A DNA stretch of 64,000 nucleotides from Blastocatellia bacterium (GTDB lineage: Bacteria; Acidobacteriota; Blastocatellia; RBC074). The position numbers were made by a program, and so were the translations under genes. Location of the stretch: positions 22,479 through 86,478 of the forward strand of contig JBBQVH010000012.1 in assembly GCA_038211695.1 (NCBI GenBank). Direction: 5' to 3'. Of the stretch, positions 1-64,000 are shown piece by piece; position 1 is the stretch's first letter, and every line of letters begins with the position of its first letter. Under the pieces are notes generated by a model. It saw nothing but the letters and a program-made list of their open reading frames with translations. It did not search any database and had not been told where the DNA came from.

Positions 1-1390
1 TGAATTGGCGGTAGTAGGTGTAGCGCGCTGAGAAGTTGTTGCGCTCGCTCACCCGATGATCGAAGCGCGCGGTGTGATTGCTCAGCGTGCGTTTGTTCGA
101 GACCGCGCCGAAGTAGTTGTTCAGGTTGGTAAACGCATTGTCAGGCGCGCGGTTCGGCAGCGGATAAAACTTCAGGATGTTTTTTGAGACGGGATCAATG
201 CGATTGGCGGGGACGATGTTGCCGGGGAACGCATCGCGCAGGAAGCCGTTGCCGCTGGGGTTGGCGCGCGTCGTCGCCGGATCGTAAATGAGGATCGGCT
301 TGCCCGTCGCATCGGCCAGCTTTGAAAAATCGCCGTTGCGATAGGCTTCGGTCGGCAGGGTATAAAAACCCGTCGCGCTAGTGATGAATTTGTAACCTTC
401 GTAGTTGTAAAAGAAAAAGCTGCGGTCGCGTCCGTCATATCCGAGCGGGCCGAAAACCTTGCCGGGGAAGCGCACCGGCCCGCCAATCGAGCCGCCGTAC
501 TGGTTATAGCGCAGTGGCGGTTTGGGCCGTCCTGCGCGATTGTTGGCCCATGAACCGGCGTCAAGCGCGTCGTTGCGGAAGAACTCGTAGAGCGTGCCGT
601 GCAATTGATTCGTCCCTGACTTGGTGACCAGATTGACGACGCCGCCCAGCGTGAAGCCGTATTCCGCCGACATCGTGTTGGTCTGGACTTTGAACTCCTG
701 CACCGAATCCACGTTCGGGTTAATGTTCACGTCGGGCAAGTAGGCGTTGACGCTGCTCAGTCCGTCCACGACCAGATTATTCGTGGCGAAGGGACTGCCA
801 TTGATGCGAATCATCGAAACCTGCGTGCCGCGGTCGCCGAACCCGCTGGCGGTCGGCCCCACGCCGGATTGCACGGCGGGCGCCAGCAGCACCAGGCTCA
901 GCGCGTTGCGGCCATTGACGGGCAGTTCTTGCACACGGCGGTTTTCGATCACCTTGCCGAAAGTTGCCGTCGTCGTATCCACCAGCGAAGCCTGGCTGCT
1001 GACTTCAATCGTTTCGCTGACCGCGCCGGTTTCAAGCGTCAGATTGATTTCCGCGCGCTGATCCACCTCAAGCGTGAGGCCGCTGCGCAGGGCTTTTTTG
1101 AAACCCTGCTTGGCGGCGCTGACTGTGTAGGCTCCGACCAGCAGGTTGGGCGCAGCGAAATTACCATCCGCGTTGGTCACCACCGCCGTCGCCTGATTGG
1201 TGGCAACGTTCGTCACGGTCACCGCGGCATCCGGAATGACCGCCCCCGTCGAGTCTGAAACCGTGCCGAGGATGGTGCCGCGACCGCGTTGGGCCAGGGC
1301 GGGCGTCGCCGCCAGGAAAAGAAGGAGAAACAACAGCGCGGCGGCGCGTGCGAAGCCATGCTGGGCGAAAAACATTTGTGGAGTTTTCAT
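1..1390 (-). CDS. TonB-dependent receptor, N-terminal ~463 aa; gene runs off the left window edge
   Basis: Translating the minus strand from the ATG at 1390 (codon 1388-1390) gives MKTPQMFFAQHGFARAAALLFLLLFLAATPALAQRGRGTILGTVSDSTGAVIPDAAVTVTNVATNQATAVVTNADGNF... This is a signal peptide followed by a carboxypeptidase-regulatory-like domain and plug-like motifs (FFFYNYEGYK, GNIVPANRI). These match the full-length paralogs in this window. The frame is open to position 1. It is missing from the ORF track only because no stop falls inside the window. Confidence 0.7.
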   Translation of the reverse strand, partial: MKTPQMFFAQHGFARAAALLFLLLFLAATPALAQRGRGTILGTVSDSTGAVIPDAAVTVTNVATNQATAVVTNADGNFAAPNLLVGAYTVSAAKQGFKKALRSGLTLEVDQRAEINLTLETGAVSETIEVSSQASLVDTTTATFGKVIENRRVQELPVNGRNALSLVLLAPAVQSGVGPTASGFGDRGTQVSMIRINGSPFATNNLVVDGLSSVNAYLPDVNINPNVDSVQEFKVQTNTMSAEYGFTLGGVVNLVTKSGTNQLHGTLYEFFRNDALDAGSWANNRAGRPKPPLRYNQYGGSIGGPVRFPGKVFGPLGYDGRDRSFFFYNYEGYKFITSATGFYTLPTEAYRNGDFSKLADATGKPILIYDPATTRANPSGNGFLRDAFPGNIVPANRIDPVSKNILKFYPLPNRAPDNAFTNLNNYFGAVSNKRTLSNHTARFDHRVSERNNFSARYTYYRQF

Positions 1391-1539
1391 AGGTGTCCTT
1401 TCTGGAAATGAAGGCCGTCCGGCACGGGCGCGGTTAAAAACGGACTGCGAGCCTGTCATCGGGACGGTCGAATTTGGTGGTTCCAGCAAAGTAATCGGCG
1501 GGCCGGGGCGGCTCAAGGCAGATTGCCGGTCACCCTCTC

Positions 1540-1790
1540 TTTTCTTAAATCTCAAATGTAAAATCTAAAATCTAAAATTTCAGTCGCGGATGGTAAGTCG
1601 CACCCCCCTAGCTGTCAAGAGAGACTCGCCGGCCAAACGAGGAATTCTTTCCGGTTTTTTGATGCGCACGGGAGAGCTGTTAAATAAGGCAAAAGACGTT
1701 TGACGATCAGCCGTCAATTCGCTACATTGCCGCCTGAGACAAAAAATTTCAGATTTTACATGCAAAATTACAGACTCCGGGGAAACCGTC
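1540..1790. promoter_or_regulatory. Divergent intergenic region between the truncated receptor gene (-) and the GntR regulator (+), carrying an A/T-rich direct repeat
   Basis: The 400 bp non-coding gap contains tandem 'aaatctaaaat' units (about 1548-1580) and 'aaaatttcag' at about 1571 and again at about 1745. It lies next to a GntR-family regulator gene. I take these as candidate operator or promoter elements. Confidence 0.25.
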
Positions 1791-2477
1791 ATGAACGTTG
1801 AACTGCCACAACTGAAACGCGAACGGGCGAGTGATTCAGTGTTCTCCATCCTGCGGGAAAGCATCGTGACGCAGGCCTTCCCGCCGGGCCAGCGGCTGAA
1901 CGTCAAGGATTTGGCCGAAAAGCTGGGCGTCAGCATGACGCCGGTCAAAGAGGCGATTAACCGGCTGGCGACCGAAGGCTTGGTCGAAATCCTGCCGCGT
2001 TCCGGCACGTTCGTCACGGAGGTGGCGGCGCAAGATGTGATCGAAACCTTTGAACTGCGCGCGGCGCTGGAATGTCTGGCGGCGGAGAAGGCGCTGGAAA
2101 GAATGACGCCGGAAGATGTGGCGCGCCTAAAAGACCTGGTGAAGGAGATGGATAAGTCCGCCAGCACGGAAAAAGAACGCGCAACGCACGACCGCAAGAA
2201 CGTCGAATTTCATAACCTGATTATTGAACTGTCGGGCAATCGCAAACTGATGGAGATTTACCGGAGCCTGAACGCGCACATCAAAATTGCGCGCATCCAT
2301 TACAGCCGGACAGGCTGGGCCGAACGGTTGAAGACCGAGCAGGAAGAACACAAGCGCATCCTGCGCGCCTTCGAAACGCGCAACCGCGAGACGGCGGTCA
2401 AACATCTGCGCCAGCATATCGAACGCGGCGCGCAATGCCTGATTGAAGATTTGAAGAAAAATGGCCCAGCGAAATGA
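1791..2477 (+). CDS. GntR-family transcriptional regulator (FadR/FCD subfamily)
   Basis: 228 aa. The N-terminal winged HTH (RLNVKDLAEKLGVSMTPVKEAINRLATEGLVEILPRSGTFV) is typical of GntR. The C-terminal helical domain resembles an FCD ligand-binding domain. Confidence 0.85.
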   Translation: MNVELPQLKRERASDSVFSILRESIVTQAFPPGQRLNVKDLAEKLGVSMTPVKEAINRLATEGLVEILPRSGTFVTEVAAQDVIETFELRAALECLAAEKALERMTPEDVARLKDLVKEMDKSASTEKERATHDRKNVEFHNLIIELSGNRKLMEIYRSLNAHIKIARIHYSRTGWAERLKTEQEEHKRILRAFETRNRETAVKHLRQHIERGAQCLIEDLKKNGPAK

Positions 2478-2489
2478 TTGCCGCGCTGG

Positions 2490-5400
2490 TCAGGGAATTG
2501 ATTCGACTGTCGCCTTGCGCTCCAGCTTGCCCCAGCCGACAACCGCGCCTCTGAGCGCGGAGACGACGGATTTGACCATCACGTAATACATGACCTGCCG
2601 GTAACAGAACCGCTGCAAAAACAGCCACCACAGGAGGCTCCATTGTTCGCCTTTTTCCAGCATGAAGGCGAAAGCCGCCGCCAGCCAGTCAACCGCCAGA
2701 AACAGCGCGTAATAAAACAGCACCTGTTTTAGATTCGTGATCGCGTACTCCTGCGGATGTTCCAGTCGTTCAAGTGCAGAGGAGAAGAGCGTCCAGAGAA
2801 ACGTCAAATCCATGACCGGCGAAATCAGTGGGAAAAGAATTTGAAAGACCCAGACGTTCGGCATGGCGATGAAGCCCAGCGCGCCGTAACGCGGGTTGAA
2901 CAGGGCATCGCGATGTTTCCACAGACATTGCAATGTGCCGAACGACCAGCGGAATCGCTGTTTGGCCAGGCCGCGCACAGTGTCGGGCGCTTCTGTCCAG
3001 GCGATGGCGTGCTCTTCGTAGCCGATCTTGTAACCCAGCTTTCTGATCTTCAGCGTTAAGTCCTGGTCTTCGGCCAAGGTGTCTGATGCAAAGCCGCCGA
3101 TCTGTTCGATCAGTTCACGCCGCCACGCGCCGACCGCGCCCGGCACCACCGTAATGCAGTTGAGCGAGGCAAAGGCTCGGCGATCCATATTTTGCGCGGT
3201 GATGTATTCCAGCGCCTGCCAGCGCGTCAGCAGGTTGATGCGATTGCCGACTTTGGCATTGCCAGCGACCGCGCCAATTTGCGGCCCCAACTCCGGTTCG
3301 GTAAAACGCGCCGCCAGCGCGCTGATGGTTTGCGCAGGGAAAACCGTGTCGGCATCCAGCGCGACAATGATTTCGCCCTTCGATTGGCGCAGGCCGAAAT
3401 TCAATGCCTCGGCTTTGCCACCGTTTTCCACGGTGAAGAGTTGAACGCTGGGTTCGTGGCCGAAAGCTTCGCGCACCATGGCGCTGGTCCGGTCTGATGA
3501 ACCGTCGTCCACGACGATGATTTCGAAGTGCGGGTAATCGTTGCCCAGCAGGCTGTGGATGGTTTGCAGGATGACTTTCTCTTCATTGAAGGCGGGGACG
3601 ATGATGGAAACGAGAGGCTTTGGCAGATCAGCGATTGAAACGTGTTCGCGCCGCCGTGCCCGCAGCCGCTGTGCCAGCGCCAGCAGGCCAATGACGATCA
3701 TTCGCGCCAACCCCAGCACAATGCCGATCATGAATATCCACCGCATCGTCCAGCCGCCGACGGCCATGGCATAAAATGCAAGCGCATCAGCGTTTGAAAA
3801 CAAGCCTTTGTTCTGTTTGACCAAAGGCATTGTCTGTTCGCGCGATTTCCCGGCCAAATCCGACACCGTCACAAAACGCAGGCCGCGCGAGCGCAATTCG
3901 TGAATCAGATTCGGCAGCGCATCCACTGTTTGCTGGCGGTTGCCGCCGCCGTCGTGCAGCAAAACAATCTGGCCGCGCTCGTCCGGATCAGGGTTTTCAA
4001 TGCCGGCAATCGTGCGTTTGACGATCTGGTCTGCGCCGGGCAGTGCCCAATCATCAGGGTCAACGCGCAATCCGACGATGAAGTAACCGAGCTGATGGGC
4101 GATCCAGGCTGGTTCGACTTCGTCGGTCGTTTGCGGTTCGGCGTCGCCGAAATAAGGCGCGCGGAACAGGTAAGTGGAATGTCCCGTCAACGATTCAATC
4201 AGCCGCTGCGTGGCGTTCAGTTCCAGCACGGTCAGCCGTCCGGGAATTTCGCCCAGGTTTGGATGCGTGTAGGAGTGATTGCCCAGATCGTGGCCTTCGG
4301 CAAAGATGCGCTTGACCAGTCCCGGATTGGCCTGCCCGTTCTGGCCGATGATAAAGAATGCGGCAGGCACGTTCTCGCGCTTCAGGATGTCCAGAATCTT
4401 CGGCGTCCATTCTTCATCGGGGCCGTCGTCAAAGGTCAGCGCCACTACGCCCGGACGATAACCAGTGCGGCGAATTACATAAGATGATGGGATGCTTTTG
4501 TATTCCGCTGTTTGAATCAGGCCGCTTGTCGCATCCGGTTTGATTGCGCGCGCGCCGTCTTTCGGGCTGGCATCGAAGGTCAGGATTTCCCCCATTCCCT
4601 CGAAGTCCACATCGTATCCGTAAACAATGTTTTTCAATCCATCCGGCGAAGCCTCCATTTTGGAAGTGCCGAAGACAGCCCACAGCGAAGGGTCTTCTGA
4701 TCCGAGCCGCCACAGCGCAAAGCCAGCCGGATTGAACTTGCGCGAAGCCCGCATTTGATTGAACGCCGTCACGCCGTCCAGAAACCAGACGGCATGCTTT
4801 GCCCCGTCTTCATCTTCATAGCGGAAGTATGGGTTAAGCGTCGCGGAGTCGAAGGCGATTTTGGCTTCGGAATCTTTCGCCGCCAGCACGGCTTCCTGAA
4901 ATGTCATCTCGGTGGTTTCGCCGCCCTGCTTCCAATCGTAACCGTAACCGCCGATGCAGATGATGGTCTGTTCGCCTTTCATTTCGCGCATGCGCTTGGC
5001 CAGCGTGGATTCGAACCAGGGCTGGCCGCTGATGCTGCCGCCGTCGCTTTCGGCCCAGTGTTCGTCGTAGGCCATCAACATCAAATAATCGTTGGCGGCG
5101 GCATAGTCGCGATAGTTCCACTCTTCGTCATCGAAGGGAATGGCCTGCGTGACAATCCAGTTATGTTCGCGGAAGGTGGCGTGGAGCGCCTGCATAAACT
5201 GCAATAGTTTCGGCTGCGAGCCTTGCGGCACTTCTTCAAAATCAATGCATACGCCCTGAAATTTATTATCGGCGACGAATTGAACCAGGCTTTTGATCAA
5301 CCGCGCGCGCGAAGCTTCGTCGGCGATCTGGGCGGCCAGTGTGGCCGATTCCCACTTGCCCTCTTTCGAATTATGAATCATCGGCAGGATCGGCAGCGTC

Positions 5401-5951
5401 GGGCGCGTCCGCCGGATCAGGTCCAGCCCGGGCGCATGAATTTCTTGCGCAACGGGATTGCTCCCGGCCTGCAATCGCAACCATTCGGGCACAACCCAAT
5501 CCATCTCGGCCAGATTGCGCTTCAGCGATTGATAGCTGGAATCGTCCCAGTTGACATAAAAGCCGATGGCCAGGGGCTTGGCGTTGTTGGGCAGTGGCGT
5601 TTGGATAATTGGGATATTCGGTTTGGGAGGCGCGACTTTGATCTGTGATGGGCGGCGTCCGGGAACGGTTGGCGTTTTGGCCAAGGTGCGCTGCAACACG
5701 GCGTTGGCGCGCAAGGCGCGTTGCTGCGGGCGGTTGGTGACAATGACCGGTGGTTGCAGGCGAGCGTCTGTCGCATTTGGCAATGCAGCCACCGGGCGCA
5801 GATTCAAACGCGGCAGCACGGGGTTGATGATTACGCTGGTAATGAAGGTGACGGCCAACAACGTAACGCCCGCGCCAATCAGCCAGCCAAAGCGGCCCAC
5901 GTGACGACGCCGTTTACCCGCGGGATCAAAAAAGACAGGTTGATGATTCAT
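2490..5951 (-). CDS. Membrane-anchored multidomain exopolysaccharide synthase: GH18-like domain, CE4 polysaccharide deacetylase (NodB) and family-2 processive glycosyltransferase (PgaC/IcaA-like) in one polypeptide
   Basis: 1153 aa, with an N-terminal TM helix. A GH18-like region carries GFYVNWDD and QGVCIDFEE, a degenerate DxxDxDxE motif. The NodB/CE4 motifs are VALTFDDGPDEEWT...NHSYTHP. The GT2 motifs are VSIIVPAFNEE...VVDDGSSD...ALDADTV...QRFRW, followed by C-terminal TM helices. Confidence 0.75.
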   Translation of the reverse strand: MNHQPVFFDPAGKRRRHVGRFGWLIGAGVTLLAVTFITSVIINPVLPRLNLRPVAALPNATDARLQPPVIVTNRPQQRALRANAVLQRTLAKTPTVPGRRPSQIKVAPPKPNIPIIQTPLPNNAKPLAIGFYVNWDDSSYQSLKRNLAEMDWVVPEWLRLQAGSNPVAQEIHAPGLDLIRRTRPTLPILPMIHNSKEGKWESATLAAQIADEASRARLIKSLVQFVADNKFQGVCIDFEEVPQGSQPKLLQFMQALHATFREHNWIVTQAIPFDDEEWNYRDYAAANDYLMLMAYDEHWAESDGGSISGQPWFESTLAKRMREMKGEQTIICIGGYGYDWKQGGETTEMTFQEAVLAAKDSEAKIAFDSATLNPYFRYEDEDGAKHAVWFLDGVTAFNQMRASRKFNPAGFALWRLGSEDPSLWAVFGTSKMEASPDGLKNIVYGYDVDFEGMGEILTFDASPKDGARAIKPDATSGLIQTAEYKSIPSSYVIRRTGYRPGVVALTFDDGPDEEWTPKILDILKRENVPAAFFIIGQNGQANPGLVKRIFAEGHDLGNHSYTHPNLGEIPGRLTVLELNATQRLIESLTGHSTYLFRAPYFGDAEPQTTDEVEPAWIAHQLGYFIVGLRVDPDDWALPGADQIVKRTIAGIENPDPDERGQIVLLHDGGGNRQQTVDALPNLIHELRSRGLRFVTVSDLAGKSREQTMPLVKQNKGLFSNADALAFYAMAVGGWTMRWIFMIGIVLGLARMIVIGLLALAQRLRARRREHVSIADLPKPLVSIIVPAFNEEKVILQTIHSLLGNDYPHFEIIVVDDGSSDRTSAMVREAFGHEPSVQLFTVENGGKAEALNFGLRQSKGEIIVALDADTVFPAQTISALAARFTEPELGPQIGAVAGNAKVGNRINLLTRWQALEYITAQNMDRRAFASLNCITVVPGAVGAWRRELIEQIGGFASDTLAEDQDLTLKIRKLGYKIGYEEHAIAWTEAPDTVRGLAKQRFRWSFGTLQCLWKHRDALFNPRYGALGFIAMPNVWVFQILFPLISPVMDLTFLWTLFSSALERLEHPQEYAITNLKQVLFYYALFLAVDWLAAAFAFMLEKGEQWSLLWWLFLQRFCYRQVMYYVMVKSVVSALRGAVVGWGKLERKATVESIP

Positions 5952-5978
5952 AGATGCAGTCAGGCGGTGGTGCAGTGC

Positions 5979-7565
5979 TCAGGAATTATTTTCTGATTGG
6001 CGCGCCTCTTTCCATAACCGCCGCAGCTTGGAAGTCATGACGCCAGTGAACCCCGCCGGGTCGAACGCGCCGATCAACGCGAAGATCATTCGCAGCCGGA
6101 TGCGCGGCGGATAGATTGCCAGGTATTCAGGATCAATGTACGAAGGCGCAAACTTCGCCTTGAAGCGGTGCAGCGCTTTGAAGTGATAGAACGCGTCCAA
6201 ATGCTCATAGATCAGATTGAGCAGGCGGGAAAGATGTTTGAACCGGGTTGCGGCATTTATTCCGGCATTATTGCCGACATTATTTCCAGCATTATCTCCA
6301 GCAAGGCTCCCGCTTTCGGTGGCGTTATCCTTAACTGGCTTCAGGCCTGCCAGCGGTGACGTGGCCAGCGTGGCCAGTTCCGCGCCTTCTGCGGCCAGTT
6401 GATTCAGGGCCTCGACTACCAGTAATTCGCTGACGCCTCGCTCGGCTTTCCGGTCGCGAATCAAATCTTCCAGATACCAGCCGCGCCGCGCATAAATGGG
6501 CGAACAGGCCAGCAGCCCCACCAACTGTCCGCCGGCTTCGCGGGCCAGAAAATATCGTTTGTCTTCGCCAAAAGAGAACGGATCAAGTTCAAGCAGCCAG
6601 CCCAACGCGTCCACTTCGCGCGTATCAATCCAACGCTGGCAAAGCTCTTCGATCTCGCGACGCTTCTGTTCACATTGATCCTGCAACGGATCGTAACGTT
6701 CGATGTACACGCCGGCTTTGCGCGCTTGGTTGACGCCTGAGCGGACTTTCTTGGCGCGGTCGCCCGCCGGACGCCAGGCGGGAAGCTGGAAGTAACCGGA
6801 TTCACCAATGCGCAATAGGGCCATCCCACACTGGCGCGCGACCTCAGCGAATTCCGATCCGATTGGCAGCATCAGGCAATCCATCTTCTGTTCGTCGCAA
6901 TACGCCAGAAACATGCGCGTGATTTCCGCCCAATGTTCGCGGGCGGCCAGCGGCGCGGCGGCAACAATTGCCACGCGCCCCACGCAGCGATAAATGACAG
7001 CGGCATCCAGATCGTCTGCATACCAGACTTTCATCCCGCCGTAGAGCGATAGAAAAGATTGGTGTTCGTAACCGTAGCGGCGCACGATCTCCATCAAACG
7101 CGGATCAGTCTGTTGCCTGCTGCAACCGAGCGCTCTGCGCGCACGTTGCATCGTCACCCAATCGCCGTTGATGGCCAGCGCAAAATGCCCAGCCGAAACA
7201 GCCTCCGCGGCTGCTTTAATCGCGCGGTTATCCAGCCCGGCTCGCCGCAGCAGGTCAATCGTTCCGCCTGCCGCCAAGCCCGTGGCAATGCCTTTGGCTG
7301 TGACGCCCAAGACGTGCAACGCAACCGTTCGCGCCAGATGGCCGGCCAGAAAAAGATGGCCTCCGCCCGGCAGCAAAAACGTTGCCGCTGCGCCCAAAGC
7401 GCCACCCCACAGGAGAGATTTTTTCAAACGCGGGGTATTGGGCGAACGTTTATCGTCGTGACCGATGACCGAAAGACGGCTGGCATCGAACCCGTTGACA
7501 GTAAGCTGCGCGACAGCTTCCTGGGCAGCAGCCAGATTTTGATAGGTGTTGATGATCTTTGTCAT
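5979..7565 (-). CDS. DUF2156-domain protein (MprF C-terminal-like, aminoacyl-tRNA-dependent transferase fold) with N-terminal YflT/GSP17M-like domain and Gly-rich membrane segment
   Basis: 528 aa. The central region (YGGMKVWYADDLDAAVIYRCVGRVAIVAAAPLAA...FLAREAGGQLVGLLACSPIYARRGWYLEDLIRD) matches the DUF2156/LPG-synthase C-terminal family as I recall it. The N-terminus resembles a general stress protein 17M domain. There is a low-complexity NAGNNVGNNAGINAA stretch. The gene ends 27 bp upstream of the synthase gene on the same strand. Confidence 0.55.
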   Translation of the reverse strand: MTKIINTYQNLAAAQEAVAQLTVNGFDASRLSVIGHDDKRSPNTPRLKKSLLWGGALGAAATFLLPGGGHLFLAGHLARTVALHVLGVTAKGIATGLAAGGTIDLLRRAGLDNRAIKAAAEAVSAGHFALAINGDWVTMQRARRALGCSRQQTDPRLMEIVRRYGYEHQSFLSLYGGMKVWYADDLDAAVIYRCVGRVAIVAAAPLAAREHWAEITRMFLAYCDEQKMDCLMLPIGSEFAEVARQCGMALLRIGESGYFQLPAWRPAGDRAKKVRSGVNQARKAGVYIERYDPLQDQCEQKRREIEELCQRWIDTREVDALGWLLELDPFSFGEDKRYFLAREAGGQLVGLLACSPIYARRGWYLEDLIRDRKAERGVSELLVVEALNQLAAEGAELATLATSPLAGLKPVKDNATESGSLAGDNAGNNVGNNAGINAATRFKHLSRLLNLIYEHLDAFYHFKALHRFKAKFAPSYIDPEYLAIYPPRIRLRMIFALIGAFDPAGFTGVMTSKLRRLWKEARQSENNS

Positions 7566-7796
7566 AGCTGTTGGGGAAACGAAGCATAACGGCTATGCCG
7601 CCAATCAACAATCTTGCCACCTACAAAATTGTCATCAACGCTGATTGGCTGGGAACGCCGAACGCCAGTTCGGCGCTGGCGGTAGGATGTTCAAGCGCCG
7701 AACCGGCGTTCGGCGCTCCCAAACCAATAAAAATGGGAGCGAGGCTAATTTGCCTTCGCTCCCATCGAATTTGTTTTCTTCGTCTGAAATTACGGC

Positions 7797-9302
7797 TTAC
7801 TGTGCCGGAATCGCTACGAAGCTGGTGTGGCCGCCGCGATTGACCAGCAGCAAGACTGAATTCTTGCCGCCCAATTTCAAGGCCTGCCGGAAGTCAGCCA
7901 CATTGTTGACGGGTTTGCGATTCACTTCCTGAATCACATCGCCGCGCCGCAATCCCGCGTCAGCAGCGGCGCTGGCTTCCTGTACGCTGCTGACCAGAAC
8001 GCCAACGGTATTGGCGGGCAATTCAAGCTGGCGCGCGATCTGCGGCGTCAAGCTTTCAACTGACATGCCTTCCATCGAACTGCCTTGGGGCTGCTCTGCT
8101 TCGGCGGCCACTTTCTCCGTTGGCAATTCGCCCAGCGTGATTGTGGTTTCGCGTTCCTTGCCGTCGCGGAAAAGCTTCAGCTTGACCGGTGTGCCCGGAG
8201 CCATCTGGCTGATCTTCAATCGCAATTCGCGATTGTCCACGACCTGTTGCCCGTTCACGGCTGTGATGATGTCGCCTTTGACGATTCCGGCTTTCGCCGC
8301 CGGGCCGCCTTCGCTTACCTCGCTCACCAGCGCGCCGCTCGCTCCGGTTAATCCGAAAGCCTTGGCCACTTCTGGCGTAACGTCCTGAATAGACGTGCCA
8401 ATGTATCCGCGCACCACCTTGCCGCCCTTGCTCAGTTGATTCATCACCGCGCGAACCATATTCACGGGCACGGCGAAGCCTACGCCCTGGTTGCCGCCTG
8501 CGCGCGACAGAATGGCTGTGTTGATGCCGATCAATTCGCCGCGCGTGTTGATCAACGCGCCGCCTGAATTGCCGGGATTGATTGCGGCATCGGTCTGAAT
8601 GAAGTCTTCGTAATCTTCAATGCCCAGATTGCCGCGCCCCGTTGCGCTGATAATTCCCATCGTCACGGTTTTGCCGATGCCGAAGGGATTGCCGATGGCC
8701 AGCGCGATGTCGCCGACCTGCACCTGCGAAGAGTCGGCAAAGCTGAGCGTCGGCAGATTCGTTCCCTCCACTTTCAGCAAAGCGATGTCGGTCTTCGAGT
8801 CCGCGCCAATGACGCGCGCTTTCAATTCGCGCTTGTCGGCCAGCGCGACCTTGATGTCGGTTGCGCCATCAATGACGTGATTGTTGGTCAAAATGTACCC
8901 GTCCGCGTTGACGATCACGCCCGAACCCAGGCCGCGTTCCCGCTGTTCGCGCGGTTGCCGTTGGCCATTCTGATTGGGCATGCGGTTGCCGAAGAATTCG
9001 CGAAATCCGGGATCGTTGAAAAGCGGCGACAGACCTTCATCGCCCGCATCGGCCTTGACGACTTTGGTTGAAACGATGCTGACCACGGCGGGCAGCGCCT
9101 GTTTGACCACCGGCGCGAAACCGCTGGTCAATGTTCCCAACTCCGGCGAATTGCCATTCGCCGTCTTCACGGCCACTTCACCTGAATCGGCATTGGCCGA
9201 TAGATGTCCAATCTTGCCTTCCACAAAAGCAAAGGTCATTGCAAAAGCCAGCGCCAATTCGGCCAGTCCGATTCCGGCGAGCCATTTGTTTCTTTGGGTC
9301 AT
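7797..9302 (-). CDS. htrA: HtrA/DegP-family periplasmic serine protease with two PDZ domains
   Basis: The trypsin-like core carries TDAAINPGNSGGALIN and two C-terminal PDZ-like segments. I chose the start at MTQRNKW (9302) because a consensus AAGGAG lies 6 nt upstream. The track ORF begins at 9332. Confidence 0.9.
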   Translation of the reverse strand: MTQRNKWLAGIGLAELALAFAMTFAFVEGKIGHLSANADSGEVAVKTANGNSPELGTLTSGFAPVVKQALPAVVSIVSTKVVKADAGDEGLSPLFNDPGFREFFGNRMPNQNGQRQPREQRERGLGSGVIVNADGYILTNNHVIDGATDIKVALADKRELKARVIGADSKTDIALLKVEGTNLPTLSFADSSQVQVGDIALAIGNPFGIGKTVTMGIISATGRGNLGIEDYEDFIQTDAAINPGNSGGALINTRGELIGINTAILSRAGGNQGVGFAVPVNMVRAVMNQLSKGGKVVRGYIGTSIQDVTPEVAKAFGLTGASGALVSEVSEGGPAAKAGIVKGDIITAVNGQQVVDNRELRLKISQMAPGTPVKLKLFRDGKERETTITLGELPTEKVAAEAEQPQGSSMEGMSVESLTPQIARQLELPANTVGVLVSSVQEASAAADAGLRRGDVIQEVNRKPVNNVADFRQALKLGGKNSVLLLVNRGGHTSFVAIPAQ

Positions 9303-9641
9303 AAAATTCTCCTTCATCTTGCTAGCAGGCATTTCGATGCATGGCGCGTCCGGCGCGCCCTTGGGGTTTTGTTTTGCGCAACGTTCCGTCCGCGGAAGTC
9401 CGCGCGCTTTGGCAGAACGTGGCTTCCGCGAACTCTTGCCCGCTGGGGTGGCGGGCTAAAGATGTCGCAGCAGCTTGAAAACCGGGATTGCATAGGTGAT
9501 CAGACTGACACGAGACGCCAGCGGAAAAAGTCACCAGGCCATGCATTTTGTATGAGCTTTTCCTACGATTGACGAAACCTTGCGCTTGCGAACAGGCCCG
9601 CTGAGAATGAGGCATTGCTGACACACCAACTCTGACAACAC

Positions 9642-10604
9642 ATGGAGCTGCGAATGACGAAGACTCGACTTCTAACCCTGTTAATTTTATGCGCCGTGCT
9701 GATCTTTGGCGCTGGCGCGGTGATGCTTGCCACTGTGGATGGCCCGAAGAAGGCCGCCGCCTGGCTCTTCACGTCGTTTCGCGGTAATGGCGAAGACGGC
9801 CTGCATCTGGCTTACAGCCGCGACGGGTACAAGTGGACTGCACTGAAGAATGACCAATCTTTTCTGACGCCCGTCATCGGCACGAAGCTGATGCGCGACC
9901 CATGTATCGTGCAAGGGCCAGACGGAATTTTTCATATGGTCTGGACGACTGGATGGAATGATGATGGCTTCGGTTACGCCAGTTCAAAAGACCTGATCAC
10001 GTGGAGCGAACAGCAAACCCTGCCCGTCAATCGCAACGTGAAGGGCGCGAAGAACACCTGGGCGCCGGATGCGTTTTATGATGAAAAGACGAAGCGGTTT
10101 TTGATCGTCTGGGCAACGACCGTCCCTGGCCGGTTCCCCGAAACGGAAGGCCAGGACAAATACAATCACCGGCTTTATTACGTTGCGACAACGGACTTTC
10201 AAAAATTCACCGAGCCAAAACTCTTTTACAATCCGGGCTTCAATTCGATTGATGGCACGCTGCTGAAGGCAAATGGCAGGTATCAACTGGTCTTCAAGGA
10301 CGAGCGTCCGGGGCAGAAGAACCTGCGCATCGCGACGGCGGAGAAAGCGGAAGGGCCTTACAGCGAGCCTTCCGCGCCGATTTCAGGCGATTGGGTGGAA
10401 GGGCCATCAGTTGCGAAGATTGGCGACCGCTGGATGCTCTATTTCGATCATTACCACAACCCGCAATATTACGGCGCGCTGGAATCGAATGACTTCAAAC
10501 AGTGGCGGGACGTGTCGTCGAAAGTGTCGTTCCCGAAAGGACATCGCCACGGGACGGTACTTCAGGTCAGCGAGGAAGTGCTGGGCAAGCTTCTTTCGCA
10601 ATAA
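9642..10604 (+). CDS. Secreted five-bladed beta-propeller glycoside hydrolase (GH43-like), family uncertain
   Basis: 320 aa with a signal peptide. Motifs include LAYSRDGYKW, WAPDAFYDEKTKRFLIVW and WVEGPSVAKIGDRWMLYFDHY, which are reminiscent of the GH43/GH32-clan fold. I cannot fix the family by eye. Confidence 0.4.
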   Translation: MELRMTKTRLLTLLILCAVLIFGAGAVMLATVDGPKKAAAWLFTSFRGNGEDGLHLAYSRDGYKWTALKNDQSFLTPVIGTKLMRDPCIVQGPDGIFHMVWTTGWNDDGFGYASSKDLITWSEQQTLPVNRNVKGAKNTWAPDAFYDEKTKRFLIVWATTVPGRFPETEGQDKYNHRLYYVATTDFQKFTEPKLFYNPGFNSIDGTLLKANGRYQLVFKDERPGQKNLRIATAEKAEGPYSEPSAPISGDWVEGPSVAKIGDRWMLYFDHYHNPQYYGALESNDFKQWRDVSSKVSFPKGHRHGTVLQVSEEVLGKLLSQ

Positions 10605-10608
10605 TCCG

Positions 10609-10739
10609 GCTTGGAGTTAGAGCATGGAGTTCAGGCTTCAGCCTGCGGTTTGTAGTTCGGCCTTCAGGCCGTTTTGTGTCGAGGGTGACTCCAAGCTAAA
10701 GCTTAGTGACAAACCGCAGGCTGAAGCCTGAACTCCATG
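10609..10739. terminator. Long nested hairpin between convergent genes; likely bidirectional terminator or REP-like element
   Basis: 'gcatggagttcaggcttcagcctgcggtttgt' at 10621-10652 pairs with 'acaaaccgcaggctgaagcctgaactccatgc' at 10708-10739. There is additional outer pairing of cttggag with ctccaag. It sits between the stop of the + gene (10604) and the 3' end of the - gene (10760). Confidence 0.5.
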
Positions 10740-10759
10740 CTTGAAACGATAATGTCTAA

Positions 10760-13030
10760 TTATCGAAATGATTCGACGCGCATGATGTCGCTGTTGGAAG
10801 GGTCAACCCGCACGCAAAGCAGGTGGTGCATATCGGGCGAGAGCGAAAACGGCCCGCTGCCAACCGGGGCCAGAGGTTCCGGGTATTTGAGAATTTCGCG
10901 GTCGCGCCCGCTGGTGAAGTCGTGAAAGTAGATGACCTGCGCGTCGAAGGACTGTCTGCCGATGCCCAGATAATAAATTCCATCCTGCCCGGCTGCCCAG
11001 CAGCTTGTGCATTTGGGCAGCACGCCGTCCATCACCTTGGTGAACTCGCCCGTGTCCGTGCGCGCCTGCCACAATGAACTGTCATTGCCATCCTGCATGA
11101 AAAAGATCAGCTTGCCATCCGGCGAAACGGCCAGCGAAATCCCTCGCGTTTTCACTAAGTCCACAGCCTTGCCGCCACCCACCGGCAGCTTGATGATGCT
11201 GTTTGATCCTCCCGCGTAGACCCATTGGCCGTCGGGCGAAAAGACGGGATGAATGCCGGTCAGCCCCGCGCCGCGAATGGTCCAGTTTCCCTCGGTCTCC
11301 AGGTTGGCGAAGTACATTTCTCCGGTGCGGGCGTTGTTGAAAACGATGCGGCGGCCATCCGGCGACCAGTGCCCGACGGAAGGATAGACCGCGCCTTTGG
11401 TGATTTGGGTTTGATGATTACCGTCAGCATCGCTGATCCACAGTTGCTCTTCGCCGCTGCGATCGGAGCGGAAGCAGATTTTGTCGCCCGCAGGAGAATA
11501 CTGCGGTGAGGCATCTTGCGCGGAAGAAGCGATCAGGCGCGTCCACTTCTTCTCTTTCAAATCCAGCCGCCAGATGTTGCGATCCTGCTGCTGGACAGAG
11601 TAGGCGAGCGTCGAGGATGCGCGAGCCAGGGACAATTCCATTGGGAACTCGGCGTAAATGCCGACAGGCTGTGGGTTCTTTTCGGGCATGGGCGCGTCAG
11701 TGCGCAGCTTCCATAACCGGAATTCGCCGCCGCGATCGGAGGCAAAGACAATTTCCCGGCTGCCGCTCGACCAGTCGTGGCCGCTGATTTGTTTGGCATC
11801 GGCAGTCAATTGCCCGGGCGCGCCGCCGGTCACCGGGATTGAATAAAGTTCCTGGTGCGAGCGGTGAATATGGCGAATGAAAGTAATGACGCTGCCATCG
11901 GGAGAAAAGCGAGGGTCCATATCGCCGCCGACCATTTGCCCCGGTTTGGTCAGTGACTTTTTCTCGCCGGTCGCGACGTTGACCAGAAACAGTCCGTTGG
12001 GCTTTTCCGTCGAATCGGAATGTGAAACCACCAGCCATTGCCCGTCCGGAGACCAATCCAGCAGGCGATTCGGAAAACCGTAGTTGGGCGGGGTAAACCG
12101 CGCGACCAGACGATTCGGGGTGCTCGCTCCCGCACCATTTTCCCCGGAACTCTTTTCCCCCAGGCTCTTTTCTAAAGATGCGATCAACACCTCCGTCGCT
12201 GTCGGCTCAATCCGCAAAAAGGCCAGCGCCTTGCCATCGGGTGACCAGGCCGGACTGCTGTAATGTCCCTTTTCCCAGGTGATGCGCGTCGGTGCGCTGT
12301 CGGCTACCGCTTGGATGCAAATGTCGGGGGGCTGTCCATTGCCTTGATCCCACAAAAACGCCACGCGCTTTCCATCGGGCGAAAGCGCTGGTTGCAATTC
12401 TTTCCCGGGCAGGCGCGTGAAAGGCGACACACGAAACATGGCCTCTGACGAACGCGCATTCCTTTGAAGCACAAACCATCCGACGGCAGCCACAATGGCA
12501 ACGACAAGCGCCAGAGCAATCGCAATGGCAGTGAAGGATGCTTTTCGGAAGCCTATCCGTGGGATCGAGACGGGGATAGGGTAAGAAAGATAAGTCTCCT
12601 CCTGCGGCCTGACGATGTCAGGCTCAAGGACAAGGTCGGCGGCCTGAGATTCGCCCCCTTTTTCCTGGATGCCTTCTCGCAAGTTCTGGTGGCCGTTGGC
12701 GGCTGGGGTTTCCACCACCACCGGGCCGAGCAGCCTATATCCTCGTCCGGGAAATGTTTCGATAAAAGCCGGCGTCCCGCGTTCGGCGGCGAGTGCTCGC
12801 CGCACCATCGCGATGTTCTGCGTCAGATTGGCTTCGTCCACGATGCGGTTAGGCCAGATCGCATTTAACAATTCTTCCTTGGGCACCACCTGACCGAAGT
12901 TTTCAACTAATACCAGCAGCGTTTCGACAGCCTTTCGAGTCATTGCCACCGTCTGGCCGTCCTTCAATAGCACCTTGGCCGTGGCGTCCAGGCAAAATGA
13001 TTCGAATCTGTAAAGCTGATGTGGATTCAA
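10760..13030 (-). CDS. Membrane-anchored winged-helix (OmpR/CadC-type) transcriptional regulator with periplasmic TolB-like beta-propeller
   Basis: 756 aa. The N-terminal wHTH region (YRFESFCLDATAKVLLKDGQTVAMTRKAVETLLVLVENFGQVVPKEELLNAIWP) is followed by a TM helix (FTAIAIALALVVAIVAAVGWFVL) and repeated TolB-type motifs (SPDGKRVAF, SPDGQWLVV, SPDGSVITF, SPDGRRIVF). The apparent start codon is TTG. Confidence 0.7.
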   Translation of the reverse strand: MNPHQLYRFESFCLDATAKVLLKDGQTVAMTRKAVETLLVLVENFGQVVPKEELLNAIWPNRIVDEANLTQNIAMVRRALAAERGTPAFIETFPGRGYRLLGPVVVETPAANGHQNLREGIQEKGGESQAADLVLEPDIVRPQEETYLSYPIPVSIPRIGFRKASFTAIAIALALVVAIVAAVGWFVLQRNARSSEAMFRVSPFTRLPGKELQPALSPDGKRVAFLWDQGNGQPPDICIQAVADSAPTRITWEKGHYSSPAWSPDGKALAFLRIEPTATEVLIASLEKSLGEKSSGENGAGASTPNRLVARFTPPNYGFPNRLLDWSPDGQWLVVSHSDSTEKPNGLFLVNVATGEKKSLTKPGQMVGGDMDPRFSPDGSVITFIRHIHRSHQELYSIPVTGGAPGQLTADAKQISGHDWSSGSREIVFASDRGGEFRLWKLRTDAPMPEKNPQPVGIYAEFPMELSLARASSTLAYSVQQQDRNIWRLDLKEKKWTRLIASSAQDASPQYSPAGDKICFRSDRSGEEQLWISDADGNHQTQITKGAVYPSVGHWSPDGRRIVFNNARTGEMYFANLETEGNWTIRGAGLTGIHPVFSPDGQWVYAGGSNSIIKLPVGGGKAVDLVKTRGISLAVSPDGKLIFFMQDGNDSSLWQARTDTGEFTKVMDGVLPKCTSCWAAGQDGIYYLGIGRQSFDAQVIYFHDFTSGRDREILKYPEPLAPVGSGPFSLSPDMHHLLCVRVDPSNSDIMRVESFR

Positions 13031-13372
13031 GACTTACTCACGATTTTAGATTTCTTTTGGAAACTTTTCAGATGCGACTTATTGATGAAAACTAGGCAAA
13101 GGCATATTAAGTCCCGTCATCATTGCTGGTCAAACCCGTATCTAAGCTAGATCGAACGTTCCCGTGTAGAAAGTTTCGGATCATAGCCGCGGCCACTCTT
13201 CCATCCTTAAAACAGGAGTCGCTGCGATACAAACCGGGTTCAAGAATCTATATAAACAAACATACAAAGCTGGCTTTGCTGGGATCAATTTTTAGCGTCA
13301 ATGGCTTCTACAAAACCTCTTGTAGGAGGGTTGTTGGCCTATCCGTTACTTTGCGTTGAGCAAGGAGATCCC

Positions 13373-16300
13373 ATGAAAAAAAGATTTCTCGCGGTCACAC
13401 ATTATTGGGTGATGGCAGCGGCCATTTTATTGGCCGGTAGCGTTTTCGGGCAAAGTGCCGGTTCAATTTCCGGCACAGTGAAAGATGGCAACAACGCGGC
13501 GATTGCCGGCGCTGCTATCACGGTTGTCAATCCGGCCAAAAGCATTACGCAGACAGCAAGCACCAATTCCGATGGAGGCTTTGTTTTCCCCCAACTGCCG
13601 CCAGGCGCATACACCATCACCGTGGAGAAGTCAGGTTTCAAGAAGGTTGAGAAGAGCAACGTCATCCTGAGCACAGGCGACAGGCTCAACGCGGGCGACT
13701 TCGTACTGGAAATCGGCAATGTAACTGAGGCGATCCAGATTCAGGCCGACGCGGGCCAATTGCAGATCAAGTCCGAATCAGGCGAACGCTCCGACCTGGT
13801 TTCGGGTCAGCAGATTCGGAACATCGGTCTGAATGGGCGCAACGTGATTGACCTGGCGAAGCTGGTTCCGGGCGTTATTTCCGGCGGCCCCGCGTCAGGC
13901 AGCGGAGCTTCCACCGTCAACAACATCACCGGGAGCTTCAATATCAATGGCACTCGCAGCAGCCAACACGAATATACCGTTGACGGCGTCACCAACTTCA
14001 ACCTCGGTAACAACACCGGGGCGCTGGTTTCGGTAAACCCCGATGCGCTGGAAGAGGTCAAGATTCTGACCTCGAATTATCAGGCCGAATATGGGCGCAG
14101 CGGCGGCGGCTTCATCGCGCTGACCACACGCGGAGGCACGAATCAGTATCACGCTACCGGTCGCTACTTCCGTCGCCACGACAGCTTGAATGCCAACACA
14201 TTCTTCAACAACGCGCGGGGCGGTCAGGGGACTTTTTCGCGCCCGCTGTATCGCTTCAAATACTACGGCTGGGATTTTGGCGGGCCGGTCATTGCGCCGC
14301 GCTTTGGCGAAGGCGGATCGCCGATTTGGAATGGGAAAGAAAAGCTCTTCTTCTTCATCAACCAGGAATATTACAGCCAACTGGTGCCACAATTGTCGTC
14401 GGTCAACATTCGCGTTCCCACGGCGGCTGAACGCGCGGGCGATTTCTCGCAATCGGTGGACGGTGGCGGCAACAGGATTTATATCAAAGACCCGTTACTT
14501 TCGGGGGCGTGCAGCGCAGCCAGCCAGGCGGCTTGCTTCCCCGGCAACATTATCCCCGCGAACCGCCTGTACGGCACAGGCCGGGCGATTCTCAATCTCT
14601 TCCCCGCGCCGAACACGACGGCGGGCGGCAACAATTACAACTACAGTTCGCAGGTGCCCAGCGCATATCCGCGCCGCGAAAACATCATTCGCGTTGATTA
14701 TCAGGTTTCCACCGCCACGCGCTTGAGCGGACGCTGGGTTCACAACTTCGACGATCAACAATTCGCTTACGGCACGACGACGGCTTCGTGGAACTGGCCG
14801 CTGACAGTTGCTGACCGCAGGAATGGGCCGGGCAACGTGCTGTCATTCACGCTGACCCACAACTTCAGCCCGACGCTGATCAACGAATTCACCTACGGCG
14901 CGGGGCGTGGCGGCGTGACAATTGCGCCATCGGATGACAGGGCCACGCGCACAGTGACGGGCATCAACACGCCGCTGCTCTATCCCAACGCGAACGAAGC
15001 GAACCTGATCCCCACGATCATTATGGGCGCGGTGCCGAACGCCAGCGCGCTGGGCAATACTTCAATCTTTGGGACATTCGATCAACGCTTCGTTATCAAC
15101 AACTTCATTGATAATCTGACGAAGGTCGCGGGCAAGCACGTGCTCAAGTTCGGCCTTTATTACCAGCGTGCCTCGAACGCCAGCAACTCGCAGAACCACG
15201 TTCAGGGCGACATTGATTTTTCGAACAACGCCTCGAACCCGCTCAACAGCGGCTACGCCTATGCCAACACGCTGCTTGGCATTTACAACACCTACACCCA
15301 GGCCAGCTCGAAGGTGAAACAGAGCTACTTTTATCAAGACATCTCCGGCTACGTGCAGGACACCTGGAAAATCATGCCGCGCCTGACGCTCGATTTAGGA
15401 CTCCGGCTTTCGTACTACGAGCCGTATCACAACATCGTCGGGCCGGAGAGCTTCTTTAACCCAGCGCTGTTTGATCCGGCCAAGGCGACGCGTATTTATC
15501 GTCCCGTTTGCGTTGGCGCTTCGACATGTTCGGCTGGACAGGCCGCGTATCGCGCGCTTGATCCGACCACGACCGGCGCAGCGACATTGGCGAACACACA
15601 ACCGGGCTTTCTGGTTGGCAAGCTGGTGCCGAACAGCGGCGATTTAACCAACGGCCTGGGGCTGGTCACGAACGGGTATCCGGCGGGCGGACTGGATACG
15701 CATCCAATCTTGCCGCAGCCGCGTCTGGGCTTTGCCTGGGACGTAACCGGCCACCACAAGATGGTTGTGCGCGGCGGATTCGGTATTGCCTATGACCGTT
15801 ATCGCAGCGACGTCAACGGCAGTGGCGCAGCAAACCCGCCGTATGTCTTCAACCCAACTCTTAACTTCGGCTACCTGCAAGATATTCAGCCCGGCGGGAG
15901 CGGCGCGTTATCGCCTTCAGCGATTTTCGGCGTTGACCGCCAGGGCGACTGGGGAGCGGTCTACAGCTACAGCATCGGCGTGCAGCGGGAGCTATTCAAA
16001 GACACTGTGATTGATGTGTCTTACGTCGGATCGCAATCGCGCCACCTGCCGCGCACCCAAAACTTGAACGCCATTCCTTTGGGAACGACGTTTAAGGCTG
16101 CGTCGCAAGACCCAACGCGATACGCGGGCGGCGTCATTCCGGCTGCTGAACCTGGGTTGCCTGCGGCGCACCAAGCGGCGGGACTCGGCTACAGCGGACA
16201 GTTCGCGCTGGCGGCGGACTTCCTGCGGCCATATCAAGGCTATGCCGACATTACCTATCGGTCATTCGACGCCAACTCGCTCTACAACTCGTTGCAGGTG

Positions 16301-17104
16301 TCGGTCCAGCGCCGTTTCGCCAAGGGCTTGACGTTGGGTATTGCCTACACATTATCGAAAGTGATGACAACGGTTTCTGACGAAACCACCATCACCAATA
16401 TCAATAACCCCAGAGCGTATGACTATGCCTTGGCGACCTTCGACCGTACGCATTTCTTTGTTGCGAACTATGTGTGGGACTTGCCGCGAGGCACAAGGCT
16501 GGTCGGCGACCACTGGCTGACGCGCGCGGCTTTTGATAACTGGACGATCAGCGGAATCTCGACGGTCGGTTCCGGGAACCCGGCGGAATTAGGATTGAGC
16601 ATCGCGGGCCAGGATGCGGGCAATCGTTTGCTGGGCGCATACACCAACGGCAATCTTTCCGGGCAACAGCCGCGCTTATACGTTAGCGGCGCAGCGCAGA
16701 GCGCGCCCGACCAGATCAACCTGTCGGCTTTTACTGTTCCGGGCATCAACGACAAGGGGCCATATGCGCGCTTCTACCTGCGCAACCCCGGCATCAATAA
16801 CCACGACCTCTCGGTACTCAAGAACTTTCCATTTGGAGGAGAAGGGAAGTACCGCTTGCAGTTGCGCGTGGAGATGTTCAACTTTCTGAATCACACGCAA
16901 TTTTCCGGCGTCAACCGGACGACCAACATCACCAACGGCGCGGGACAGACCGGAGCGGCGATATTCGGCAACTACACGGGGCTGACCGTGACCAACAACA
17001 CGCGACCAGCGGGCAGTACATCGGTGCCCGGAACGTACTTCGGCGAATACAGTGCCGCCCGCGACCCGCGCATTATCCAGTTGGCCGCAAAGTTCTTTTT
17101 CTGA
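13373..17104 (+). CDS. TonB-dependent receptor (CarboxypepD_reg N-domain + plug + beta-barrel)
   Basis: About 1243 aa from the ATG at 13373. AAGGAG lies 7 nt upstream. Signal peptide MKKRFLAVTHYWVMAAAILLAGSVFGQ. The G(S/T)I(S/T)GTVKD...G(A)...VTV Ig-like regulatory domain is present, with GNIIPANRL and a terminal aromatic (…AAKFFF) typical of an outer-membrane barrel. Confidence 0.8.
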   Translation: MKKRFLAVTHYWVMAAAILLAGSVFGQSAGSISGTVKDGNNAAIAGAAITVVNPAKSITQTASTNSDGGFVFPQLPPGAYTITVEKSGFKKVEKSNVILSTGDRLNAGDFVLEIGNVTEAIQIQADAGQLQIKSESGERSDLVSGQQIRNIGLNGRNVIDLAKLVPGVISGGPASGSGASTVNNITGSFNINGTRSSQHEYTVDGVTNFNLGNNTGALVSVNPDALEEVKILTSNYQAEYGRSGGGFIALTTRGGTNQYHATGRYFRRHDSLNANTFFNNARGGQGTFSRPLYRFKYYGWDFGGPVIAPRFGEGGSPIWNGKEKLFFFINQEYYSQLVPQLSSVNIRVPTAAERAGDFSQSVDGGGNRIYIKDPLLSGACSAASQAACFPGNIIPANRLYGTGRAILNLFPAPNTTAGGNNYNYSSQVPSAYPRRENIIRVDYQVSTATRLSGRWVHNFDDQQFAYGTTTASWNWPLTVADRRNGPGNVLSFTLTHNFSPTLINEFTYGAGRGGVTIAPSDDRATRTVTGINTPLLYPNANEANLIPTIIMGAVPNASALGNTSIFGTFDQRFVINNFIDNLTKVAGKHVLKFGLYYQRASNASNSQNHVQGDIDFSNNASNPLNSGYAYANTLLGIYNTYTQASSKVKQSYFYQDISGYVQDTWKIMPRLTLDLGLRLSYYEPYHNIVGPESFFNPALFDPAKATRIYRPVCVGASTCSAGQAAYRALDPTTTGAATLANTQPGFLVGKLVPNSGDLTNGLGLVTNGYPAGGLDTHPILPQPRLGFAWDVTGHHKMVVRGGFGIAYDRYRSDVNGSGAANPPYVFNPTLNFGYLQDIQPGGSGALSPSAIFGVDRQGDWGAVYSYSIGVQRELFKDTVIDVSYVGSQSRHLPRTQNLNAIPLGTTFKAASQDPTRYAGGVIPAAEPGLPAAHQAAGLGYSGQFALAADFLRPYQGYADITYRSFDANSLYNSLQVSVQRRFAKGLTLGIAYTLSKVMTTVSDETTITNINNPRAYDYALATFDRTHFFVANYVWDLPRGTRLVGDHWLTRAAFDNWTISGISTVGSGNPAELGLSIAGQDAGNRLLGAYTNGNLSGQQPRLYVSGAAQSAPDQINLSAFTVPGINDKGPYARFYLRNPGINNHDLSVLKNFPFGGEGKYRLQLRVEMFNFLNHTQFSGVNRTTNITNGAGQTGAAIFGNYTGLTVTNNTRPAGSTSVPGTYFGEYSAARDPRIIQLAAKFFF

Positions 17105-17131
17105 GGTTTGCGGCCTCACCCGGAAAGTAGC

Positions 17132-17193
17132 GTTCAGAGTTCACGCTTCAGCGTGTCTAAAGCTGAAAACACGCTGAAGCGTGAACTCTGAGC
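17132..17193. terminator. Near-perfect 23 bp stem hairpin after the receptor gene
   Basis: 'ttcagagttcacgcttcagcgtgt' then a 12 nt loop then 'acacgctgaagcgtgaactctgag'. The gagttcaNgcttcagc core is shared with the 10621 hairpin. Confidence 0.55.
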
Positions 17194-17218
17194 CTTATTT
17201 CAATCAGATCATCTCAAA

Positions 17219-17992
17219 ATGAAAAAGCTACTTCTGGCGATTGTCGTGATGACGGTGTTTATTATTCCGGTCAGCGGCATTGCCTTAACAGCAGTAGAAG
17301 ACGGTTGGGTGTCGTTGTTCAATGGCCGTAACCTTGATGGCTGGTACACGTTCCTGCCCTCCACCGGAAAGAGCAAAGATTCCCACGGTGTATTCAAAGT
17401 CGAAAAAGGAATGATCCACATCCTGGACATCCCGGTGACGGCGGAAAAGCAGGAGTTTGGCTATCTGGCCACCGAAAAAGAGTTCTCCCATTGCCGCATC
17501 CGCGCCGAATTCAAATGGGGTGTTAAACGCTTCCCGCCGCATCAGGAAGACAAACGAGACAGTGGATTGCTCTATTACTTCACCGGCCCCGACAAGATTT
17601 GGCCTCGCGCGCTGGAATGCCAGATTCAGGAGACAGACGTAGGAGACCTATGGATATTGGATGGAATCACCATCACTACAAACGTCGAGACCGATCGTTA
17701 CCCGATGTATTCTCTTCCGAGGTCGGTGCCTCGCACACAGAACAGAGGTCGCATCATCAAATCCGGAGACTTCGAAGATCGCAGCGGGTGGAATACCGTC
17801 GAAGTCATTCTTGACGGCGACCGCGTTACGCATCTGGTCAATGGCCGGGCTGTTCTACGAGCTTGGGAATTGAAACAACCCGATCCTCAAGATTCAACCA
17901 AAACCATTCCGCTTGATCGTGGCCGGCTGATGCTGCAAGCGGAGGGAGCCGAAATCTGGTTCCGCAATGTGCAGATGAAACCGCTGCGATAA
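17219..17992 (+). CDS. DUF1080 family protein (3-keto-disaccharide hydrolase-like, LamG/GH16-like fold), secreted
   Basis: 257 aa with a signal peptide. DGWVSLFNGRNLDGWYTF...GVFKVEKGMIHIL... is the hallmark DUF1080 N-terminal motif. The C-terminal WFRNVQMKPL follows the family pattern. Confidence 0.65.
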   Translation: MKKLLLAIVVMTVFIIPVSGIALTAVEDGWVSLFNGRNLDGWYTFLPSTGKSKDSHGVFKVEKGMIHILDIPVTAEKQEFGYLATEKEFSHCRIRAEFKWGVKRFPPHQEDKRDSGLLYYFTGPDKIWPRALECQIQETDVGDLWILDGITITTNVETDRYPMYSLPRSVPRTQNRGRIIKSGDFEDRSGWNTVEVILDGDRVTHLVNGRAVLRAWELKQPDPQDSTKTIPLDRGRLMLQAEGAEIWFRNVQMKPLR

Positions 17993-18016
17993 GTTCATTC
18001 CCGTGGGAGACATCGC

Positions 18017-18868
18017 TTGAGATTTCGCACTCTACTTATCACTGTTTGTCTGTTGTCCTTTCCATTCCTTTCTTCCGTCAGCGGCAAGCCTCAAAAGGTT
18101 AAGGTTGGTTATTGCGGAGCATTGAAAGAGATGGACGCGACCAAAGCGGCTGCGTTCGATTACATGGAGATTCGGACTTCTGAAGTCGCGGCGTTGTCGG
18201 ATGAAGATTATGAAAAGCTGGTGACAAAAGTACGGCAGATCGGAATTTCGGTGCCGGTCGGATACTGGTTTGTTCCCGCCAACATCAAGCTGACGGGGCC
18301 TCACACAGACAAAGAGCAGCAGATGAATTACCTCCGGAAAGCACTTGATCGCGTCTCGAAATTGGGCGTCCGGCTGATTGTTTTCGGCAGCGGCGATGCC
18401 CGCAGAGTTCCCGAAGGGTTTCCTCAAAAAGAGGCATTTCAGCAGTTGGTCGAGTTCTGCCAGCGCGTCGGGCCGCTGGCCGCTGCCAGCAACATCACGA
18501 TTGCGATTGAGGCCCAGCGCCGCCAGGAATGCAACATCATCAACACCGCGGCGGAAGGGCTGGAGTTGGTCAACGCCGTCAATCATCCAAACATTCAACT
18601 AATGATTGACTTCTATCACTTTGCCATCGAAAAGGAAGACCCGGCGATTATTCTGAAGGCAAAAGATCATATCCGGCATCTGCATATGGCCAACCCTACA
18701 GGCCGCGTTTTTCCACTGAATGCGCAAGAATATGACTATGCGCCTTTCTTCAGGAACTTGCGCAAGATCGGCTATGACGGACGAATCAGTCTGGAAGCTC
18801 GCGCCTCGGACTTCGCCAAAGACTCGCCGCAAGCCATTGCCTTTTTGCGCGGCGCTTTTACCCAATAA
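18017..18868 (+). CDS. Sugar phosphate isomerase/epimerase (xylose-isomerase-like TIM barrel) with signal peptide
   Basis: 283 aa. N-terminal signal peptide. TIM-barrel AP-endonuclease-2-like motifs include LIVFGSG, IAIEAQRRQECNIINT and MIDFYHF. Confidence 0.75.
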   Translation: MRFRTLLITVCLLSFPFLSSVSGKPQKVKVGYCGALKEMDATKAAAFDYMEIRTSEVAALSDEDYEKLVTKVRQIGISVPVGYWFVPANIKLTGPHTDKEQQMNYLRKALDRVSKLGVRLIVFGSGDARRVPEGFPQKEAFQQLVEFCQRVGPLAAASNITIAIEAQRRQECNIINTAAEGLELVNAVNHPNIQLMIDFYHFAIEKEDPAIILKAKDHIRHLHMANPTGRVFPLNAQEYDYAPFFRNLRKIGYDGRISLEARASDFAKDSPQAIAFLRGAFTQ

Positions 18869-19000
18869 GGTGGTGCGCGGACAAGGATGCCCGCTTCGAT
18901 TGCGACGTGAAGAACTTGTAGGCAGGACATAAACAATCCCCCGCTGGCGATTGGGATTGAACCGAATGGTAGTTATATCTAAACAAAATGGAGGTTTGTG

Positions 19001-22000
19001 ATGAATAGAAAATCCGCGAATGCATTTTTATGTTTGTTATTGGCGGGAGCCTTCGCCTTGCTCGCCGCGCCGCGTGCGCTGGCACAGATCGGCGGGACGG
19101 GTTCGATTCAGGGAGTCGTGGCCGATGCGACGGGCGCGGTGATTCCCGGCGCGACTGTGATCGCGACCAGCCTGGCCACCGGCGTCAAGACCACACGCCA
19201 GACAACGGGGGCGGGCTTGTACGTGCTCGCGCCGCTGCCGCCGGGCGAATACAAAGTTTCAGTCTCAGCCTCGGGCTTTCGACAGCTTGAACAGGAAGGC
19301 GTAATTGTGGATGCGCTCGGCACGGTCGGTCTGAATCTGACTTTGCAGGCTGGGGCGGCGAGCGAAACGGTGACGGTGACATCGGCACCCGCGCAGTTGA
19401 ACACTTCCGACGCGCGGCTCGGCACCACGATCCGAAACGAGTTGTACACGAATTTGCCGCTGGCGATGGGCACCGCCGTCGCTGGCTCCGGCATTGGCCA
19501 AGGCCCCAGAAATCCTGGCGCTTTCATTTTCTTATTGCCCGGCGTCTCGGAAGGGAATCGCTGGGGAACCGTCAATGGCGCTCAAGGCTTTTCCAAGGAT
19601 GTGTTCATCGAAGGCGTCCCGATCACTGACCCGATTCAGCAAGGTGAGGGGCGCACGATCAGTCTCGGCGTTTCGGTCGAAGCCGTCGAGCAGTTCCAGG
19701 TGGAAACCAGCGGCACCGGGGTCGAGTTTAACGGACAAGGTTCGGAGAACTACACGATCAAATCCGGGACAAACAAATTTCACGGATCGGGGTTCGAGTA
19801 CCTGCGAAATACCGTGTTGGACGCCAGGGGCTTCTTCCCGGCCATTCGTCCGGTCGAACATCAAAACGAATTCGGTTTCACCGTCGGCGGCCCGGTCTTA
19901 AAGAACAAGCTTTTCTTCTTCTTTTCCTACGACGGGTGGCGTTATCGAGTGACCAGTCCCGCGCAGTTCGCGACCTTGCCGACGTTGAAAGAGAGGCTGG
20001 GAGATTTCAGCGAATTGCCGGTGGCGATTTACGACCCGCTGACGACGGTCGCGGTCACCGGCGGCTTTGCACGAACGGCATTCCCAGGCAACATCATTCC
20101 GGCCAACCGCCTTTCAGCGATCTCGAAAGCCTATCAATCTCTGCTGCCCACGCCGACCAACTCAGCACTCCAGAACAATTACCTGGGGTCGGTTCCCGTG
20201 TCGTATGACAATAATAGCTTCAACACAAAAGTAGACTATAACCTCACGGCGAATCATCGTCTGTCAGGCCTCTACACACACGGCAAGAGAAGTCAGCCCG
20301 GGCCATACCGAGAGACCAGTTCCGCTACGCCTCAGACTGCTCTCCCCCTGCCATACACTGAGACGCGGTTGGTGGCTGAAATCCCGACGGTGGTGCAGGC
20401 GAAGCACAACTGGACCATCAGTTCCAATCTGATCAACCAACTCAGCTTCGGCTTCAACCACTTCTTCGTACCCATCACAAACGCCACCTCGGACGGGAAG
20501 TGGTCAACCAAGTCCGGCCTCAAAGGTTTACCCGCGGGTGATGCCAGCGATGCTTTTCTGGAAGCGGCTTTCGCCGGTGCCAACGCTCCTTCGGGCTGGC
20601 GCGGCACGGGTTCCAGGGACTTCGAAGACAACAATTACAACTACACCCTGCAAGACAGCTTGTTGTGGGTGAAGAATAAGCATTCGTTCAAATTCGGCTT
20701 TCAATACCAACGGACGGCGGATCACACCAAAACCAACGACACCGGAAGCCTGCTGACGACCAGCTTCAGCAATTTACAGACTGCTGGCTTCAACGCCACG
20801 GGCGGACTGCTCAGCGCTACCGGTAACGCTTATGCCAGTTATTTGCTGGGCGCGCTGAATGGAGCGACCGTCAACGAGGATTCGATTGTCCTGACCATCT
20901 CACAGTTCAGCGGTTATTCTTGGTGGGCGGCTGACGACTACAAGGTGAATTCGCGCCTGACCGTCAATCTGGGTCTGCGCCACGACATCATGCTGCCTTA
21001 CACGGAAGCGGGCGATCACTTTACTTATCTTGATCCGCTCGCTCCGAACCCCGCGGCTGGCGGGCGTCCGGGAGCCTTGCGCTTCGGCGGTACTTCCGCG
21101 CCGGATGCCATTAGCTGTCATTGCGGCCAGATCATCAACACGTATTACAAAGCCTTTGGCCCACGCCTCGGATTCGCTTACAGCCTTAACGACAAGACGG
21201 TACTGCGCGGCGGTTACGGGATGATGTACTCGCGCAGTGGTGCGGTCGGAGGCCGGGACGGCGCGCGCATCGGCACGGGCTTGACCGGAATTAACGCCAA
21301 CGCGCCAATCGTCAGTCCGAACGGCTCATTCACCCCGGCTCTGTTCTGGGAAAGCGGCATCCCGGCTTATGCCAAAGGGCCGATCTATGACCAGACCTAT
21401 CAGACCGGCTTCAACGGGACTGGGTCGGGCGGCACCGTGACCTATGGCGATCCTTACAGCCAGCCGCCGCGCTATCAAAATTGGAACCTTTCGGTGCAAC
21501 GCTCGCTCACACAGTCGTTGGTTGTGACCGCGGCTTATGTGGGAAGCAATGGCAAACAACTGCGCGGAGGCGGTCGCAGCACGTGGTCAAATCAGATTGA
21601 TCCCAAGTTTTTGGTGTTGGGGAATCTGCTGACCCAAACTGCGACTCCGGCCAACATTACAGCAGCCGCAGCAATTGTGCCGGGCGTCAGCCTGCCGTTC
21701 CCCACTTTTGCTGGAACAATCGCTCAGGCTCTGCGCCCATTCCCGCAATACAATGGCGTCACCGATGTTTACGGCGATGTTGGGCAATCGAACTACAACG
21801 CGCTGCAGGCCTCCGTCCAGCACCGCCTTTCACACGGTTTCACCTTCAACCTGAACTACACGTTCAGCAAAGCGCTTGGCACCATCAACGGAAATCGCAG
21901 CGCGTATATTCAGGAGAAGAACCTTTCCACGACGGATCAGCCTCACCTGGTAAACGCGTTCTATTCGTACCAACTGCCGTTCGGAAAGGGTCAATCGCTC

Positions 22001-22492
22001 GACCCTGGAAACAAGGTTGCGCGGGCCTTCGTCGGTGGCTGGCAGATTTCCGGCATCACGCGGTTCGCCACGGGCACGCCGCTTGGGCCGTTCACTGCTA
22101 CCTGCAACGTACCTCAAGCTGGTACCTGCTGGGCCAGTAAAAATCCGGCCTTTACCGGATCGGCTGCGCTCAAAGGAGACGGAGGAACCACGCCCTTTAT
22201 TGACGTGAATGCCTTCATCTCGCCGGCTTCGTTCACCTACGGCAACACGCAGGCGACGGGGACTTACGGGCTGCGCAACCCGCACTTCTTCAATCAGGAT
22301 TTGAGCCTTTCCCGGAATTTTCAAATCCGCGAAAGTTTGCGGTTTGTGTTCGGGGCCGACGCGTTCAACCTCTTCAACAATGTTCGCTTCGGCAGCATCA
22401 ATACCAACATTACGAATGCTAACTTCGGCAAGGCTGCCGCCCAGGCCAATTTGCCGCGTGTCTTTCAGTTTAAGCTGAGAGTCGAATTCTGA
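19001..22492 (+). CDS. TonB-dependent receptor (CarboxypepD_reg + plug + barrel)
   Basis: GGAGG lies 6 nt upstream of the ATG at 19001; the track begins at an in-frame GTG at 18998. Signal peptide MNRKSANAFLCLLLAGAFALLAAPRALAQ. IQGVVADATGAVIPGATV is the regulatory domain. GNIIPANRL is present. The protein ends ...KLRVEF. Confidence 0.8.
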   Translation: MNRKSANAFLCLLLAGAFALLAAPRALAQIGGTGSIQGVVADATGAVIPGATVIATSLATGVKTTRQTTGAGLYVLAPLPPGEYKVSVSASGFRQLEQEGVIVDALGTVGLNLTLQAGAASETVTVTSAPAQLNTSDARLGTTIRNELYTNLPLAMGTAVAGSGIGQGPRNPGAFIFLLPGVSEGNRWGTVNGAQGFSKDVFIEGVPITDPIQQGEGRTISLGVSVEAVEQFQVETSGTGVEFNGQGSENYTIKSGTNKFHGSGFEYLRNTVLDARGFFPAIRPVEHQNEFGFTVGGPVLKNKLFFFFSYDGWRYRVTSPAQFATLPTLKERLGDFSELPVAIYDPLTTVAVTGGFARTAFPGNIIPANRLSAISKAYQSLLPTPTNSALQNNYLGSVPVSYDNNSFNTKVDYNLTANHRLSGLYTHGKRSQPGPYRETSSATPQTALPLPYTETRLVAEIPTVVQAKHNWTISSNLINQLSFGFNHFFVPITNATSDGKWSTKSGLKGLPAGDASDAFLEAAFAGANAPSGWRGTGSRDFEDNNYNYTLQDSLLWVKNKHSFKFGFQYQRTADHTKTNDTGSLLTTSFSNLQTAGFNATGGLLSATGNAYASYLLGALNGATVNEDSIVLTISQFSGYSWWAADDYKVNSRLTVNLGLRHDIMLPYTEAGDHFTYLDPLAPNPAAGGRPGALRFGGTSAPDAISCHCGQIINTYYKAFGPRLGFAYSLNDKTVLRGGYGMMYSRSGAVGGRDGARIGTGLTGINANAPIVSPNGSFTPALFWESGIPAYAKGPIYDQTYQTGFNGTGSGGTVTYGDPYSQPPRYQNWNLSVQRSLTQSLVVTAAYVGSNGKQLRGGGRSTWSNQIDPKFLVLGNLLTQTATPANITAAAAIVPGVSLPFPTFAGTIAQALRPFPQYNGVTDVYGDVGQSNYNALQASVQHRLSHGFTFNLNYTFSKALGTINGNRSAYIQEKNLSTTDQPHLVNAFYSYQLPFGKGQSLDPGNKVARAFVGGWQISGITRFATGTPLGPFTATCNVPQAGTCWASKNPAFTGSAALKGDGGTTPFIDVNAFISPASFTYGNTQATGTYGLRNPHFFNQDLSLSRNFQIRESLRFVFGADAFNLFNNVRFGSINTNITNANFGKAAAQANLPRVFQFKLRVEF

Positions 22493-22566
22493 TTCTCGAA
22501 CCTGCCAAGCGCGACCACGGCAACAAAGCTCTTTTGCTTCTCGTGGTCGCGCTATCTCAATACAAA

Positions 22567-24444
22567 ATGAAGCTCACTAAGTTTTACATCATCAGCCTGT
22601 GCATCGCCGCGCTATCGGTGGCTGATGCCTTTGCCCAACGGCAGATGGAAAACCTCGGGCGCGGCGTGGTTGCGGTGCGCCAGGCGGATGGAAAAGTCTT
22701 CGTCGGCTGGCGCTTGCTCGGTACTGATGCGGATGCGATTGCTTTCAATCTTTACCGTGCGACGGAAGGCGGCAAAGCGGTCAAGCTCAATGCCCAGCCG
22801 ATCACCGCCGCCACCAGCTTCGTGGACGACAAGGCTGACTTGACGAAAGCGAACGCCTATTTTGTCCGGCCCATGCTCAATCGCCGCGAACAAGCGGCAA
22901 GCTCGTCGTTTGCATTGGCGGCCAATATGCCTGCGCGACAGTACCTTTCGATTCCGCTGCAAACACCACAGGGCTACGCGCCCAACGATGCTTCGGTGGG
23001 CGACCTGGACGGCGACGGCGAATACGAAATAGTGCTGCACCAGGCCGGGCGAGGCCGCGACAATTCACAAGCCGGGTTGACCGACCCGCCGATCCTGCAA
23101 GCTTACAAACTCGATGGCCGTTTGTTGTGGACGATCAATCTGGGCAAAAACATCCGTGAAGGCGCGCACTACACGCAGTTCATGGTTTATGACTTGGACG
23201 GCGACGGTCGCGCTGAAATCGCCTGCAAAACGGCTGACGGCACAGTTGATGGCAAAGGAAAAGTGATCGGTGATGCGCAGGCCGATTGGATCAGCAAAGA
23301 ACCGGCGACACAGGGCAAGATTTTGACCGGCCCGGAGTATTTCACCATCTTCGACGGGCTGACGGGGGCGGCGCTCAGCACCGTGGATTACATCCCGCCG
23401 CGCGGCGACCTGGACAGATGGGGCGGTGTAGGGGGAAATGGCAAGAATGACCGTACCGGCAATCGCGCGGATCGTTTTCTGGCAGCCATTGCCTATCTTG
23501 ACGGCGTCAGGCCGAGTGTTGTGATGTGTCGTGGTTATTACGGCAGGACGGTGTTGGCCGCGTGGGATTGGCGCAATGGCAAACTTGCCAGCCGTTGGGT
23601 CTTCGATTCCGCCAAGCCGGAATGGTCGGCTTATTCGGGACAAGGCAATCACAACTTAAGCGTCGCCGACGTAGATGGCGACGGCAAGGACGAAATCATC
23701 TACGGCTCGATGTGCGTGGATGACGACGGCAAAGGGCTTTATTCAACGGGGCTGCGACACGGCGATGCGCTGCACGTCAGCGATCTCGACCCGGCGCGCC
23801 AGGGACTTGAAGTCTACGGCATTCATGAAATCGAAGAGGGCACCAAAGGCCCTGGCACGGCGCTCTATGATGCGCGCACGGGAAAAATTCTTTGGACGGG
23901 CGATCCCGACAAAGATGTAGGCCGCGGCGTGGCCGCTGATATTGACCCGCGCTATCCGGGCGCGGAGATGTGGGGTGGTTCGGAAGGGTTGAAGAATTGC
24001 AAAGGCGAACGCATCGGCGCGGCCCCGCGTGCGGTCAACTTCGTGGTTTGGTGGGACGGCGATCTGTTGCGCGAACTGCTGGATCGCAACGTGATTTCCA
24101 AATGGGATTGGCAGGCGGGCACGCTCAAACCGCTCCTCACAGCAGATGGTTGCCTGTCGAACAACGGAACCAAAGCCACGCCGGTCTTGAGCGCCGACAT
24201 CCTGGGCGATTGGCGCGAAGAAGTCATTTGGCGTACGACTGACAACAAGGAACTGCGGATTTACACGACGACCATCCCAACCGAACACCGGTTTTATACG
24301 TTGATGCACGACCCGCAATACCGTTTGAGCGTCGCCTGGCAAAACGTCGCCTACAACCAACCGCCGCATACTGGCTTTTTCATGGGCGAGGGAATGGCGA
24401 AACCGCCGCGCCCGAAGATCACGCTGGCACCGGCGAAGAAGTAA
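22567..24444 (+). CDS. Rhamnogalacturonan lyase, PL11-like (beta-propeller with Ca-binding DxDGDG blades)
   Basis: Signal peptide MKLTKFYIISLCIAALSVADAFAQ. An N-terminal FN3-like region (ENLGRGVVAV...FNLYRA) is followed by repeated VGDLDGDGEYEIV, VYDLDGDGRAEIA and VADVDGDGKDEII motifs, as in YesW-type PL11 lyases as I recall them. Confidence 0.6.
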   Translation: MKLTKFYIISLCIAALSVADAFAQRQMENLGRGVVAVRQADGKVFVGWRLLGTDADAIAFNLYRATEGGKAVKLNAQPITAATSFVDDKADLTKANAYFVRPMLNRREQAASSSFALAANMPARQYLSIPLQTPQGYAPNDASVGDLDGDGEYEIVLHQAGRGRDNSQAGLTDPPILQAYKLDGRLLWTINLGKNIREGAHYTQFMVYDLDGDGRAEIACKTADGTVDGKGKVIGDAQADWISKEPATQGKILTGPEYFTIFDGLTGAALSTVDYIPPRGDLDRWGGVGGNGKNDRTGNRADRFLAAIAYLDGVRPSVVMCRGYYGRTVLAAWDWRNGKLASRWVFDSAKPEWSAYSGQGNHNLSVADVDGDGKDEIIYGSMCVDDDGKGLYSTGLRHGDALHVSDLDPARQGLEVYGIHEIEEGTKGPGTALYDARTGKILWTGDPDKDVGRGVAADIDPRYPGAEMWGGSEGLKNCKGERIGAAPRAVNFVVWWDGDLLRELLDRNVISKWDWQAGTLKPLLTADGCLSNNGTKATPVLSADILGDWREEVIWRTTDNKELRIYTTTIPTEHRFYTLMHDPQYRLSVAWQNVAYNQPPHTGFFMGEGMAKPPRPKITLAPAKK

Positions 24445-24473
24445 TTGAAAAATCTTTGGGAGACGAGAAAGTC

Positions 24474-25694
24474 ATGATTTTTATTGCACGCTGTCTGATG
24501 CTGATATTGCTGCTTGCCGCGGCGGGCTTGGCGCAACAATCCGCGCCCGCCGTCGAAGCGCCGCTGGAATGGACGGAAGCCGAAACCGGCCACCGCGTCA
24601 TCCGTTTGTCGCGCGAACCGGGCACGGCAAGTTTGTATTTTCATCAGAACGCCTACACCGCGTCGGGTGACAAACTGGTCGTTACGTCGTCGCGTGGCAT
24701 TTCAACGATTGAACTCAAAACAGGCAAGATCGAATTGATCGTCGAAGGCCGCACGAGCAATCTGATTGTCGGGCGTAAAACGCGGCAGGTCTTTTACGTC
24801 AAAGACGGCGCGGTGATGGCTACGCACCTTGACACCAAAGCCACGCGTGAGATTATCCGGCGGCCCGAACTGCGCACGGGCGCGGGCCTGGCGGTCAACG
24901 CGGACGAGACGCTGCTGGGCGGCAGCTTTGTGGAAGGCGGCGCGCTGGGCAGTTTTCAAACGCCCGCCAGCGCCACGCCGGGACAGCGCCAGGACAGCTA
25001 TCCGGGCAAGGGCGAAATGATGGAGCGGCGATTGGCGGCCAAGCTGCCGATGGCGCTCTACACGATCAACATCAAAACCGGCGAGGTGAAGACCTTTCAT
25101 CACGCCACCGACTGGCTGAACCACGTCCAATTTTCGCCGACCGATCCGGGGTTGATGATGTTCTGCCACGAAGGGCCGTGGCACAAAGTGGATCGCATCT
25201 GGACGATTCGTACGGACGGCACAAATGCCGAGACGGGGCTGCGCAAGATTCACACGCGCACGATGGAGATGGAGATCGCCGGGCATGAATTCTTCAGCGC
25301 CGATGGCAAGACCGTCTGGTACGACTTGCAGACGCCGAAAGGCAAAGAGTTCTGGCTGGCCGGCGTCGTGCTCGCGACCGGCGAAAAGATCAGATACAAA
25401 GTTGCGCGCGAACATTGGTCGGTGCATTTCAACGTCTCGCCGGACGGCAAGCTTTTTGCTGGCGACGGCGGCGGCCCGCACAGTGTGGCCGCTCCCGGTA
25501 ATGGCCAGTGGATTTATCTGTTCACTCCGAAGAACGGCGAATTGCAGGCCGAAAAGCTGGTCAACCTGGCCAAACACGATTACTCGCTCGAACCCAACGT
25601 GACCTTCACGCCCGATCAGAAGTGGATCATCTTCCGCTCGAATATCCACGGGGCGACGCAGGTTTACGCGGTGGAAGTAACCAAAAGACAGTAA
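24474..25694 (+). CDS. ogl: Oligogalacturonide lyase (PL22, Ogl-like) with signal peptide
   Basis: About 406 aa. The stretch GHRVIRLSREPGTASLYFHQNAYTASGDKLVVTS matches the Ogl family N-terminus. HWSVHFNVSPDGKLFAGDGG and the C-terminal FTPDQKWIIFRSNIHGATQVYAVEV are conserved with the paralog at 52772. The start at MIFIARCL precedes a hydrophobic signal peptide; the track starts at a TTG at 24456. Confidence 0.7.
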   Translation: MIFIARCLMLILLLAAAGLAQQSAPAVEAPLEWTEAETGHRVIRLSREPGTASLYFHQNAYTASGDKLVVTSSRGISTIELKTGKIELIVEGRTSNLIVGRKTRQVFYVKDGAVMATHLDTKATREIIRRPELRTGAGLAVNADETLLGGSFVEGGALGSFQTPASATPGQRQDSYPGKGEMMERRLAAKLPMALYTINIKTGEVKTFHHATDWLNHVQFSPTDPGLMMFCHEGPWHKVDRIWTIRTDGTNAETGLRKIHTRTMEMEIAGHEFFSADGKTVWYDLQTPKGKEFWLAGVVLATGEKIRYKVAREHWSVHFNVSPDGKLFAGDGGGPHSVAAPGNGQWIYLFTPKNGELQAEKLVNLAKHDYSLEPNVTFTPDQKWIIFRSNIHGATQVYAVEVTKRQ

Positions 25695-25799
25695 GTAGTT
25701 TGTACCTTAGTCTGCGCATAGCCCATGGCACGGACTAAGGTACACGCCACTGAATGACGCGCGGTATTTGGCATTCGACAAAACAATCCGAGGTTTCCC

Positions 25800-28700
25800 A
25801 TGAAAAATTCGATTCGATTACTGGCAACTCTATTTATCGCGCTCGCTTGCTGCGCCGTCGCCCTGGCGCAGACCAATCGCGGCGGCATCAGCGGCACGGT
25901 CGCTGACAAGAACGGCGGGGTCATTCCCGGCGCGACCGTCACCATCACCAATATCGGCACCAACCAGTCGCAGAAGATTACAACTGCCAGCGATGGAGCT
26001 TACGTGGCGACTCTGCTTGATCCGGTGCTCTATCGCATTACGGTGGAAGCGCCCGGATTTAAGAGGGCTGTCATCAATAACGTCAAGGTGGATACGGCCT
26101 CAACGGCCACTGCCAACGTGGCGCTTGAACCCGGCGAAATTGCGAATGAAGTCAACGTGACGGCGGAAGCGCCATTGATTAACGTGGAGAGAGGCACAAC
26201 CAGCCAAACGATTACGGAGCGTCAGATTCAGGATGTTCCGCTCAATAATCGCAGCGTGCTTGATCTAGCGGTCACGATTCCCAACGTTTCCGGCGACGCA
26301 GGCAGCGAAGACCCGGAAGTTACTTCTGGCCAGCCTGTGCCTGGTTTCAACCTGAGCATCAACGGCGGGCGTCCTGGCAGTACTGCCATGCTGGCAGATG
26401 GCGTCAATAACACTGGCGTCGGCATTGGGCGCGCCATCGTCAGCTTTACGCCGGAGACCGTGCAGGAATTTACGGTTCAATCTTCGGCTTATTCGGCTGA
26501 ATACGGCACCACAGGTGGCGGCGTCATCAACATCACCACCAAGTCCGGCACCAATAGCTTCAATGGTGTGGCGCTCTGGTATCACCGTAACCCATTGACC
26601 AATTCACGGCCTTACCGGATTGGAACGGCTCCGCGTCCAGCCAACAATCTGCGCTACAACCAGTTTTCAGGCTCGGTGGGCGGGCCGGTTTGGCTGCCGA
26701 AGAAAATCTTTGGCCCGGTCAGTTACGATGGCCGCGACAAGACCTTCTTCTTCTTTGCCGTCGAACCGCGCTATCGCAAGGATTTCGTGACGGCGACAAA
26801 TCTGTTGCCGACTGCTGCTGAGCGCGCGGGCGACTTCAGCAATCTGGTGCGCACCACCAGCGGCTTTCTGCCTGCTGATATTGCGACTAAGTTCAATCAA
26901 ACCTCGACTGGGCCGGCGAATATCTTTCAACAATTTAGTCTCAACGGGGGCAAGCTCTCGCCGCTGGCGCAAACCTGCACGGTCAATGGCGTCACTTCGG
27001 CTCTCTTTTGCCAGTTCCCCAACAACGTGATTCCGCAGAATATGATTGATCCGACGGCGCTCAGGCTGATTAAGTTGATGCCGCAGCCGGGCGCATACTT
27101 CGATGATTCAGGCTTGGTCAGAAACTATATTCTGGAACGTTCTGTTCGGCAGGACGAGAAACGCTACACCATGCGGCTTGACCATAGTTTTAGCAGCAGA
27201 TTCAAAACCAACTTCCGCTACACCAAAACGCCAGCCGTTGGCATCCGCGGCGCAGGCAACGAGGTGAACGGCAACACTGGTGTTTACAGCGACGCCAAGC
27301 AATATCTGCTGACTTTCAACAACATCATCACGCCGACCATCGTCAACGATCTGCGGCTCAATTACACACGTGGAAACTTCAGCGAAGACTTCTCGCCTGA
27401 ATTCTCCATCAAGAATGGACGCAGCTTGTCTGAAGAATATGGCTTGCCGCATTTGACCAAAGGCGGACTGCCGCTCTTCTTCCTGACGCAGGATAATGGT
27501 TACGTCGGCGCTGACCTCGGCGCAGGCGGTTCGACCAATAACTTCAACGTCGAAGAACGCTTCAACATCAACGACGTTGTTTATTGGACACGCGGAAATA
27601 AGAGTTGGAAATTTGGTGTTGATCTCAATCACGCGCGATTGAACGTGACACCATTCTTTGCGGCTTCTGGCGGCAGATGGCAGTTCCGCACAGTCAATAC
27701 CAGCAACAATCGCGGAACGGGTTTGCCCAACGGCGGCAACGATCTGGCCAGCTTCCTGCTGGGAGTGCCGAACGCTGTGGATATTCGCCCGCTGCTGCTT
27801 GATTACAACTATCGTTGGAACAGCACAGCGGCCTTTGTCCAAAACGATTGGAAAGTTCGTCCGAACCTTTCGATCAACTTGGGGCTGCGTTACGCGCTCC
27901 AAACTCCGCGCACAGAGAAGCATAATTTGCAGGGAGCCTTCCGGCCTGATTTAGCGCAGTCAATCACGCTGACCGATTTGCAACGCCGCGCCATCGCCAC
28001 AGGTTTGACCATTGCCACGACTGCGCCGATTCCCGATTTTGTACCGACAACGGTCTCAATTCCGGCCTTCGCTTTTGCTGGGATGGGCGGACGTTCGAAG
28101 TACATCTCGCCGGTTGATTATCTGGGCTTTGAACCGCGTTTTGGTTTTGCCTGGAGTCCGAAGTTTAATTGGCTGGCGCAACGACATCTGGTGGTGCGTG
28201 GCGGTTACGGTATTTCGCACGCGCCGCTGACCGGTAACAATCGTTCACCGAACCCTGATTTCGGCGGCTTTACGACAGTCGGCACAACTCTGACTGGTTC
28301 GTCCGGCACGGCTGATCCGACGTTGCCTGTGCGTTTGTCATTCAATCAGCCTTTGCAAGGCACAGGTACGCCGCTCAACACATTGCTTGGCACAACGCCT
28401 GACGGTTTGGTTTACGGCAATGGCATAGGCATTCCTGGCGTCGCCGTTAATATTACTACCGGCAAAGTTCCTAATTCACAGAGTTGGAATCTGGCAATTC
28501 AATTTGAACCAATCAGGAACACCTCCGTCGAAGTGGCTTACGTCGGCAACAAAGGCACGCATCTTTACTTGCCGCTGGTCAACCTCAACCCGCGCAATCT
28601 GGACTTTGTCACTTACCTGGAAACGAACAACATCGCGGCAGAAACGGCTTTTGCTGACCCGCTTGGACGGAAGAATCTGCTGGGTGCGGTGGTCACGATT

Positions 28701-29864
28701 CAACGCAACAGCGTGACGGCTCCATACTTCGGTTTCAACGAACTCAACCGCTACTTTGATCCGTCGGCCAATAGCATTCGCCACGCTGCTTATGTTGACG
28801 TGCGCCACCGTGTGCGCAATGGGCTGACTTTCACTGCGAATTACACTTTTGGTAAGTCCATTGACGATGCTTCGGACGCGCAGCCTGATGTTCGTGTGCT
28901 GACGACGGGCACGACACGCGGACAGGTTTCTTATGGTGCGCCGCGCAAAGGCGACCGCGCTGTTTCAACCTTCGATCTCAAACATAACGCTGCTGGAACC
29001 TTCGTCTACGATCTGCCGTTCGGACGCGGACGCGCGCTGCTCAAAGACACGCCCGGTGTGGTCAATGCGGTGGTTGGCGGCTGGACTGTTTCTGGTGTGG
29101 TGCGTTATCAAGGCGGACAACCTTTCATTCCGTTCATCACGGACACCAACAAACTTGGAGGTACGAACCGTACAGTCAGACTTGATCTGGTATCTGGCGT
29201 GCCGTTGAAGAATCCATTGTATTCGTCCAGTTGTGTGCTTGGTGCCAATTGCGAACCCTTCATCAACCCGGCAGCCTTTATGCGTCCGATCAAAGGGCAA
29301 TTGGGCAGTGCGCCGCGCACGCTGGATGTTCGCGCACCAATGCAGGAATACTTCGACTTTTCAGTTCAGAAAAGCTTCCAGCTTCCGCATCTGGGAGAAA
29401 AGCGTCGGATTCAGTTCCGTGTGGATATGATTAACGCTTTCAACCACCCCAATTTCCGCTACAACAACACGGGTAATACACCGTTCGGCTTCGGCACTTT
29501 CCCGACTGAACTGACAACCGAAACCGAACCTTTCGGAACGGGAACTCGCGCCGCTGTGATTACTGCTGCGGAATACAACACCTGGGCGGCATTCAACGGC
29601 AAGACGGCTTCAACCGCTGAATTGGCTGCGATCCGCGCCAATGCCAACGCTGTCCGGTTGCCGTCGAACTCGCTGCCGGTGGATTTCTTCCACGTTCGGA
29701 TTCCGCAGGGTTTCGCTGGTCGCAATGCGAATTCCTTCGACATCACCACGCTGGAAGGCTTCAAGCTTTATCGCTTGCGGCAGACTTATGACCCGAACTT
29801 CGGGACGCTGTTTGCGGTCAACAATCCGCGTTACATTCAGTTCGGGATCAGAATCTTCTTTTAA
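25800..29864 (+). CDS. TonB-dependent receptor (CarboxypepD_reg + plug + barrel), largest copy (1354 aa)
   Basis: Signal peptide MKNSIRLLATLFIALACCAVALAQ. ISGTVADKNGGVIPGATVTITN is the regulatory domain. Plug motifs and NVIPQNMIDP are present. The terminus is ...QFGIRIFF. Confidence 0.8.
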   Translation: MKNSIRLLATLFIALACCAVALAQTNRGGISGTVADKNGGVIPGATVTITNIGTNQSQKITTASDGAYVATLLDPVLYRITVEAPGFKRAVINNVKVDTASTATANVALEPGEIANEVNVTAEAPLINVERGTTSQTITERQIQDVPLNNRSVLDLAVTIPNVSGDAGSEDPEVTSGQPVPGFNLSINGGRPGSTAMLADGVNNTGVGIGRAIVSFTPETVQEFTVQSSAYSAEYGTTGGGVINITTKSGTNSFNGVALWYHRNPLTNSRPYRIGTAPRPANNLRYNQFSGSVGGPVWLPKKIFGPVSYDGRDKTFFFFAVEPRYRKDFVTATNLLPTAAERAGDFSNLVRTTSGFLPADIATKFNQTSTGPANIFQQFSLNGGKLSPLAQTCTVNGVTSALFCQFPNNVIPQNMIDPTALRLIKLMPQPGAYFDDSGLVRNYILERSVRQDEKRYTMRLDHSFSSRFKTNFRYTKTPAVGIRGAGNEVNGNTGVYSDAKQYLLTFNNIITPTIVNDLRLNYTRGNFSEDFSPEFSIKNGRSLSEEYGLPHLTKGGLPLFFLTQDNGYVGADLGAGGSTNNFNVEERFNINDVVYWTRGNKSWKFGVDLNHARLNVTPFFAASGGRWQFRTVNTSNNRGTGLPNGGNDLASFLLGVPNAVDIRPLLLDYNYRWNSTAAFVQNDWKVRPNLSINLGLRYALQTPRTEKHNLQGAFRPDLAQSITLTDLQRRAIATGLTIATTAPIPDFVPTTVSIPAFAFAGMGGRSKYISPVDYLGFEPRFGFAWSPKFNWLAQRHLVVRGGYGISHAPLTGNNRSPNPDFGGFTTVGTTLTGSSGTADPTLPVRLSFNQPLQGTGTPLNTLLGTTPDGLVYGNGIGIPGVAVNITTGKVPNSQSWNLAIQFEPIRNTSVEVAYVGNKGTHLYLPLVNLNPRNLDFVTYLETNNIAAETAFADPLGRKNLLGAVVTIQRNSVTAPYFGFNELNRYFDPSANSIRHAAYVDVRHRVRNGLTFTANYTFGKSIDDASDAQPDVRVLTTGTTRGQVSYGAPRKGDRAVSTFDLKHNAAGTFVYDLPFGRGRALLKDTPGVVNAVVGGWTVSGVVRYQGGQPFIPFITDTNKLGGTNRTVRLDLVSGVPLKNPLYSSSCVLGANCEPFINPAAFMRPIKGQLGSAPRTLDVRAPMQEYFDFSVQKSFQLPHLGEKRRIQFRVDMINAFNHPNFRYNNTGNTPFGFGTFPTELTTETEPFGTGTRAAVITAAEYNTWAAFNGKTASTAELAAIRANANAVRLPSNSLPVDFFHVRIPQGFAGRNANSFDITTLEGFKLYRLRQTYDPNFGTLFAVNNPRYIQFGIRIFF

Positions 29865-29879
29865 CAGGGCTGCGTAAGG

Positions 29880-29942
29880 AACCGAAGCGCGACTGTCAGA
29901 GAGTCAGGCTGCTGGGACTTTTTACAGTCGCGTTTTTCGGTT
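29880..29942. terminator. Imperfect hairpin after the receptor gene
   Basis: 'aaccgaagcgcgactgt' then a loop then 'acagtcgcgtttttcggtt'. The arms have a bulge. A T-rich stretch follows. Confidence 0.35.
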
Positions 29943-30279
29943 TAATGGAAATTCTGTTGATAAGCTTGCGCGTCTTCGGCTATATTGTCCCACGTTAAGA
30001 CAATAGAGATTGCCAAACCGTTTGAAATCACCTCTCAATCATCAGCTTGACTGTTGAAGAGAATGAGTGGGGGCCGGAAAAGACACTGGCCCAGTGGCAA
30101 TCGGTTTTGACGCTTCCCAAAAAATCAAAGAAACATACCGAATTCATTAGCTTCGCTTTGCTGGTTTAGATCAAAGGTTCATCGGAAGAGGGCAACGTCT
30201 TCCGCGCGAAAGCCTGCCCCGGGCATTCTCAAGGCAAGCTTTTGTGGTATTCGTCTTAACGAGAGACAAAGCCCGGCAG

Positions 30280-31500
30280 ATGCGAAGGATCAATCCCCAC
30301 AATTTCCACATCGCGACACGCGGTACCTCGCGTGAGATCAATCGCCAGATTGCGCTCAACCTGGTGCATACGCACCAACCCATTTCGCGCGCCGACCTGG
30401 CGCGGCTGATGGGGCTGCGGCGCGGGGCAGTCAGTTTGATCGTCAATGATCTGCTGGCGGAAGAGGTGATCTTTGAAGGTTCGACGGGCGAAAGCCATCG
30501 CGGGCGCAAGCCGACCTTTCTGTACATTGATTCGCGGCAGCGGTGTGCGGTGGCGGTGGACATTCGGGTTTCGGGGACGCACCTGCGCGTGACCGACCTG
30601 CTGGGGCGGCAGTTGGTGGCGACCAGCACCTTTGCGACCGAGCGCGACCCGAAGCGCTTCGTGGCCGATCTGGCCAAGCGGATCAGGAAGGTTCTGGCCG
30701 ATCACAAAGAGGTTGGCGTTTGCGAAGGCGTCGGCGTGGTCGTGCCGGGAATGGTGGATCGCAATACCAGCCGGATCATTCACGCGCCGACACTGGGCTG
30801 GCGCAATGTCGAGATTCGGGAATCGCTGGCGGCGGTAACGGGCCTGCCGATTCACGTCGAAAATTCGGGCAAGGCCTGCGCGCTGGCGCAAATGTGGGCA
30901 ACACGCGGCGATGCCGCAGCGGGCGGCGACCTGGTTTTCGTCAGCGTTTCGGACGGCATCGGCGTGGGCGTCGTCGTCAATGGAGAGATTTTGCGCGGAC
31001 ATCACAACATTGCCGGAGAGTTCGGCCACGTTCCTTTGAGCATTGACGGGCCGCGCTGTTCGTGCGGCGCGACCGGATGTTGGGAAGCGTATATCTCGAA
31101 CCTGGCGACGCTTTCACGTTACTTTGGCCGCGACCTGCGCGACGCCAAACCCATCGCCGCTGAGATCGCTACATTCACAATTGAAGATTTGATCGCCCGC
31201 GCCCGCGCTGGCGACGCCAAAGCCATTGCCGCCGTGCAGGCAACTGCGCGTTATCTGGGGTTGGGACTGGCTTCGATTGTCAATGCGGTAGACCCATCGC
31301 GCATATACATTGGCGGCGAAATTATCGCTGCCTGGGACTTAATCGAATCAGCGGTGCGAACCGCGCTGGCCGAACGCGCGCTTTCGCCGGATGCCGCTAA
31401 AACGGAGATTCGCACCGTCTCGTTAGAAGATCATCCGCGATTACGCGGCGCGGTGGCATTGGTTAGCGCCCCTGCCTTTGCCGCGCCTGCCGTGGCCTGA
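30280..31500 (+). CDS. ROK-family transcriptional repressor (NagC/XylR/Mlc-like)
   Basis: The N-terminal wHTH region (SREINRQIALNLVHTHQPISRADLARLMGLRRGAVSLIVNDLL) is followed by a sugar-kinase/ROK fold (VGVCEGVGVVVPGMVD...). A Cys/His cluster (HVPLSIDGPRCSCGATGCWEAY) is the ROK zinc motif. An alternative start at 30244 is possible. Confidence 0.8.
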   Translation: MRRINPHNFHIATRGTSREINRQIALNLVHTHQPISRADLARLMGLRRGAVSLIVNDLLAEEVIFEGSTGESHRGRKPTFLYIDSRQRCAVAVDIRVSGTHLRVTDLLGRQLVATSTFATERDPKRFVADLAKRIRKVLADHKEVGVCEGVGVVVPGMVDRNTSRIIHAPTLGWRNVEIRESLAAVTGLPIHVENSGKACALAQMWATRGDAAAGGDLVFVSVSDGIGVGVVVNGEILRGHHNIAGEFGHVPLSIDGPRCSCGATGCWEAYISNLATLSRYFGRDLRDAKPIAAEIATFTIEDLIARARAGDAKAIAAVQATARYLGLGLASIVNAVDPSRIYIGGEIIAAWDLIESAVRTALAERALSPDAAKTEIRTVSLEDHPRLRGAVALVSAPAFAAPAVA

Positions 31501-31533
31501 AGACCGACTAAAGCTTTGCTGAGATAAATTTAC

Positions 31534-31929
31534 ATGAGCAATCAACCTACGAATGGCTTAAGTGCGTTCGCGCACCACTGGGATTGGAAAGGCGTCGAAG
31601 TCGAAGATCTTGGCGGTGGCATTGCGCGGCAGATAATTGCTGGCGAGCGCCTGATGATTTGCCGGTTGCGCTTTGCTCCGGGCGTCGTGACTGCGGCGCA
31701 CGATCATCCGCACGAACAGATGACGCTGGTCGAACGTGGCCGCGTCCGCTTCACCATTGGCAGTGAAGAGCGCATCGCCGAGGCTGGCGATGTTCTGCAT
31801 TTCCCTTCGGGCTGCTGGCACGGCGCGACGATGTTGGACGAAGAAGTTGTCTTGATAGACATTTTTACTCCCGTGCGAGAAGACTTTCTGAAACCTGCAT
31901 CCAGCACAAAAGCTGATGTTGTTGCCTGA
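31534..31929 (+). CDS. Cupin-domain protein (monocupin)
   Basis: 131 aa. The cupin motifs AAHDHPHEQMTLVERG and GDVLHFPSGCWHG are present. Confidence 0.7.
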   Translation: MSNQPTNGLSAFAHHWDWKGVEVEDLGGGIARQIIAGERLMICRLRFAPGVVTAAHDHPHEQMTLVERGRVRFTIGSEERIAEAGDVLHFPSGCWHGATMLDEEVVLIDIFTPVREDFLKPASSTKADVVA

Positions 31930-31995
31930 TTTTGCTGAGCAACCCGGAAGCGTTTTCTTAGGCAGTGGTGGTATTCACAATCCCCAACGCTGCCA

Positions 31996-34533
31996 ATGGA
32001 ACTGAAAAGACTCATGCGACTGAATCGAATCATTGCCAAACTTGGGCTGTGTGTGCTGCTGATTCTCGGCACAGGTGTTGTCCGCGCAGCGGATGCCACC
32101 GTCGCGCCCAATGGCGACGGGCAATTCAAATCCATTCAGGATGCGATTATGGCCGCGCCGCAAGGCTTGCCAAGCCAAACGCGTCCGTGGGTGATTCACG
32201 TCAAACCGGGCACGTACAAAGAACTGATCTACGTCCAGCAAGAACGCCGCTTCATCCATCTGGAAGGCGAAGACGCCGCAACGACGATCATCACCTTCAA
32301 CCTGAACGCCAACTTGATCGGACTGGACGGCAAACCGATTGGTACCTTTCGCACGCCAACCGCGCAAATTGATGGCGATGGATTCGAGGCGAACAACATC
32401 ACCTTTGAAAATTCCGCCGGGCCTGTGGGGCAGGCGCTGGCGTTGCGCGTGGACGGCGACCGCGTGGCGTTTCGCAACTGCCGTTTCTTGGGCTGGCAAG
32501 ACACGATCTTTCTGAATCGCGGGCGGCAATTGTTCGAGAACTGTTACATCACGGGCCACGTGGATTTCATCTTCGGCGGGGCGACGGCGTTCTTTGATCG
32601 CTGCCACATTCACGTTCTGCGCGACGGTTACATCACTGCCGCGTCAACGCCGGAAGATCATCCGTACGGATTCATCTTTGCCGATGGCAAAATTACGGGC
32701 GAGCCGGGCGTGAAAACTTATCTGGGCCGTCCGTGGCGCAGTTTTGCGCACACTGTGTTTTTGAATACCGAGATGTCGGAAGTTGTACGGCCTGAAGGCT
32801 GGCACCACTGGACAGGGCCGGAGCGCGAGAAGACGGCGCGCTACGCCGAATTCAACAGCAAGGGGGCTGGCGCGAACGACGCCGCTCGTGTTGCTTGGGC
32901 GCGCAAACTGACTGCCGCCGATGCCCACAACCTCACCGTGGAAAAAGTTCTCGGCGACTGGAATCCAAAAGCCGCGCCGAAAGCCGAAATCGCGCCAGTC
33001 AGACGCAACCCCTACGATCACGCCTTGCTCAAGGGCCGCGTCAAGACCGACATCGAATACGCACAGGCCGGCGGCGAAAGTTTGAAGCTGGATGCTTATG
33101 TCCCCGAAGGCGTGGGGCCTTTTCCCGCAGTGATTTTCGTTCACGGTGGCGGATGGTCGGCGGGGGATAAAGTGGGTGGCAACGATCCGCTGTTTGTGCC
33201 GTTGGCCAACCGTGGCATCGCCTGGTTCACGATCAATTATCGCCTTGCGCCCAAGCATCATTACCCCGCGCCGGTCGAAGACGTTCTTACCGCTGTCGCC
33301 TGGGTCAAAGCGCACGCCAGCGAATACAACGTTGATCCGAAGCGAATCGCGCTGGTCGGTGAATCGGCGGGCGGGCAGTTGGTTGCGCAAGCCGCGATGC
33401 TGGCAAAACCAGGGGAACAAGTCGCTGCCGTCGTACCGTTTTATGCGCCTGTGGATTTCATCGCCGATATGGAGCGGCGCGGCGGATTGAGCACTTCGAT
33501 GCGCGGGTTGTTTGGACGGGCAGAGGCCAGGGCCGATGACGCCACGCTGCAAGTCTTACGCGATGCGTCGCCGCTCAACCACGTCCGCGCAGGCTTGCCG
33601 CCGTTCCTGCTGGTGCATGGCACCGGCGATATGAGCGTGCTGTACGCGTGGTCGCCGCAGTTTCAATCGAAGCTGAAAGCCGCTGGCGTCGAATGCGATC
33701 TGATCACAATTCCGGATGGCCTGCACGGAATGGCACGTTGGGAAAGTTTCGCGCCCCAATACAAAGACCAGGTTACCGACTGGCTGGCCGCGAAGCTCGG
33801 GGCGAAAAGCGCGAGGGGAAGTAATGCGCGCGTGAAGCAGCTTTTCCTGATTGGTGATTCGACGATGGCAGACAAACCGCTCAACGATAATCCCGAACGT
33901 GGCTGGGGGCAGTTGCTGCCCGCGTTTTTCGGTGAAAGCCTGACGATCAAAAACCACGCGATGAATGGCCGCAGCACAAAGAGCTTCATTGACGAAGGGC
34001 GCTGGGATGCCGTGCTCAAACAATTGCGCGCAGGCGATTGGGTTTTTATCCAGTTCGGCCACAACGACGAAAAGAAAGAAGACCCGACCCGTTATGCCGC
34101 ACCGCACGAGGCTTACCGCAAGAATCTGACACGCTTTGTCGAAGAAGCCCGCAGTCGTGGCGCGCATCCTGTGTTGCTGACGCCGGTCATGCGGCGACGC
34201 TTTGACAAGGAAGGAAAGTTTTTCGACACGCACGGCGAATACCCTGATGCCGTGCGCACGCTGGCGAAGGAATTGAACGTGCCGCTGATTGACCTGCACA
34301 AATCCACGCAAGGCTTGATCGAACGGCACGGCGCAGAAGGCTCAAAGAAATTATTCCTGTGGATCAAACCGGGTGAATACAAATCTCTGCCCGAAGGCCG
34401 CCAGGACGATACGCATTTTTCTGAATACGGCGCGCGCGAAGTTGCCGCGCTGGTGGTGGCGAACGTTCGCAAATTGAACCTGGAACTGACTAGATTTCTA
34501 AAACTGGCGGAAACCAACGGTGGGGAAAAATGA
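31996..34533 (+). CDS. Trifunctional pectin esterase: CE8 pectin methylesterase + alpha/beta-hydrolase acetylesterase + SGNH/GDSL (CE12-like rhamnogalacturonan acetylesterase)
   Basis: 845 aa with a signal peptide. The CE8 motifs are [43 protein letters not shown] and [19 protein letters not shown]. The middle domain carries an HGGGW oxyanion motif and a GESAGG nucleophile elbow. The C-terminal region carries [11 protein letters not shown], GWGQ and FIQFGHNDE (SGNH blocks I-III), plus a DTHFSEYG block V. Confidence 0.75.
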   Translation: [845 protein letters not shown]

Positions 34534-35978
34534 ATCAACACAAGTATCCGTATTCTCGGCGCTGTCTTTTTGTTGCGCTTGTTTGCGCGCTGCTGCTGAT
34601 TCGCGGCAACGGCCTGCAAGCGCAGTCAAAAAATGCAGGCAAAGCAAATAGCATTGGCAGCTCCGGCAACACAGGCTGGTCGCAGGTTCCGGCAATCCTG
34701 GCGCGCATCAAAGCGCCTACATTTGCGAATCGCGATTTCGAGATCACGAAGTTTGGCGCAGTTGCCGACACCAAGACTGACAACACCGAAGCAATTCGCA
34801 AAGCGATTGAAGCCTGCAACAAAGCAGGCGGCGGGCGTGTGGTTGTGGCGGGCGGCGTGTTCCTGACCGGGGCAATCCGTCTGCGCAGCAACGTCAATCT
34901 GCACATCGCCGAAGGCGCGACGCTGAAGTTCATTCCCGATCCGGCGAAATACCTGCCGGTGGTGCTGACGCGGTTTGAAGGCACCGAATGCATGAATTTC
35001 TCGCCGCCGATTTACGCCTTTGAGCAGGAGAATCTGGCGATTACGGGCAAGGGCACGCTGGATGGCTCAGCATCGGCGGAGAATTGGTGGGCGTGGAAGC
35101 GGACGGGCAGTGAAGACGTGCGCCGTCTGCTGGAATTCAATGACAAGGGGACGCCGGTTGCCGAACGCATCTTTGGCGAAGGCCACAAACTGCGGGTCAA
35201 TTTCATTCAACCATATCGCAGTCGCAACATCCTGATCGAAGGCGTAACCATCAATAATTCGCCGATGTGGGAGGTTAATCCCGTACTCTGCACAAACGTG
35301 ACGGTACGTGGTCTCACCATCGTCAGCCACGGGCCGAACAACGACGGCTGCGACCCCGAGTCTTGTAAAGACGTGCTGATCGAAGATTGCGTCTTTGACA
35401 CGGGCGACGATTGCATCGCCATCAAATCAGGTCGCAACGACGACGGGCGGCGCATCGGCGTGCCTTCTGAAAATATCGTCGTCCGCAACTCGACGATGAA
35501 AGACGGCCACGGTGGTGTGGTTATGGGCAGCGAGATTTCGGGTGGCGTGCGCAATGTCTTCGTCGAAAACTGCAAGATGGACAGCCCGAACCTTGACCGC
35601 GCGCTGCGCTTCAAATCGAACGCCAAGCGCGGCGGCGTGATCGAAAATATCTTTATGCGCAACGTCCAGATTGGCCGCGTCAGCGAAGCCATCCTGACGA
35701 TTGATTTCCTGTACGAAACCGGCGCGATGGGCGAACACAAACCCATCGTGCGCAATATCCAGATTGAAAATGTAACCAGTGCTTCCAGCCCGCGTGTGAT
35801 GTGGATTGGGAGCTTTGCGGGAGCGATTGCTGATGACATTCGCTTTATTGATTGCACCTTTCGCGGAGTTGAATCAACTGAACAGATTCAGCACGCTGGC
35901 TCCATCTCATTCAAAAACGTAACCATCGAAGCGGCCAAAAAAGGCCGCAGCAAAAATTCACCCGAGGCTAAACCATAA
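34530..35978 (+). CDS. GH28 polygalacturonase / exo-poly-alpha-galacturonosidase (right-handed beta-helix)
   Basis: 482 aa with a signal peptide. The GH28 signature is NDGCDPESCKDVLIEDCVFDTGDDCIAIKSGR, plus HGGVVMGSE and RFKSN. The start ATG overlaps the upstream stop (ATGA at 34530), which suggests translational coupling. Confidence 0.8.
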   Translation: MNQHKYPYSRRCLFVALVCALLLIRGNGLQAQSKNAGKANSIGSSGNTGWSQVPAILARIKAPTFANRDFEITKFGAVADTKTDNTEAIRKAIEACNKAGGGRVVVAGGVFLTGAIRLRSNVNLHIAEGATLKFIPDPAKYLPVVLTRFEGTECMNFSPPIYAFEQENLAITGKGTLDGSASAENWWAWKRTGSEDVRRLLEFNDKGTPVAERIFGEGHKLRVNFIQPYRSRNILIEGVTINNSPMWEVNPVLCTNVTVRGLTIVSHGPNNDGCDPESCKDVLIEDCVFDTGDDCIAIKSGRNDDGRRIGVPSENIVVRNSTMKDGHGGVVMGSEISGGVRNVFVENCKMDSPNLDRALRFKSNAKRGGVIENIFMRNVQIGRVSEAILTIDFLYETGAMGEHKPIVRNIQIENVTSASSPRVMWIGSFAGAIADDIRFIDCTFRGVESTEQIQHAGSISFKNVTIEAAKKGRSKNSPEAKP

Positions 35979-35985
35979 CTTGGTG

Positions 35986-36084
35986 CGAGGTTGGACAAAC
36001 TGTCAGTTTGTCCCGGTCGAGAGAAGGGCATTGGGATATACAAAAGGCCCGCTGATGACGCAGTCAAACTGACAGTTTGACCAA
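35986..36084. promoter_or_regulatory. Pair of near-identical perfect palindromes upstream of the next receptor gene (candidate operator; terminator also possible)
   Basis: 'ggacaaactgtcagtttgtcc' at 35990-36010 and 'gtcaaactgacagtttgac' at 36060-36078. The outer 'ggttgg…ccaacc' segments can also pair. The region lies between the GH28 stop (35978) and the receptor start (36103). Confidence 0.3.
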
Positions 36085-36102
36085 CCCTTTCGGAGAAGCA
36101 TT

Positions 36103-39100
36103 ATGAATCAGAGAGTAAAACAATCTTATTGGCGCGTCGCGCTCCTTCTGCTGTTATCCGCCATAACAGCCGGCGCGCAGGAGTTTCGTGGTTCACTGAC
36201 CGGCAGAGTCACTGATCCGACGGGCGCGGCATTGCCGGGCGCGGCGGTCAGCCTAAGAAATGTAGACACCAACGTGACCGCCAACGCCACAACCAACGAA
36301 GACGGCAGCTACAGCTTCCCGCTGATCGCGCCAGGCAAATACGCACTGACCGTTACGCAGCAGGGATTCAAGCGGGCGCAGCGCGAAACGATTGAAATTC
36401 GCGTGGCCGACCGTCTGACTGTGGACGTGCCGTTGGAAATCGGCGCGGCCACTGAAGCCGTTACCATCACCAGCGACGGGCCTGCATTGGAAACCAATTC
36501 GGTTTCGACTGGTACGGTTGTTACAGGTGAACAGATCAGCGAATTGCCCTTGACCGAAGGCACGGCGTACCAGTTGGCCACGCTGGCGCCAGGCGTCGCG
36601 TACACTGGCAATCCCGCGTTCAGCGGCCCGACCTCGAATGGAAATCTGGCAGCGTTCCGGTCAAATGGCGCAACGGGGCGCAATCAAATCACGCTGGACG
36701 GCACGCCGAACTATGCGTTTGACGGCGGTGTGGGCTTTTCTCCGCCCGCCGACGCGGTGCAGGAATTCAAAGTTCAGACGAATCTGTTCGACGCGCAGCA
36801 GGGATATTCCGCTGGCGGCACGGTCAACGTTGCAGTCAAAAGCGGGACCAATTCTTTGCGCGGCACGCTGTGGTATTTCAACCGTGACCGCAGCCGCACG
36901 GCAAATAACTTCTTTTCAAATCGCACGGGCCAGGATCGTCCCGAACGCACCTATCACCGCTATGGCGGCGTGGTCAGCGGGCCAATCTGGTTGCCGAAGA
37001 ATGTCTTCGGGCCAGCCGCTTACGACGGACGGAACAAAACCTTCTTCCTGTTTTCGTATGAAAAGCTGAAAGACAGCATCGCGGAGCCGCAACTGTTCAC
37101 CGTGCCGACGGCGAAAATGCGGCGTGGCGACTTTTCAGACTTTCTGACGCTTTCAGCGCCGACCTTGATTTATGACCCGGCAACGGCGGTGACCAGCGGC
37201 AGCAACGTCGTGCGCACGGCGTTTGCGGGCAACATCATTCCAACCGCGCGGCTGAATCCGGTGGCGCTGGCTTATCTGAGCTATTACCCGCAGCCGAACA
37301 CCGCAGGCAATGTGGATGGCACGAACAACTATTTCTCAAACCAAATCCGGCGGCAGAACTATCGCGGCTATCTGGGCCGGATTGATCACAAGATCAGCGA
37401 GAAGCAAACCATCTTCGGCAAGTATTTCCACAGCTTCAACCCCGAAGACCGCTACGATTGGGCTGGTATTCAGAACAATTACCCGGTCACCAGCGGCTTT
37501 GAATTTCGCACCAACGACGGCGGCAATGTGGATTACACAATCACGATCACGCCGACGACCGTGTTGGATTTGCGTGTGAACTTCAACCGGTTTGCGCAGC
37601 AACGCAGTCCGGCACAGCCTTTCGATCCGGCGCAATTGGGCTTTACGCCGCAGACATTGGCCACGATGCGCGGGTTTCAATACCTGCCACGATTCGACAT
37701 CAGAACCTACGATGCCACGCGGCCCGTCCGGTCAACGCTGGGATCAAACCGGTCGGATTACAACGCCGGATTGCTGCGCCCCTTTATGATGGGGTCCTTC
37801 CAGTCCACGCTGACCCGGATTTTCGGCAATCATTCAACCAAAGCGGGCTATGACGCGCGCGTGCTGCGCGAAAACCTGACGACCAGCGGCTATCAGGGCG
37901 GACGCTTCTTTTTTGACGGCACCTACACGGCTCCGGCGTCGAACTCATCCACGGCGCTGCGGCAGTTGTATGGGCGCGATGTGGCGGCCTTTCTGCTTGG
38001 GATTCCGACGGCTTCGACTTCGCAAAGCCTGATTGATAATCCGAACAGCTACTCCGTCCAGTCTGTCTATCACGGATTCTTTTTCCACGACGATTGGCGC
38101 GTGTCGTCGAAGCTGACGCTGAATTTGGGATTGCGGTACGAACTGGAACTGGGCCTGACCGAACGTTACAACCGCATTGTGCGCGGCATTGATCTGACAA
38201 CAGTCAGCCCGATTCAAACGGCGGCACAGGCGGCGTACACAACTGCCTACAATGCCAGCCCCGCGAACTTCCCGCTGACACCTGATAAGTTCCGTGTGCT
38301 GGGCGGCGTTACGTATGCCGGTGACAGCAGCAGGGCGATTGCGGATGCGGACAAGAGCAACTGGCAACCGCGTATCGGCGCGGCGTACAGGCTGACGCAG
38401 AAAACGGTTGTGCGCGCGGGCTTCGGCATTTTCATGGCGCCGTTTATGGTCGAAACGCCCAATCAGGTGGGCTTTTCCGGCAATACGCCTTTCGTGGCTT
38501 CGAACAACAACGGGTTGAATTTTGTTGGCACGCTCAACAATCCCTTCCCGAATGGACTGCAACCGACGCTGGGCAACAGCCTGGGGTTGCTGACGCGCGT
38601 GGGACAGGATTTGGGGTCATCGGATGCGCCGATTTTTCCGGTGGATCGCAGGAATGCGAAGTTCAGACGACTGATTTTCGGCGTGCAGCGCGAATTGCCA
38701 GGGCAGTTCGTGGTTGAAGCCAACTACGTCACCGCCTGGGGCTACGATCTTGGTGTCAGCCGGAATTTGAACTTTGTCCCGCGTTCGTATCTGGGAACTG
38801 ATCCAACGACCGACACGGCGGCGAACACCTTTCTGGCAACGACGATCACCAATCCGTTCCGCAACCTGTTGCCCGTCGGCGGCAGCCCCTTCAACACGGC
38901 ATCAACCATCACGCGGGCACAATCGCTGCTGGCCTTTCCGCAATTTACGAATGCCTGGGTGCAGCAATACAACGGCACGAACCGTTACAACTCGCTTCAG
39001 CTTCAGGCGCAGAAGCGACTGTCAAAATCTCTGACCTTCACCGGGACGTATACCTATTCGCATCTGCGCGAAAAGGTCAGCTATCTGAACGCTTCGGACG

Positions 39101-39678
39101 CTGAACCGGAAGATCGTATTTCGCCGGACGACCGTCCGCACCGGTACACTTTTTCTGGCGTGTATCTGCTGCCGGTGGGGCGTGGCCGCAAACTCGGCGC
39201 GAACTGGAATCGCGCTGCGGACGCCGTCATTGGAGGCTGGCAGCTCAACGGCACCTACGAATGGCAGAAGGGCGAACCGTTCCTGCTCAGCAATCCGCTG
39301 TATTTCGCGGGCGACGTGACGCAGTTGAAAAGCCGCGTCGGGCAGAAGAACGACAGCGGGCAAACCTACGGCATTGATGTTTCGGCGTTTGATGCAGGGT
39401 TGGTCCGGCTCTCTGCTTTTGGGTATCGCAACGTTCCCTCGACGCTGGATAACCTGCGCAACCAGGCCTACCTGAACGTCAATCTGTCACTGTCGAAAAA
39501 CTTCAATCTGGGCGAACGGCGGCGTTTGCAGATTCGCGGCGAATTCCTGAATGCCTTTAACCATCCTTACTTTGGTTCCGGCATCAACCTTGATCCAAGC
39601 AACGCGGCCTTCGGGTTCGTGACCACGCAACGCAACAACCCGCGCGACGTTCAGCTTGGCGCGAAGTTCACTTTCTGA
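36103..39678 (+). CDS. TonB-dependent receptor (CarboxypepD_reg + plug + barrel)
   Basis: 1191 aa. Signal peptide [48 protein letters not shown] is the regulatory domain. [11 protein letters not shown] is present. The terminus is ...GAKFTF. Confidence 0.8.
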
Positions 39679-39695
39679 TTGTGAGAACGTTGAAG

Positions 39696-41426
39696 ATGCA
39701 GAGCACGATTGAAAAGAAAACGTATGACGCGATTGTTGTCGGTTCCGGCGCGGCGGGCGGCGTGGCCGCGCTGGTGCTGGTCAACAAAGGCTTGAATGTG
39801 TTGATGCTGGAGCTTGGGCCGAAGCTGAATCCGGCGACGGACTACCCAACTTCGCATAAATGGCCTTACGAAATGCCGTATCGCGGCCTGGGCAAGCCGG
39901 GTCAGTATGACGGATTGTGGAAAGTTGACGCCTACACCGAACATCTTTTCCTGAATCCGAAAATTGACCGGTACGCGACCGCGCCGGGCACTGACTTTCA
40001 TTGGACGCGCGTTCACGCGGTTGGCGGACGAACGTTGACCTGGGGGCGCGTGTCCTTGCGGTTTTCGCCATCCGACTTCAAGCCGAAATCGAAACAGGAC
40101 GGCGTGGGCGAAGACTGGCCGATTGAATACAAGGACGTAGCGCCGTACTACGACAAAGCCGAAACGCTGATGGGCGTGTTCGGCACGCGCGAAGGATTGC
40201 CGAATCTGCCCGATGGCATCTATCTGCCGCCACCCGCCATGCGCTGCGGCGAAACGATGCTGAAGCGGGGCTGCGACAAATTGGGCATTCCGGCGATTCC
40301 GAATCGCAAGGCTGTCTATACCCAAAATTACGACGGACATTCGGCCTGTCATTATTGCGGCGAATGCACGCGTGGCTGCGAAACCGGATCGCGGTTTTCA
40401 ACGCTCGAAGCGATCATTCCCAAACTGGCGGGCCGCGACAATTTCACGCTGCGCACGCACGCGGCGGCTCACCGCGTGATTGTTGATCCGAAGACGAACC
40501 GCGTGCGCGGCGTGTCTTTTATTGACACCGAAACCCGGCAGGAACACGAAGTCTATGGCAAAACAGTTGTGCTGGGCGCGGGCGCAATGGAATCCACGCG
40601 CATCCTGCTGAATTCCAAAACGCGTGAGCATTCAAATGGACTGGCAAATTCTTCCGGCGTCCTCGGCCATTACCTGATGGATAGCATCAAATCCGGCTTT
40701 ATCAGCGGCGCGCTGCCCGTGCTGAAAGGCGCGAAGGTCAGCAACGATGATGGCGCCGGAGGCGGACACCTGCTCATTCCGCGCTTCACCAATCTTCCGG
40801 GCGGGCGCAAATCAGCGGCGCTGCGCGGCTGGCAGACTCAGCCCAACAGCGGCGCGCGCATCTTTCCCGGTTATGCAAAGGGGCAGAACGGATTCGGCTC
40901 CGGCTTCAAAACGCAGGTGCGCGAACAGAATCCGGCGATGGTGACGATGGGCGGGTTTGGTGAATCGCTGCCGGACTTTACCAATTACTGCGAGATTGAT
41001 CCGAATGGCCCGGGTGTTGCCGGAATGCCAGGTGTTGCTGGAATGAAGGATCGCTATGGCATTCCACAACTACGCTTCCACGCCAAATGGGGCGACAACG
41101 ATTTGAAGATGGCGGCGCTGATGTATGACGCGGCGGAAGAAATGCTGCACGCGGCAGGCGCTGAGGTTCTGCCTTATCAACGTCGCACGCCCGCGCCAAT
41201 GGGCGATTCCACGCACGAAGTCGGCACGGCGCGGATGGGCAACGATCCGAAAACTTCCGTGCTGAACCAATGGTGTCAGGCCCACGAATTCAAAAACTTG
41301 TTTGTCACCGATGGCGCGTCGTTTGTGTCTGCAACGGAAAAGAACTGCACGTTGACGATTATGGCGCTGGCTTGGCGCGCCTGTGATTATCTGGCGGAAG
41401 AATTGCGGGCAGGGAATTTGACTTAA
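39696..41426 (+). CDS. GMC-family FAD-dependent oxidoreductase
   Basis: The N-terminus [33 protein letters not shown] is a Rossmann FAD-binding GxGxxG motif. The C-terminal GMC region is [37 protein letters not shown]. An in-frame GTG at 39681 overlaps the receptor stop (39676-39678), so the two genes are probably co-transcribed. Confidence 0.8.
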
Positions 41427-41460
41427 TACTGACCGCCGCAAGTCCTTTGAGGTGCGCGAT

Positions 41461-41656
41461 GCCTCTTCGCCGCGCTAGCGGCGGTTGACTTTAGCCAGGC
41501 GTTTCAACGCCTGGAAGGTTGCAAATAAACTCCGCGTCGCGTTAGCGACGCCTGAATTCAAGCGTCGCTAACGCGACGCAATTATTTCTCTCTCGCGTCC
41601 CGTGGGCTTCACCCACGGCTAAAGTCAGCCGCCGCTAGCGTGGCGAAGAAGAGGCA
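41461..41656. repeat. ~196 bp nested-hairpin element with ~36 bp terminal inverted repeats (MITE/REP-like)
   Basis: The outer arms are 'gcctcttcgccgcgctagcggcggttgactttagcc' (41461-41496) and 'ggctaaagtcagccgccgctagcgtggcgaagaagaggc' (41618-41656). Inner hairpins are 'caggcgtttcaacgcctgg', 'gcgtcgcgttagcgacgc…gcgtcgctaacgcgacgc' and 'ccgtgggcttcacccacgg'. A related partial copy lies at 63895 onward. Confidence 0.5.
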
Positions 41657-41702
41657 AGTACCCTCAACGTATTTTCGGTGGCATGTACTTAGGAGATTCG
41701 CA

Positions 41703-42860
41703 ATGCATCGTTCTGGTGGAAAAGAAAGATCAATGCAGAAGATGGCACATTGGGCGCGACTGATGGCCCTTGGGCTTTTGCTCTTTGCCGGTGGCGTCTT
41801 CGCCCAAACTGCAAGGCCCAATGCTATTGCATGGAAAGATTGCCTGGACCAGAAGCCCGATTGGTACTCGAGCGCCGAAGCGGTGCGCATCGCGGACAAC
41901 CTGCTGAATTTTCAGCGCGAGATTGGCGGTTGGCAGAAAAACGTGGATATGGCCCGACGTTTAACCGAAGGCGAAAAGGCCGACGCGGTTGATTCGAAAG
42001 AACAGAACGATTCGACGATTGATAACGATGCGACCTACGCGCAGATGGTTTATCTGGCGCGAGTCTTCAATGCGACAGGGGCGACGCATCAGGAGCGCTA
42101 CAAAACAGCGTTTCTGAAAGGGTTGGATTACCTGCTGAAGATGCAATACGCCAACGGCGGCTGGCCGCAGTATTACCCGCGACTGACCGGCTATTACACG
42201 CACATCACGTTCAATGATGACGCGATGATTAACGTCATGACATTGCTGCGCGAGATCGCGCAAAAGCAATCTGTCTATAGCTTCGTAGACGAAGCTTGGC
42301 GAGCGAAGGCCGATCGCGCCGAGCAGAAGGGCATCGAATGCATCCTGAAGTGCCAGATCAAGGTCAACGGCAAACTGACTGCCTGGTGCGCGCAGCACGA
42401 TGAAGTGACGTTTGCGCCCGCGCCCGCCCGCGCTTACGAAAAGATTTCGATTAGCGGCGCTGAGAGCGTTGGCATCGTGCGGTTTCTGATGAGCATTGAG
42501 CATCCCAACGCGCAAGTGGCCGAAGCAATTCAGTCCGCCGTCGCGTGGTTCAATCAGGTCAAACTGACGGGCATCAAGCTGGCCAGAAAGCCGGATGCAT
42601 CAACGCCGAAAGGCTACGACACCATTGTTGTCGAAGACGCTAACGCCGCGCCGCTGTGGGCGCGCTTTTACGAGATTGGCACGAATCGCCCGATCTTCTG
42701 CGGTCGCGACAGCATCATCAAATTCTCACTGGCCGAAATCGAATACGAACGGCGCAACGGTTACAACTGGTACACCGGCGCCGCGGCCAAGTTGTTGGCG
42801 CAAGACTATCCGGCTTGGCAAAAGAGATTGGCGGCAGGAAAGAACGTGCGCGGCAAATGA
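41703..42860 (+). CDS. Putative pectate lyase, PL10-like (alpha/alpha-toroid) with signal peptide
   Basis: AGGAG lies 8 nt upstream of the ATG at 41703. Signal peptide MQKMAHWARLMALGLLLFAGGVFAQ. The helical repeat character with GGW motifs (NLLNFQREIGGWQKN, KMQYANGGWPQYYP) and the pectin-locus context suggest PL10. I could not confirm the family by motif. Confidence 0.45.
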   Translation: MHRSGGKERSMQKMAHWARLMALGLLLFAGGVFAQTARPNAIAWKDCLDQKPDWYSSAEAVRIADNLLNFQREIGGWQKNVDMARRLTEGEKADAVDSKEQNDSTIDNDATYAQMVYLARVFNATGATHQERYKTAFLKGLDYLLKMQYANGGWPQYYPRLTGYYTHITFNDDAMINVMTLLREIAQKQSVYSFVDEAWRAKADRAEQKGIECILKCQIKVNGKLTAWCAQHDEVTFAPAPARAYEKISISGAESVGIVRFLMSIEHPNAQVAEAIQSAVAWFNQVKLTGIKLARKPDASTPKGYDTIVVEDANAAPLWARFYEIGTNRPIFCGRDSIIKFSLAEIEYERRNGYNWYTGAAAKLLAQDYPAWQKRLAAGKNVRGK

Positions 42861-42935
42861 AACAAGGATCGGTCTTTTTTGAAGGCGTCCGCCTGTCGCG
42901 TGGTGACGCCCGGAAACGATGAAAAGCGCTGTGCG

Positions 42936-43004
42936 ATGTGGCGTGGGTTGTTTACCTGCGCCTGGACTATAACGACCTGCGCGGGTAAACAACCCGCGCC
43001 ACAT
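42936..43004. terminator. 26 bp stem hairpin in the 500 bp gap before the next receptor gene
   Basis: 'atgtggcgtgggttgtttacctgcgc' then a 17 nt loop then 'gcgcgggtaaacaacccgcgccacat', followed by 'tttcc'. Further small hairpins lie at about 43011-43025 and 43091-43118. Confidence 0.45.
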
Positions 43005-43357
43005 TTTCCCAGGAGCTTTCGGCTCCGAAGATGAAGGCTTGCAAGACGAATGCACGGGTATTCCGAAGAGACAAGCCAAGAAGGCTCAAGGCTGAACAGG
43101 CTTGAGCCTTACCCTCCATTGCTGGGATCGTAACGTTCAAAATCCAGGCGCGTGAGATGGGCAGAGAGCTGCGCAAAAGTACCTGCTTTCGCATGGTTTT
43201 CTGACTGACTCCCGCGTTATCAGGGCCGCAGATTTGCGGCTTAGCACTCAATTAACTGCCCGGGGCAATCGCCTCACGGCGGTCATTCATTCGCAAGATT
43301 GCGGGTTCGTGTTCCCCCAACGGTCACGGCCTTTCCCACTCTCAAGGAGGAGTACAA

Positions 43358-46300
43358 ATGAAGTCCATAGCAACAAGAGCAAGTTGTCTGCTTGCCTTTG
43401 CGTTACTGCTGGCGGCATCGCTGCTTCCGGCGGCCTACGCCCAAGAAGCACGCGGCACAATCACAGGCAAAGTTCTGGATGCCAACAGGGCCATCGTCCC
43501 CGGCGCGCAAGTGAAGATCATCAACGAAGCGCAGGGCACAACGGTCGCACTGCAAGCCAACGACGCGGGGCTTTTTCGCGCGCCGTATCTGATTTCCGGA
43601 GCCTACCGGATCGTGGTCGAAGCGAGCGGATTCAAGAAATACGTTCAAACCGGGCTGGTCGTGCGAATCGGCGAAACCATCGAGGCCGAAGTGCAGCTTG
43701 AAATTGGCGCGATGGATCAGTCCGTGACGATTACGGCAGACACGCCGACGCTGGATACGACATCAGGTTCGGCAGGGCAAGTCATTGATTCACGCCGTGT
43801 CGCGGAACTGCCGCTGGTTCACGGCGACCCGTACACGATGATCGGTTTGGCGCCGGGCGTCAGTTTCGCACGCGATCAACGGTTGGATCGCCCGTTTGAA
43901 CCGACACATATCGTCGGCTACAACATTGATGGTGCGCGCGCCAATCGCAGCGATCTGACGATTGACGGCGCGCCCTCGACGGCAACGGCGAACGGCAACG
44001 AAATCATTGCTTCCTACGTGCCGCCGACCGACATCATTCAGGAATTCAAAGTGCAGACCGCGACCTTCGATTCGCAGTTCGGCAATACCGAAGGCGGCGT
44101 CACCAGCATCAGCATCAAATCCGGCGGCAACACGCTGCACGGCACGGGTTATCTGTGGAAAGAACCAGGCACGCTGGCGGCCAATGACTTTTTTGGGAAC
44201 TCGCGGGGCCAGGCGCGCCCGGTCAGCTTTTCCAATCGTTTTGGCGGATCGCTGACCGGCCCGGTCTGGATTCCCAAGCTCTATCACGGGAAGGACAAAA
44301 CCTTCTTCACGTTTGGATATGAAGGCATCCGCGATTCCCGTCCTCGCTTCGACAGCGGAACACCGACTGTCCCAACCACTGCCTTTAAGAATGGTGATTT
44401 CTCGGCCTTGCTGGCGTTGGGCACGCAGTATCAAATTTACAACCCATTCACGCGGCGCGCTGATACTGCAACCGGTCGAGCCGGGCACTTCATCGAAGAC
44501 CCGTTTCCGAACAACATCATTCCGGCAAATCTGATCAACCCTGTCTCCAAAAACCTGCTCAAATACTTCGGTAATCCGAAGAGCGCCGGTACCGCTGAGT
44601 TCCTGGGCAACAATTCGGATTCGACGTTGGCGGAAAAGACCAAGCGATACGACAACTACACGGTTCGCATTGACCATGCCATTGGCGAAAAGCATCGACT
44701 GTTTGGCCGCGGCAGTTGGTACAAACGGGATAGCTTTTACAATGACTATTTCAACACCATTGCGACCGGCACCACCTTCCAATTTCTGTCGCGCCAGGGC
44801 GTGATTGACGATGTTTACACGATCAATCCGACGACGGTGTTGAACGTCAGATACGGTTACAACCGCTTCATCCGCGCGCAGGACATGCGGCCCGATGGCT
44901 GGGGATTTGATCTGGCATCCGTGGGTTTTCCAACTGCGTACGCCAATGCGATTGACCCATCAATCCGCCGGTTCCCGCGCATTGACTTCCCCGGAGGCAC
45001 CTATCAAGGCACGGGACAGACGAACGAGTTCCGTCCGGTAGACACGCATTCGTTTGCCATCACGCTGAACAAAACCTTGAGTTCACACGCGCTGAAAGGC
45101 GGCGTGGAATTTCGCTCCTACCGCGAAAACGACTTTTTCGCCAGCAACAATCAGACCGGCCAGTTCGTGTTCGACAACACCTACACGAAACAGAAAGACG
45201 ATTCGACCGCGACGCAAGTCGGCCTGTCTTTTGCGGCCTTCCTGCTGGGCATTCCAACGTCGGCCAGCGGTGTCACACGGGCGGCGGATTATGCCGAACA
45301 GTCAACGACAACGGGCATCTTTGTGCAGGATGACTGGAAGGTGAATGCGCGGTTGACGCTTAATCTCGGCTTGCGCTACGAAGTCGAAACGCCGCTGATC
45401 GAGCGTTACAACAAGAGCGTCAGCAGCTTCGACCCCTACTACATTCAGCCGATTCAGGCGGCGGCGCGGGCGAAATACACCAGCCCCATCACCGAAGTTC
45501 CGGTGCTGAATGTGCGTGGCGGATTGTTGTTCGCGGGCGTCAACGGAGAAGGCCGTGGGCTGTACAAAACGCCGAAGAATAACTATATGCCCCGCTTCGG
45601 TTTTGCCTACAAAGTGAATGACAAGACCGTCATTCGCGGTGGCTATGGAATCTTCTACGGATTCCTGGGCGAACGCCGTGGCGACGTCATTCAAACCGGC
45701 TACAGCATTACGACCAATGTTGTGCCGACGACCGACAACATCAACTTTACCGGGACGCTGTCCAATCCTTTCCCGAATGGAATTATCACTCCGGTGGGAG
45801 CTGCAAACGGTTACCAGACGAACATCGGGAACTCCATCTCTTACTTCAACCCGCGTCCGCTGACGCCCTACAATCAACGATGGGAGCTTGGATTCCAGCG
45901 TGAATTGCCGGGCGGGTTTGTGGTCGAAGCCAGTTACGTCGGCAATCGCGGAACGCACGTCGAAATCACTCGCGATATGAATGCCGTGCCCAATCAGTAT
46001 TTGAGCACGCTGCCGACTTTGGATGCGGCCCGCAGAACCTATCTGACCGGCACTGTCCCCAATCCTTTCGCCGGGCTGGGCATTCCCGGCGTTGGGGCTA
46101 CTTCGACCATCTCGCGCCTTAACCTGCTGAAGCCGTTCCCGGAATTCGGCACAATCAACACAACAACCAATGACGGCTATTCGTGGTATCACGCCGTGCA
46201 AGCCCGAATCGAGAAGAGATTTTCGAAAGGCTACACCGCGCAGTTGAGCTACACCCATTCAAGACTGATGCAGGCCACCGAGTATTTGAACCCGGCTGAC

Positions 46301-46900
46301 CCGCGTCCGACTGAGGTGGTTTCAGATCAGGATTATCCGAACCGGCTGGCATTCAGCGGCATCGCTGAACTGCCATTCGGCAATGGCCATATGTTCCTGA
46401 ACAAGTCGAATGGCGTGGTGTCCAGAATTGTCGGCGGCTGGCAATTGCAGGGCGTGTACGCCTATCAGACCGGCGCGCCGTTAAGCTGGGGCAATTACAT
46501 CTACAACGGCAACTTCAGGGACATTGCTCTCTCCTCGGACAAACAGTCGCTGACGAGTTGGTTCAACACGGCTGGATTTGAAAAGGTGAGTGCGAACCAG
46601 CTTGCCAACAACGTTCGCACGTTCCCGCTGCGCTTTTCTTACCTGCGCGTGCAGCCCACCAACAACGTGGACTTCTCGCTGATCAAGAATACGCAGATCA
46701 AGGAACGGATGAGATTCCAATTCCGCGCGGAGTTCACCAACGTCTTTAATCATCCGTGGCTATCCGCTGCCTCCGGCGCGTCCGGCACCAGCGGTGTGAT
46801 CACGGCTCCGACCAATGCCGCCTTTGGCCAGATCGCCAATCTGTCGAACCAGGGCAACTACGCCCGGCGCGTTCAGTTGGGCTTTAAACTGCTGTTCTAA
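43358..46900 (+). CDS. TonB-dependent receptor (CarboxypepD_reg + plug + barrel)
   Basis: 1180 aa. AAGGAGG lies upstream of the start. Signal peptide MKSIATRASCLLAFALLLAASLLPAAYAQ. ITGKVLDANRAIVPGAQVKIIN is the regulatory domain. NNIIPANLINP is present. The terminus is ...GFKLLF. Confidence 0.8.
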   Translation: MKSIATRASCLLAFALLLAASLLPAAYAQEARGTITGKVLDANRAIVPGAQVKIINEAQGTTVALQANDAGLFRAPYLISGAYRIVVEASGFKKYVQTGLVVRIGETIEAEVQLEIGAMDQSVTITADTPTLDTTSGSAGQVIDSRRVAELPLVHGDPYTMIGLAPGVSFARDQRLDRPFEPTHIVGYNIDGARANRSDLTIDGAPSTATANGNEIIASYVPPTDIIQEFKVQTATFDSQFGNTEGGVTSISIKSGGNTLHGTGYLWKEPGTLAANDFFGNSRGQARPVSFSNRFGGSLTGPVWIPKLYHGKDKTFFTFGYEGIRDSRPRFDSGTPTVPTTAFKNGDFSALLALGTQYQIYNPFTRRADTATGRAGHFIEDPFPNNIIPANLINPVSKNLLKYFGNPKSAGTAEFLGNNSDSTLAEKTKRYDNYTVRIDHAIGEKHRLFGRGSWYKRDSFYNDYFNTIATGTTFQFLSRQGVIDDVYTINPTTVLNVRYGYNRFIRAQDMRPDGWGFDLASVGFPTAYANAIDPSIRRFPRIDFPGGTYQGTGQTNEFRPVDTHSFAITLNKTLSSHALKGGVEFRSYRENDFFASNNQTGQFVFDNTYTKQKDDSTATQVGLSFAAFLLGIPTSASGVTRAADYAEQSTTTGIFVQDDWKVNARLTLNLGLRYEVETPLIERYNKSVSSFDPYYIQPIQAAARAKYTSPITEVPVLNVRGGLLFAGVNGEGRGLYKTPKNNYMPRFGFAYKVNDKTVIRGGYGIFYGFLGERRGDVIQTGYSITTNVVPTTDNINFTGTLSNPFPNGIITPVGAANGYQTNIGNSISYFNPRPLTPYNQRWELGFQRELPGGFVVEASYVGNRGTHVEITRDMNAVPNQYLSTLPTLDAARRTYLTGTVPNPFAGLGIPGVGATSTISRLNLLKPFPEFGTINTTTNDGYSWYHAVQARIEKRFSKGYTAQLSYTHSRLMQATEYLNPADPRPTEVVSDQDYPNRLAFSGIAELPFGNGHMFLNKSNGVVSRIVGGWQLQGVYAYQTGAPLSWGNYIYNGNFRDIALSSDKQSLTSWFNTAGFEKVSANQLANNVRTFPLRFSYLRVQPTNNVDFSLIKNTQIKERMRFQFRAEFTNVFNHPWLSAASGASGTSGVITAPTNAAFGQIANLSNQGNYARRVQLGFKLLF

Positions 46901-46925
46901 ATTTGGTTGACGATTAACCAAGTTC

Positions 46926-46990
46926 TCCCCCAACACCCGGCGAATCTTTGTTTCAGCAAACGCTGACAGAAATTCGCCGGGTCGTTTTTA
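46926..46990. terminator. Hairpin plus T-run after the receptor gene
   Basis: 'cccggcgaat' pairs with 'attcgccggg' (10 bp stem), followed by 'tcgttttta'. Confidence 0.5.
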
Positions 46991-47088
46991 TGAACAAGGG
47001 CATCTCACCCGTCGCTTGCTTCTGATAAAAGGCGCGAAGACAATCAATCCCGCCGTAACCAATTCCATCTCGCTGACGTTTCTAAATC

Positions 47089-47832
47089 ATGCAATCTTTT
47101 AGTGTTGAATCCGTGGTTCTGCTCTGTGTCGCGATTGCAATCGTGGCGTTTCTTTATTCGTCGGTCGGGCACGCGGGCGCATCCGGCTACATCGCCGTGA
47201 TGACACTGTTTGGATTGACGGCTGCGGTCATCAAACCGGCGTCACTGGTCTTGAACATTCTGGTCGCCAGTTTGACCGCCTGGCAGTTCTGGCGGGCAGG
47301 GCATTTTTCGTGGCGATTGTTCTGGCCTTTTGCGGTGCTATCGGTGCCGCTGGCATTTCTGGGCGGTTACATCAATCTGCCAACGCACGTATTCAAGATT
47401 CTGGTTGGCCTGGTGCTGCTGTATTCAGCAATTCGATTTTTGATTGAGACGAAAAGCGATAAAGAAGTGCAGGAGCCGTCCAAGGCTATCGCAATCTCGA
47501 CCGGCGCGGGACTGGGATTGCTGTCGGGATTGACGGGCACGGGCGGCGGCATCTTTCTGACGCCGATTTTGATCTTTATGCGTTGGGCAAAAACCAAGAC
47601 GGCATCAGCGGTTTCGGCTCTCTTCATTTTAGTCAATTCCATCGCCGGATTGCTGGGCAATATCAGCGGCACAAAACAGCTTCCCTTGTTTGCCTTGCCG
47701 CTGGCAGCGGCGGCGATTTCGGGCGGGGCGGTGGGATCGTATCTGGGAAGCCGTCAGTTTTCTCCCGACTTCATCAAAAAATTATTGGCGATTGTTTTGG
47801 GTATTGCGGGGTTCAAGTTGATCTTTACCTGA
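47089..47832 (+). CDS. TauE/SafE (TSUP/DUF81) family anion-exporter membrane protein
   Basis: 247 aa, polytopic. The N-terminus VVLLCVAIAIVAFLYSSVGHAGASGYIAVMTLFGL and a second repeat (GLLSGLTGTGGGIFLTPILIF) show the characteristic two-fold TSUP repeat. Confidence 0.8.
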   Translation: MQSFSVESVVLLCVAIAIVAFLYSSVGHAGASGYIAVMTLFGLTAAVIKPASLVLNILVASLTAWQFWRAGHFSWRLFWPFAVLSVPLAFLGGYINLPTHVFKILVGLVLLYSAIRFLIETKSDKEVQEPSKAIAISTGAGLGLLSGLTGTGGGIFLTPILIFMRWAKTKTASAVSALFILVNSIAGLLGNISGTKQLPLFALPLAAAAISGGAVGSYLGSRQFSPDFIKKLLAIVLGIAGFKLIFT

Positions 47833-47895
47833 AACCCCAAGACAATTGGGTTGGTAAAACCATCTGAGCATCATGAAATCAGGACTGAGATAGGA

Positions 47896-50388
47896 ATGAG
47901 AAGAAAGAATCTAGCGCGGGTGTTGATTGTGCTGGCCGTGTTGACGGCTTGGGCGCTTGTGCCTTCGCGGCAAGAAGCGCAGAGCAAATCGGACGAGTTC
48001 GAGAAAACGATCCAGCCCTTTCTCGCCGACAACTGCGTTGCCTGCCATAACGAAAAGCGCAAATCGGGCGAACTGAATCTGGACACATACAAAACTGCGG
48101 CCAGCATTACGCAAGCAGGCGCGCATAACCGCGATCAGTGGGAAACTATCCTGCTGAAGTTGAAGACCGGCGAGATGCCGCCCAAAAGCGCGCCGCGTCC
48201 GGAACCTGCGGAATTGAAAGCCGTCATTGCCTGGATCGAAAGCGAGTTTGCCATTGCCGACCGCAACGTGAAGCCCGATCCGGGCCGCGTCACAGCGCGA
48301 CGGCTGAACCGCAGCGAATACAACAACACGGTGCGCGATCTGCTGGGTGTGGATTACAAACCGGCAGACGACTTTCCGCAGGATGATTCCGGTTATGGCT
48401 TCGATAACATTGGCGACGTGTTGTCGCTGTCACCAGTGCTGATGGAAAAGTATCTGACGGCGGCGGAAAAGATCGCTCGTACGGCGGTTTTCGGCGCGGA
48501 GCAGATGAAGCCCACAATGGCGCGCCTGCGATCTGAAGGCCGCAAAGTCGCGCCTTCGCAGAAGGCGCTGACCGAGTACGACGTGACGGGATTGAGCCTG
48601 CCCAATGCCCTCCACGTCACGCATAAGTTTCCGGTAGATGGCGAATACAACTTCCGCGTTTTTCTGGGCGGCAATCGCCCGGCGGCTTCCGGGCCACTTT
48701 CGATTGCAGTGTGGGTGGATGGACAGCAGGCGCAATCGCTGGATTTCGATCCCGAAAAACTGGCTTCTTTTGAAATTGACCGGCAGGAATTGGGCGGAAA
48801 AGTCGCGGAGCTTCGCGCCAAAGTTCCGGCGGGCGAACATTGGGTGGCGATCACATTGCAGCATCTGTATGAAGGATTGCCCGCGCGTTACAACGGGCCA
48901 AATCCATCAAACCGCCCGGAACCGCCCGCGCCGGAATTCAAACCGCGCCCAGGTTTGCTGCCGGAGCGGTTAGCCGATGCCAGGAAAAAATTCGACGAGG
49001 CGCGCGCCGTATCCCAGAAGATTCCCGCCAACGATGCCCGCATCAGCGCTGTGGAGATTGGCGGCCCCTACAACCAACCCAAAGGGCCATCGGCGGAGAG
49101 CCACAAAAAGATTTTCATCTGTGACCTGAAACAGGCAGGATGCGATAGGAAGATCATCACAGACCTGGCACGCCGAGCCTACCGCCGCCCCGCAACGATG
49201 GCGGAAATCAATCAACTGACAAGCTTGGTGGCGATGGCTAAACGCCAGGGCGATTCAGTCGAAGAAGGCCTGGTGCAGGCGATTCAGGCCATGCTGGTTT
49301 CGCCGCACTTCCTTTTTAGAATTGAGCAGGATCGTCAAACGGCTTCCGCCAAAGCCACTGCGGAGTTTTCGACCATTGGCCAATACGAATTGGCTTCGCG
49401 CCTGTCTTACTTTCTGTGGTCGAGCATGCCGGATGAAGAATTATTCCGCAGCGCGGAGCAAGGTGCTTTGCGCAAGCCGAACGTTCTAGCCGCGCAAGTA
49501 CAGCGAATGCTGCGCGACCCGAAATCGCATGCGCTGGTCGAAAATTTCGGCGGACAATGGCTGGAACTGCGCAGGCTGGAATCCCAGAAGCCGGATCAAC
49601 AGAAATTCCCGGAGTATGAAGAATACCTGCGCCGGTCAATGCGCCAGGAAACCGAGATGTTTTTTGAAAACATCGTTCGCGAAGACCGCAGCATCTTGGA
49701 TTTTATTGACGGCAATTATTCTTTCCTGAATGAGCGACTGGCGCAGTTTTACAAAATTCCCGGCGTCAAAGGGCCGGAGTTTCGCAAAGTCATATTGCCA
49801 CCCGAATCGCAGCGCGGTGGCATTCTAACGCAAGCCAGCATTCTGACGGTTTCGTCCTATGCCACGCGGACCTCGCCGGTGCTGCGCGGCAAATGGATTC
49901 TGGAAAATATTCTGAATGCGCCGCCGCCGCCGCCGCCGCCGGACGTGCCCAATCTGGATGTCGCGCATGTCGGCTCTTCCGTTTCGCTGCGCCAGCAACT
50001 GGAAGAGCATCGCAAAAACACCATTTGCGCTTCCTGCCATTCGCGCATGGATCCGCTGGGCTTCGGCTTGGAGAATTTCAACGCCATCGGCGCGTGGCGG
50101 ACAAAAGACGGGAGCTTGCCAGTGGATTCCGCAGGCACACTACCCGATGGCCGCTCATTCAATGGGCCGACGGAATTGAAGGCGATTGTAAAAGCCGACA
50201 GCAATGCCTTCGCCGAATGTTTGACCGAAAAGCTGCTGACGTATGCGCTGGGACGCGGCATTGAACGTTACGACAAACCGGCGATCAAACAGATCGCTGG
50301 CCGGTTGGCCGCCAACAACTATCGTTTTTCCACGTTGGCGCTGGAAATTGCCAACAGTTTGCCGTTTCAAAATCGAAGGAAGGTGTAG
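47896..50388 (+). CDS. DUF1587/DUF1592/DUF1595/DUF1588/DUF1585 multidomain protein with Planctomycete-type cytochrome-c (PSCyt) domain
   Basis: Signal peptide MRRKNLARVLIVLAVLTAWALVPS. The PSCyt1 heme-binding-like motif is FLADNCVACHNEKRKSGELNLDTY. A second CxxCH-like motif is ICASCHSRMDPLGFGLENF. This is the typical ~830 aa architecture that pairs with DUF1552. A (CCG)7 tract at about 49919-49945 encodes PPPPPPP. Confidence 0.75.
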   Translation: MRRKNLARVLIVLAVLTAWALVPSRQEAQSKSDEFEKTIQPFLADNCVACHNEKRKSGELNLDTYKTAASITQAGAHNRDQWETILLKLKTGEMPPKSAPRPEPAELKAVIAWIESEFAIADRNVKPDPGRVTARRLNRSEYNNTVRDLLGVDYKPADDFPQDDSGYGFDNIGDVLSLSPVLMEKYLTAAEKIARTAVFGAEQMKPTMARLRSEGRKVAPSQKALTEYDVTGLSLPNALHVTHKFPVDGEYNFRVFLGGNRPAASGPLSIAVWVDGQQAQSLDFDPEKLASFEIDRQELGGKVAELRAKVPAGEHWVAITLQHLYEGLPARYNGPNPSNRPEPPAPEFKPRPGLLPERLADARKKFDEARAVSQKIPANDARISAVEIGGPYNQPKGPSAESHKKIFICDLKQAGCDRKIITDLARRAYRRPATMAEINQLTSLVAMAKRQGDSVEEGLVQAIQAMLVSPHFLFRIEQDRQTASAKATAEFSTIGQYELASRLSYFLWSSMPDEELFRSAEQGALRKPNVLAAQVQRMLRDPKSHALVENFGGQWLELRRLESQKPDQQKFPEYEEYLRRSMRQETEMFFENIVREDRSILDFIDGNYSFLNERLAQFYKIPGVKGPEFRKVILPPESQRGGILTQASILTVSSYATRTSPVLRGKWILENILNAPPPPPPPDVPNLDVAHVGSSVSLRQQLEEHRKNTICASCHSRMDPLGFGLENFNAIGAWRTKDGSLPVDSAGTLPDGRSFNGPTELKAIVKADSNAFAECLTEKLLTYALGRGIERYDKPAIKQIAGRLAANNYRFSTLALEIANSLPFQNRRKV

Positions 50389-50396
50389 AGGAGATT

Positions 50397-51746
50397 ATGA
50401 TCATCACACGCAAACATCTGCCGAGACGCACATTTCTGAAAGGGCTGGGAACCGCCGCCATCGCACTGCCGATGCTGGACGCGATGACGCCTGCCTTCGC
50501 TTCTGTGCCCAAAGCGCCCGTCAGGCTGGCGTTTCTGTACGTGCCCAACGGCGTGGTCAACATTGATTGGTGGCGGCCCACGGGTGAAGGCAGGGACTTT
50601 CAATTCTCGCGGCTTCTAAAGCCGTTGGAAGCGCTACGCGATGACATCTTCGTCCTCTCCAAATTGGATGATCACAACGGCAATGCGCTGGGCGATGGCC
50701 CCGGCGATCATGGACGAGCAGGCGCATCTTTTCTGTCCGGCGTGCATTGCAAAAAGACTGCGGGTGCGGACATTCAAGCGGGCATTTCGGCGGATCAAGT
50801 CGCGGCGCAAGCCATTGGTTCACAGACGCGGTTCCCCTCGCTGGAACTGGGCTGCGAAGATTCGCGTACCGTGGGCAATTGCGATTCCGGCTACAGTTGC
50901 GCATACACCAACAGCATTTCGTGGCGCACGCCGACGACACCCAACCCGCCGGAAATCAATCCGCGCATGGCATTTGAGCGTTTGTTCGGCACCGCCGACC
51001 TGAGCCTGTCGCCGGAAGTGCGCACTCGCCGCGCGGCCTATCGCAAAAGCATTTTGGATATGGTTCGCGACGACACGCAGAAGCTTTCGGCCAGCCTGGG
51101 CGCAAATGACCGCCGCAAGATTGACGAATATCTGTTTGCGATTCGCGAGATTGAACAGCGCATTGAACGAGCTGAAAAGGACGACCGCGCAATTCAGCCT
51201 TCAATTGAAAAGCCGGCGGGGATTCCCGTCACCTTCAACGAATACGTGACGCTGATGTGCGACCTGCAGATGATGGCGTTCCAGACCGATCTGACACGCG
51301 TTTCCACGCTGATGTTCGCACGCGAAGGCAGCACGCGCGTTTATCCCGAAATTGGCATCAACGATCCGCATCATCCGCTGACGCACCACCGCAACAATGC
51401 TGACTGGATTGAGAAGGTCGCGCAGATCAACACCTATCACGTGGAAATGTTCGCGCAGTACCTGAAGAAGCTGAAAGCCACGAAAGACGGCGACGGCACG
51501 CTGCTGGACAATTGCATGATCGTGTATGGCGCGGGCATCAGCGACGGCAACAAACACAATCACGAAGACCTGCCCATTCTGCTGGCCGGTCGCGGCGGCG
51601 GCAGTTTCAAGCCGGGCCGCCACATCATGTATCCGAAGGGCACGCCGATGACCAGCTTCTATCTGACGCTGCTGGATCGCATGGGCGTGCAGCCCGAAAA
51701 GATCGGCGACAGCACGGGCAAAGTCGAACACCTGAGCGGCGTGTAG
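50397..51746 (+). CDS. DUF1552-domain protein with twin-arginine signal
   Basis: 449 aa. The Tat motif is MIITRKHLPRRTFLKGLGTAAIALPMLDAMTPAFA. AGGAG lies upstream. The gene starts 9 nt after the DUF1592 stop; this is the canonical operon pair. Confidence 0.75.
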   Translation: MIITRKHLPRRTFLKGLGTAAIALPMLDAMTPAFASVPKAPVRLAFLYVPNGVVNIDWWRPTGEGRDFQFSRLLKPLEALRDDIFVLSKLDDHNGNALGDGPGDHGRAGASFLSGVHCKKTAGADIQAGISADQVAAQAIGSQTRFPSLELGCEDSRTVGNCDSGYSCAYTNSISWRTPTTPNPPEINPRMAFERLFGTADLSLSPEVRTRRAAYRKSILDMVRDDTQKLSASLGANDRRKIDEYLFAIREIEQRIERAEKDDRAIQPSIEKPAGIPVTFNEYVTLMCDLQMMAFQTDLTRVSTLMFAREGSTRVYPEIGINDPHHPLTHHRNNADWIEKVAQINTYHVEMFAQYLKKLKATKDGDGTLLDNCMIVYGAGISDGNKHNHEDLPILLAGRGGGSFKPGRHIMYPKGTPMTSFYLTLLDRMGVQPEKIGDSTGKVEHLSGV

Positions 51747-51760
51747 CGAATAGACGGAAC

Positions 51761-51852
51761 TTTCAGACAGGATGAACAGGATTTTTCAGGATGAAGAATC
51801 CTGGTGGCTTTTCTAGGCCAATCCTGAACAATCCTGTTCGCCCTGTCTGAAA
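51761..51852. repeat. Nested palindromic element / terminator after the DUF1552 gene
   Basis: 'tttcagacaggatgaacaggatt' pairs with 'aatcctgttcgccctgtctgaaa' (23 nt arms, 2 mismatches). There is an inner 'caggatgaagaatcctg' hairpin. Confidence 0.45.
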
Positions 51853-51898
51853 CGATTGCTGGCTTCATCTTTCCCTCTTCACTGACAAAGGAAAATCT

Positions 51899-52744
51899 AT
51901 GTTCAAACGAAGTGCTGTCATGACGGCTGCGATTGTCTGTGCTTTGCTTGCCACAGTTGCGAAGGCCGAGATGCGCAAAGACATTGAATTCGCCAAACCA
52001 AATGGCTTCAGCCTGACGCTGGATGCTTATGTGCCCGATGGCGCAGGGCCTTTTCCCACTGCGATCATCGTTCACGGCGGAGGCTTTGCGCGTGGTGACA
52101 AACAGACCTACGTACCGCCCCTGTTTGAACCGCTCAGCCAGGCTGGCTTCACCTGGTTCACGATTAATTACCGCATGAATCCGCAGTTCAAGTTTCCCGC
52201 GCCAATTGAAGACATCGAAGCCGCCATTGCCTTCGTCAAAGCGCACGCCAAGGAATACAAAGTGGATTTGAGGCGCGTCGTATTGATCGGCGAATCGGCG
52301 GGCGGTGCGCTGGTTTCCTTCGTCGGTGTCAAAAATCAAAGCGCGATCAAACTGGCTGCCGTCGTGCCGTTTTACGGAGTTCACGATTGGCAGCAGCGCG
52401 CCGAAGAAGAAGCCGCGGGCAAAGTCGGCGCAAGCATCTGGCGCGAATTTTTCAGCGTTCCGCCAGGCAACTCGCCCGAAGCCATTAAGCGGATGAAGGA
52501 AGTATCCGCCGCGACCTACATCAAAAAAGGCCTGCCGCCCTTTCTGCTGATTCACAGCACGACGGATGAACAGGTTTATTACCAACAGTCCGTTGTCATG
52601 CAGCGGCGAATGAAAGAGGCGGGCAATACTTGCGATCTGATCACCGTCGAGGGCGCAAAACATGGAATGGCCATCGTTACTCAATTCCCTGACACCAAAG
52701 TGCAGATGATCGCGTGGCTGAAAAAGACGCTGAAGCTGAAATGA
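51899..52744 (+). CDS. Secreted alpha/beta-hydrolase esterase (acetylesterase-like, carbohydrate esterase)
   Basis: 281 aa with a signal peptide. The HGGGF oxyanion motif and GESAGG nucleophile elbow are present. It resembles the middle domain of the 31996 esterase. Confidence 0.75.
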   Translation: MFKRSAVMTAAIVCALLATVAKAEMRKDIEFAKPNGFSLTLDAYVPDGAGPFPTAIIVHGGGFARGDKQTYVPPLFEPLSQAGFTWFTINYRMNPQFKFPAPIEDIEAAIAFVKAHAKEYKVDLRRVVLIGESAGGALVSFVGVKNQSAIKLAAVVPFYGVHDWQQRAEEEAAGKVGASIWREFFSVPPGNSPEAIKRMKEVSAATYIKKGLPPFLLIHSTTDEQVYYQQSVVMQRRMKEAGNTCDLITVEGAKHGMAIVTQFPDTKVQMIAWLKKTLKLK

Positions 52745-52771
52745 CAGCAGATGACCGAGATAGGTTGAACT

Positions 52772-54100
52772 ATGCGACGATTAGGAATCACGACACTGTT
52801 ATTTTTGAGCGCGATCTTCTCCGCGCCTTTTGCCGCCGAAGAACCGCCGACGGAATGGATTGATCCCGCCACCGGCCATCGCGTCATTCGTCTGTCGCGC
52901 GAAGCAGGCAGCGCCAGCTTGTATTTTCATCAGAACGCCTACACGGCAGATGGACAGAAGCTGATCATCACGACGCCGACCGGGCTTTCGACCATCCATC
53001 TGAAAACGCGCGTGATCGAACAGATCGTCGAAGGCCGCGTCAACGTGATTGTCACGGGCAGAAAGACCGGGCAGGTCTATTACGCCAAACGCACCGGGAA
53101 CGAGACGATTATCTTCGCCACCGACCCGAACACCCGCGCGACAAAACAGATTGCCAAACTTCCGCGCGGCTCCGTTGCTTCGCTCAATGCGGATGAAACA
53201 TTGCTGCTGGGCAGTTACACCGAAAGCAGCGAAACGCAGCGGGTAAATCAACCGGTGGGCCAACCCGTGGGCGTAACAGAAGGCAACGGGCAACGCCCGC
53301 AAGGCGAATGGGCAGCGCAAGCAGAAACAAAAGGCCCTGACGGCAAGCCGCTGACTTTTGCCGAACAGAAGGAAGTGCGACTGAACAGTCGTCTGGAACA
53401 GCGGCTGCCGATGGCGATCTTCACCGTCAACACGCAGACCGGCGAGATGAAGACGGTTCATCGCGCGACGGACTGGTTGAATCACCTGCAATTTTCGCCC
53501 ACCGATCCCGGCTTGATTATGTTTTGCCACGAAGGCCCCTGGCACAAAGTGGATCGTATCTGGACGATTCGCACAGATGGAACCGGGTTGACCAAAGTCC
53601 ACGCGCGGACGATGAACATGGAAATCGCCGGGCATGAGTTTTTCAATGCCGATGGCAAAACCATCTGGTATGACCTGCAAACGCCGCGCGGCGAAGATTT
53701 CTGGTTGGCTGGCTACGAACTGGCCACCGCCCGGCGTACCTGGTATCACCTCGAACGCGACGAATGGTCTGTGCATTTCAACGTTTCGCCCGATGGGAAG
53801 CTGTTTGCAGGCGACGGTGGCGATGACGAGATGGTTGCGCACGCCAAAGACGGCAAATGGATTTACCTGTTCCGTCCGCAAACCATCCCCGACGTGGCCG
53901 GGATCAAAGCGCCCAACGCCAAAGACCTGGTCAACCCCGGATTTTTCAAATCAGAGCGGCTGGTCAATATGGCCAAGCACGATTACCGCTTGGAACCGAA
54001 CGTGACCTTTTCGCCGGATATGAAATGGATCATCTTCCGTTCGAATATGTTCGGCGCGACGCACGTTTTCGCCGTCGAAACTGAGAGGTCAAAGAGTTGA
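52772..54100 (+). CDS. ogl: Oligogalacturonide lyase paralog (PL22) with signal peptide and a ~40 aa insertion
   Basis: 442 aa. It shares GHRVIRLSREAGSASLYFHQNAYTADGQKL, HWSVHFNVSPDGKLFAGDGG and FSPDMKWIIFRSNMFGATHVFAVE with the 24474 copy. It carries an extra GNGQRPQGEWAAQAETKGPDGKP insert. Confidence 0.7.
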   Translation: MRRLGITTLLFLSAIFSAPFAAEEPPTEWIDPATGHRVIRLSREAGSASLYFHQNAYTADGQKLIITTPTGLSTIHLKTRVIEQIVEGRVNVIVTGRKTGQVYYAKRTGNETIIFATDPNTRATKQIAKLPRGSVASLNADETLLLGSYTESSETQRVNQPVGQPVGVTEGNGQRPQGEWAAQAETKGPDGKPLTFAEQKEVRLNSRLEQRLPMAIFTVNTQTGEMKTVHRATDWLNHLQFSPTDPGLIMFCHEGPWHKVDRIWTIRTDGTGLTKVHARTMNMEIAGHEFFNADGKTIWYDLQTPRGEDFWLAGYELATARRTWYHLERDEWSVHFNVSPDGKLFAGDGGDDEMVAHAKDGKWIYLFRPQTIPDVAGIKAPNAKDLVNPGFFKSERLVNMAKHDYRLEPNVTFSPDMKWIIFRSNMFGATHVFAVETERSKS

Positions 54101-54174
54101 TATTCGTGGCTGCTGAGCCAGTGCAGTTACTGATATTCATCAGCGAACCAACCCTGTTTTCAATGGAGGACAAA

Positions 54175-55041
54175 ATGAACAAACTGTTGATCGCAGCAGC
54201 CGCGCTACTGCTCGTTTCATTTTCTGCATACGCCCAAGACGCCTCGAACTCACACGCCCATCATTCGATGGAAGCCAACACCTTCAACCCTCCGGGGCAG
54301 GATTGGGCCAAAGCGCGAGTGGATAAATCCCCGCGCCATCAGGAATGGGTCAAGGTCAAGCAGGGCAGCCGGAACGTCAATTCCTTCGTGGTCTATCCGG
54401 AAGTCAAAAACAAAGCGACCGCCGTCATCGTCATCCACGAAATTTTCGGGATGACCGATTGGGTGCGCAGCGTCGCCGATCAATTGGCCGAAGCCGGCTA
54501 CATTGCCATCGCGCCCGATTTGCTTTCAGGCGCTGGGGAAAATGGCGGCGGTACAGAAGCGATTGCCGACCGTAGCAAGATTGGCCAAGTCATCCGCGAT
54601 CTGCCCGCCGACCAAATCACCGCCGATCTGAACGCCGTCGCCGATTACGTCACCAAACTGCCCGCGGCCAATGGCAAACTGGTGGTGATGGGCTTCTGTT
54701 ACGGCGGCGGCCAGACGTTCCGCTTCGCCACCAATCGGGCAAAGCTGAATGCCGCGCTAGCCTTTTACGGTACCGGCCCGGAAGACGCCGCGGCCATCGC
54801 CCGAATCAAAGCGCCGGTATACGGTTTTTACGGCGGCAACGACGCGCGCGTGAACGCGACTATCCCAAAGAGCACGGAGTTGATGAAGGCCGCTGGCAAA
54901 ACGTATGAGCCGGTGACGTACGAAGGCGCGGGCCACGGCTTTATGCGTGCGGGCGAAGACCCTGCCAATACCGTCGAGGCAAACAAGAAGGCGCACGATC
55001 AAGCCTGGGTGCGCGTGAAGGAGATTCTCAAGAAGCTCTGA
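54175..55041 (+). CDS. Dienelactone hydrolase-family protein, secreted
   Basis: GGAGGA lies 5 nt upstream of the ATG at 54175. Signal peptide MNKLLIAAAALLLVSFSAYAQ. The DLH motifs IHEIFG and GFCYGG (nucleophile Cys) are present, along with GAGHGF. Confidence 0.75.
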   Translation: MNKLLIAAAALLLVSFSAYAQDASNSHAHHSMEANTFNPPGQDWAKARVDKSPRHQEWVKVKQGSRNVNSFVVYPEVKNKATAVIVIHEIFGMTDWVRSVADQLAEAGYIAIAPDLLSGAGENGGGTEAIADRSKIGQVIRDLPADQITADLNAVADYVTKLPAANGKLVVMGFCYGGGQTFRFATNRAKLNAALAFYGTGPEDAAAIARIKAPVYGFYGGNDARVNATIPKSTELMKAAGKTYEPVTYEGAGHGFMRAGEDPANTVEANKKAHDQAWVRVKEILKKL

Positions 55042-55065
55042 GCTTGAGATCGCCTTTTAACGCAA

Positions 55066-55122
55066 AGGATCAAAGGGACAAAAGGCATAATCAAATCAAG
55101 CCTTTGTTCCTTTAATCCTTTA
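55066..55122. terminator. Hairpin terminator after the dienelactone hydrolase gene
   Basis: 'aaaggatcaaagggacaaaaggc' then a loop then 'gcctttgttcctttaatccttt'. Confidence 0.5.
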
Positions 55123-55180
55123 GCGGTGGCAGGCGGTGGCGGTAACTGAACGATGCGCGCCGCGAAATGGAGGAGAAGCT

Positions 55181-55531
55181 ATGTGGACTGACGAGAAACA
55201 ACGGCAACTTGATGCGCTGCGGGAGAAGGAGTTCGCCGGAACGCTGACTGCGGACGAACAACAGCAACTCGAATCGCTCTTTGCTGAGATGGATCAAGAA
55301 GAAGCGGAAAGGCTGCGCCCGGCGCTGGAACAGATGAAGCAAGAGCATCAGCAAGACCAGACTGAGATTGCGCAATTGCAAAAGGAGAAGGCGCTGCTGG
55401 CAACGCTGGCTGCGCAAGAAGAGCAGTTGTTGCGTCGTGCCAAAGCCTTCTTGCAGGAAGTGCAAAGCGAGAAGGCGCGGTTGCGCGCCGAATATGAGAG
55501 CGCGCTGGCGGAATTGTCACGCGCCGCCTGA
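55181..55531 (+). CDS. Small Glu/Gln-rich coiled-coil protein, function unknown
   Basis: 116 aa from the ATG at 55181. GGAGG lies 7 nt upstream. The sequence (MWTDEKQRQLDALREKEFAGTLTADEQQQLESLFAEMDQEEAERLRPALEQMKQEHQQDQTEIAQLQKEKALLATLAAQEE...) has heptad-like charged periodicity. Antisense ORFs overlap it, so its coding status is uncertain. Confidence 0.4.
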   Translation: MWTDEKQRQLDALREKEFAGTLTADEQQQLESLFAEMDQEEAERLRPALEQMKQEHQQDQTEIAQLQKEKALLATLAAQEEQLLRRAKAFLQEVQSEKARLRAEYESALAELSRAA

Positions 55532-55626
55532 ATCGCTAACCCCCAAACTTTATGATCAGCCGTGAACTTCGAGAAGCTGTGCGCCGCGCCTATAGGTTCA
55601 AACTTCTGCCCCTTTTACATTTCCCG

Positions 55627-56263
55627 TCCCGGAGGGACATTGGAGATTAGCCGGTGATGTAATCACCGGAACAAGCAACCACAACCGCCGCGCCCTGAAG
55701 GGGCGCAGGAAAGGAGTCGGGCGTTATGCCATCAACTCATCTCAGCCTGCATTACCATCTGATCTTCAGCACGAAAGACCGTGTGGCATATATGGGCAAA
55801 GATTGGCGTGACCGGCTGCATGCCTATATGGGCGGCATCGTGAGCGACTTGGGTGGCGTGCCAGAGGCCGTGGGCGGCATCGAAGATCACGTTCATCTGT
55901 TGGTCGGATTGCGCGCAACTCATCAATTGTCGGAGGTCTTGAAGGAGATCAAAGCCTCGTCGTCAAAGTGGGTGCATCAGGAATTGAAAAAGCCGCTCTT
56001 TTCGTGGCAAGAAGGGTATGGAGCGTTCACGGTCGGCGCGTCCCAACGCCAAACTATCAAGGATTACATCGCACGACAGGAAGAACATCATCAACGCAAG
56101 ACATTCCAGGAAGAGTATCTGGAGTTTCTGAAAGCGTACGGCGTGGAGTACAACGAAAAGTATCTGTGGTGAGGTTCATTCCAGCGCCCCTTCAGGGCGC
56201 GCAAGTTTAACGCGCACGGTTTCCGGTGATTCCATCACCGGCTAATTTCCGTAGCGCCTCCGG
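55627..56263. mobile_element. Compact IS200/IS605-like (or REPtron/RAYT-like) element: tnpA flanked by ~40 bp inverted palindromic ends
   Basis: The left end 'cccggagggacattggagattagccggtgatgtaatcaccgg' (55627-55668) is the inverted counterpart of the right end 'ccggtgattccatcaccggctaatttccgtagcgcctccgg' (56223-56263). The inner 'gcgccctgaaggggcgc' (55689-55705) matches 'gcgccccttcagggcgc' (56184-56200). Confidence 0.6.
55726..56172 (+). CDS. tnpA: IS200/IS605-family Y1 (HUH) transposase TnpA / REP-associated tyrosine transposase-like
   Basis: 148 aa. AGGAG lies 10 nt upstream. The HUH motif is DHVHLLV. Downstream, SSKWVHQELKK...WQEGYGAF corresponds to the conserved SSxW...WQRSY catalytic-Tyr helix of the Y1_Tnp family. 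Confidence 0.75.
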   Translation: MPSTHLSLHYHLIFSTKDRVAYMGKDWRDRLHAYMGGIVSDLGGVPEAVGGIEDHVHLLVGLRATHQLSEVLKEIKASSSKWVHQELKKPLFSWQEGYGAFTVGASQRQTIKDYIARQEEHHQRKTFQEEYLEFLKAYGVEYNEKYLW

Positions 56264-56336
56264 CGCAAAGACTTTTGCGGAGATCAATGACGCAAGCTGG
56301 GAAGCGATGCGCACGTGAGGCTGATTGGATACGGTT

Positions 56337-59300
56337 ATGCCGAAGCAGAAACAAGAGGGACAACTCGGTAAGACGCGGGGACTCCCGCCGGGCGTAAAGC
56401 TATTACGCACTCTCGAAGGGCAACGGGGAATTGTCCTGAGTGTCGCATTCGACCCGGAGGGACGGATGCTGGCCAGCGCGGGCAGTGGCGGGACATTAAA
56501 GCTGTGGGAAGTGGCCAGCGGCAATCTACTCTGTACCCTCGAAGGACATTCAGATTTTGTCGTGAGCGTTGCGTTTAATCCGCAGGGGCGAACGCTGGCC
56601 AGCGGAGGCCATGACGGCAAGGTGAAACTGTGGGAGGTGGCCAGCGGCAAACTGCTTCACAGGCTTGAAGGGCAACGGGGTATTGTCCTGAGTGTCGCAT
56701 TCGACCCAGAGGGACGGTTGCTGGCCAGCGCGGGCAGTGGCGGGACGTTAAAGCTGTGGGAAGTGGCCAGCGGCAAGCTGCTCCACAGCTTTAAGGGACA
56801 CAAAGGAACTATCTTTAGCACGTCATTCGATCCGCAAGGGCGGATGCTAGCTAGCGGGAGTGATGACAGGACGGTCATGCTCTGGGAAGTGGCCAGTGGC
56901 AAATTGCTCCGCACCCTCGATAAACACAAGAATTCTGTTTTGAGCGTCGTGTTCGATCCGCAAGGGCGGATGCTAGCTAGCGGGGGTGATGACAGGACGA
57001 TCATGCTCTGGGAAGTGGCCAGCGGCAAATTGCTTCGCACCCTGGAAGGACATACTGGGAGCGTGGAAGCTGTCGCCTTCTCAGCGGATGGGCGACTCCT
57101 GGCCTCAAAAAGTAGAGACGGAACTTTGCGCCTCTGGAGTTGCGAGAGTTGGGAGACAATAGATGTCGTCATAGAGCCAACATTTGATGATTGGATCCCA
57201 GGCCTAGCATTCCATCCCAATCTGCCGATGCTAGCCGCATCTGGTTCAAAGCCAGGTGCGGACGCGATTGCGCGATCTAGAGTGATTCACCTCTATGAAT
57301 TTGGTCTTGATGTTCTGCTCGGCAAAACAGCGAAAGAGGCGGTGCATCACACCACGGCCAAGATTGTCTTGGTGGGTGATTCGGGCGTGGGCAAGACGGG
57401 ATTAGGCTGGCGCTTGGCGCACGGCGATTTCAAAGAACATGCCTCCACGCACGGCCAGCAATTCTGGGTGGTCAACGAACTCGGTACGCGCCGCCAAGAC
57501 GGCACCGAGTGCGAAGCAGTTTTGTGGGATTTGGCGGGGCAGCCCGATTATCGGCTGACACACGCTCTGTTCCTGGACGATTCCGACCTCGCTCTCATTC
57601 TCTTCGATGCGACCGACAGCCGCGACCCACTGCATGGAGTGGAGTTTTGGTTGAAGCAATTGAAGGCTGGACAGGCTGCGCGTCCGTCGCAGAATGCCTG
57701 CCAGATGATTCTAGTCGGTGCGCGCACGGATCGTGGTGAAGCGCGTTTGACACAAGCGGAACTCGACGAATTCTGCCGCCAGCACAGCATCCTCGGCGGC
57801 TATCTGGCGACCAGCGCCAAAGACGGCATCGGGCTGGACGAATTGCTGCGACGGATGAAGGCGCAGATTCCGTGGGAGCAGAAGCCCGCGACAGTCACGA
57901 CTCTCACCTTCAAACGCATCAAGGACTTTGTTCTGGGGCTGAAAGAAAATCCCGATCAGAAAGAAGTGATCGTCAGCCCCGAGGCGTTGCGCCAGCGATT
58001 GGAGCACACCGACGAGGCTTGGCAATTCACCGACGCCGAGATGATGACTGCTGTCGGGCATCTGGCCAATTACGGCTACGTGCATATGTTATGTACGTCG
58101 AAGGGCGAAGAGCGCATCCTGCTGGCGCCGGAAATGCTCAACAATCTGGCGTCGTCTTTCGTGCTGGAAGCGCGGCGCAATCCGAAGGGCTTGGGGTCAC
58201 TGGAAGAGAAACGGCTGCTGGCGGGCGAATATCCATTCCGCGAATTGGAGAAGCTATCGGCGGAAGAGCGCGACGTGTTGCTGGATTCGGCGGCGCTGCT
58301 GTTTCTGGAACACAACGTCTGTTTCCGCGAAACCGATCCGTTGAACAACCACTCGTACCTGGTCTTCCCGGAACTGATCAACCTGAAAAAGCCCTTGCTG
58401 GAAGACGAGCAGGAGACCGAAGACGGCGCGGGCTATACGGTCAGCGGCGCGGTCGAAAACGTTTATGCGTCGCTGGTGGTGCTGCTGGGATACACGCAAA
58501 CCTTCACGCGGACGAATCAATGGCAGAGTCAGGCGCGGTATGAAGTGGGCGATGGATTAATCAGCGGTTTTCGTCAGGACAGCAGTGACCGCGAGGGCGA
58601 ACTCAATTTGGTTTTGTACTTCGGCACGAACATCGGCAAACCTGTGCGGTCGCTGTTTCAGGGATTGTTTGAAAGCTTCCTGGCGCGCCGCAACCTGAGC
58701 GTCTTTCGTTACGAACCGGTTGTCTGTGCCAACAAACATCCGGTCAATCGCGCGGTGGTGCGCGGTCGGTTGCGCGATGGGAAGGAATTTGCCTTCTGTG
58801 AAGAATGCGGCGACAAGGTGATGTTGCCGAAAGCCGACGAGCCAATTCAGTTGACGCAGACGGAACGTCGCAAGGTAGACGAGCAGCAATGGTTCGCCGC
58901 CCAGCGGTCACGGTTCGAGCAAGCAATCTTCCAAGTGATGTCTTACGTGGACGGCCAGCAGATGGCCAGGCCGGAATGCTTCATCAGCTATGCCTGGGGC
59001 GACTGGGAACAGGAACGCTGGGTGGAGCGCAGTCTGGCCACCGACCTGCAAAAGGCCGGCATCAGCGTGGTACTGGATCGGTGGGAGAACAACCGCGCTG
59101 GCAAGAGCGTGTCGCGCTTCGTAAATCGGATTGCCGAGTGTGACATTGTGATTCCCGTTGGCACGGCGCTCTATTTCGAGAAGTTCAAAAACAAAGTATC
59201 AAACACGGGCAGCGTGGTTGCCTCTGAAGTGGATTTGATCAGCCAGCGGTTGATGGGCACGGAAGACGAGAAGGAAACGGTGATGCCAATCCTGCGCTCG

Positions 59301-59480
59301 GGCGAGAAGAAAACCTCGCTGCCGCCGTTGATGTGGGATCGCGTGCATCGCGACTTCGGCAACGACCGAGCTTATTTCATCACGGCATTTGATTTCATCC
59401 TTGATTTGTACGGGATCGCTCACCGTGATTCGGCTGTGGCCGACTTGCGCGAGTCGCTGCGGGAGCATGATCTGCGGTAG
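56337..59480 (+). CDS. WD40 (7-blade) – Roc/Ras-like GTPase – COR-like linker – C-terminal TIR domain protein
   Basis: 1047 aa from the ATG at 56337; the track starts at a TTG at 56325. Residues ~20-300 hold six to seven WD40 repeats (GH...LASGG.DGT(L/V)KLWEVASGKLL). The G-domain carries G1 GDSGVGKT, G3 WDLAGQ, G4 GARTD and G5 TSAKDG. About 350 aa of helical linker follows. The C-terminus has the TIR-like core ECFISYAWGDWEQERWVERSLATDLQKAGISVVLDRWE...IVIPVGTALYFEK. Confidence 0.7.
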   Translation: MPKQKQEGQLGKTRGLPPGVKLLRTLEGQRGIVLSVAFDPEGRMLASAGSGGTLKLWEVASGNLLCTLEGHSDFVVSVAFNPQGRTLASGGHDGKVKLWEVASGKLLHRLEGQRGIVLSVAFDPEGRLLASAGSGGTLKLWEVASGKLLHSFKGHKGTIFSTSFDPQGRMLASGSDDRTVMLWEVASGKLLRTLDKHKNSVLSVVFDPQGRMLASGGDDRTIMLWEVASGKLLRTLEGHTGSVEAVAFSADGRLLASKSRDGTLRLWSCESWETIDVVIEPTFDDWIPGLAFHPNLPMLAASGSKPGADAIARSRVIHLYEFGLDVLLGKTAKEAVHHTTAKIVLVGDSGVGKTGLGWRLAHGDFKEHASTHGQQFWVVNELGTRRQDGTECEAVLWDLAGQPDYRLTHALFLDDSDLALILFDATDSRDPLHGVEFWLKQLKAGQAARPSQNACQMILVGARTDRGEARLTQAELDEFCRQHSILGGYLATSAKDGIGLDELLRRMKAQIPWEQKPATVTTLTFKRIKDFVLGLKENPDQKEVIVSPEALRQRLEHTDEAWQFTDAEMMTAVGHLANYGYVHMLCTSKGEERILLAPEMLNNLASSFVLEARRNPKGLGSLEEKRLLAGEYPFRELEKLSAEERDVLLDSAALLFLEHNVCFRETDPLNNHSYLVFPELINLKKPLLEDEQETEDGAGYTVSGAVENVYASLVVLLGYTQTFTRTNQWQSQARYEVGDGLISGFRQDSSDREGELNLVLYFGTNIGKPVRSLFQGLFESFLARRNLSVFRYEPVVCANKHPVNRAVVRGRLRDGKEFAFCEECGDKVMLPKADEPIQLTQTERRKVDEQQWFAAQRSRFEQAIFQVMSYVDGQQMARPECFISYAWGDWEQERWVERSLATDLQKAGISVVLDRWENNRAGKSVSRFVNRIAECDIVIPVGTALYFEKFKNKVSNTGSVVASEVDLISQRLMGTEDEKETVMPILRSGEKKTSLPPLMWDRVHRDFGNDRAYFITAFDFILDLYGIAHRDSAVADLRESLREHDLR
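56418..57046. repeat. Near-identical intragenic DNA repeats encoding WD40 blades
   Basis: 56418-56525 matches 56670-56777 at about 95% ('gggcaacgggg(a/t)attgtcctgagtgtcgcattcgaccc…gtggccagcggcaa'). 56832-56920 matches 56958-57046 ('cgcaagggcggatgctagctagcggg(a/g)gtgatgacaggacg…'). Confidence 0.6.
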
Positions 59481-59507
59481 GCGGTTTTTATGACGGAGGG
59501 TAATGCT

Positions 59508-61058
59508 ATGTTTTCCACCAGAGGAAGAAATTACGGATTGATTGGCCTGGCTTTAATGGCAGGCTCGCTCGGATTGATCGGATATGTTCAGGCGCAATCA
59601 AACTCGTCAGTTCGTCAAAAGCCGGACAACACGGCGCAAGGCCCGTTCGAGCCGAACTGGGATTCCCTTAAGAAAAATTACAAGGTTCCGCAATGGTTCA
59701 CGGACGGTAAGTTCGGCATCTTCATTCACTGGGGCTTGTATTCGATCCCGGCGCATCACAACGAATGGTACGCGAAACATATGTACAGCACGCCGGAGAT
59801 CGCCCAATGGCACGTCGAACATTACGGGCCGCAGGATAAGTTTGGCTACAAGGATTTCATTCCGCTCTTCAAGGCTGAAAAATATGACCCCACCGCCTGG
59901 GCAGAATTGTTCAAACAAGCAGGCGCGAAATACGTTGTGCCCGTTGCCGAGCATCACGACGGGTTTGCAATGTATGACAGCGATTTGACCAAGTGGTGCG
60001 CGGGCAAGGTGGGGCCGAAGCGCGATCTGATTGGCGAACTGGCGCAGGCCGTGCGCAAGCGCGGCTTGGTCTTCGGCCTGTCAAGCCACCGGATGGAGCA
60101 CCACACGTTTATGTATCCCACAGACTTGGCGCTCAACATCAAAACCGATCTATTCGACCCGGCCTACGCCGATTTTTACGGGCCGCCAGTGCCGGGTCAT
60201 ATGGACGACGGGAACGCACAGCCTGAGTTTCAGGCTGATTGGCTGGCGCGATGTCAGGAACTTGTGGACAAATATCAGCCGCAACTCGTCTACTTCGACA
60301 ACGGCGTTAACGACAGAAACTATGACCCGGTGAAGTTGAAGTTCGCAGCGTATTACTACAATCGCGCGAAGCAGTGGAACAAAGAAGTTTCGATTGTCAC
60401 CAAGAGCAATGCCTACTTGGCGGGCAGCATACGCGATTTTGAAAAAGATTTGCGAGGGCCGAAAAATTTGCTCAGCAATGCGCAGGTCTTTCAGATTGAC
60501 GACGTAATCAGCAATCGGTCGTGGGGTTACGAAAGCACCATGACATATCGCAGCCCCGGTTCAATCATCAATGAATTGGCGGACACGGTCAGCAAGAACG
60601 GCAACCTGATGCTGAACATCTCCCCGATGGGCGATGGTTCGATTCCGGAAGGGCAGCAGAGTGTCTTGCGCCAGATTGGCAAATGGCTGAACGTGAATGG
60701 CGAAGCGATTTACGGCACGCGCGCCTGGACGAAGTTTGGCGAAGGTACTTCATATGACGCGCAGCTAGCGGGCGCTACGCCGCATGATGTGGCGCGCAAG
60801 CCCGCGACGCAGTCAGATCTTCGCTTTACGACGAAAGGCAACACGCTCTACGCTATTGCGCTGGCGTGGCCGGGCGCAGCGGTTGTTGTTAAATCGCTGG
60901 CGACCAGCAACGGCAAGGTCAAAAGTGTAAATCTGCTTGGCCATTCAGGCGCGCTGAAATTCACGCAGGACGAAACAGGTTTGCACATGATGCTGCCTGC
61001 GATGAAGCCACACGATTACGCCTGCGTTTTCAAAATCACCGGACTCAAACTGGAATAG
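59508..61058 (+). CDS. GH29 alpha-L-fucosidase, secreted
   Basis: GGAGGG lies 7 nt upstream of the ATG at 59508. There is a signal peptide. The GH29 hallmark is QWFTDGKFGIFIHWGLYSIPA, with HHDGFAMYDS and a C-terminal beta-sandwich. Confidence 0.8.
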   Translation: MFSTRGRNYGLIGLALMAGSLGLIGYVQAQSNSSVRQKPDNTAQGPFEPNWDSLKKNYKVPQWFTDGKFGIFIHWGLYSIPAHHNEWYAKHMYSTPEIAQWHVEHYGPQDKFGYKDFIPLFKAEKYDPTAWAELFKQAGAKYVVPVAEHHDGFAMYDSDLTKWCAGKVGPKRDLIGELAQAVRKRGLVFGLSSHRMEHHTFMYPTDLALNIKTDLFDPAYADFYGPPVPGHMDDGNAQPEFQADWLARCQELVDKYQPQLVYFDNGVNDRNYDPVKLKFAAYYYNRAKQWNKEVSIVTKSNAYLAGSIRDFEKDLRGPKNLLSNAQVFQIDDVISNRSWGYESTMTYRSPGSIINELADTVSKNGNLMLNISPMGDGSIPEGQQSVLRQIGKWLNVNGEAIYGTRAWTKFGEGTSYDAQLAGATPHDVARKPATQSDLRFTTKGNTLYAIALAWPGAAVVVKSLATSNGKVKSVNLLGHSGALKFTQDETGLHMMLPAMKPHDYACVFKITGLKLE

Positions 61059-61068
61059 AGGAATTCTT

Positions 61069-63093
61069 ATGCATTCATCACGACGCATATTTTTTGTGGC
61101 CATTGCCTTAACGCTGCTTGGCATTATTGCTTCCGCGCAATCGCCAACCGCGAACGCGAAGCTGCCAACGCTCTTTCTGATCGGCGATTCAACAGTCAAA
61201 AACGGCGCGGGCGATGGCGCGAACAAACAGTGGGGATGGGGCGAACCGATTGTCGGGTATTTTGATTCGTCGAAGATCACCGTGCTTAATCGTGCACGCG
61301 GCGGTCGCAGCAGCCGCACCTTTTTGACCGAAGGATTGTGGGAGCAAGTCTTGTCAGCGATGAAGCCGGGCGATTTCGTGCTGATGCAGTTTGGGCACAA
61401 TGACGGCGGGGCAATTAACGACGATTCCCGTGCGCGCGGCTCAATCAGAGGCACGGGCGAAGAAACCCAGGAGATTGACAACCTGCTGACCAAAAAACAC
61501 GAAGTCGTTCACAGCTTCGGCTGGTATTTGCGCAAATACGTTGCCGACACCAAAGCCAAAGGCGCAACGCCGATACTCTGTTCGCCCATCCCCCGCAAGA
61601 TTTGGAAAGACGGCAAAATTCCGCGCGATCAATATGGGCGATGGGCTGAAGAAGTGGCGAAGTCCGAAAAGGTCGCCTTCATTGATCTGAACGACATCAT
61701 CGCGCGCCAGTATGAGGCGATGGGCGCAGAGAAGGTCGAGCCGCTGTTTGCTGACGAACACACGCACACCAGTTTGGCAGGGGCGGAAATCAATGCTGCC
61801 AGCGTCATCACGGGATTGAAAGCGCTGAAGCCGAATCCACTAGCCGCTTATTTTTCGGCGAAAGCTGCGACGGTGAATGTGCCGGAAGGTTCGGCAGGCC
61901 GCGTGAGTTACAAATTTGATTTTGGCGCGAAGGCGGCGGCAGGCGCTACGCAGGTTTCGTCGTCGTCGGTTTACGGCAAAGAAAGCGGCTACGGTTTTGA
62001 ACCCGGCGCGAATGTGAAAAGTAATGACCGTGGTGTGACGAGCGATAAACCATTCTTCTTTTCCGTCGCCGTGCCTGAAGGCAATTACAGCGTCAGGTTG
62101 ACGGTTGGCGATGCGAAGGAGGCAACCAGCACGACGGTCAAAGCGGAGTTGCGCCGGTTGATGCTGGAAAAAGTCGAAACCGCGCCCGGCAAATTTGCGA
62201 CGCAGAGTTTTGTCGTCAATGTCCGAACGCCGCTGCTTGCTCAGGGCGGGGAAGTAAAACTGAAAGATCGCGAGAAAACTTCAGAATGGTGGGCGTGGGA
62301 TGAAAAGCTGACGCTGGAATTCAACGGCGCGCATCCGGCCATCAGCGCGATTGAGATTACCAACGCCGATGTGCCGACGATCTTCCTGCTCGGCGATTCG
62401 ACGGTCTGCGATCAGCCAGCGGAACCGTACAACAGTTGGGGACAGATGCTGACGCGCTTTTTTACGCCCGGTGTGGCCATTGCCAATCACGCCGAATCCG
62501 GCGAATCATTGAAAAGCTCGCTGGGCGCTCGGCGATTGGACAAAGTATTGAGCCTGATCAAACCTGGCGACTATCTCTTCATTCAGTACGGCCACAACGA
62601 TATGAAAGAGAAAGGCGAAGGCGTCGGCGCATTCACGACGTACAAGGCTGACTTGAAGAAGTTCGTTGCCGAAGCGCGCAAACGCGGCGCAACGCCGGTT
62701 GTCGTGACGGCAATGAATCGCCGCACGTTCGACGCAGGCGGCAAGATCACCAACAGTCTGGGGGATTACCCCGAAGCCGTTCGCCAGGTGGCCAAAGAAG
62801 AGAACGTCGTGCTGATTGATCTGAACGCAATGAGCAAGGCATTGTACGAAGCCTTGGGGCCGGAAAAATCCGGCGTGCTTTTCAAAGAAGGCGACGGCAC
62901 GCATCACAGCAACTATGGCAGCTACGAACTGGCCAAGTGTATTGTTGAAGGCATCAAAGCCAATCATCTGGACATCGCGAAATTTCTGGTCAAAGACGTG
63001 CCGTCGTTCGATCCGAACAAGCCCGATTCGCCGGACAAATTCAACGTGCCTGGCAGTCCGCGAAGCACCGGTGTCAAACCGCTGGGGAATTGA
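61069..63093 (+). CDS. Tandem SGNH/GDSL esterase (two CE12-like rhamnogalacturonan acetylesterase domains) with central beta-sandwich
   Basis: 674 aa with a signal peptide. Domain 1 carries [12 protein letters not shown], GWGE and MQFGHNDG. Domain 2 carries [12 protein letters not shown], SWGQ and IQYGHNDM, plus a DGTHHSNYG block V. Confidence 0.75.
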   Translation: [674 protein letters not shown]

Positions 63094-63097
63094 ATCC

Positions 63098-63883
63098 ATG
63101 AAGGCCGCTTACGGAATCGTTATTTTGATCGGCGTTGTGCTGTTATTCGGTCGTGCGCAGATTACCGAATCGTTGGCGCAGCAACCAGTGTCCACTTTGG
63201 CGGCTGCTGATGAAGCGGGCTTTGAGCGCATCTTCGACGGCAAGACGCTCAAAGGCTGGGAAGGCGATCCGAAATATTGGCGCGTCGAAAACGGCGCACT
63301 GGTCGGCGAGATCACGCCGGAAACCATCGTGAAGCAGAACACCTTCATCATCTGGCGCGGCGGCGTGACGCGCGATTTTGAATTGAAGGTGGAGTATCGC
63401 ATCTCCGCGCGCGGCAACAGCGGAATCAATTACCGCAGCACTGAGGTGGCCGGCCAGCCGCTGGCGATGCGCGGGTATCAGGCTGATATTGATGGGCAGG
63501 ATCGCAATGCAGGGAGCTTGCGCCACGCGGGGCAGAATTATGAAGAACGCGGGCGCACCTTTCTGGCGCGGCGCGGCGAGATGGTGAACATCGCAACCGG
63601 TAAGAAACCGGTTGTCACTGCTTCGCTGGGCGATCTGAAAGAGCTTGCCGCTTTCATCAAGAGTGACGATTGGAACGAATACCATCTGATTGCGCGCGGC
63701 AATTTGTTGATCCACATCTTGAACGGTCACGTGATGAGCATGGTGATAGACGACGATACTGAAAACCGCCGCTTCGACGGGCTGCTGGGCGTGCAGGTGC
63801 ATGTCGGGCCGCCAATGAAAGTTGAATATCGCAACTTCCGTTTGAAACATTTATTGCTGGAAGCTGCCAACAAGAAACCATAG
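63098..63883 (+). CDS. DUF1080 family protein (3-keto-disaccharide hydrolase-like), secreted; second copy
   Basis: 261 aa. The start is 5 nt after the upstream stop. Signal peptide [49 protein letters not shown] is the DUF1080 N-terminal motif, and [11 protein letters not shown] lies at the C-terminus. Confidence 0.65.
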
Positions 63884-63894
63884 TAACTACTCTG

Positions 63895-64000
63895 GCCTCT
63901 TCGCCGCATCGCGGTGGCTGACCTTAGCCGTGGGCTTCACCCCATGTGCGCCAAGTTAAGGTCGTAAGTAATTGAGAAGAGATGGCAAACTGTGAGTGAA
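63895..64000. repeat. Partial second copy of the 41461 nested-hairpin element (window ends)
   Basis: 'gcctcttcgccgcatcgcggtggctgaccttagccgtgggcttcacccca' shares 'gcctcttcgccgc', '…g(a/c)(c/t)ttagcc' and 'gtgggcttcaccc' with the 41461-41656 element. Confidence 0.4.

Follow-up and report, generated by a model that had tools for sequence, protein, structure and literature searches.

Why a gene for an MprF-type aminoacyl transferase should directly precede a gene for an exopolysaccharide synthase is the question raised by a 64,000-nucleotide stretch of DNA (the window) from a soil acidobacterium (Blastocatellia, Acidobacteriota), the nearest relatives of the two-gene locus being Blastocatellia MAGs. 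A flippase-less MprF-type (DUF2156) gene (5979..7565; 528 amino acids) lies upstream of a tri-domain synthase gene (2490..5951; 1153 amino acids), and the open reading frame list and the sequence confirm that both genes occupy the minus strand, as do all protein segments given below, with a spacer of 27 bp between them (5952..5978), as an earlier note on this locus had described. The synthase assignment is based on its translation and on Pfam and NCBIfam profiles, and its N-terminus aligns with those of its orthologues (alignment A2); the DUF2156 assignment is based on profiles, PDB sequence matches and a family alignment (A1). Since a terminator-like hairpin is not reported within the 27 bp of the spacer, the two genes are probably co-transcribed as one unit in the window lineage. 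The corresponding gap in a close relative (L010) is about 3 bp.

The synthase is arranged in the order of a transmembrane (TM) segment, GH18, a beta-linker, CE4, a second TM segment, GT2 and C-terminal TM helices. Pfam profiles cover residues 181-417 (Glyco_hydro_18, E 6e-14), 500-600 (Polysacc_deac_1, CE4, E 1e-31) and 779-1054 (GT2 families, E 5e-34), and the E-values for both proteins of the locus are far beyond chance. PDB sequence matches are 5JH8, YdhD and SleL/YaaH for the GH18 part, Bc1960 of B. cereus for the CE4 part, and hyaluronan and cellulose synthases for the GT2 part. The three domains are each folded separately in the AF2 model (pLDDT 70.6), and Foldseek gives a TMt of 0.85 against 5JH8 for GH18 and of 0.82 against Bc1960 for CE4 (38-40% identity), and matches the GT2/TM part with Cv-HAS. 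Profile search and structure prediction thus uphold the three domain calls of the earlier note, and the catalytic motifs are all invariant across 20 homologues (A2).

Hydropathy places TM segments at residues ~18-49 and ~728-763 and in the region 1022-1138. The N-terminal membrane anchor (residues 18-49; 5805..5900) is preceded by the basic stretch GKRRRHVGRF (G-R-R-x-R in the A2 consensus), suggesting that the N-terminus is probably cytoplasmic. The predicted extracytoplasmic GH18 domain (residues ~126-428; 4668..5576) is a (beta/alpha)8 barrel of the YdhD / SleL / 5JH8 subgroup. The first two Asp residues of its DxxDxDxE motif are replaced by Gln and Cys, and the catalytic segment aligns with 'GINVDFE', 'GVTIDFE' and similar segments of the PDB matches. 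The catalytic D237-F-E239, Y295-D296 and W414 are kept, with D237-x-E239, Y295-D296 and W414 invariant in 20 of 20 homologues, and the domain is modelled confidently as a TIM barrel; the GH18 segment is thus not a spacer. The CE4 (NodB-homology) de-N-acetylase domain (residues ~498-706; 3834..4460), also predicted to be extracytoplasmic, has all five motifs (TFDDG 506, HSYTH 559, RAPY 597, DPDDW 631 and LLHD 664), which are invariant in the homologues. By the predicted topology, the second TM segment (residues ~728-763; 3663..3770), modelled by AF2 as a long helix over 717-768, brings the chain back into the cytoplasm, where the processive GT2 domain (residues 779-1054; 2790..3617) carries VDDGS 814, DAD 866, AEDQD 960 and QRFRW 998. 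The C-terminal hydrophobic helices (residues ~1022-1138; 2538..2888; AF2 helices 1026-1149 at low confidence) and the GT2 interface helices presumably form a polymer-conducting channel, by analogy with BcsA and HAS.

The DUF2156 assignment likewise passes profile search (PF09924 LPG_synthase_C, residues 160-483, E 6e-44). PDB sequence matches are A-PGS and L-PGS, and Foldseek aligns the AF2 model with 4V36 and 4V35 (TMt 0.77-0.81). The tandem-GNAT, aaPGS-like transferase domain (residues 160-527; 5985..7088) has a basic helix at residues 268-283 and contains D367 and R370 in 'EDLIR' and F468-K469 in 'HRFKAKF', which are invariant in A1 and align with 'DLMR' and 'RRFKDKF' of A-PGS. D367 and R370 are the counterparts of an Asp/Arg pair that is essential in AfMprF of Agrobacterium, where Ala mutants abolish Lys-PG synthesis (bioRxiv 10.64898/2026.04.24.720753). 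Ile369 stands where AfMprF has the Met of its inactive M752L mutant (same preprint), suggesting that the active site may differ. An Asn/Gly-rich low-complexity insertion (residues ~411-441; 6243..6335; A1 columns ~485-513) lies in a surface loop and is limited to the closest relatives (shortened in P0003-P0005) and absent from other orthologues, and residues 399-442 of the model have a pLDDT below 50. The N-terminal extension (residues 1-150; 7116..7565), described from a marginal YflT match (PF11181, residues 4-44; 27.1 bits, cutoff 26.2) and AF2 secondary structure, forms a YflT-like domain of small alpha/beta type (1-35 and 111-145), split by a Gly/Ala-rich hydrophobic helical hairpin at 47-108 (hydropathy ~1.4; low pLDDT over 38-106). 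This hairpin is a candidate membrane tether in place of the TM domain of MprF.

With the MprF and LpiA-AcvB systems the window protein shares the tandem-GNAT fold of PF09924, the essential Asp/Arg pair and the basic helix between the GNAT units. Unlike these, it lacks the LPG_synthase_TM flippase domain and an AcvB/VirJ partner; unlike MprF, it carries the YflT-like domain with its Gly-rich hairpin and has Ile instead of the Met adjacent to the active site, and its score on the MprF equivalog model is 99.5 bits, below the cutoff of 600. The fungal ErdS/ErgS and the actinobacterial AlaDAG synthase, which are only distantly related in sequence to the window protein, use DUF2156 acceptors beyond phosphatidylglycerol (sterols and diacylglycerol), and the flippase domain is dispensable there; their known acceptors are nevertheless all lipids, and none of these enzymes is tied to a polysaccharide synthase.

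On the polysaccharide side, PgaABCD and IcaADBC also couple polymerisation to partial de-N-acetylation, and their PgaC_IcaA model is the closest NCBIfam model for the window GT2 domain, with the D, DxD, ED and QxxRW motifs in common; the score of 196.6 bits is, however, below the equivalog cutoff of 422. PgaB, like the window synthase, pairs CE4 with a (beta/alpha)8 hydrolase domain. The barrel of PgaB is a C-terminal GH153 domain, whereas that of the window synthase is a YdhD/SleL-type GH18 domain N-terminal to CE4. The window system also differs in having a CE4 domain similar to NodB and to the deacetylases of peptidoglycan and chitin, and in that all activities reside in a single polypeptide with no PgaA or PgaD analogues nearby. 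NodC/NodB and chitin synthase/deacetylase pair a GlcNAc-polymerising GT2 with a CE4 de-N-acetylase, the Chlorella-virus hyaluronan synthase is the top structural match for the GT2/TM part, and beta-1,4-GlcNAc chains would go well with the GH18 domain; the NodC model gives 103 bits, lower than PgaC_IcaA, and no linkage-determining feature is readable in the window sequence. The view that CE4 and GT2 of PNAG-type systems are always separate proteins has to be corrected, since a CE4-GT2 fusion is already known from MatB of the Streptomyces MatAB PNAG system (PMC5972031). MatB joins an extracellular CE4 and an intracellular GT2 by a TM helix in one membrane protein, as in the window, and matAB is a similarly small locus with no outer-membrane export apparatus and with a partner gene (matA) of unclear role. 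The window synthase differs in its extra N-terminal GH18 domain and its host in being a diderm acidobacterium; MatA reportedly lacks any recognisable domain, and by this description is set apart from the DUF2156 partner.

The earlier note had raised the possibility that the exopolysaccharide, or an associated lipid, is aminoacylated. For decoration of the polysaccharide, the DUF2156 enzyme could load the nascent chain directly from aminoacyl-tRNA, at its cytoplasmic end or at its primer. Alternatively, in an indirect route, it would form an aminoacyl-lipid on the inside, and once this lipid has been flipped its aminoacyl group would be handed to GlcN amines or hydroxyls outside. tRNA-dependent GNAT transferases acting on an amino-sugar compound exist, as Sbb17 and Sba18 with streptothrisamine are structural matches of the window protein (E ~1e-7), and the tight 27-bp operon is in line with such a decoration. 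However, the characterised DUF2156 enzymes all acylate lipids (PMC6103681, PMC7334510). Their transferase fold is cytoplasmic, as is aminoacyl-tRNA, while free GlcN amines would arise on the other side of the membrane, through the extracytoplasmic CE4. In addition, neither a flippase domain nor a VirJ homologue was found in the Blastocatellia loci. Aminoacylation of the polysaccharide thus obtains no direct support and is very improbable.

An intact synthase gene lies within 10 kb of a DUF2156 orthologue in the window and in 5 of 33 related Blastocatellia loci, and these linked loci come from five different clades in the tree of DUF2156 proteins. The order is DUF2156-tatA-synthase in L150. The DUF2156 gene is intact in L009, where the synthase is deleted down to a 72-nt 3' remnant, and in L027, where the adjoining synthase has decayed; on one MAG contig the two genes are ~85 kb apart. 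These cases, in which DUF2156 is kept under selection without an adjacent synthase, argue against amino-acid decoration of the polymer and, together with DUF2156-free synthases, support independent functions. Co-conservation of the pair, which the earlier note had named as a test, is mixed: the spread over five clades and the Sphingomonadaceae association described below speak for it, the low frequency and the survival of DUF2156 after synthase loss against it. The link is real yet facultative.

It is also conceivable that the two genes have no functional relation. The linkage in Blastocatellia would then be a remnant of synteny and that in sphingomonads a separate neighbourhood effect, and in the window lineage a deletion would merely have joined the genes. 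The low count of linked loci agrees with this, and degP, a neighbour of the window DUF2156 gene, is retained about equally often (4 of 34 loci, window included). A separate promoter, tatA, an opposite-strand gene or a histidine kinase gene lies between the two genes in other Blastocatellia loci, suggesting that the tight operon of the window is derived, and the Blastocatellia linkage could partly be slow-decaying ancestral synteny. Residual synteny is at odds, however, with linkage in five separate clades, with the independent association in another phylum, where a DUF2156 protein of different build, full MprF, has stayed with the synthase through four rearrangements, and with the estimated chance of ~0.4% that two given genes of a ~5-Mb genome fall within 10 kb of each other. 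The absence of any relation is thus somewhat unlikely.

The GH18-CE4-GT2 architecture is not rare: full-length tri-domain synthases with ~40% identity are present in Sphingomonadaceae, Bacillus mycoides, Deinococcus and Prevotella, and this widespread protein type is annotated merely as 'glycosyltransferase'. In Sphingomonadaceae, the orthologous synthase (~42% identity) is grouped with full-length mprF, acvB/virJ, a response regulator and a histidine kinase in four gene orders (Sphingobium, two strains of Novosphingobium, Sphingomonas and three metagenome contigs), acvB/virJ directly adjoining the synthase in three of the four. Across 44 tri-domain loci, no other gene families recur in the neighbourhood as often as these four, and the sole further family in at least 5 of the 44 is a GT-C/PMT_2-like membrane protein. 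The Sphingomonadaceae association is independent of the Blastocatellia linkage, so that the pairing is recurrent in two phyla, and together with the five-clade spread it makes a functional link of the two genes plausible.

The clustering in two phyla also favours an aminoacylated polymer, for which an AcvB/VirJ-type serine hydrolase could act in sphingomonads as the transacylase of the last step. The same clustering would be expected just as much of a synthase whose mechanism depends on an aminoacyl-lipid, or of an aminoacyl-lipid that acts as donor for the polymer. An aminoacyl-lipid might help or be required by the synthase, either by neutralising anionic phosphatidylglycerol near the channel so that the polycationic chain is released and not stuck to the membrane, or as an activating boundary lipid. 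In agreement with this, the CE4 motifs are intact, so that a cationic product is expected, and the full mprF and acvB homeostasis pair stays beside the synthase in all four gene orders. Most tri-domain synthases, however, have no DUF2156 neighbour, which counts against both ideas: no DUF2156 gene accompanies the synthase in Bacillus, Deinococcus, Prevotella or Sulfitobacter, and it stands alone on plasmids of Bacillus mycoides and at most Blastocatellia loci. A lipid requirement of the synthase, which by sequence is indistinguishable from simple co-regulation, is quite unlikely.

As for regulation, the candidate promoter region of the two-gene unit (231 bp upstream; 7566..7796, minus strand) contains the terminator hairpin of degP (7763-7726), two 20-bp palindromes CGCCGAAC-N4-GTTCGGCG (7696-7715 and 7656-7675), which occur nowhere else in the window (at least two matches in 0 of 100 shuffles), and a weak sigma-54-like site TGGCAAGATTGTTGAT (7619-7604; 9 of 11 positions), which is not conserved upstream of most orthologues. 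Since the window has no sigma-54 site scoring at least 10 of 11 and lacks genes for a histidine kinase or response regulator within 18 kb, the argument for co-regulation in the window comes from the 27-bp spacing only. Across the related loci, the genes seen most often in the neighbourhood of DUF2156 orthologues are those for a histidine kinase and a sigma-54-type response regulator (11-14 of 34), and near-consensus sigma-54 promoters precede tatA-synthase or synthase in L018, L059, L025 and L030, against a background of 0.03 sites per kb.

Since the same pairing occurs in an unrelated bacterial order, a shared cell-envelope response fits better than an amino-acid-decorated polysaccharide. There is an even chance that the locus is an envelope module under common control, in which a cationic, partly de-N-acetylated poly-GlcNAc is made alongside an aminoacyl-lipid, although the lack of the flippase/TM domain used by full MprF counts against this. 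The transcription unit would co-express two independent envelope-remodelling activities. The DUF2156 protein, held at the membrane by its Gly-rich N-terminal hairpin, would most likely esterify an amino acid from aminoacyl-tRNA onto a lipid hydroxyl at the cytoplasmic face, the acceptor being phosphatidylglycerol or a similar lipid. The synthase would be a self-contained exopolysaccharide machine, in which GT2 would polymerise GlcNAc from UDP-GlcNAc and thread the polymer through its own TM channel, the membrane-tethered CE4 would de-N-acetylate some residues outside to yield a cationic polymer, and GH18 would cut or hold GlcNAc-containing stretches. The two genes may adjoin because a common stress- or two-component-controlled programme alters envelope charge and matrix together, with neither enzyme modifying the product of the other.

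The synthase gene (window 2490-5951, minus strand; 1153 residues) and the DUF2156 gene (window 5979-7565, minus strand; 528 residues), which are 27 bp apart, were placed rightly by the earlier note, since their domains are matched in Pfam and NCBIfam and the starts of both genes agree with the orthologue alignments. Pfam assigns residues 181-417 of the synthase to Glyco_hydro_18 (E 6e-14), 500-600 to Polysacc_deac_1 (E 1e-31) and 779-1054 to several GT2 families (E 5e-34). Among the NCBIfam models, the GT2 part scores best against PgaC_IcaA (TIGR03937; 196.6 bits, under the equivalog cutoff of 422.3) and reaches 103 bits against NodC, and the CE4 part is nearest to PdaB, PgdA and NodB. Hydropathy analysis shows a TM anchor at about residues 18-49 behind a basic N-terminus, a TM segment at about 728-763 and, towards the C-terminus, hydrophobic helices (1022-1138), and so GH18 and CE4 are predicted to lie outside the membrane and GT2 inside. 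A conserved G-R-R-x-R motif is seen ahead of the first TM helix (residues 12-21, window 5889-5918).

Invariance of the catalytic motifs was judged in 20 synthase homologues with 63-86% identity. The CE4 family is marked by five NodB-homology motifs, TFDD, H[ST]xxH, RxPY, DxxDW and LxH; all five are found, as TFDDG (506), HSYTH (559), RAPY (597), DPDDW (631) and LLHD (664), and all are invariant. The GT2 motifs DDGS (814-818), DAD (866-868), ED (961-962) and QRFRW (998-1002) are invariant too, giving the D, DxD, ED and QxxRW signature of a processive membrane GT2 with TM segments (1022-1138) behind the GT domain. In the AF2 model (mean pLDDT 70.6) the TIM barrel is confident, and a small beta linker (448-496), the CE4 domain and the GT-A domain are seen as well. 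Foldseek relates the CE4 domain to Bc1960 (TMt 0.82, 38-40% identity) and the GT2/TM part to the Chlorella-virus and Xenopus hyaluronan synthases. The barrel is GH18 by Pfam, PDB sequence match and fold, and its residues D237-x-E239, Y295-D296 and W414 are present and invariant in the 20 homologues. Its motif reads Q-G-V-C-I-D237-F-E239, in which Q and C take the place of the first two Asp of DxxDxDxE; alignment shows that these two Asp are also absent in YdhD, SleL and 5JH8 ('GVTIDFE', 'GINVDFE'). The concern that the GH18 segment might be a spacer can be set aside because, besides the invariant motif residues, the modelled TIM barrel is matched by Foldseek to 5JH8 (TMt 0.85), SleL and YdhD. 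It is plausible that the GH18 domain is catalytically active.

All three domains come from families acting on GlcNAc-containing glycans, and we infer from the domain content that the product is a beta-linked poly-GlcNAc, partly de-N-acetylated. The PgaC/IcaA-like GT2 profile suggests a beta-1,6 linkage; the GH18 domain and the chitin/peptidoglycan-type CE4 domain lean towards a beta-1,4 linkage, which would suit both. The closest relatives of the GH18 and CE4 domains are SleL/YdhD and PgdA, in favour of a reading in which these two domains act on peptidoglycan and not on the product of their own chain. We rank this below self-modification because both domains are covalently coupled to a GlcNAc-type synthase and because MatB provides a precedent. 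MatB is a characterised CE4-GT2 fusion, a PNAG synthase with the same outside/inside domain topology (PMC5972031); as to whether its partner MatA could be a DUF2156 protein, MatA has been reported to have no known domains (PMC5972031). In MatB-like proteins, an extracytoplasmic CE4, a TM helix and a cytoplasmic GT2 follow one another in one chain, an order that domain calls and hydropathy also give for the synthase, and the extra GH18 domain is its feature beyond MatB. A MatB-type product is defined as beta-1,6 PNAG that is bound by mAb F598 and degraded by dispersin B. The earlier premise that CE4 and GT2 are always separate proteins in PNAG systems is wrong because they are already fused in MatB. 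PgaB differs in that it is a periplasmic lipoprotein with a C-terminal GH153 domain, whereas the synthase is an integral membrane fusion with the GH18 barrel N-terminal to CE4.

The GH18-CE4-GT2 fusion is not unusual in databases. The best 120 protein-database matches listed all contain the three domain families at 61-90% identity, with the named entries belonging to Blastocatellia, Pyrinomonadaceae or other Acidobacteriota. Homologues are numerous, and most of the matches listed stem from MAGs and metagenomes of soil Acidobacteriota (Blastocatellia). Copies that span 80% or more of the protein are also present in 30 plasmid/chromid records; those listed, with about 33-45% identity, are from Sphingobium, Novosphingobium, Sphingomonas, Bacillus mycoides and relatives, Deinococcus, Prevotella nigrescens and Sulfitobacter, and the annotated ones are named merely 'glycosyltransferase' or 'glycosyl transferase family 2'. 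A literature search found no paper on the tri-domain form and no characterised member, and the literature on bifunctional polysaccharide deacetylase yielded only a lasso-peptide glycosyltransferase paper. The addition of GH18 to a MatB-like synthase is an uncharacterised variant, the domains and both protein families of the gene pair being of known kinds.

The assignment of the upstream gene to DUF2156 stands on profile search: PF09924 (LPG_synthase_C) matches with an E-value of 5.9e-44 (150.8 bits against a cutoff of 27.5) over profile positions 3-297 of 298. The protein is not a bifunctional MprF, which is defined by a multi-TM flippase domain and the NF033480 cutoff: it scores 99.5 bits against NF033480, the full MprF equivalog (cutoff 600), and Pfam gives no match to the flippase domain PF03706 (LPG_synthase_TM). 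Where MprF has this domain, hydropathy and the AF2 model show only a weakly hydrophobic hairpin (residues 47-108). The model (pLDDT 68) consists of a tandem GNAT body, with Foldseek TMt of 0.77-0.81 to 4V36, 4V35 and 5VRV and about 0.8 to L-PGS and A-PGS, and a small alpha/beta N-domain split by the hairpin, which is Gly/Ala-rich, helical and of low confidence and is a candidate membrane tether. Pfam also reports a marginal YflT match at the N-terminus. This YflT/hairpin-DUF2156 architecture is an uncharacterised variant of a known family, and an exact database look-up of the window protein returned no record. An Asn/Gly-rich low-complexity insertion (…GDNAGNNVGNNAGINAA…) occupies a surface loop at residues about 411-441 (window 6243-6335); in the family alignment it is common only to the closest relatives, in shorter form.

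[quoted passage not shown] In the AF2 model of the DUF2156 protein, helix 268-283 is basic (R270, K272, K273, R275, R282 and K283), with R275 invariant in the family alignment. HMMER aligns its 'YLEDLIR' with 'SLDLMR' of P. aeruginosa A-PGS and its 'HRFKAKF' with the A-PGS 'RRFKDKF'. The transferase domain is strongly conserved, and D367, R370, F468 and K469 are invariant across 26 orthologues. The D750A and R753A substitutions in Agrobacterium MprF, which correspond to D367 and R370, abolish Lys-PG, and its M752L variant is inactive (bioRxiv 10.64898/2026.04.24.720753). The Met position of D-x-M-R is Ile369 in the window protein (window 6459-6461) and Ile throughout its family, which hints at a differently packed active site.

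A scan with the DUF2156 family alignment, using one genome per GTDB species, detected 33 loci of Blastocatellia type, besides 17 distant loci with a stand-alone DUF2156 gene in Obscuribacterales, Melainabacteria and Actinomycetota. The nearest non-acidobacterial genes (Obscuribacterales, Actinomycetota) have phosphoglucomutase, histidine phosphatase and aldehyde dehydrogenase as neighbours, which are uninformative. Several Blastocatellia-type contigs (loci L012, L014, L018, L027, L032, L033, L037 and L039) are titled 'uncultured Heliomicrobium sp.' or 'Heliobacteriaceae', which looks like a label error in the records. Synthase linkage was determined by tblastn and ORF clustering. Of the 33 related loci, five have an intact synthase within 10 kb of DUF2156, as does the window; it stands at +28 bp in the window, +4 bp in L010, +229 bp in L025, +1.1 kb in L018, +2.9 kb in L019 and -4.8 kb in L030; in L150, a Logan contig, the order is DUF2156-tatA-synthase. 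The linked cases fall into five separate clades of the neighbour-joining tree of DUF2156, with unlinked sister taxa. Decay of the linkage is seen in L009 (1-2130), a close relative with 83% amino acid identity, in which DUF2156 is intact but degP and the synthase have both been deleted, with 72 nt from the 3' end of the synthase gene still present directly behind DUF2156, and in L027 (16807-17083), in which just fused synthase fragments are left 5.4 kb downstream of DUF2156. Contig JADJLO010000043.1 carries both genes intact about 85 kb apart, and synthase homologues with 63-70% identity occur in unrelated gene contexts. The linkage in Blastocatellia is old, recurrent and often lost, with DUF2156 kept without the synthase. 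Co-conservation of the pair thus holds in part: it recurs in five clades of the DUF2156 tree, but only in five of the 33 related loci, and DUF2156 outlives the synthase. That the two genes have no functional relation at all is, in our judgement, rather unlikely.

A histidine kinase and a sigma-54-type response regulator are the commonest neighbours of Blastocatellia DUF2156 genes (11-14 of 34 loci). In L018 (12316-12606), L030 (1209-1451), L059 (7797-7988) and L150 (2966-3163), tatA is the gene directly upstream of the synthase, and Tat might be the export route of the folded GH18-CE4 part, by way of an uncleaved signal anchor. Near-consensus sigma-54 sites (10-11 of 11 positions matched) are found ahead of tatA-synthase or the synthase in L018 (12298), L059 (7500), L025 (11596) and L030 (1587), against a background of 0.03 sites per kb per strand. 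The sole consensus site just upstream of a DUF2156 gene is in L011 (424). L018 and L059 have a second site on the opposite strand, facing a gene that is transcribed divergently; in L059 the product of that gene is a BON-domain protein. Neither tatA nor a near-consensus sigma-54 promoter is found between the two genes in the window and L010, and so the tight DUF2156-synthase operon is derived. Sigma-54 control is not claimed for the window unit, whose best site (7619-7604) is weak and matches at just 9 of 11 positions.

A perfect 20-bp palindrome, CGCCGAAC-N4-GTTCGGCG, occurs twice upstream of DUF2156 (window 7656-7675 and 7696-7715), the copies being 40 bp apart, and nowhere else in the 64-kb window; the two could be an operator pair. 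The pair was not found upstream of DUF2156 orthologues and so is specific to the window. A G+C-rich hairpin with a T-run, recognised by eye on the minus strand directly behind the degP/htrA stop codon (7726-7763), looks like a putative intrinsic terminator parting degP from the DUF2156-synthase unit; the automatic terminator scan missed it, probably as its loop is long or bulged. The generic sigma-70 promoter/terminator scan gave counts equal to those of shuffled controls and was uninformative. The unit is flanked by genes for a DegP/HtrA protease with two PDZ domains (7797-9332) and a GH43-like hydrolase (9642-10604), both syntenic with L010, and for a fusion of an OmpR-type DNA-binding domain with PD40/beta-propeller repeats (10760-13030).

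A metagenome scan with the synthase alignment gave 80 loci, mostly 35-56% identical. An HMM of the DUF2156 family detected large DUF2156-bearing ORFs beside the synthase in L076, L108 and L062, the last from a Sphingobium plasmid. Pfam identifies these three ORFs as full-length MprF (PF09924, E 1e-90 to 1e-99); two of them also match LPG_synthase_TM, below threshold. In Sphingobium, the gene separating synthase and mprF (246 aa) is VirJ/AcvB by Pfam. By phmmer and RefSeq annotation, a set of five genes, namely the synthase (syn), acvB/virJ, mprF, an OmpR-type response regulator (RR) and a histidine kinase (HK), is kept by Sphingomonadaceae in four gene orders. It reads syn > virJ > mprF > RR > HK in L062 (6947-15808); HK < RR <, then mprF > virJ > syn > in L076 and in L144 (N. 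resinovorum); syn >, < HK < RR, then virJ > mprF > in L108 and in L148 (Novosphingobium sp. RL4); and virJ <, syn >, < HK < RR, then mprF > in L145 (Sphingomonas parapaucimobilis, 7792-17565). L075 has part of the set. In L062, alone among the gene-annotated loci checked, the synthase is closely preceded by a BLUF photoreceptor gene.

The sampling comprised 34 DUF2156 loci and about 44 tri-domain loci. Among the latter 44, acvB/virJ, mprF, RR and HK are the most recurrent synthase neighbours, and the sole other neighbour family in at least five is a GT-C/PMT_2-like membrane protein. In other lineages, this GT-C-fold protein recurs directly beside tri-domain synthases. It is PMT_2-related and distantly ArnT-like, and adjoins the synthase in L060 (12411-14297), L066 (2013-3713), L067, L077 (8414-10099) and L086 (8462-9982). 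No mprF/acvB/two-component cluster surrounds the synthase of Bacillus mycoides, Deinococcus, Sulfitobacter or Prevotella; in Deinococcus, a DUF2156 gene lies about 100 kb from the synthase. Since the sphingomonad MprF and the acidobacterial stand-alone DUF2156 protein are only distantly related (E 1e-11), the Blastocatellia and sphingomonad associations arose separately. Recurrence in five clades of the DUF2156 tree, in a second phylum and through four preserved rearrangements argues for a link stronger than chance, as does the two-component system that belongs to the sphingomonad cluster and often lies near DUF2156 in Blastocatellia. No such cross-phylum clustering of the synthase with MprF-type genes was found in the literature searched: there was no paper on AcvB/lpiA/mprF with deacetylase, PNAG or chitosan and none on DUF2156 with polysaccharide, and neither glycosyltransferases nor neighbouring genes come up in the paper on the AcvB structure.

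These observations lead to a hypothesis, for which the balance is about even, that the two genes encode co-regulated but independent envelope functions that have repeatedly come under common control. The DUF2156 protein would then be a lipid aminoacylase whose flippase domain was lost or never present in Blastocatellia, and the synthase would be a one-protein machine for a cationic poly-GlcNAc/GlcN matrix polymer. A mechanistic dependence of the synthase on the aminoacyl-lipid appears quite unlikely, and a coupling of lipid aminoacylation to EPS synthesis, in which the lipid either donates its amino acid to the polymer or is an obligatory cofactor, is distinctly improbable. In the donation variant, the aminoacyl-lipid would pass its amino acid to the emerging de-acetylated polymer in a Dlt-like relay, with AcvB/VirJ possibly acting as the transacylase in sphingomonads; in the cofactor variant, it would be required for secretion of the polycation. 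Modification of the polymer by the DUF2156 enzyme, the aminoacylated exopolysaccharide suggested by the earlier note, is very improbable: DUF2156 is retained where the synthase has been lost, a DUF2156 neighbour is lacking for most tri-domain synthases, the acceptors of all characterised DUF2156 relatives are lipids, and aminoacyl-tRNA is cytoplasmic whereas the GlcN amines are formed outside the membrane.

As a candidate system for producing a cationic matrix polymer of the chitosan or dPNAG kind, the GH18-CE4-GT2 protein is very compact, and its clustering with MprF-type genes provides a testable link between membrane-lipid aminoacylation and biofilm-matrix synthesis, for which sphingomonads are probably more accessible test organisms than the uncultured Blastocatellia. 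Regulatory coupling only, if true, would be a modest addition to envelope stress biology, and chemical coupling, if true, would be a new polysaccharide modification pathway. Lipid aminoacylation coupled to EPS synthesis in either the donation or the cofactor variant would, if true, amount to a cationic-envelope module that is conserved across at least two phyla.

Follow-up and report, generated by a model that had tools for sequence, protein, structure and literature searches.

The GMC-family gene of this pectin- and rhamnogalacturonan-degrading region from a soil acidobacterium (Blastocatellia) encodes, as judged from its sequence, a sugar dehydrogenase of catalytic-subunit type from the FAD and Fe-S branch of the superfamily. 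A periplasmic oxidative module, into which the initial annotation had placed it, is not supported in the window (the whole 64-kb stretch of DNA analysed here), and the locus is largely ordinary. The explanation that we favour overall, and to which we give an even chance, is that of a dehydrogenase without adjacent partner working on the cytoplasmic side, apart from a periplasmic pair composed of a DUF1080 protein (DUF1080a) and a TIM barrel. Besides these 64 kb of the source genome, the analysis covered ±10 kb around the genes of relatives, and signal peptides were judged by inspection and hydrophobicity. All four genes of interest were confirmed. The family calls made earlier (one GMC, two DUF1080 and one xylose-isomerase-like TIM barrel) all proved right in a Pfam HMM check, and the three protein types do occur together in the window (Table 1).

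Table 1. Features of the window discussed in the text
Feature	Position	Strand	Basis and remarks
TonB-dependent receptor 1	13301..17104	+	Pfam; conserved partner of DUF1080a and TIM barrel
DUF1080a (PF06439), secreted, divergent subfamily	17219..17992	+	Pfam E 1.6e-30
Xylose-isomerase-like TIM barrel, secreted	18017..18868, TTG start	+	PF01261 E 3.7e-38
TonB-dependent receptor 2	18998..22492	+	Pfam; after TIM barrel, before PL11 and PL22-like lyases
CE8 pectinesterase/BD-FAE esterase/GDSL esterase fusion, secreted	31996..34533	+	Pfam, signal peptide; opens same-strand run closed by GMC
GH28 polygalacturonase-like, secreted	34530..35978	+	PF00295 E 3.8e-28, signal peptide
TonB-dependent receptor 4, acidobacterial (CarboxypepD_reg + OMP_b-brl_4)	36103..39678	+	Pfam E 6.6e-182; directly 5′ of GMC
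GMC flavoprotein dehydrogenase, 576 aa	39696..41426	+	Pfam, PDB sequence matches, motif conservation
Nested palindromic intergenic element	41460..41656	.	Inverted repeats, terminator-like sites, RNA fold, Rfam
PL10 pectate lyase, secreted	41733..42860	+	Pec_lyase E 1e-113, NCBIfam TIGR02474; signal peptide after internal Met
DUF1080b (PF06439), secreted, canonical type	63098..63883	+	Pfam E 6.9e-36

The GMC ORF, which begins with an ATG and has an in-frame GTG at 39681, matches both GMC_oxred_N (PF00732, E 1.3e-21) and GMC_oxred_C (PF05199, E 5.5e-22). It carries the FAD-binding motif GSGAAGG (residues 16–22), a cysteine motif C218-x2-C221-x2-C224-x3-C228 which aligns with the Cys cluster of fructose dehydrogenase and provides putative Fe-S ligands, and putative catalytic residues H507 and N550 in the C-terminal domain. 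Most of 40 aligned relatives share the Cys motif and the catalytic His and Asn. An in-frame duplication of 12 residues (41010–41045) is strain-specific and unique among the 40 homologous sequences aligned. Clade-specific indels marking a lost partner interface were also sought, and the alignment gave two 4-column gaps only, which were uninformative. In a PDB sequence search, the closest solved relatives, with full-length homology, were fructose dehydrogenase (FDH; 7w2j, E 7e-44) and FAD-glucose dehydrogenase (FAD-GDH; 6a2u, E 2e-42), both members of the FAD and Fe-S branch. Matches to choline oxidase/dehydrogenase and pyridoxine 4-oxidase were weak (about 1e-6 to 1e-7), as was the score of 86 bits with the choline dehydrogenase model of NCBIfam, for which the cutoff is 605. 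The earlier remark that glucoside 3-dehydrogenase is itself a GMC-family enzyme holds: the window protein falls in the same Fe-S flavoprotein clade as the periplasmic glycoside 3-dehydrogenases, and glucoside/lactose 3-dehydrogenase also belongs to this branch according to the literature.

In such an enzyme, the FAD would accept a hydride from a sugar carbinol with the assistance of H507 and N550, and the electrons would leave singly via the C218/C221/C224/C228 cluster towards a quinone or a cytochrome. As to the position oxidised, our own estimate puts C3 somewhat below an even chance and another position of a sugar or sugar acid slightly closer to even, a non-sugar substrate being unlikely. 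In particular, we find it very improbable that the enzyme oxidises an alcohol freed by the neighbouring esterases, such as the methanol of methyl-esterified pectin or an aryl or aliphatic alcohol. Alcohol, aryl-alcohol and PEG dehydrogenases are indeed found among GMC enzymes, and in the PEG operon of sphingomonads such an enzyme is accompanied by a TonB receptor. The run that holds the window GMC also encodes CE8, BD-FAE and GDSL esterases, and OYE-like reductases and cupins recur beside one subclade. However, the sequence is that of the Fe-S branch, the choline-type matches are weak, and the known members of this branch act on sugars, polyols or sugar acids.

No signal peptide was found on the GMC protein nor on its 18 close orthologs (67–78% identity) with readable flanks. 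Its N-terminus passes directly into the FAD fold, the DNA upstream being the end of the receptor 4 coding sequence, and the same start is used in all relatives. It is thus the sole degradative or redox enzyme of the region without an export signal, as all other degradative enzymes carry a signal peptide. A Tat ‘hitch-hiker’ small subunit (gluconate 2-dehydrogenase subunit 3 family) was searched for with an HMM derived from 12 small subunits, and no match was obtained in the window at E ≤ 10; ORF listing, HMM and motif scan revealed no hidden small subunit or Tat-type ORF near the gene. With the same HMM, the small subunit was found beside 12 GMC relatives of 27–45% identity and was absent next to the gene at all 18 close-clade loci with readable flanks. 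No cytochrome gene adjoins the GMC gene, and the only cytochrome-c-domain protein of the window, of PSCyt/DUF1592 type (47851–50388), has a different architecture.

In a neighbour-joining tree, the clade lacking the partner nests inside partner-bearing lineages. This Blastocatellia clade may be derived from enzymes dependent on the Tat ‘hitch-hiker’, of which the partner is no longer adjacent and an own signal is absent. The enzyme would most likely be located on the cytoplasmic side, with a small sugar, a glycoside or a uronate as its putative substrate, imported via the receptor and an inner-membrane transporter, and it is probably not periplasmic alongside the DUF1080 proteins and the TIM barrel. 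Several observations go against this explanation. A small subunit encoded elsewhere in the genome could act in trans, and at one Blastocatellia locus (L014) the partnerless gene does have a second, partner-bearing GMC gene at a distance of 8 kb. A periplasmic enzyme would accord better with an operon shared with a TonB receptor and with the secretion of everything else in the region, and two close orthologs (L011 and L024) have a TIM barrel with a Tat signal just upstream. Finally, no recognised inner-membrane sugar transporter is encoded in the window, where a TauE family member is the only permease-like gene.

The stop codon of receptor 4 (39676–78) precedes the GMC ATG by 17 nt on the same strand, with no terminator-like site in between, and the two genes are probably co-transcribed. 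The initial annotation had described them as translationally coupled; the tight linkage is real, but coupling is not established since the ORFs do not overlap. The GMC gene is the last of a same-strand run including the CE8 esterase, GH28 and receptor 4 genes, in which the stop of the CE8 fusion overlaps the GH28 start by 4 nt, and a strong hairpin closes the run. Inverted repeats define a hairpin with 23-bp arms (41534–41579) inside the palindromic element of Table 1, whose RNA fold reaches −138 kcal/mol (z −15.8). An Acido-Lenti-1-like motif was detected there on the minus strand (41468–41514), with an Rfam score of 32.6 bits for RF01687, below the gathering score of 37. This element ends the receptor–GMC unit, and the PL10 lyase downstream is a separate transcription unit.

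Within ±3 genes, the close GMC clade is accompanied by MFS transporters (6 cases, tied among the commonest neighbours), cupins (5), TonB receptors (4) and TIM barrels (2), in no case by DUF1080 genes, and also by OYE-like reductases. A conserved pectin context for the clade was rejected: PL10, GH28 and CE8 are not conserved neighbours, save for a weak esterase-domain similarity. Could the enzyme be a dehydrogenase of a pectin monomer or sugar acid (galacturonate, tagaturonate/fructuronate, an aldonate, rhamnose or fucose), located in the cytoplasm or at the inner-membrane face, which oxidises C1, C2 or C5 like gluconate 2-dehydrogenase, fructose 5-dehydrogenase or FAD-GDH and passes electrons to the respiratory chain? 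We regard this as rather unlikely, despite several indications. The solved relatives are a fructose and a glucose dehydrogenase, some characterised members of the branch have monosaccharides or sugar acids as substrates, MFS transporters are prominent around the clade and the window is a pectin locus. In addition, the gene of one ortholog (L006) comes last on the same strand after UxaC, UxaE, SDR, Lar_N-domain and MFS genes, which points to cytoplasmic hexuronate catabolism, and the L014 ortholog adjoins an MFS transporter, an SMP-30 lactonase and an IlvD/EDD sugar-acid dehydratase. Nevertheless, the hexuronate and the sugar-acid contexts were seen at one locus each, and a hexuronate operon as general context of the clade, found in L006 only, was rejected. 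Moreover, the L014 lactonase has a Tat-like signal; therefore, these reactions may take place in the periplasm and may be those of the second GMC present there. The nearest relatives with informative contexts point rather to glycoside-type clusters.

Indeed, among the relatives that bear a small subunit and share 36–45% identity with the window GMC, three or four loci (for example in Pseudoalteromonas, Pyrinomonas and L036) also carry DUF1080, TIM-barrel and Gfo/Idh/MocA genes, arranged on the same strand in Pseudoalteromonas as Gfo–TIM–MFS–DUF1080–GMC–small subunit–TIM. The idea of an oxidise-then-cleave module is therefore sound at the family level. Applied to the window, it would make the GMC protein a periplasmic glycoside 3-dehydrogenase with its Tat partner encoded elsewhere, oxidising imported pectic oligosaccharides at C3, while DUF1080a, DUF1080b and the TIM barrel would eliminate and hydrate the 3-keto products. 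The pathway is established elsewhere with DUF1080 proteins and a secreted ‘sugar phosphate isomerase’, relatives of 39–45% identity lie in exactly such clusters, and the two close orthologs L011 and L024 adjoin Tat-signal TIM barrels. The two DUF1080 proteins and the TIM barrel are also secreted, as previously claimed, all having n/h/c-type N-termini. Against this stand the lack of a visible export route for the GMC protein and of a small subunit in the 64 kb, as well as the position of the genes, 21–22 kb apart in different transcription units (20.8 kb to the TIM barrel, 21.7 kb to DUF1080b). No DUF1080 gene was found at the 18 close GMC loci with readable flanks and no GMC gene at any of 80 TIM-ortholog loci (489 kb). 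Neither a Gfo HMM on six frames nor Pfam on all large ORFs revealed a Gfo/Idh/MocA oxidoreductase in the window. With the features of the TIM barrel and DUF1080a described below, we consider this reading unlikely.

A periplasmic oxidise-then-cleave pathway is thus not indicated, because the GMC protein lacks an export signal and is not consistently associated with DUF1080 or TIM proteins. The GMC-centred loci (about 700 kb) contained 8 TIM barrels and 4 DUF1080 genes, and the presence of the three families within 64 kb is unremarkable. A literature search found, in the collection searched, nothing linking GMC, small subunit and DUF1080, nor G3DH and 3Fe-4S.

The TIM barrel, with 2,035 homologous proteins at E ≤ 1e-5, had been proposed as a lyase of 3-keto-glycosides. 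Its long start is supported by the conservation of G31, Y32, C33 and L36, invariant or nearly so in 35 orthologs; the public gene call P0002 (245 aa, 87% of the ORF) omits the N-terminus and hence the signal peptide. In the AF2 model (pLDDT 88.8 as a whole), residues 1–24 have a pLDDT below 50. The metal site E165/D198/H223/E260 aligns with the residues of epimerases and all four positions are invariant in the 35 orthologs; it is a Glu-Asp-His-Glu and not a His-Asp-His site. Profile matches in the PDB were to D-tagatose 3-epimerase (E 1e-20) and YcjR (7e-11), and the best 50 Foldseek matches of the model were almost all sugar 3-/4-epimerases (ketose 3-epimerases, YcjR, UlaE) or close relatives, with TM 0.69–0.82. 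No characterised 3-keto-glycoside lyase appeared in PDB sequence or profile searches at E ≤ 0.01, nor in this Foldseek top 50. From sequence and model, the protein is predicted to be a two-base metal-dependent epimerase/isomerase of the ketose-3-epimerase/YcjR type. Its closest relatives occur in pectin contexts, following a GH28 gene in L051 and between a GDSL esterase and CE8 in L043. Pectin context as a general trait of the TIM orthologs was rejected, as it does not hold across 80 metagenome loci.

The two DUF1080 proteins differ from each other with respect to the channel residues conserved in DUF1080 lyase/hydratases (E-x-Q, K, Q-x-H). DUF1080b, whose ORF spans 62915–63883 with a true start at M62 (63098), lies 5 nt downstream of a GDSL esterase stop, in the same run as a GH29 fucosidase; its Q233-x-H235 is intact, and its PDB matches include 8tda, 8v31 and 8rr2, at about 1e-6. 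DUF1080a (666 homologous proteins at E ≤ 1e-5) keeps E133-x-Q135 but has Q240-x-E242 in place of the canonical Q-x-H, and it matches the same three structures weakly, at about 1e-4 in a PDB profile search. Only 24 nt separate it from the TIM barrel gene, and TonB receptor 1, DUF1080a and the TIM barrel form a recurring unit: in about 10 other loci, receptor-1 orthologs stand next to orthologs of DUF1080a or the TIM barrel, and no adjoining oxidoreductase was seen on any of the gene maps. Receptor 2 orthologs also adjoin TIM orthologs, in L059 and L065/L066. DUF1080a and the TIM barrel probably form an accessory pair of their own in the periplasm, linked to TonB receptor 1. We see a slim chance that, in the periplasm of Blastocatellia, pectic or rhamnogalacturonan oligosaccharides undergo oxidative cleavage of 3-keto type, with the GMC enzyme, exported by a Tat partner encoded elsewhere, or an unlinked oxidoreductase making keto-sugars for processing by this unit. 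In a still more speculative variant, the double bond left by the many polysaccharide lyases of the region would replace the oxidation, DUF1080a hydrating unsaturated uronides and the two-Glu TIM barrel isomerising a keto-uronate.

If the partnerless clade works without the Tat hitch-hiker, a family of periplasmic, cytochrome-linked sugar oxidation would have been re-deployed to the cytoplasmic side in abundant soil bacteria, and GMC genes at the glycan loci of acidobacteria would have to be interpreted differently. With receptor 1, DUF1080a and the TIM barrel, there is a well-defined candidate unit for a new accessory role in the periplasm during TonB-dependent glycan uptake. The main lesson is that a pathway should not be inferred from three families, each of them common in these genomes, being found together.

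Among known systems, the large subunit of FDH (7w2j) and the alpha subunit of Burkholderia FAD-GDH (6a2u) resemble the window GMC over their full length, including the aligned Cys-rich region and the C-terminal catalytic His. They differ in Cys spacing (C-x2-C-x2-C-x3-C in the window GMC versus CC-x4-C-x3-C). FDH and FAD-GDH function in complexes that also contain a Tat small subunit and a multi-haem cytochrome c subunit, whereas the window GMC has no partner genes. G3DH of Agrobacterium and LacABC of Caulobacter belong, as placed in the literature, to the same group of FAD-dependent dehydrogenases, and the relatives of 39–45% identity have small subunit and DUF1080/TIM/Gfo neighbours as at LacABC loci, LacABC being encoded near DUF1080 genes in several lactose-utilising bacteria. 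Unlike these, the window GMC has no adjacent Tat small subunit, dedicated cytochrome c gene or signal peptide, and its clade is surrounded by MFS, cupin, OYE and TonB receptor genes and not by DUF1080.

Ketose 3-epimerases (D-tagatose, D-psicose, L-ribulose) and E. coli YcjR, a 3-keto-D-glucoside 4-epimerase, are the best sequence and fold matches to the TIM barrel (TM about 0.8) and have an identical Glu-Asp-His-Glu metal and catalytic site. The known epimerases are cytoplasmic, while the TIM barrel of the window carries a signal peptide and has a TonB receptor as its conserved partner, and identity is only 18–25%. In the systems of Alistipes (AL1-4) and B. thetaiotaomicron (BT2156-2159), DUF1080 proteins act as 3-keto-alpha-glucoside lyase/hydratase and the secreted ‘sugar phosphate isomerase’ as 3-keto-beta-glucoside lyase. 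BT2157 acts on 3-keto-trehalose. There too, a secreted DUF1080 gene adjoins a secreted TIM gene in a glycan-uptake context. However, the window has no Gfo/Idh/MocA enzyme, DUF1080a has a Glu where the canonical His sits, and the first metal ligand of the TIM barrel is E165, whereas the characterised lyases AL1/BT1, compared by description, have a His-Asp-His metal site plus a catalytic Glu (H178/D211/H237/E272 in AL1). In the window, the families are scattered over 46 kb in separate units, without small subunit, Gfo enzyme or MFS transporter. In contrast, the annotated but uncharacterised plasmid cluster D0907_RS17095-17125 of Pseudoalteromonas donghaensis, whose GMC is 39.5% identical to that of the window, is what an intact module looks like, with Gfo/Idh/MocA, TIM, MFS, DUF1080, GMC, small subunit and TIM genes.

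A Blastocatellia (Acidobacteriota) bacterium is the source of the window, a carbohydrate-utilisation region whose GMC protein has its best genomic relatives in Blastocatellia MAGs (67-78% identity). Pfam annotation of all large ORFs gave five TonB-dependent receptors of the acidobacterial type (CarboxypepD_reg + OMP_b-brl_4), the polysaccharide lyases PL11, PL10 and two PL22-like, GH28, a CE8/BD-FAE/GDSL fusion, GH43, GH29 and several esterases, with ROK, GntR and Trans_reg_C (OmpR-type) regulators. The window showed no gene of family GH105 or GH88. The GMC, TIM-barrel and two DUF1080 genes, which the initial annotation had combined into a periplasmic 3-keto-glycoside module acting on imported pectic oligosaccharides, are all real as judged by their Pfam assignments.

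Coordinates and assignments of the main features
Feature	Position	Pfam	Remarks
Receptor 1 (TonB-dependent)	13301-17104		
DUF1080a	17219-17992	PF06439	
TIM barrel	18017-18868	PF01261	TTG start
Receptor 4 (TonB-dependent)	36103-39678		
GMC oxidoreductase	39696-41426	PF00732 + PF05199	576 aa
Nested palindrome	41460-41656		~200 nt, between GMC stop and PL10 start
DUF1080b	63098-63883	PF06439	

Several other features were observed. The pectin region also holds, at 47851-51746, a PSCyt/DUF1592-DUF1588-DUF1587 protein, whose cytochrome c domain is the sole one near GMC, together with its usual DUF1552 partner (Tat-like signal); a TauE-family permease precedes the pair. Further along, at 55726-59480, an IS200-like ORF (Y1 transposase-like, judged by eye; 55726-56172) and a gene whose 1051-aa product combines WD40 repeats with a Ras-like GTPase domain (56325-59480) break the series of carbohydrate genes.

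Among solved structures, GMC comes closest to the large subunit of fructose dehydrogenase (7w2j, E 7e-44) and the alpha subunit of Burkholderia FAD-glucose dehydrogenase (6a2u, E 2e-42). For pyranose oxidases and C-glycoside 3-oxidases the similarity is confined to the C-terminal domain (1e-10 to 1e-12), and choline oxidases score about 1e-7; a non-sugar alcohol dehydrogenase is thus a highly improbable reading. C218, C224 and C228 line up with the Cys-rich segment for the Fe-S cluster in fructose dehydrogenase and, with a fourth cysteine at 221, form a C-x2-C-x2-C-x3-C motif, kept with the catalytic H507/N550 in most aligned relatives. The gene also carries a strain-specific in-frame tandem duplication of two 18-bp units (41010-41045), absent from 40/40 other aligned family sequences.

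Members of this GMC branch are known to form complexes in which they are joined by a cytochrome c acceptor and a small ‘hitch-hiker’ subunit with a Tat signal; they include glucoside 3-dehydrogenase and Caulobacter LacABC, 3-ketoglycoside dehydrogenases described as periplasmic and cytochrome-c-dependent. An HMM of 12 small subunits found partners adjoining GMC relatives of 27-45% identity. The same HMM detected none in a six-frame search of the window, even at E<=10, nor in the 18 loci of the close clade with readable flanks, and a twin-arginine motif scan gave no candidate Tat partner. In the neighbour-joining tree the partnerless clade is nested inside partner-bearing lineages, so the loss of a neighbouring partner is a derived trait. 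All other degradative enzymes of the region carry signal peptides, including both PL22-like (oligogalacturonate-lyase-like) proteins (24456-25694 and 52772-54100), whose export means that breakdown to unsaturated monomers may be periplasmic. GMC is the exception: it begins straight in the FAD fold, and the DNA just upstream is the coding end of receptor 4. With no visible export route, the periplasmic location first proposed for this enzyme is not supported.

We consider it an even bet that GMC is an FAD/Fe-S sugar dehydrogenase that has no partner, shares its transcript with a TonB receptor and acts on the cytoplasmic side after import. The imported substrate would be oxidised there, and electrons would leave via the Cys4 cluster to a membrane acceptor. 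BetA and AlkJ, signal-less membrane-associated GMC dehydrogenases, provide precedents for such a topology.

The GMC ATG lies 17 nt past the receptor 4 stop, and the run formed by the CE8 fusion, GH28, receptor 4 and GMC stops at a very stable nested palindrome, so that neither PL10 nor the DUF1080 and TIM-barrel genes share the unit of GMC. This element (outer arms of 33 nt, central hairpin with 23-bp arms; RNA fold -138 kcal/mol, z -15.8) contains on the minus strand (41468-41514) a match to the Rfam Acido-Lenti-1 sRNA motif that spans the full length but stays below threshold (32.6 bits vs gathering score 37), and its mirror arm resembles a second copy in inverted orientation. The window holds no other copy.

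Within +/-3 genes at 19 loci, neighbours of the GMC clade were MFS transporters (6), S9 peptidases (6, on the opposite strand where mapped), secreted small cupins (5), TonB receptors (4) and TIM barrels (2), with neither DUF1080 nor small subunit. In one subclade (homolog loci L002-L004, L012, L013, L015, L018) the flanking genes encode an OYE-like flavin reductase, an MFS transporter and a small secreted cupin; a TonB receptor sometimes lies ahead, itself preceded by small conserved unannotated ORFs. At locus L006 (3392-11689) the ortholog closes a run of UxaC, UxaE, SDR, Lar_N-domain protein, MFS and GMC, which looks like hexuronate catabolism, and another ortholog adjoins an MFS transporter, a lactonase and an IlvD/EDD dehydratase. 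Such surroundings point to a small sugar or sugar acid that is imported, and the MFS adjacency fits cytoplasmic use. That GMC is a monomer or sugar-acid dehydrogenase of uronate catabolism is a minority reading.

The TIM barrel and both DUF1080 proteins carry clear signal peptides, in agreement with the secretion initially proposed for them. The public gene call P0002 (245 aa, 100% identical) spans only 87% of the TIM ORF used here (18017-18130 affected), thereby leaving out the signal peptide, and also loses the first conserved beta-strand. G31, Y32, C33 and L36, which precede the internal Met chosen by P0002, vary little or not at all among 35 orthologs, and this supports the longer TTG start; like the pLDDT <50 of residues 1-24 in the predicted model, it also reinforces the signal peptide. 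By sequence, profile and fold alike, the TIM barrel is best matched by ketose 3-epimerases and YcjR (3-keto-D-glucoside 4-epimerase). Whereas the characterised lyases AL1/BT1 hold their metal by His-Asp-His, the invariant E165/D198/H223/E260 form a two-Glu epimerase site, which argues against the suggested 3-keto-glycoside lyase. Among 80 metagenomic ortholog loci (54-72% identity, 489 kb), none had GMC or a small subunit, while DUF1080 occurred in 3 and Gfo/Idh/MocA in 5. The TIM barrel is therefore neither lyase-like nor linked to GMC.

Its recurrent association is with a receptor. The acidobacterial TonB receptor was the only recurrent family among immediate neighbours of TIM orthologs (11/98), the wider surroundings being heterogeneous and without pectin-gene enrichment. 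Receptor 1 orthologs adjoin TIM orthologs at homolog loci L050 (80%), L089 (74%), L106, L119 and L088/L092, and DUF1080a orthologs at L053 (72%), L054 (60%), L056 and L088/L092, often with a second DUF1080 in tandem; no oxidoreductase lies beside the unit in these gene maps. Receptor 1, DUF1080a and the TIM barrel (13301-18868) thus seem to form a semi-conserved periplasmic accessory unit across soil Acidobacteria, in which DUF1080a/TIM could be a pair specific to one receptor type. The unit may act on keto-sugars made elsewhere, with a 3-keto-glycoside as a possible substrate in view of the resemblance of the TIM barrel to YcjR. No tie with the window GMC was found. DUF1080a, with weak profile matches only to solved DUF1080 structures and Glu242 at the position of the canonical His in the Q-x-H motif, is a divergent subfamily; DUF1080b is canonical and lies 21.7 kb from GMC, beside GH29 and GDSL genes.

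All families here and the 3-keto pathway are already known. What appears new from gene context (+/-10 kb per relative, 64 kb of this genome) is a Blastocatellia GMC clade without its defining hitch-hiker partner, and a receptor-linked DUF1080a/TIM unit without oxidoreductase. The original observation is confirmed and its interpretation partly supported: the idea is right at the family level, whereas neither the module nor its localisation is supported in the window. A periplasmic module whose partner is encoded elsewhere is accordingly improbable here, given the missing export route, the clade neighbours without DUF1080, the TIM loci without GMC, the epimerase-type site and the divergent DUF1080a, although relatives of GMC do occur in such clusters. 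In established chemistry, DUF1080 proteins act as 3-keto-alpha-glucoside lyase/hydratases, and the secreted ‘sugar phosphate isomerases’ serve as lyases of 3-keto-beta-glucosides. Pyrinomonas (45% identity) and one more acidobacterial locus have GMC and small subunit amid DUF1080, TIM-barrel and Gfo/Idh/MocA genes, with a ThuA-like gene also in the Pyrinomonas loci. Unlike the window GMC, which has no adjacent small subunit, its 39.5% identical relative on a Pseudoalteromonas plasmid sits in one same-strand cluster of Gfo/Idh/MocA, TIM, MFS, DUF1080, GMC, small subunit and TIM.
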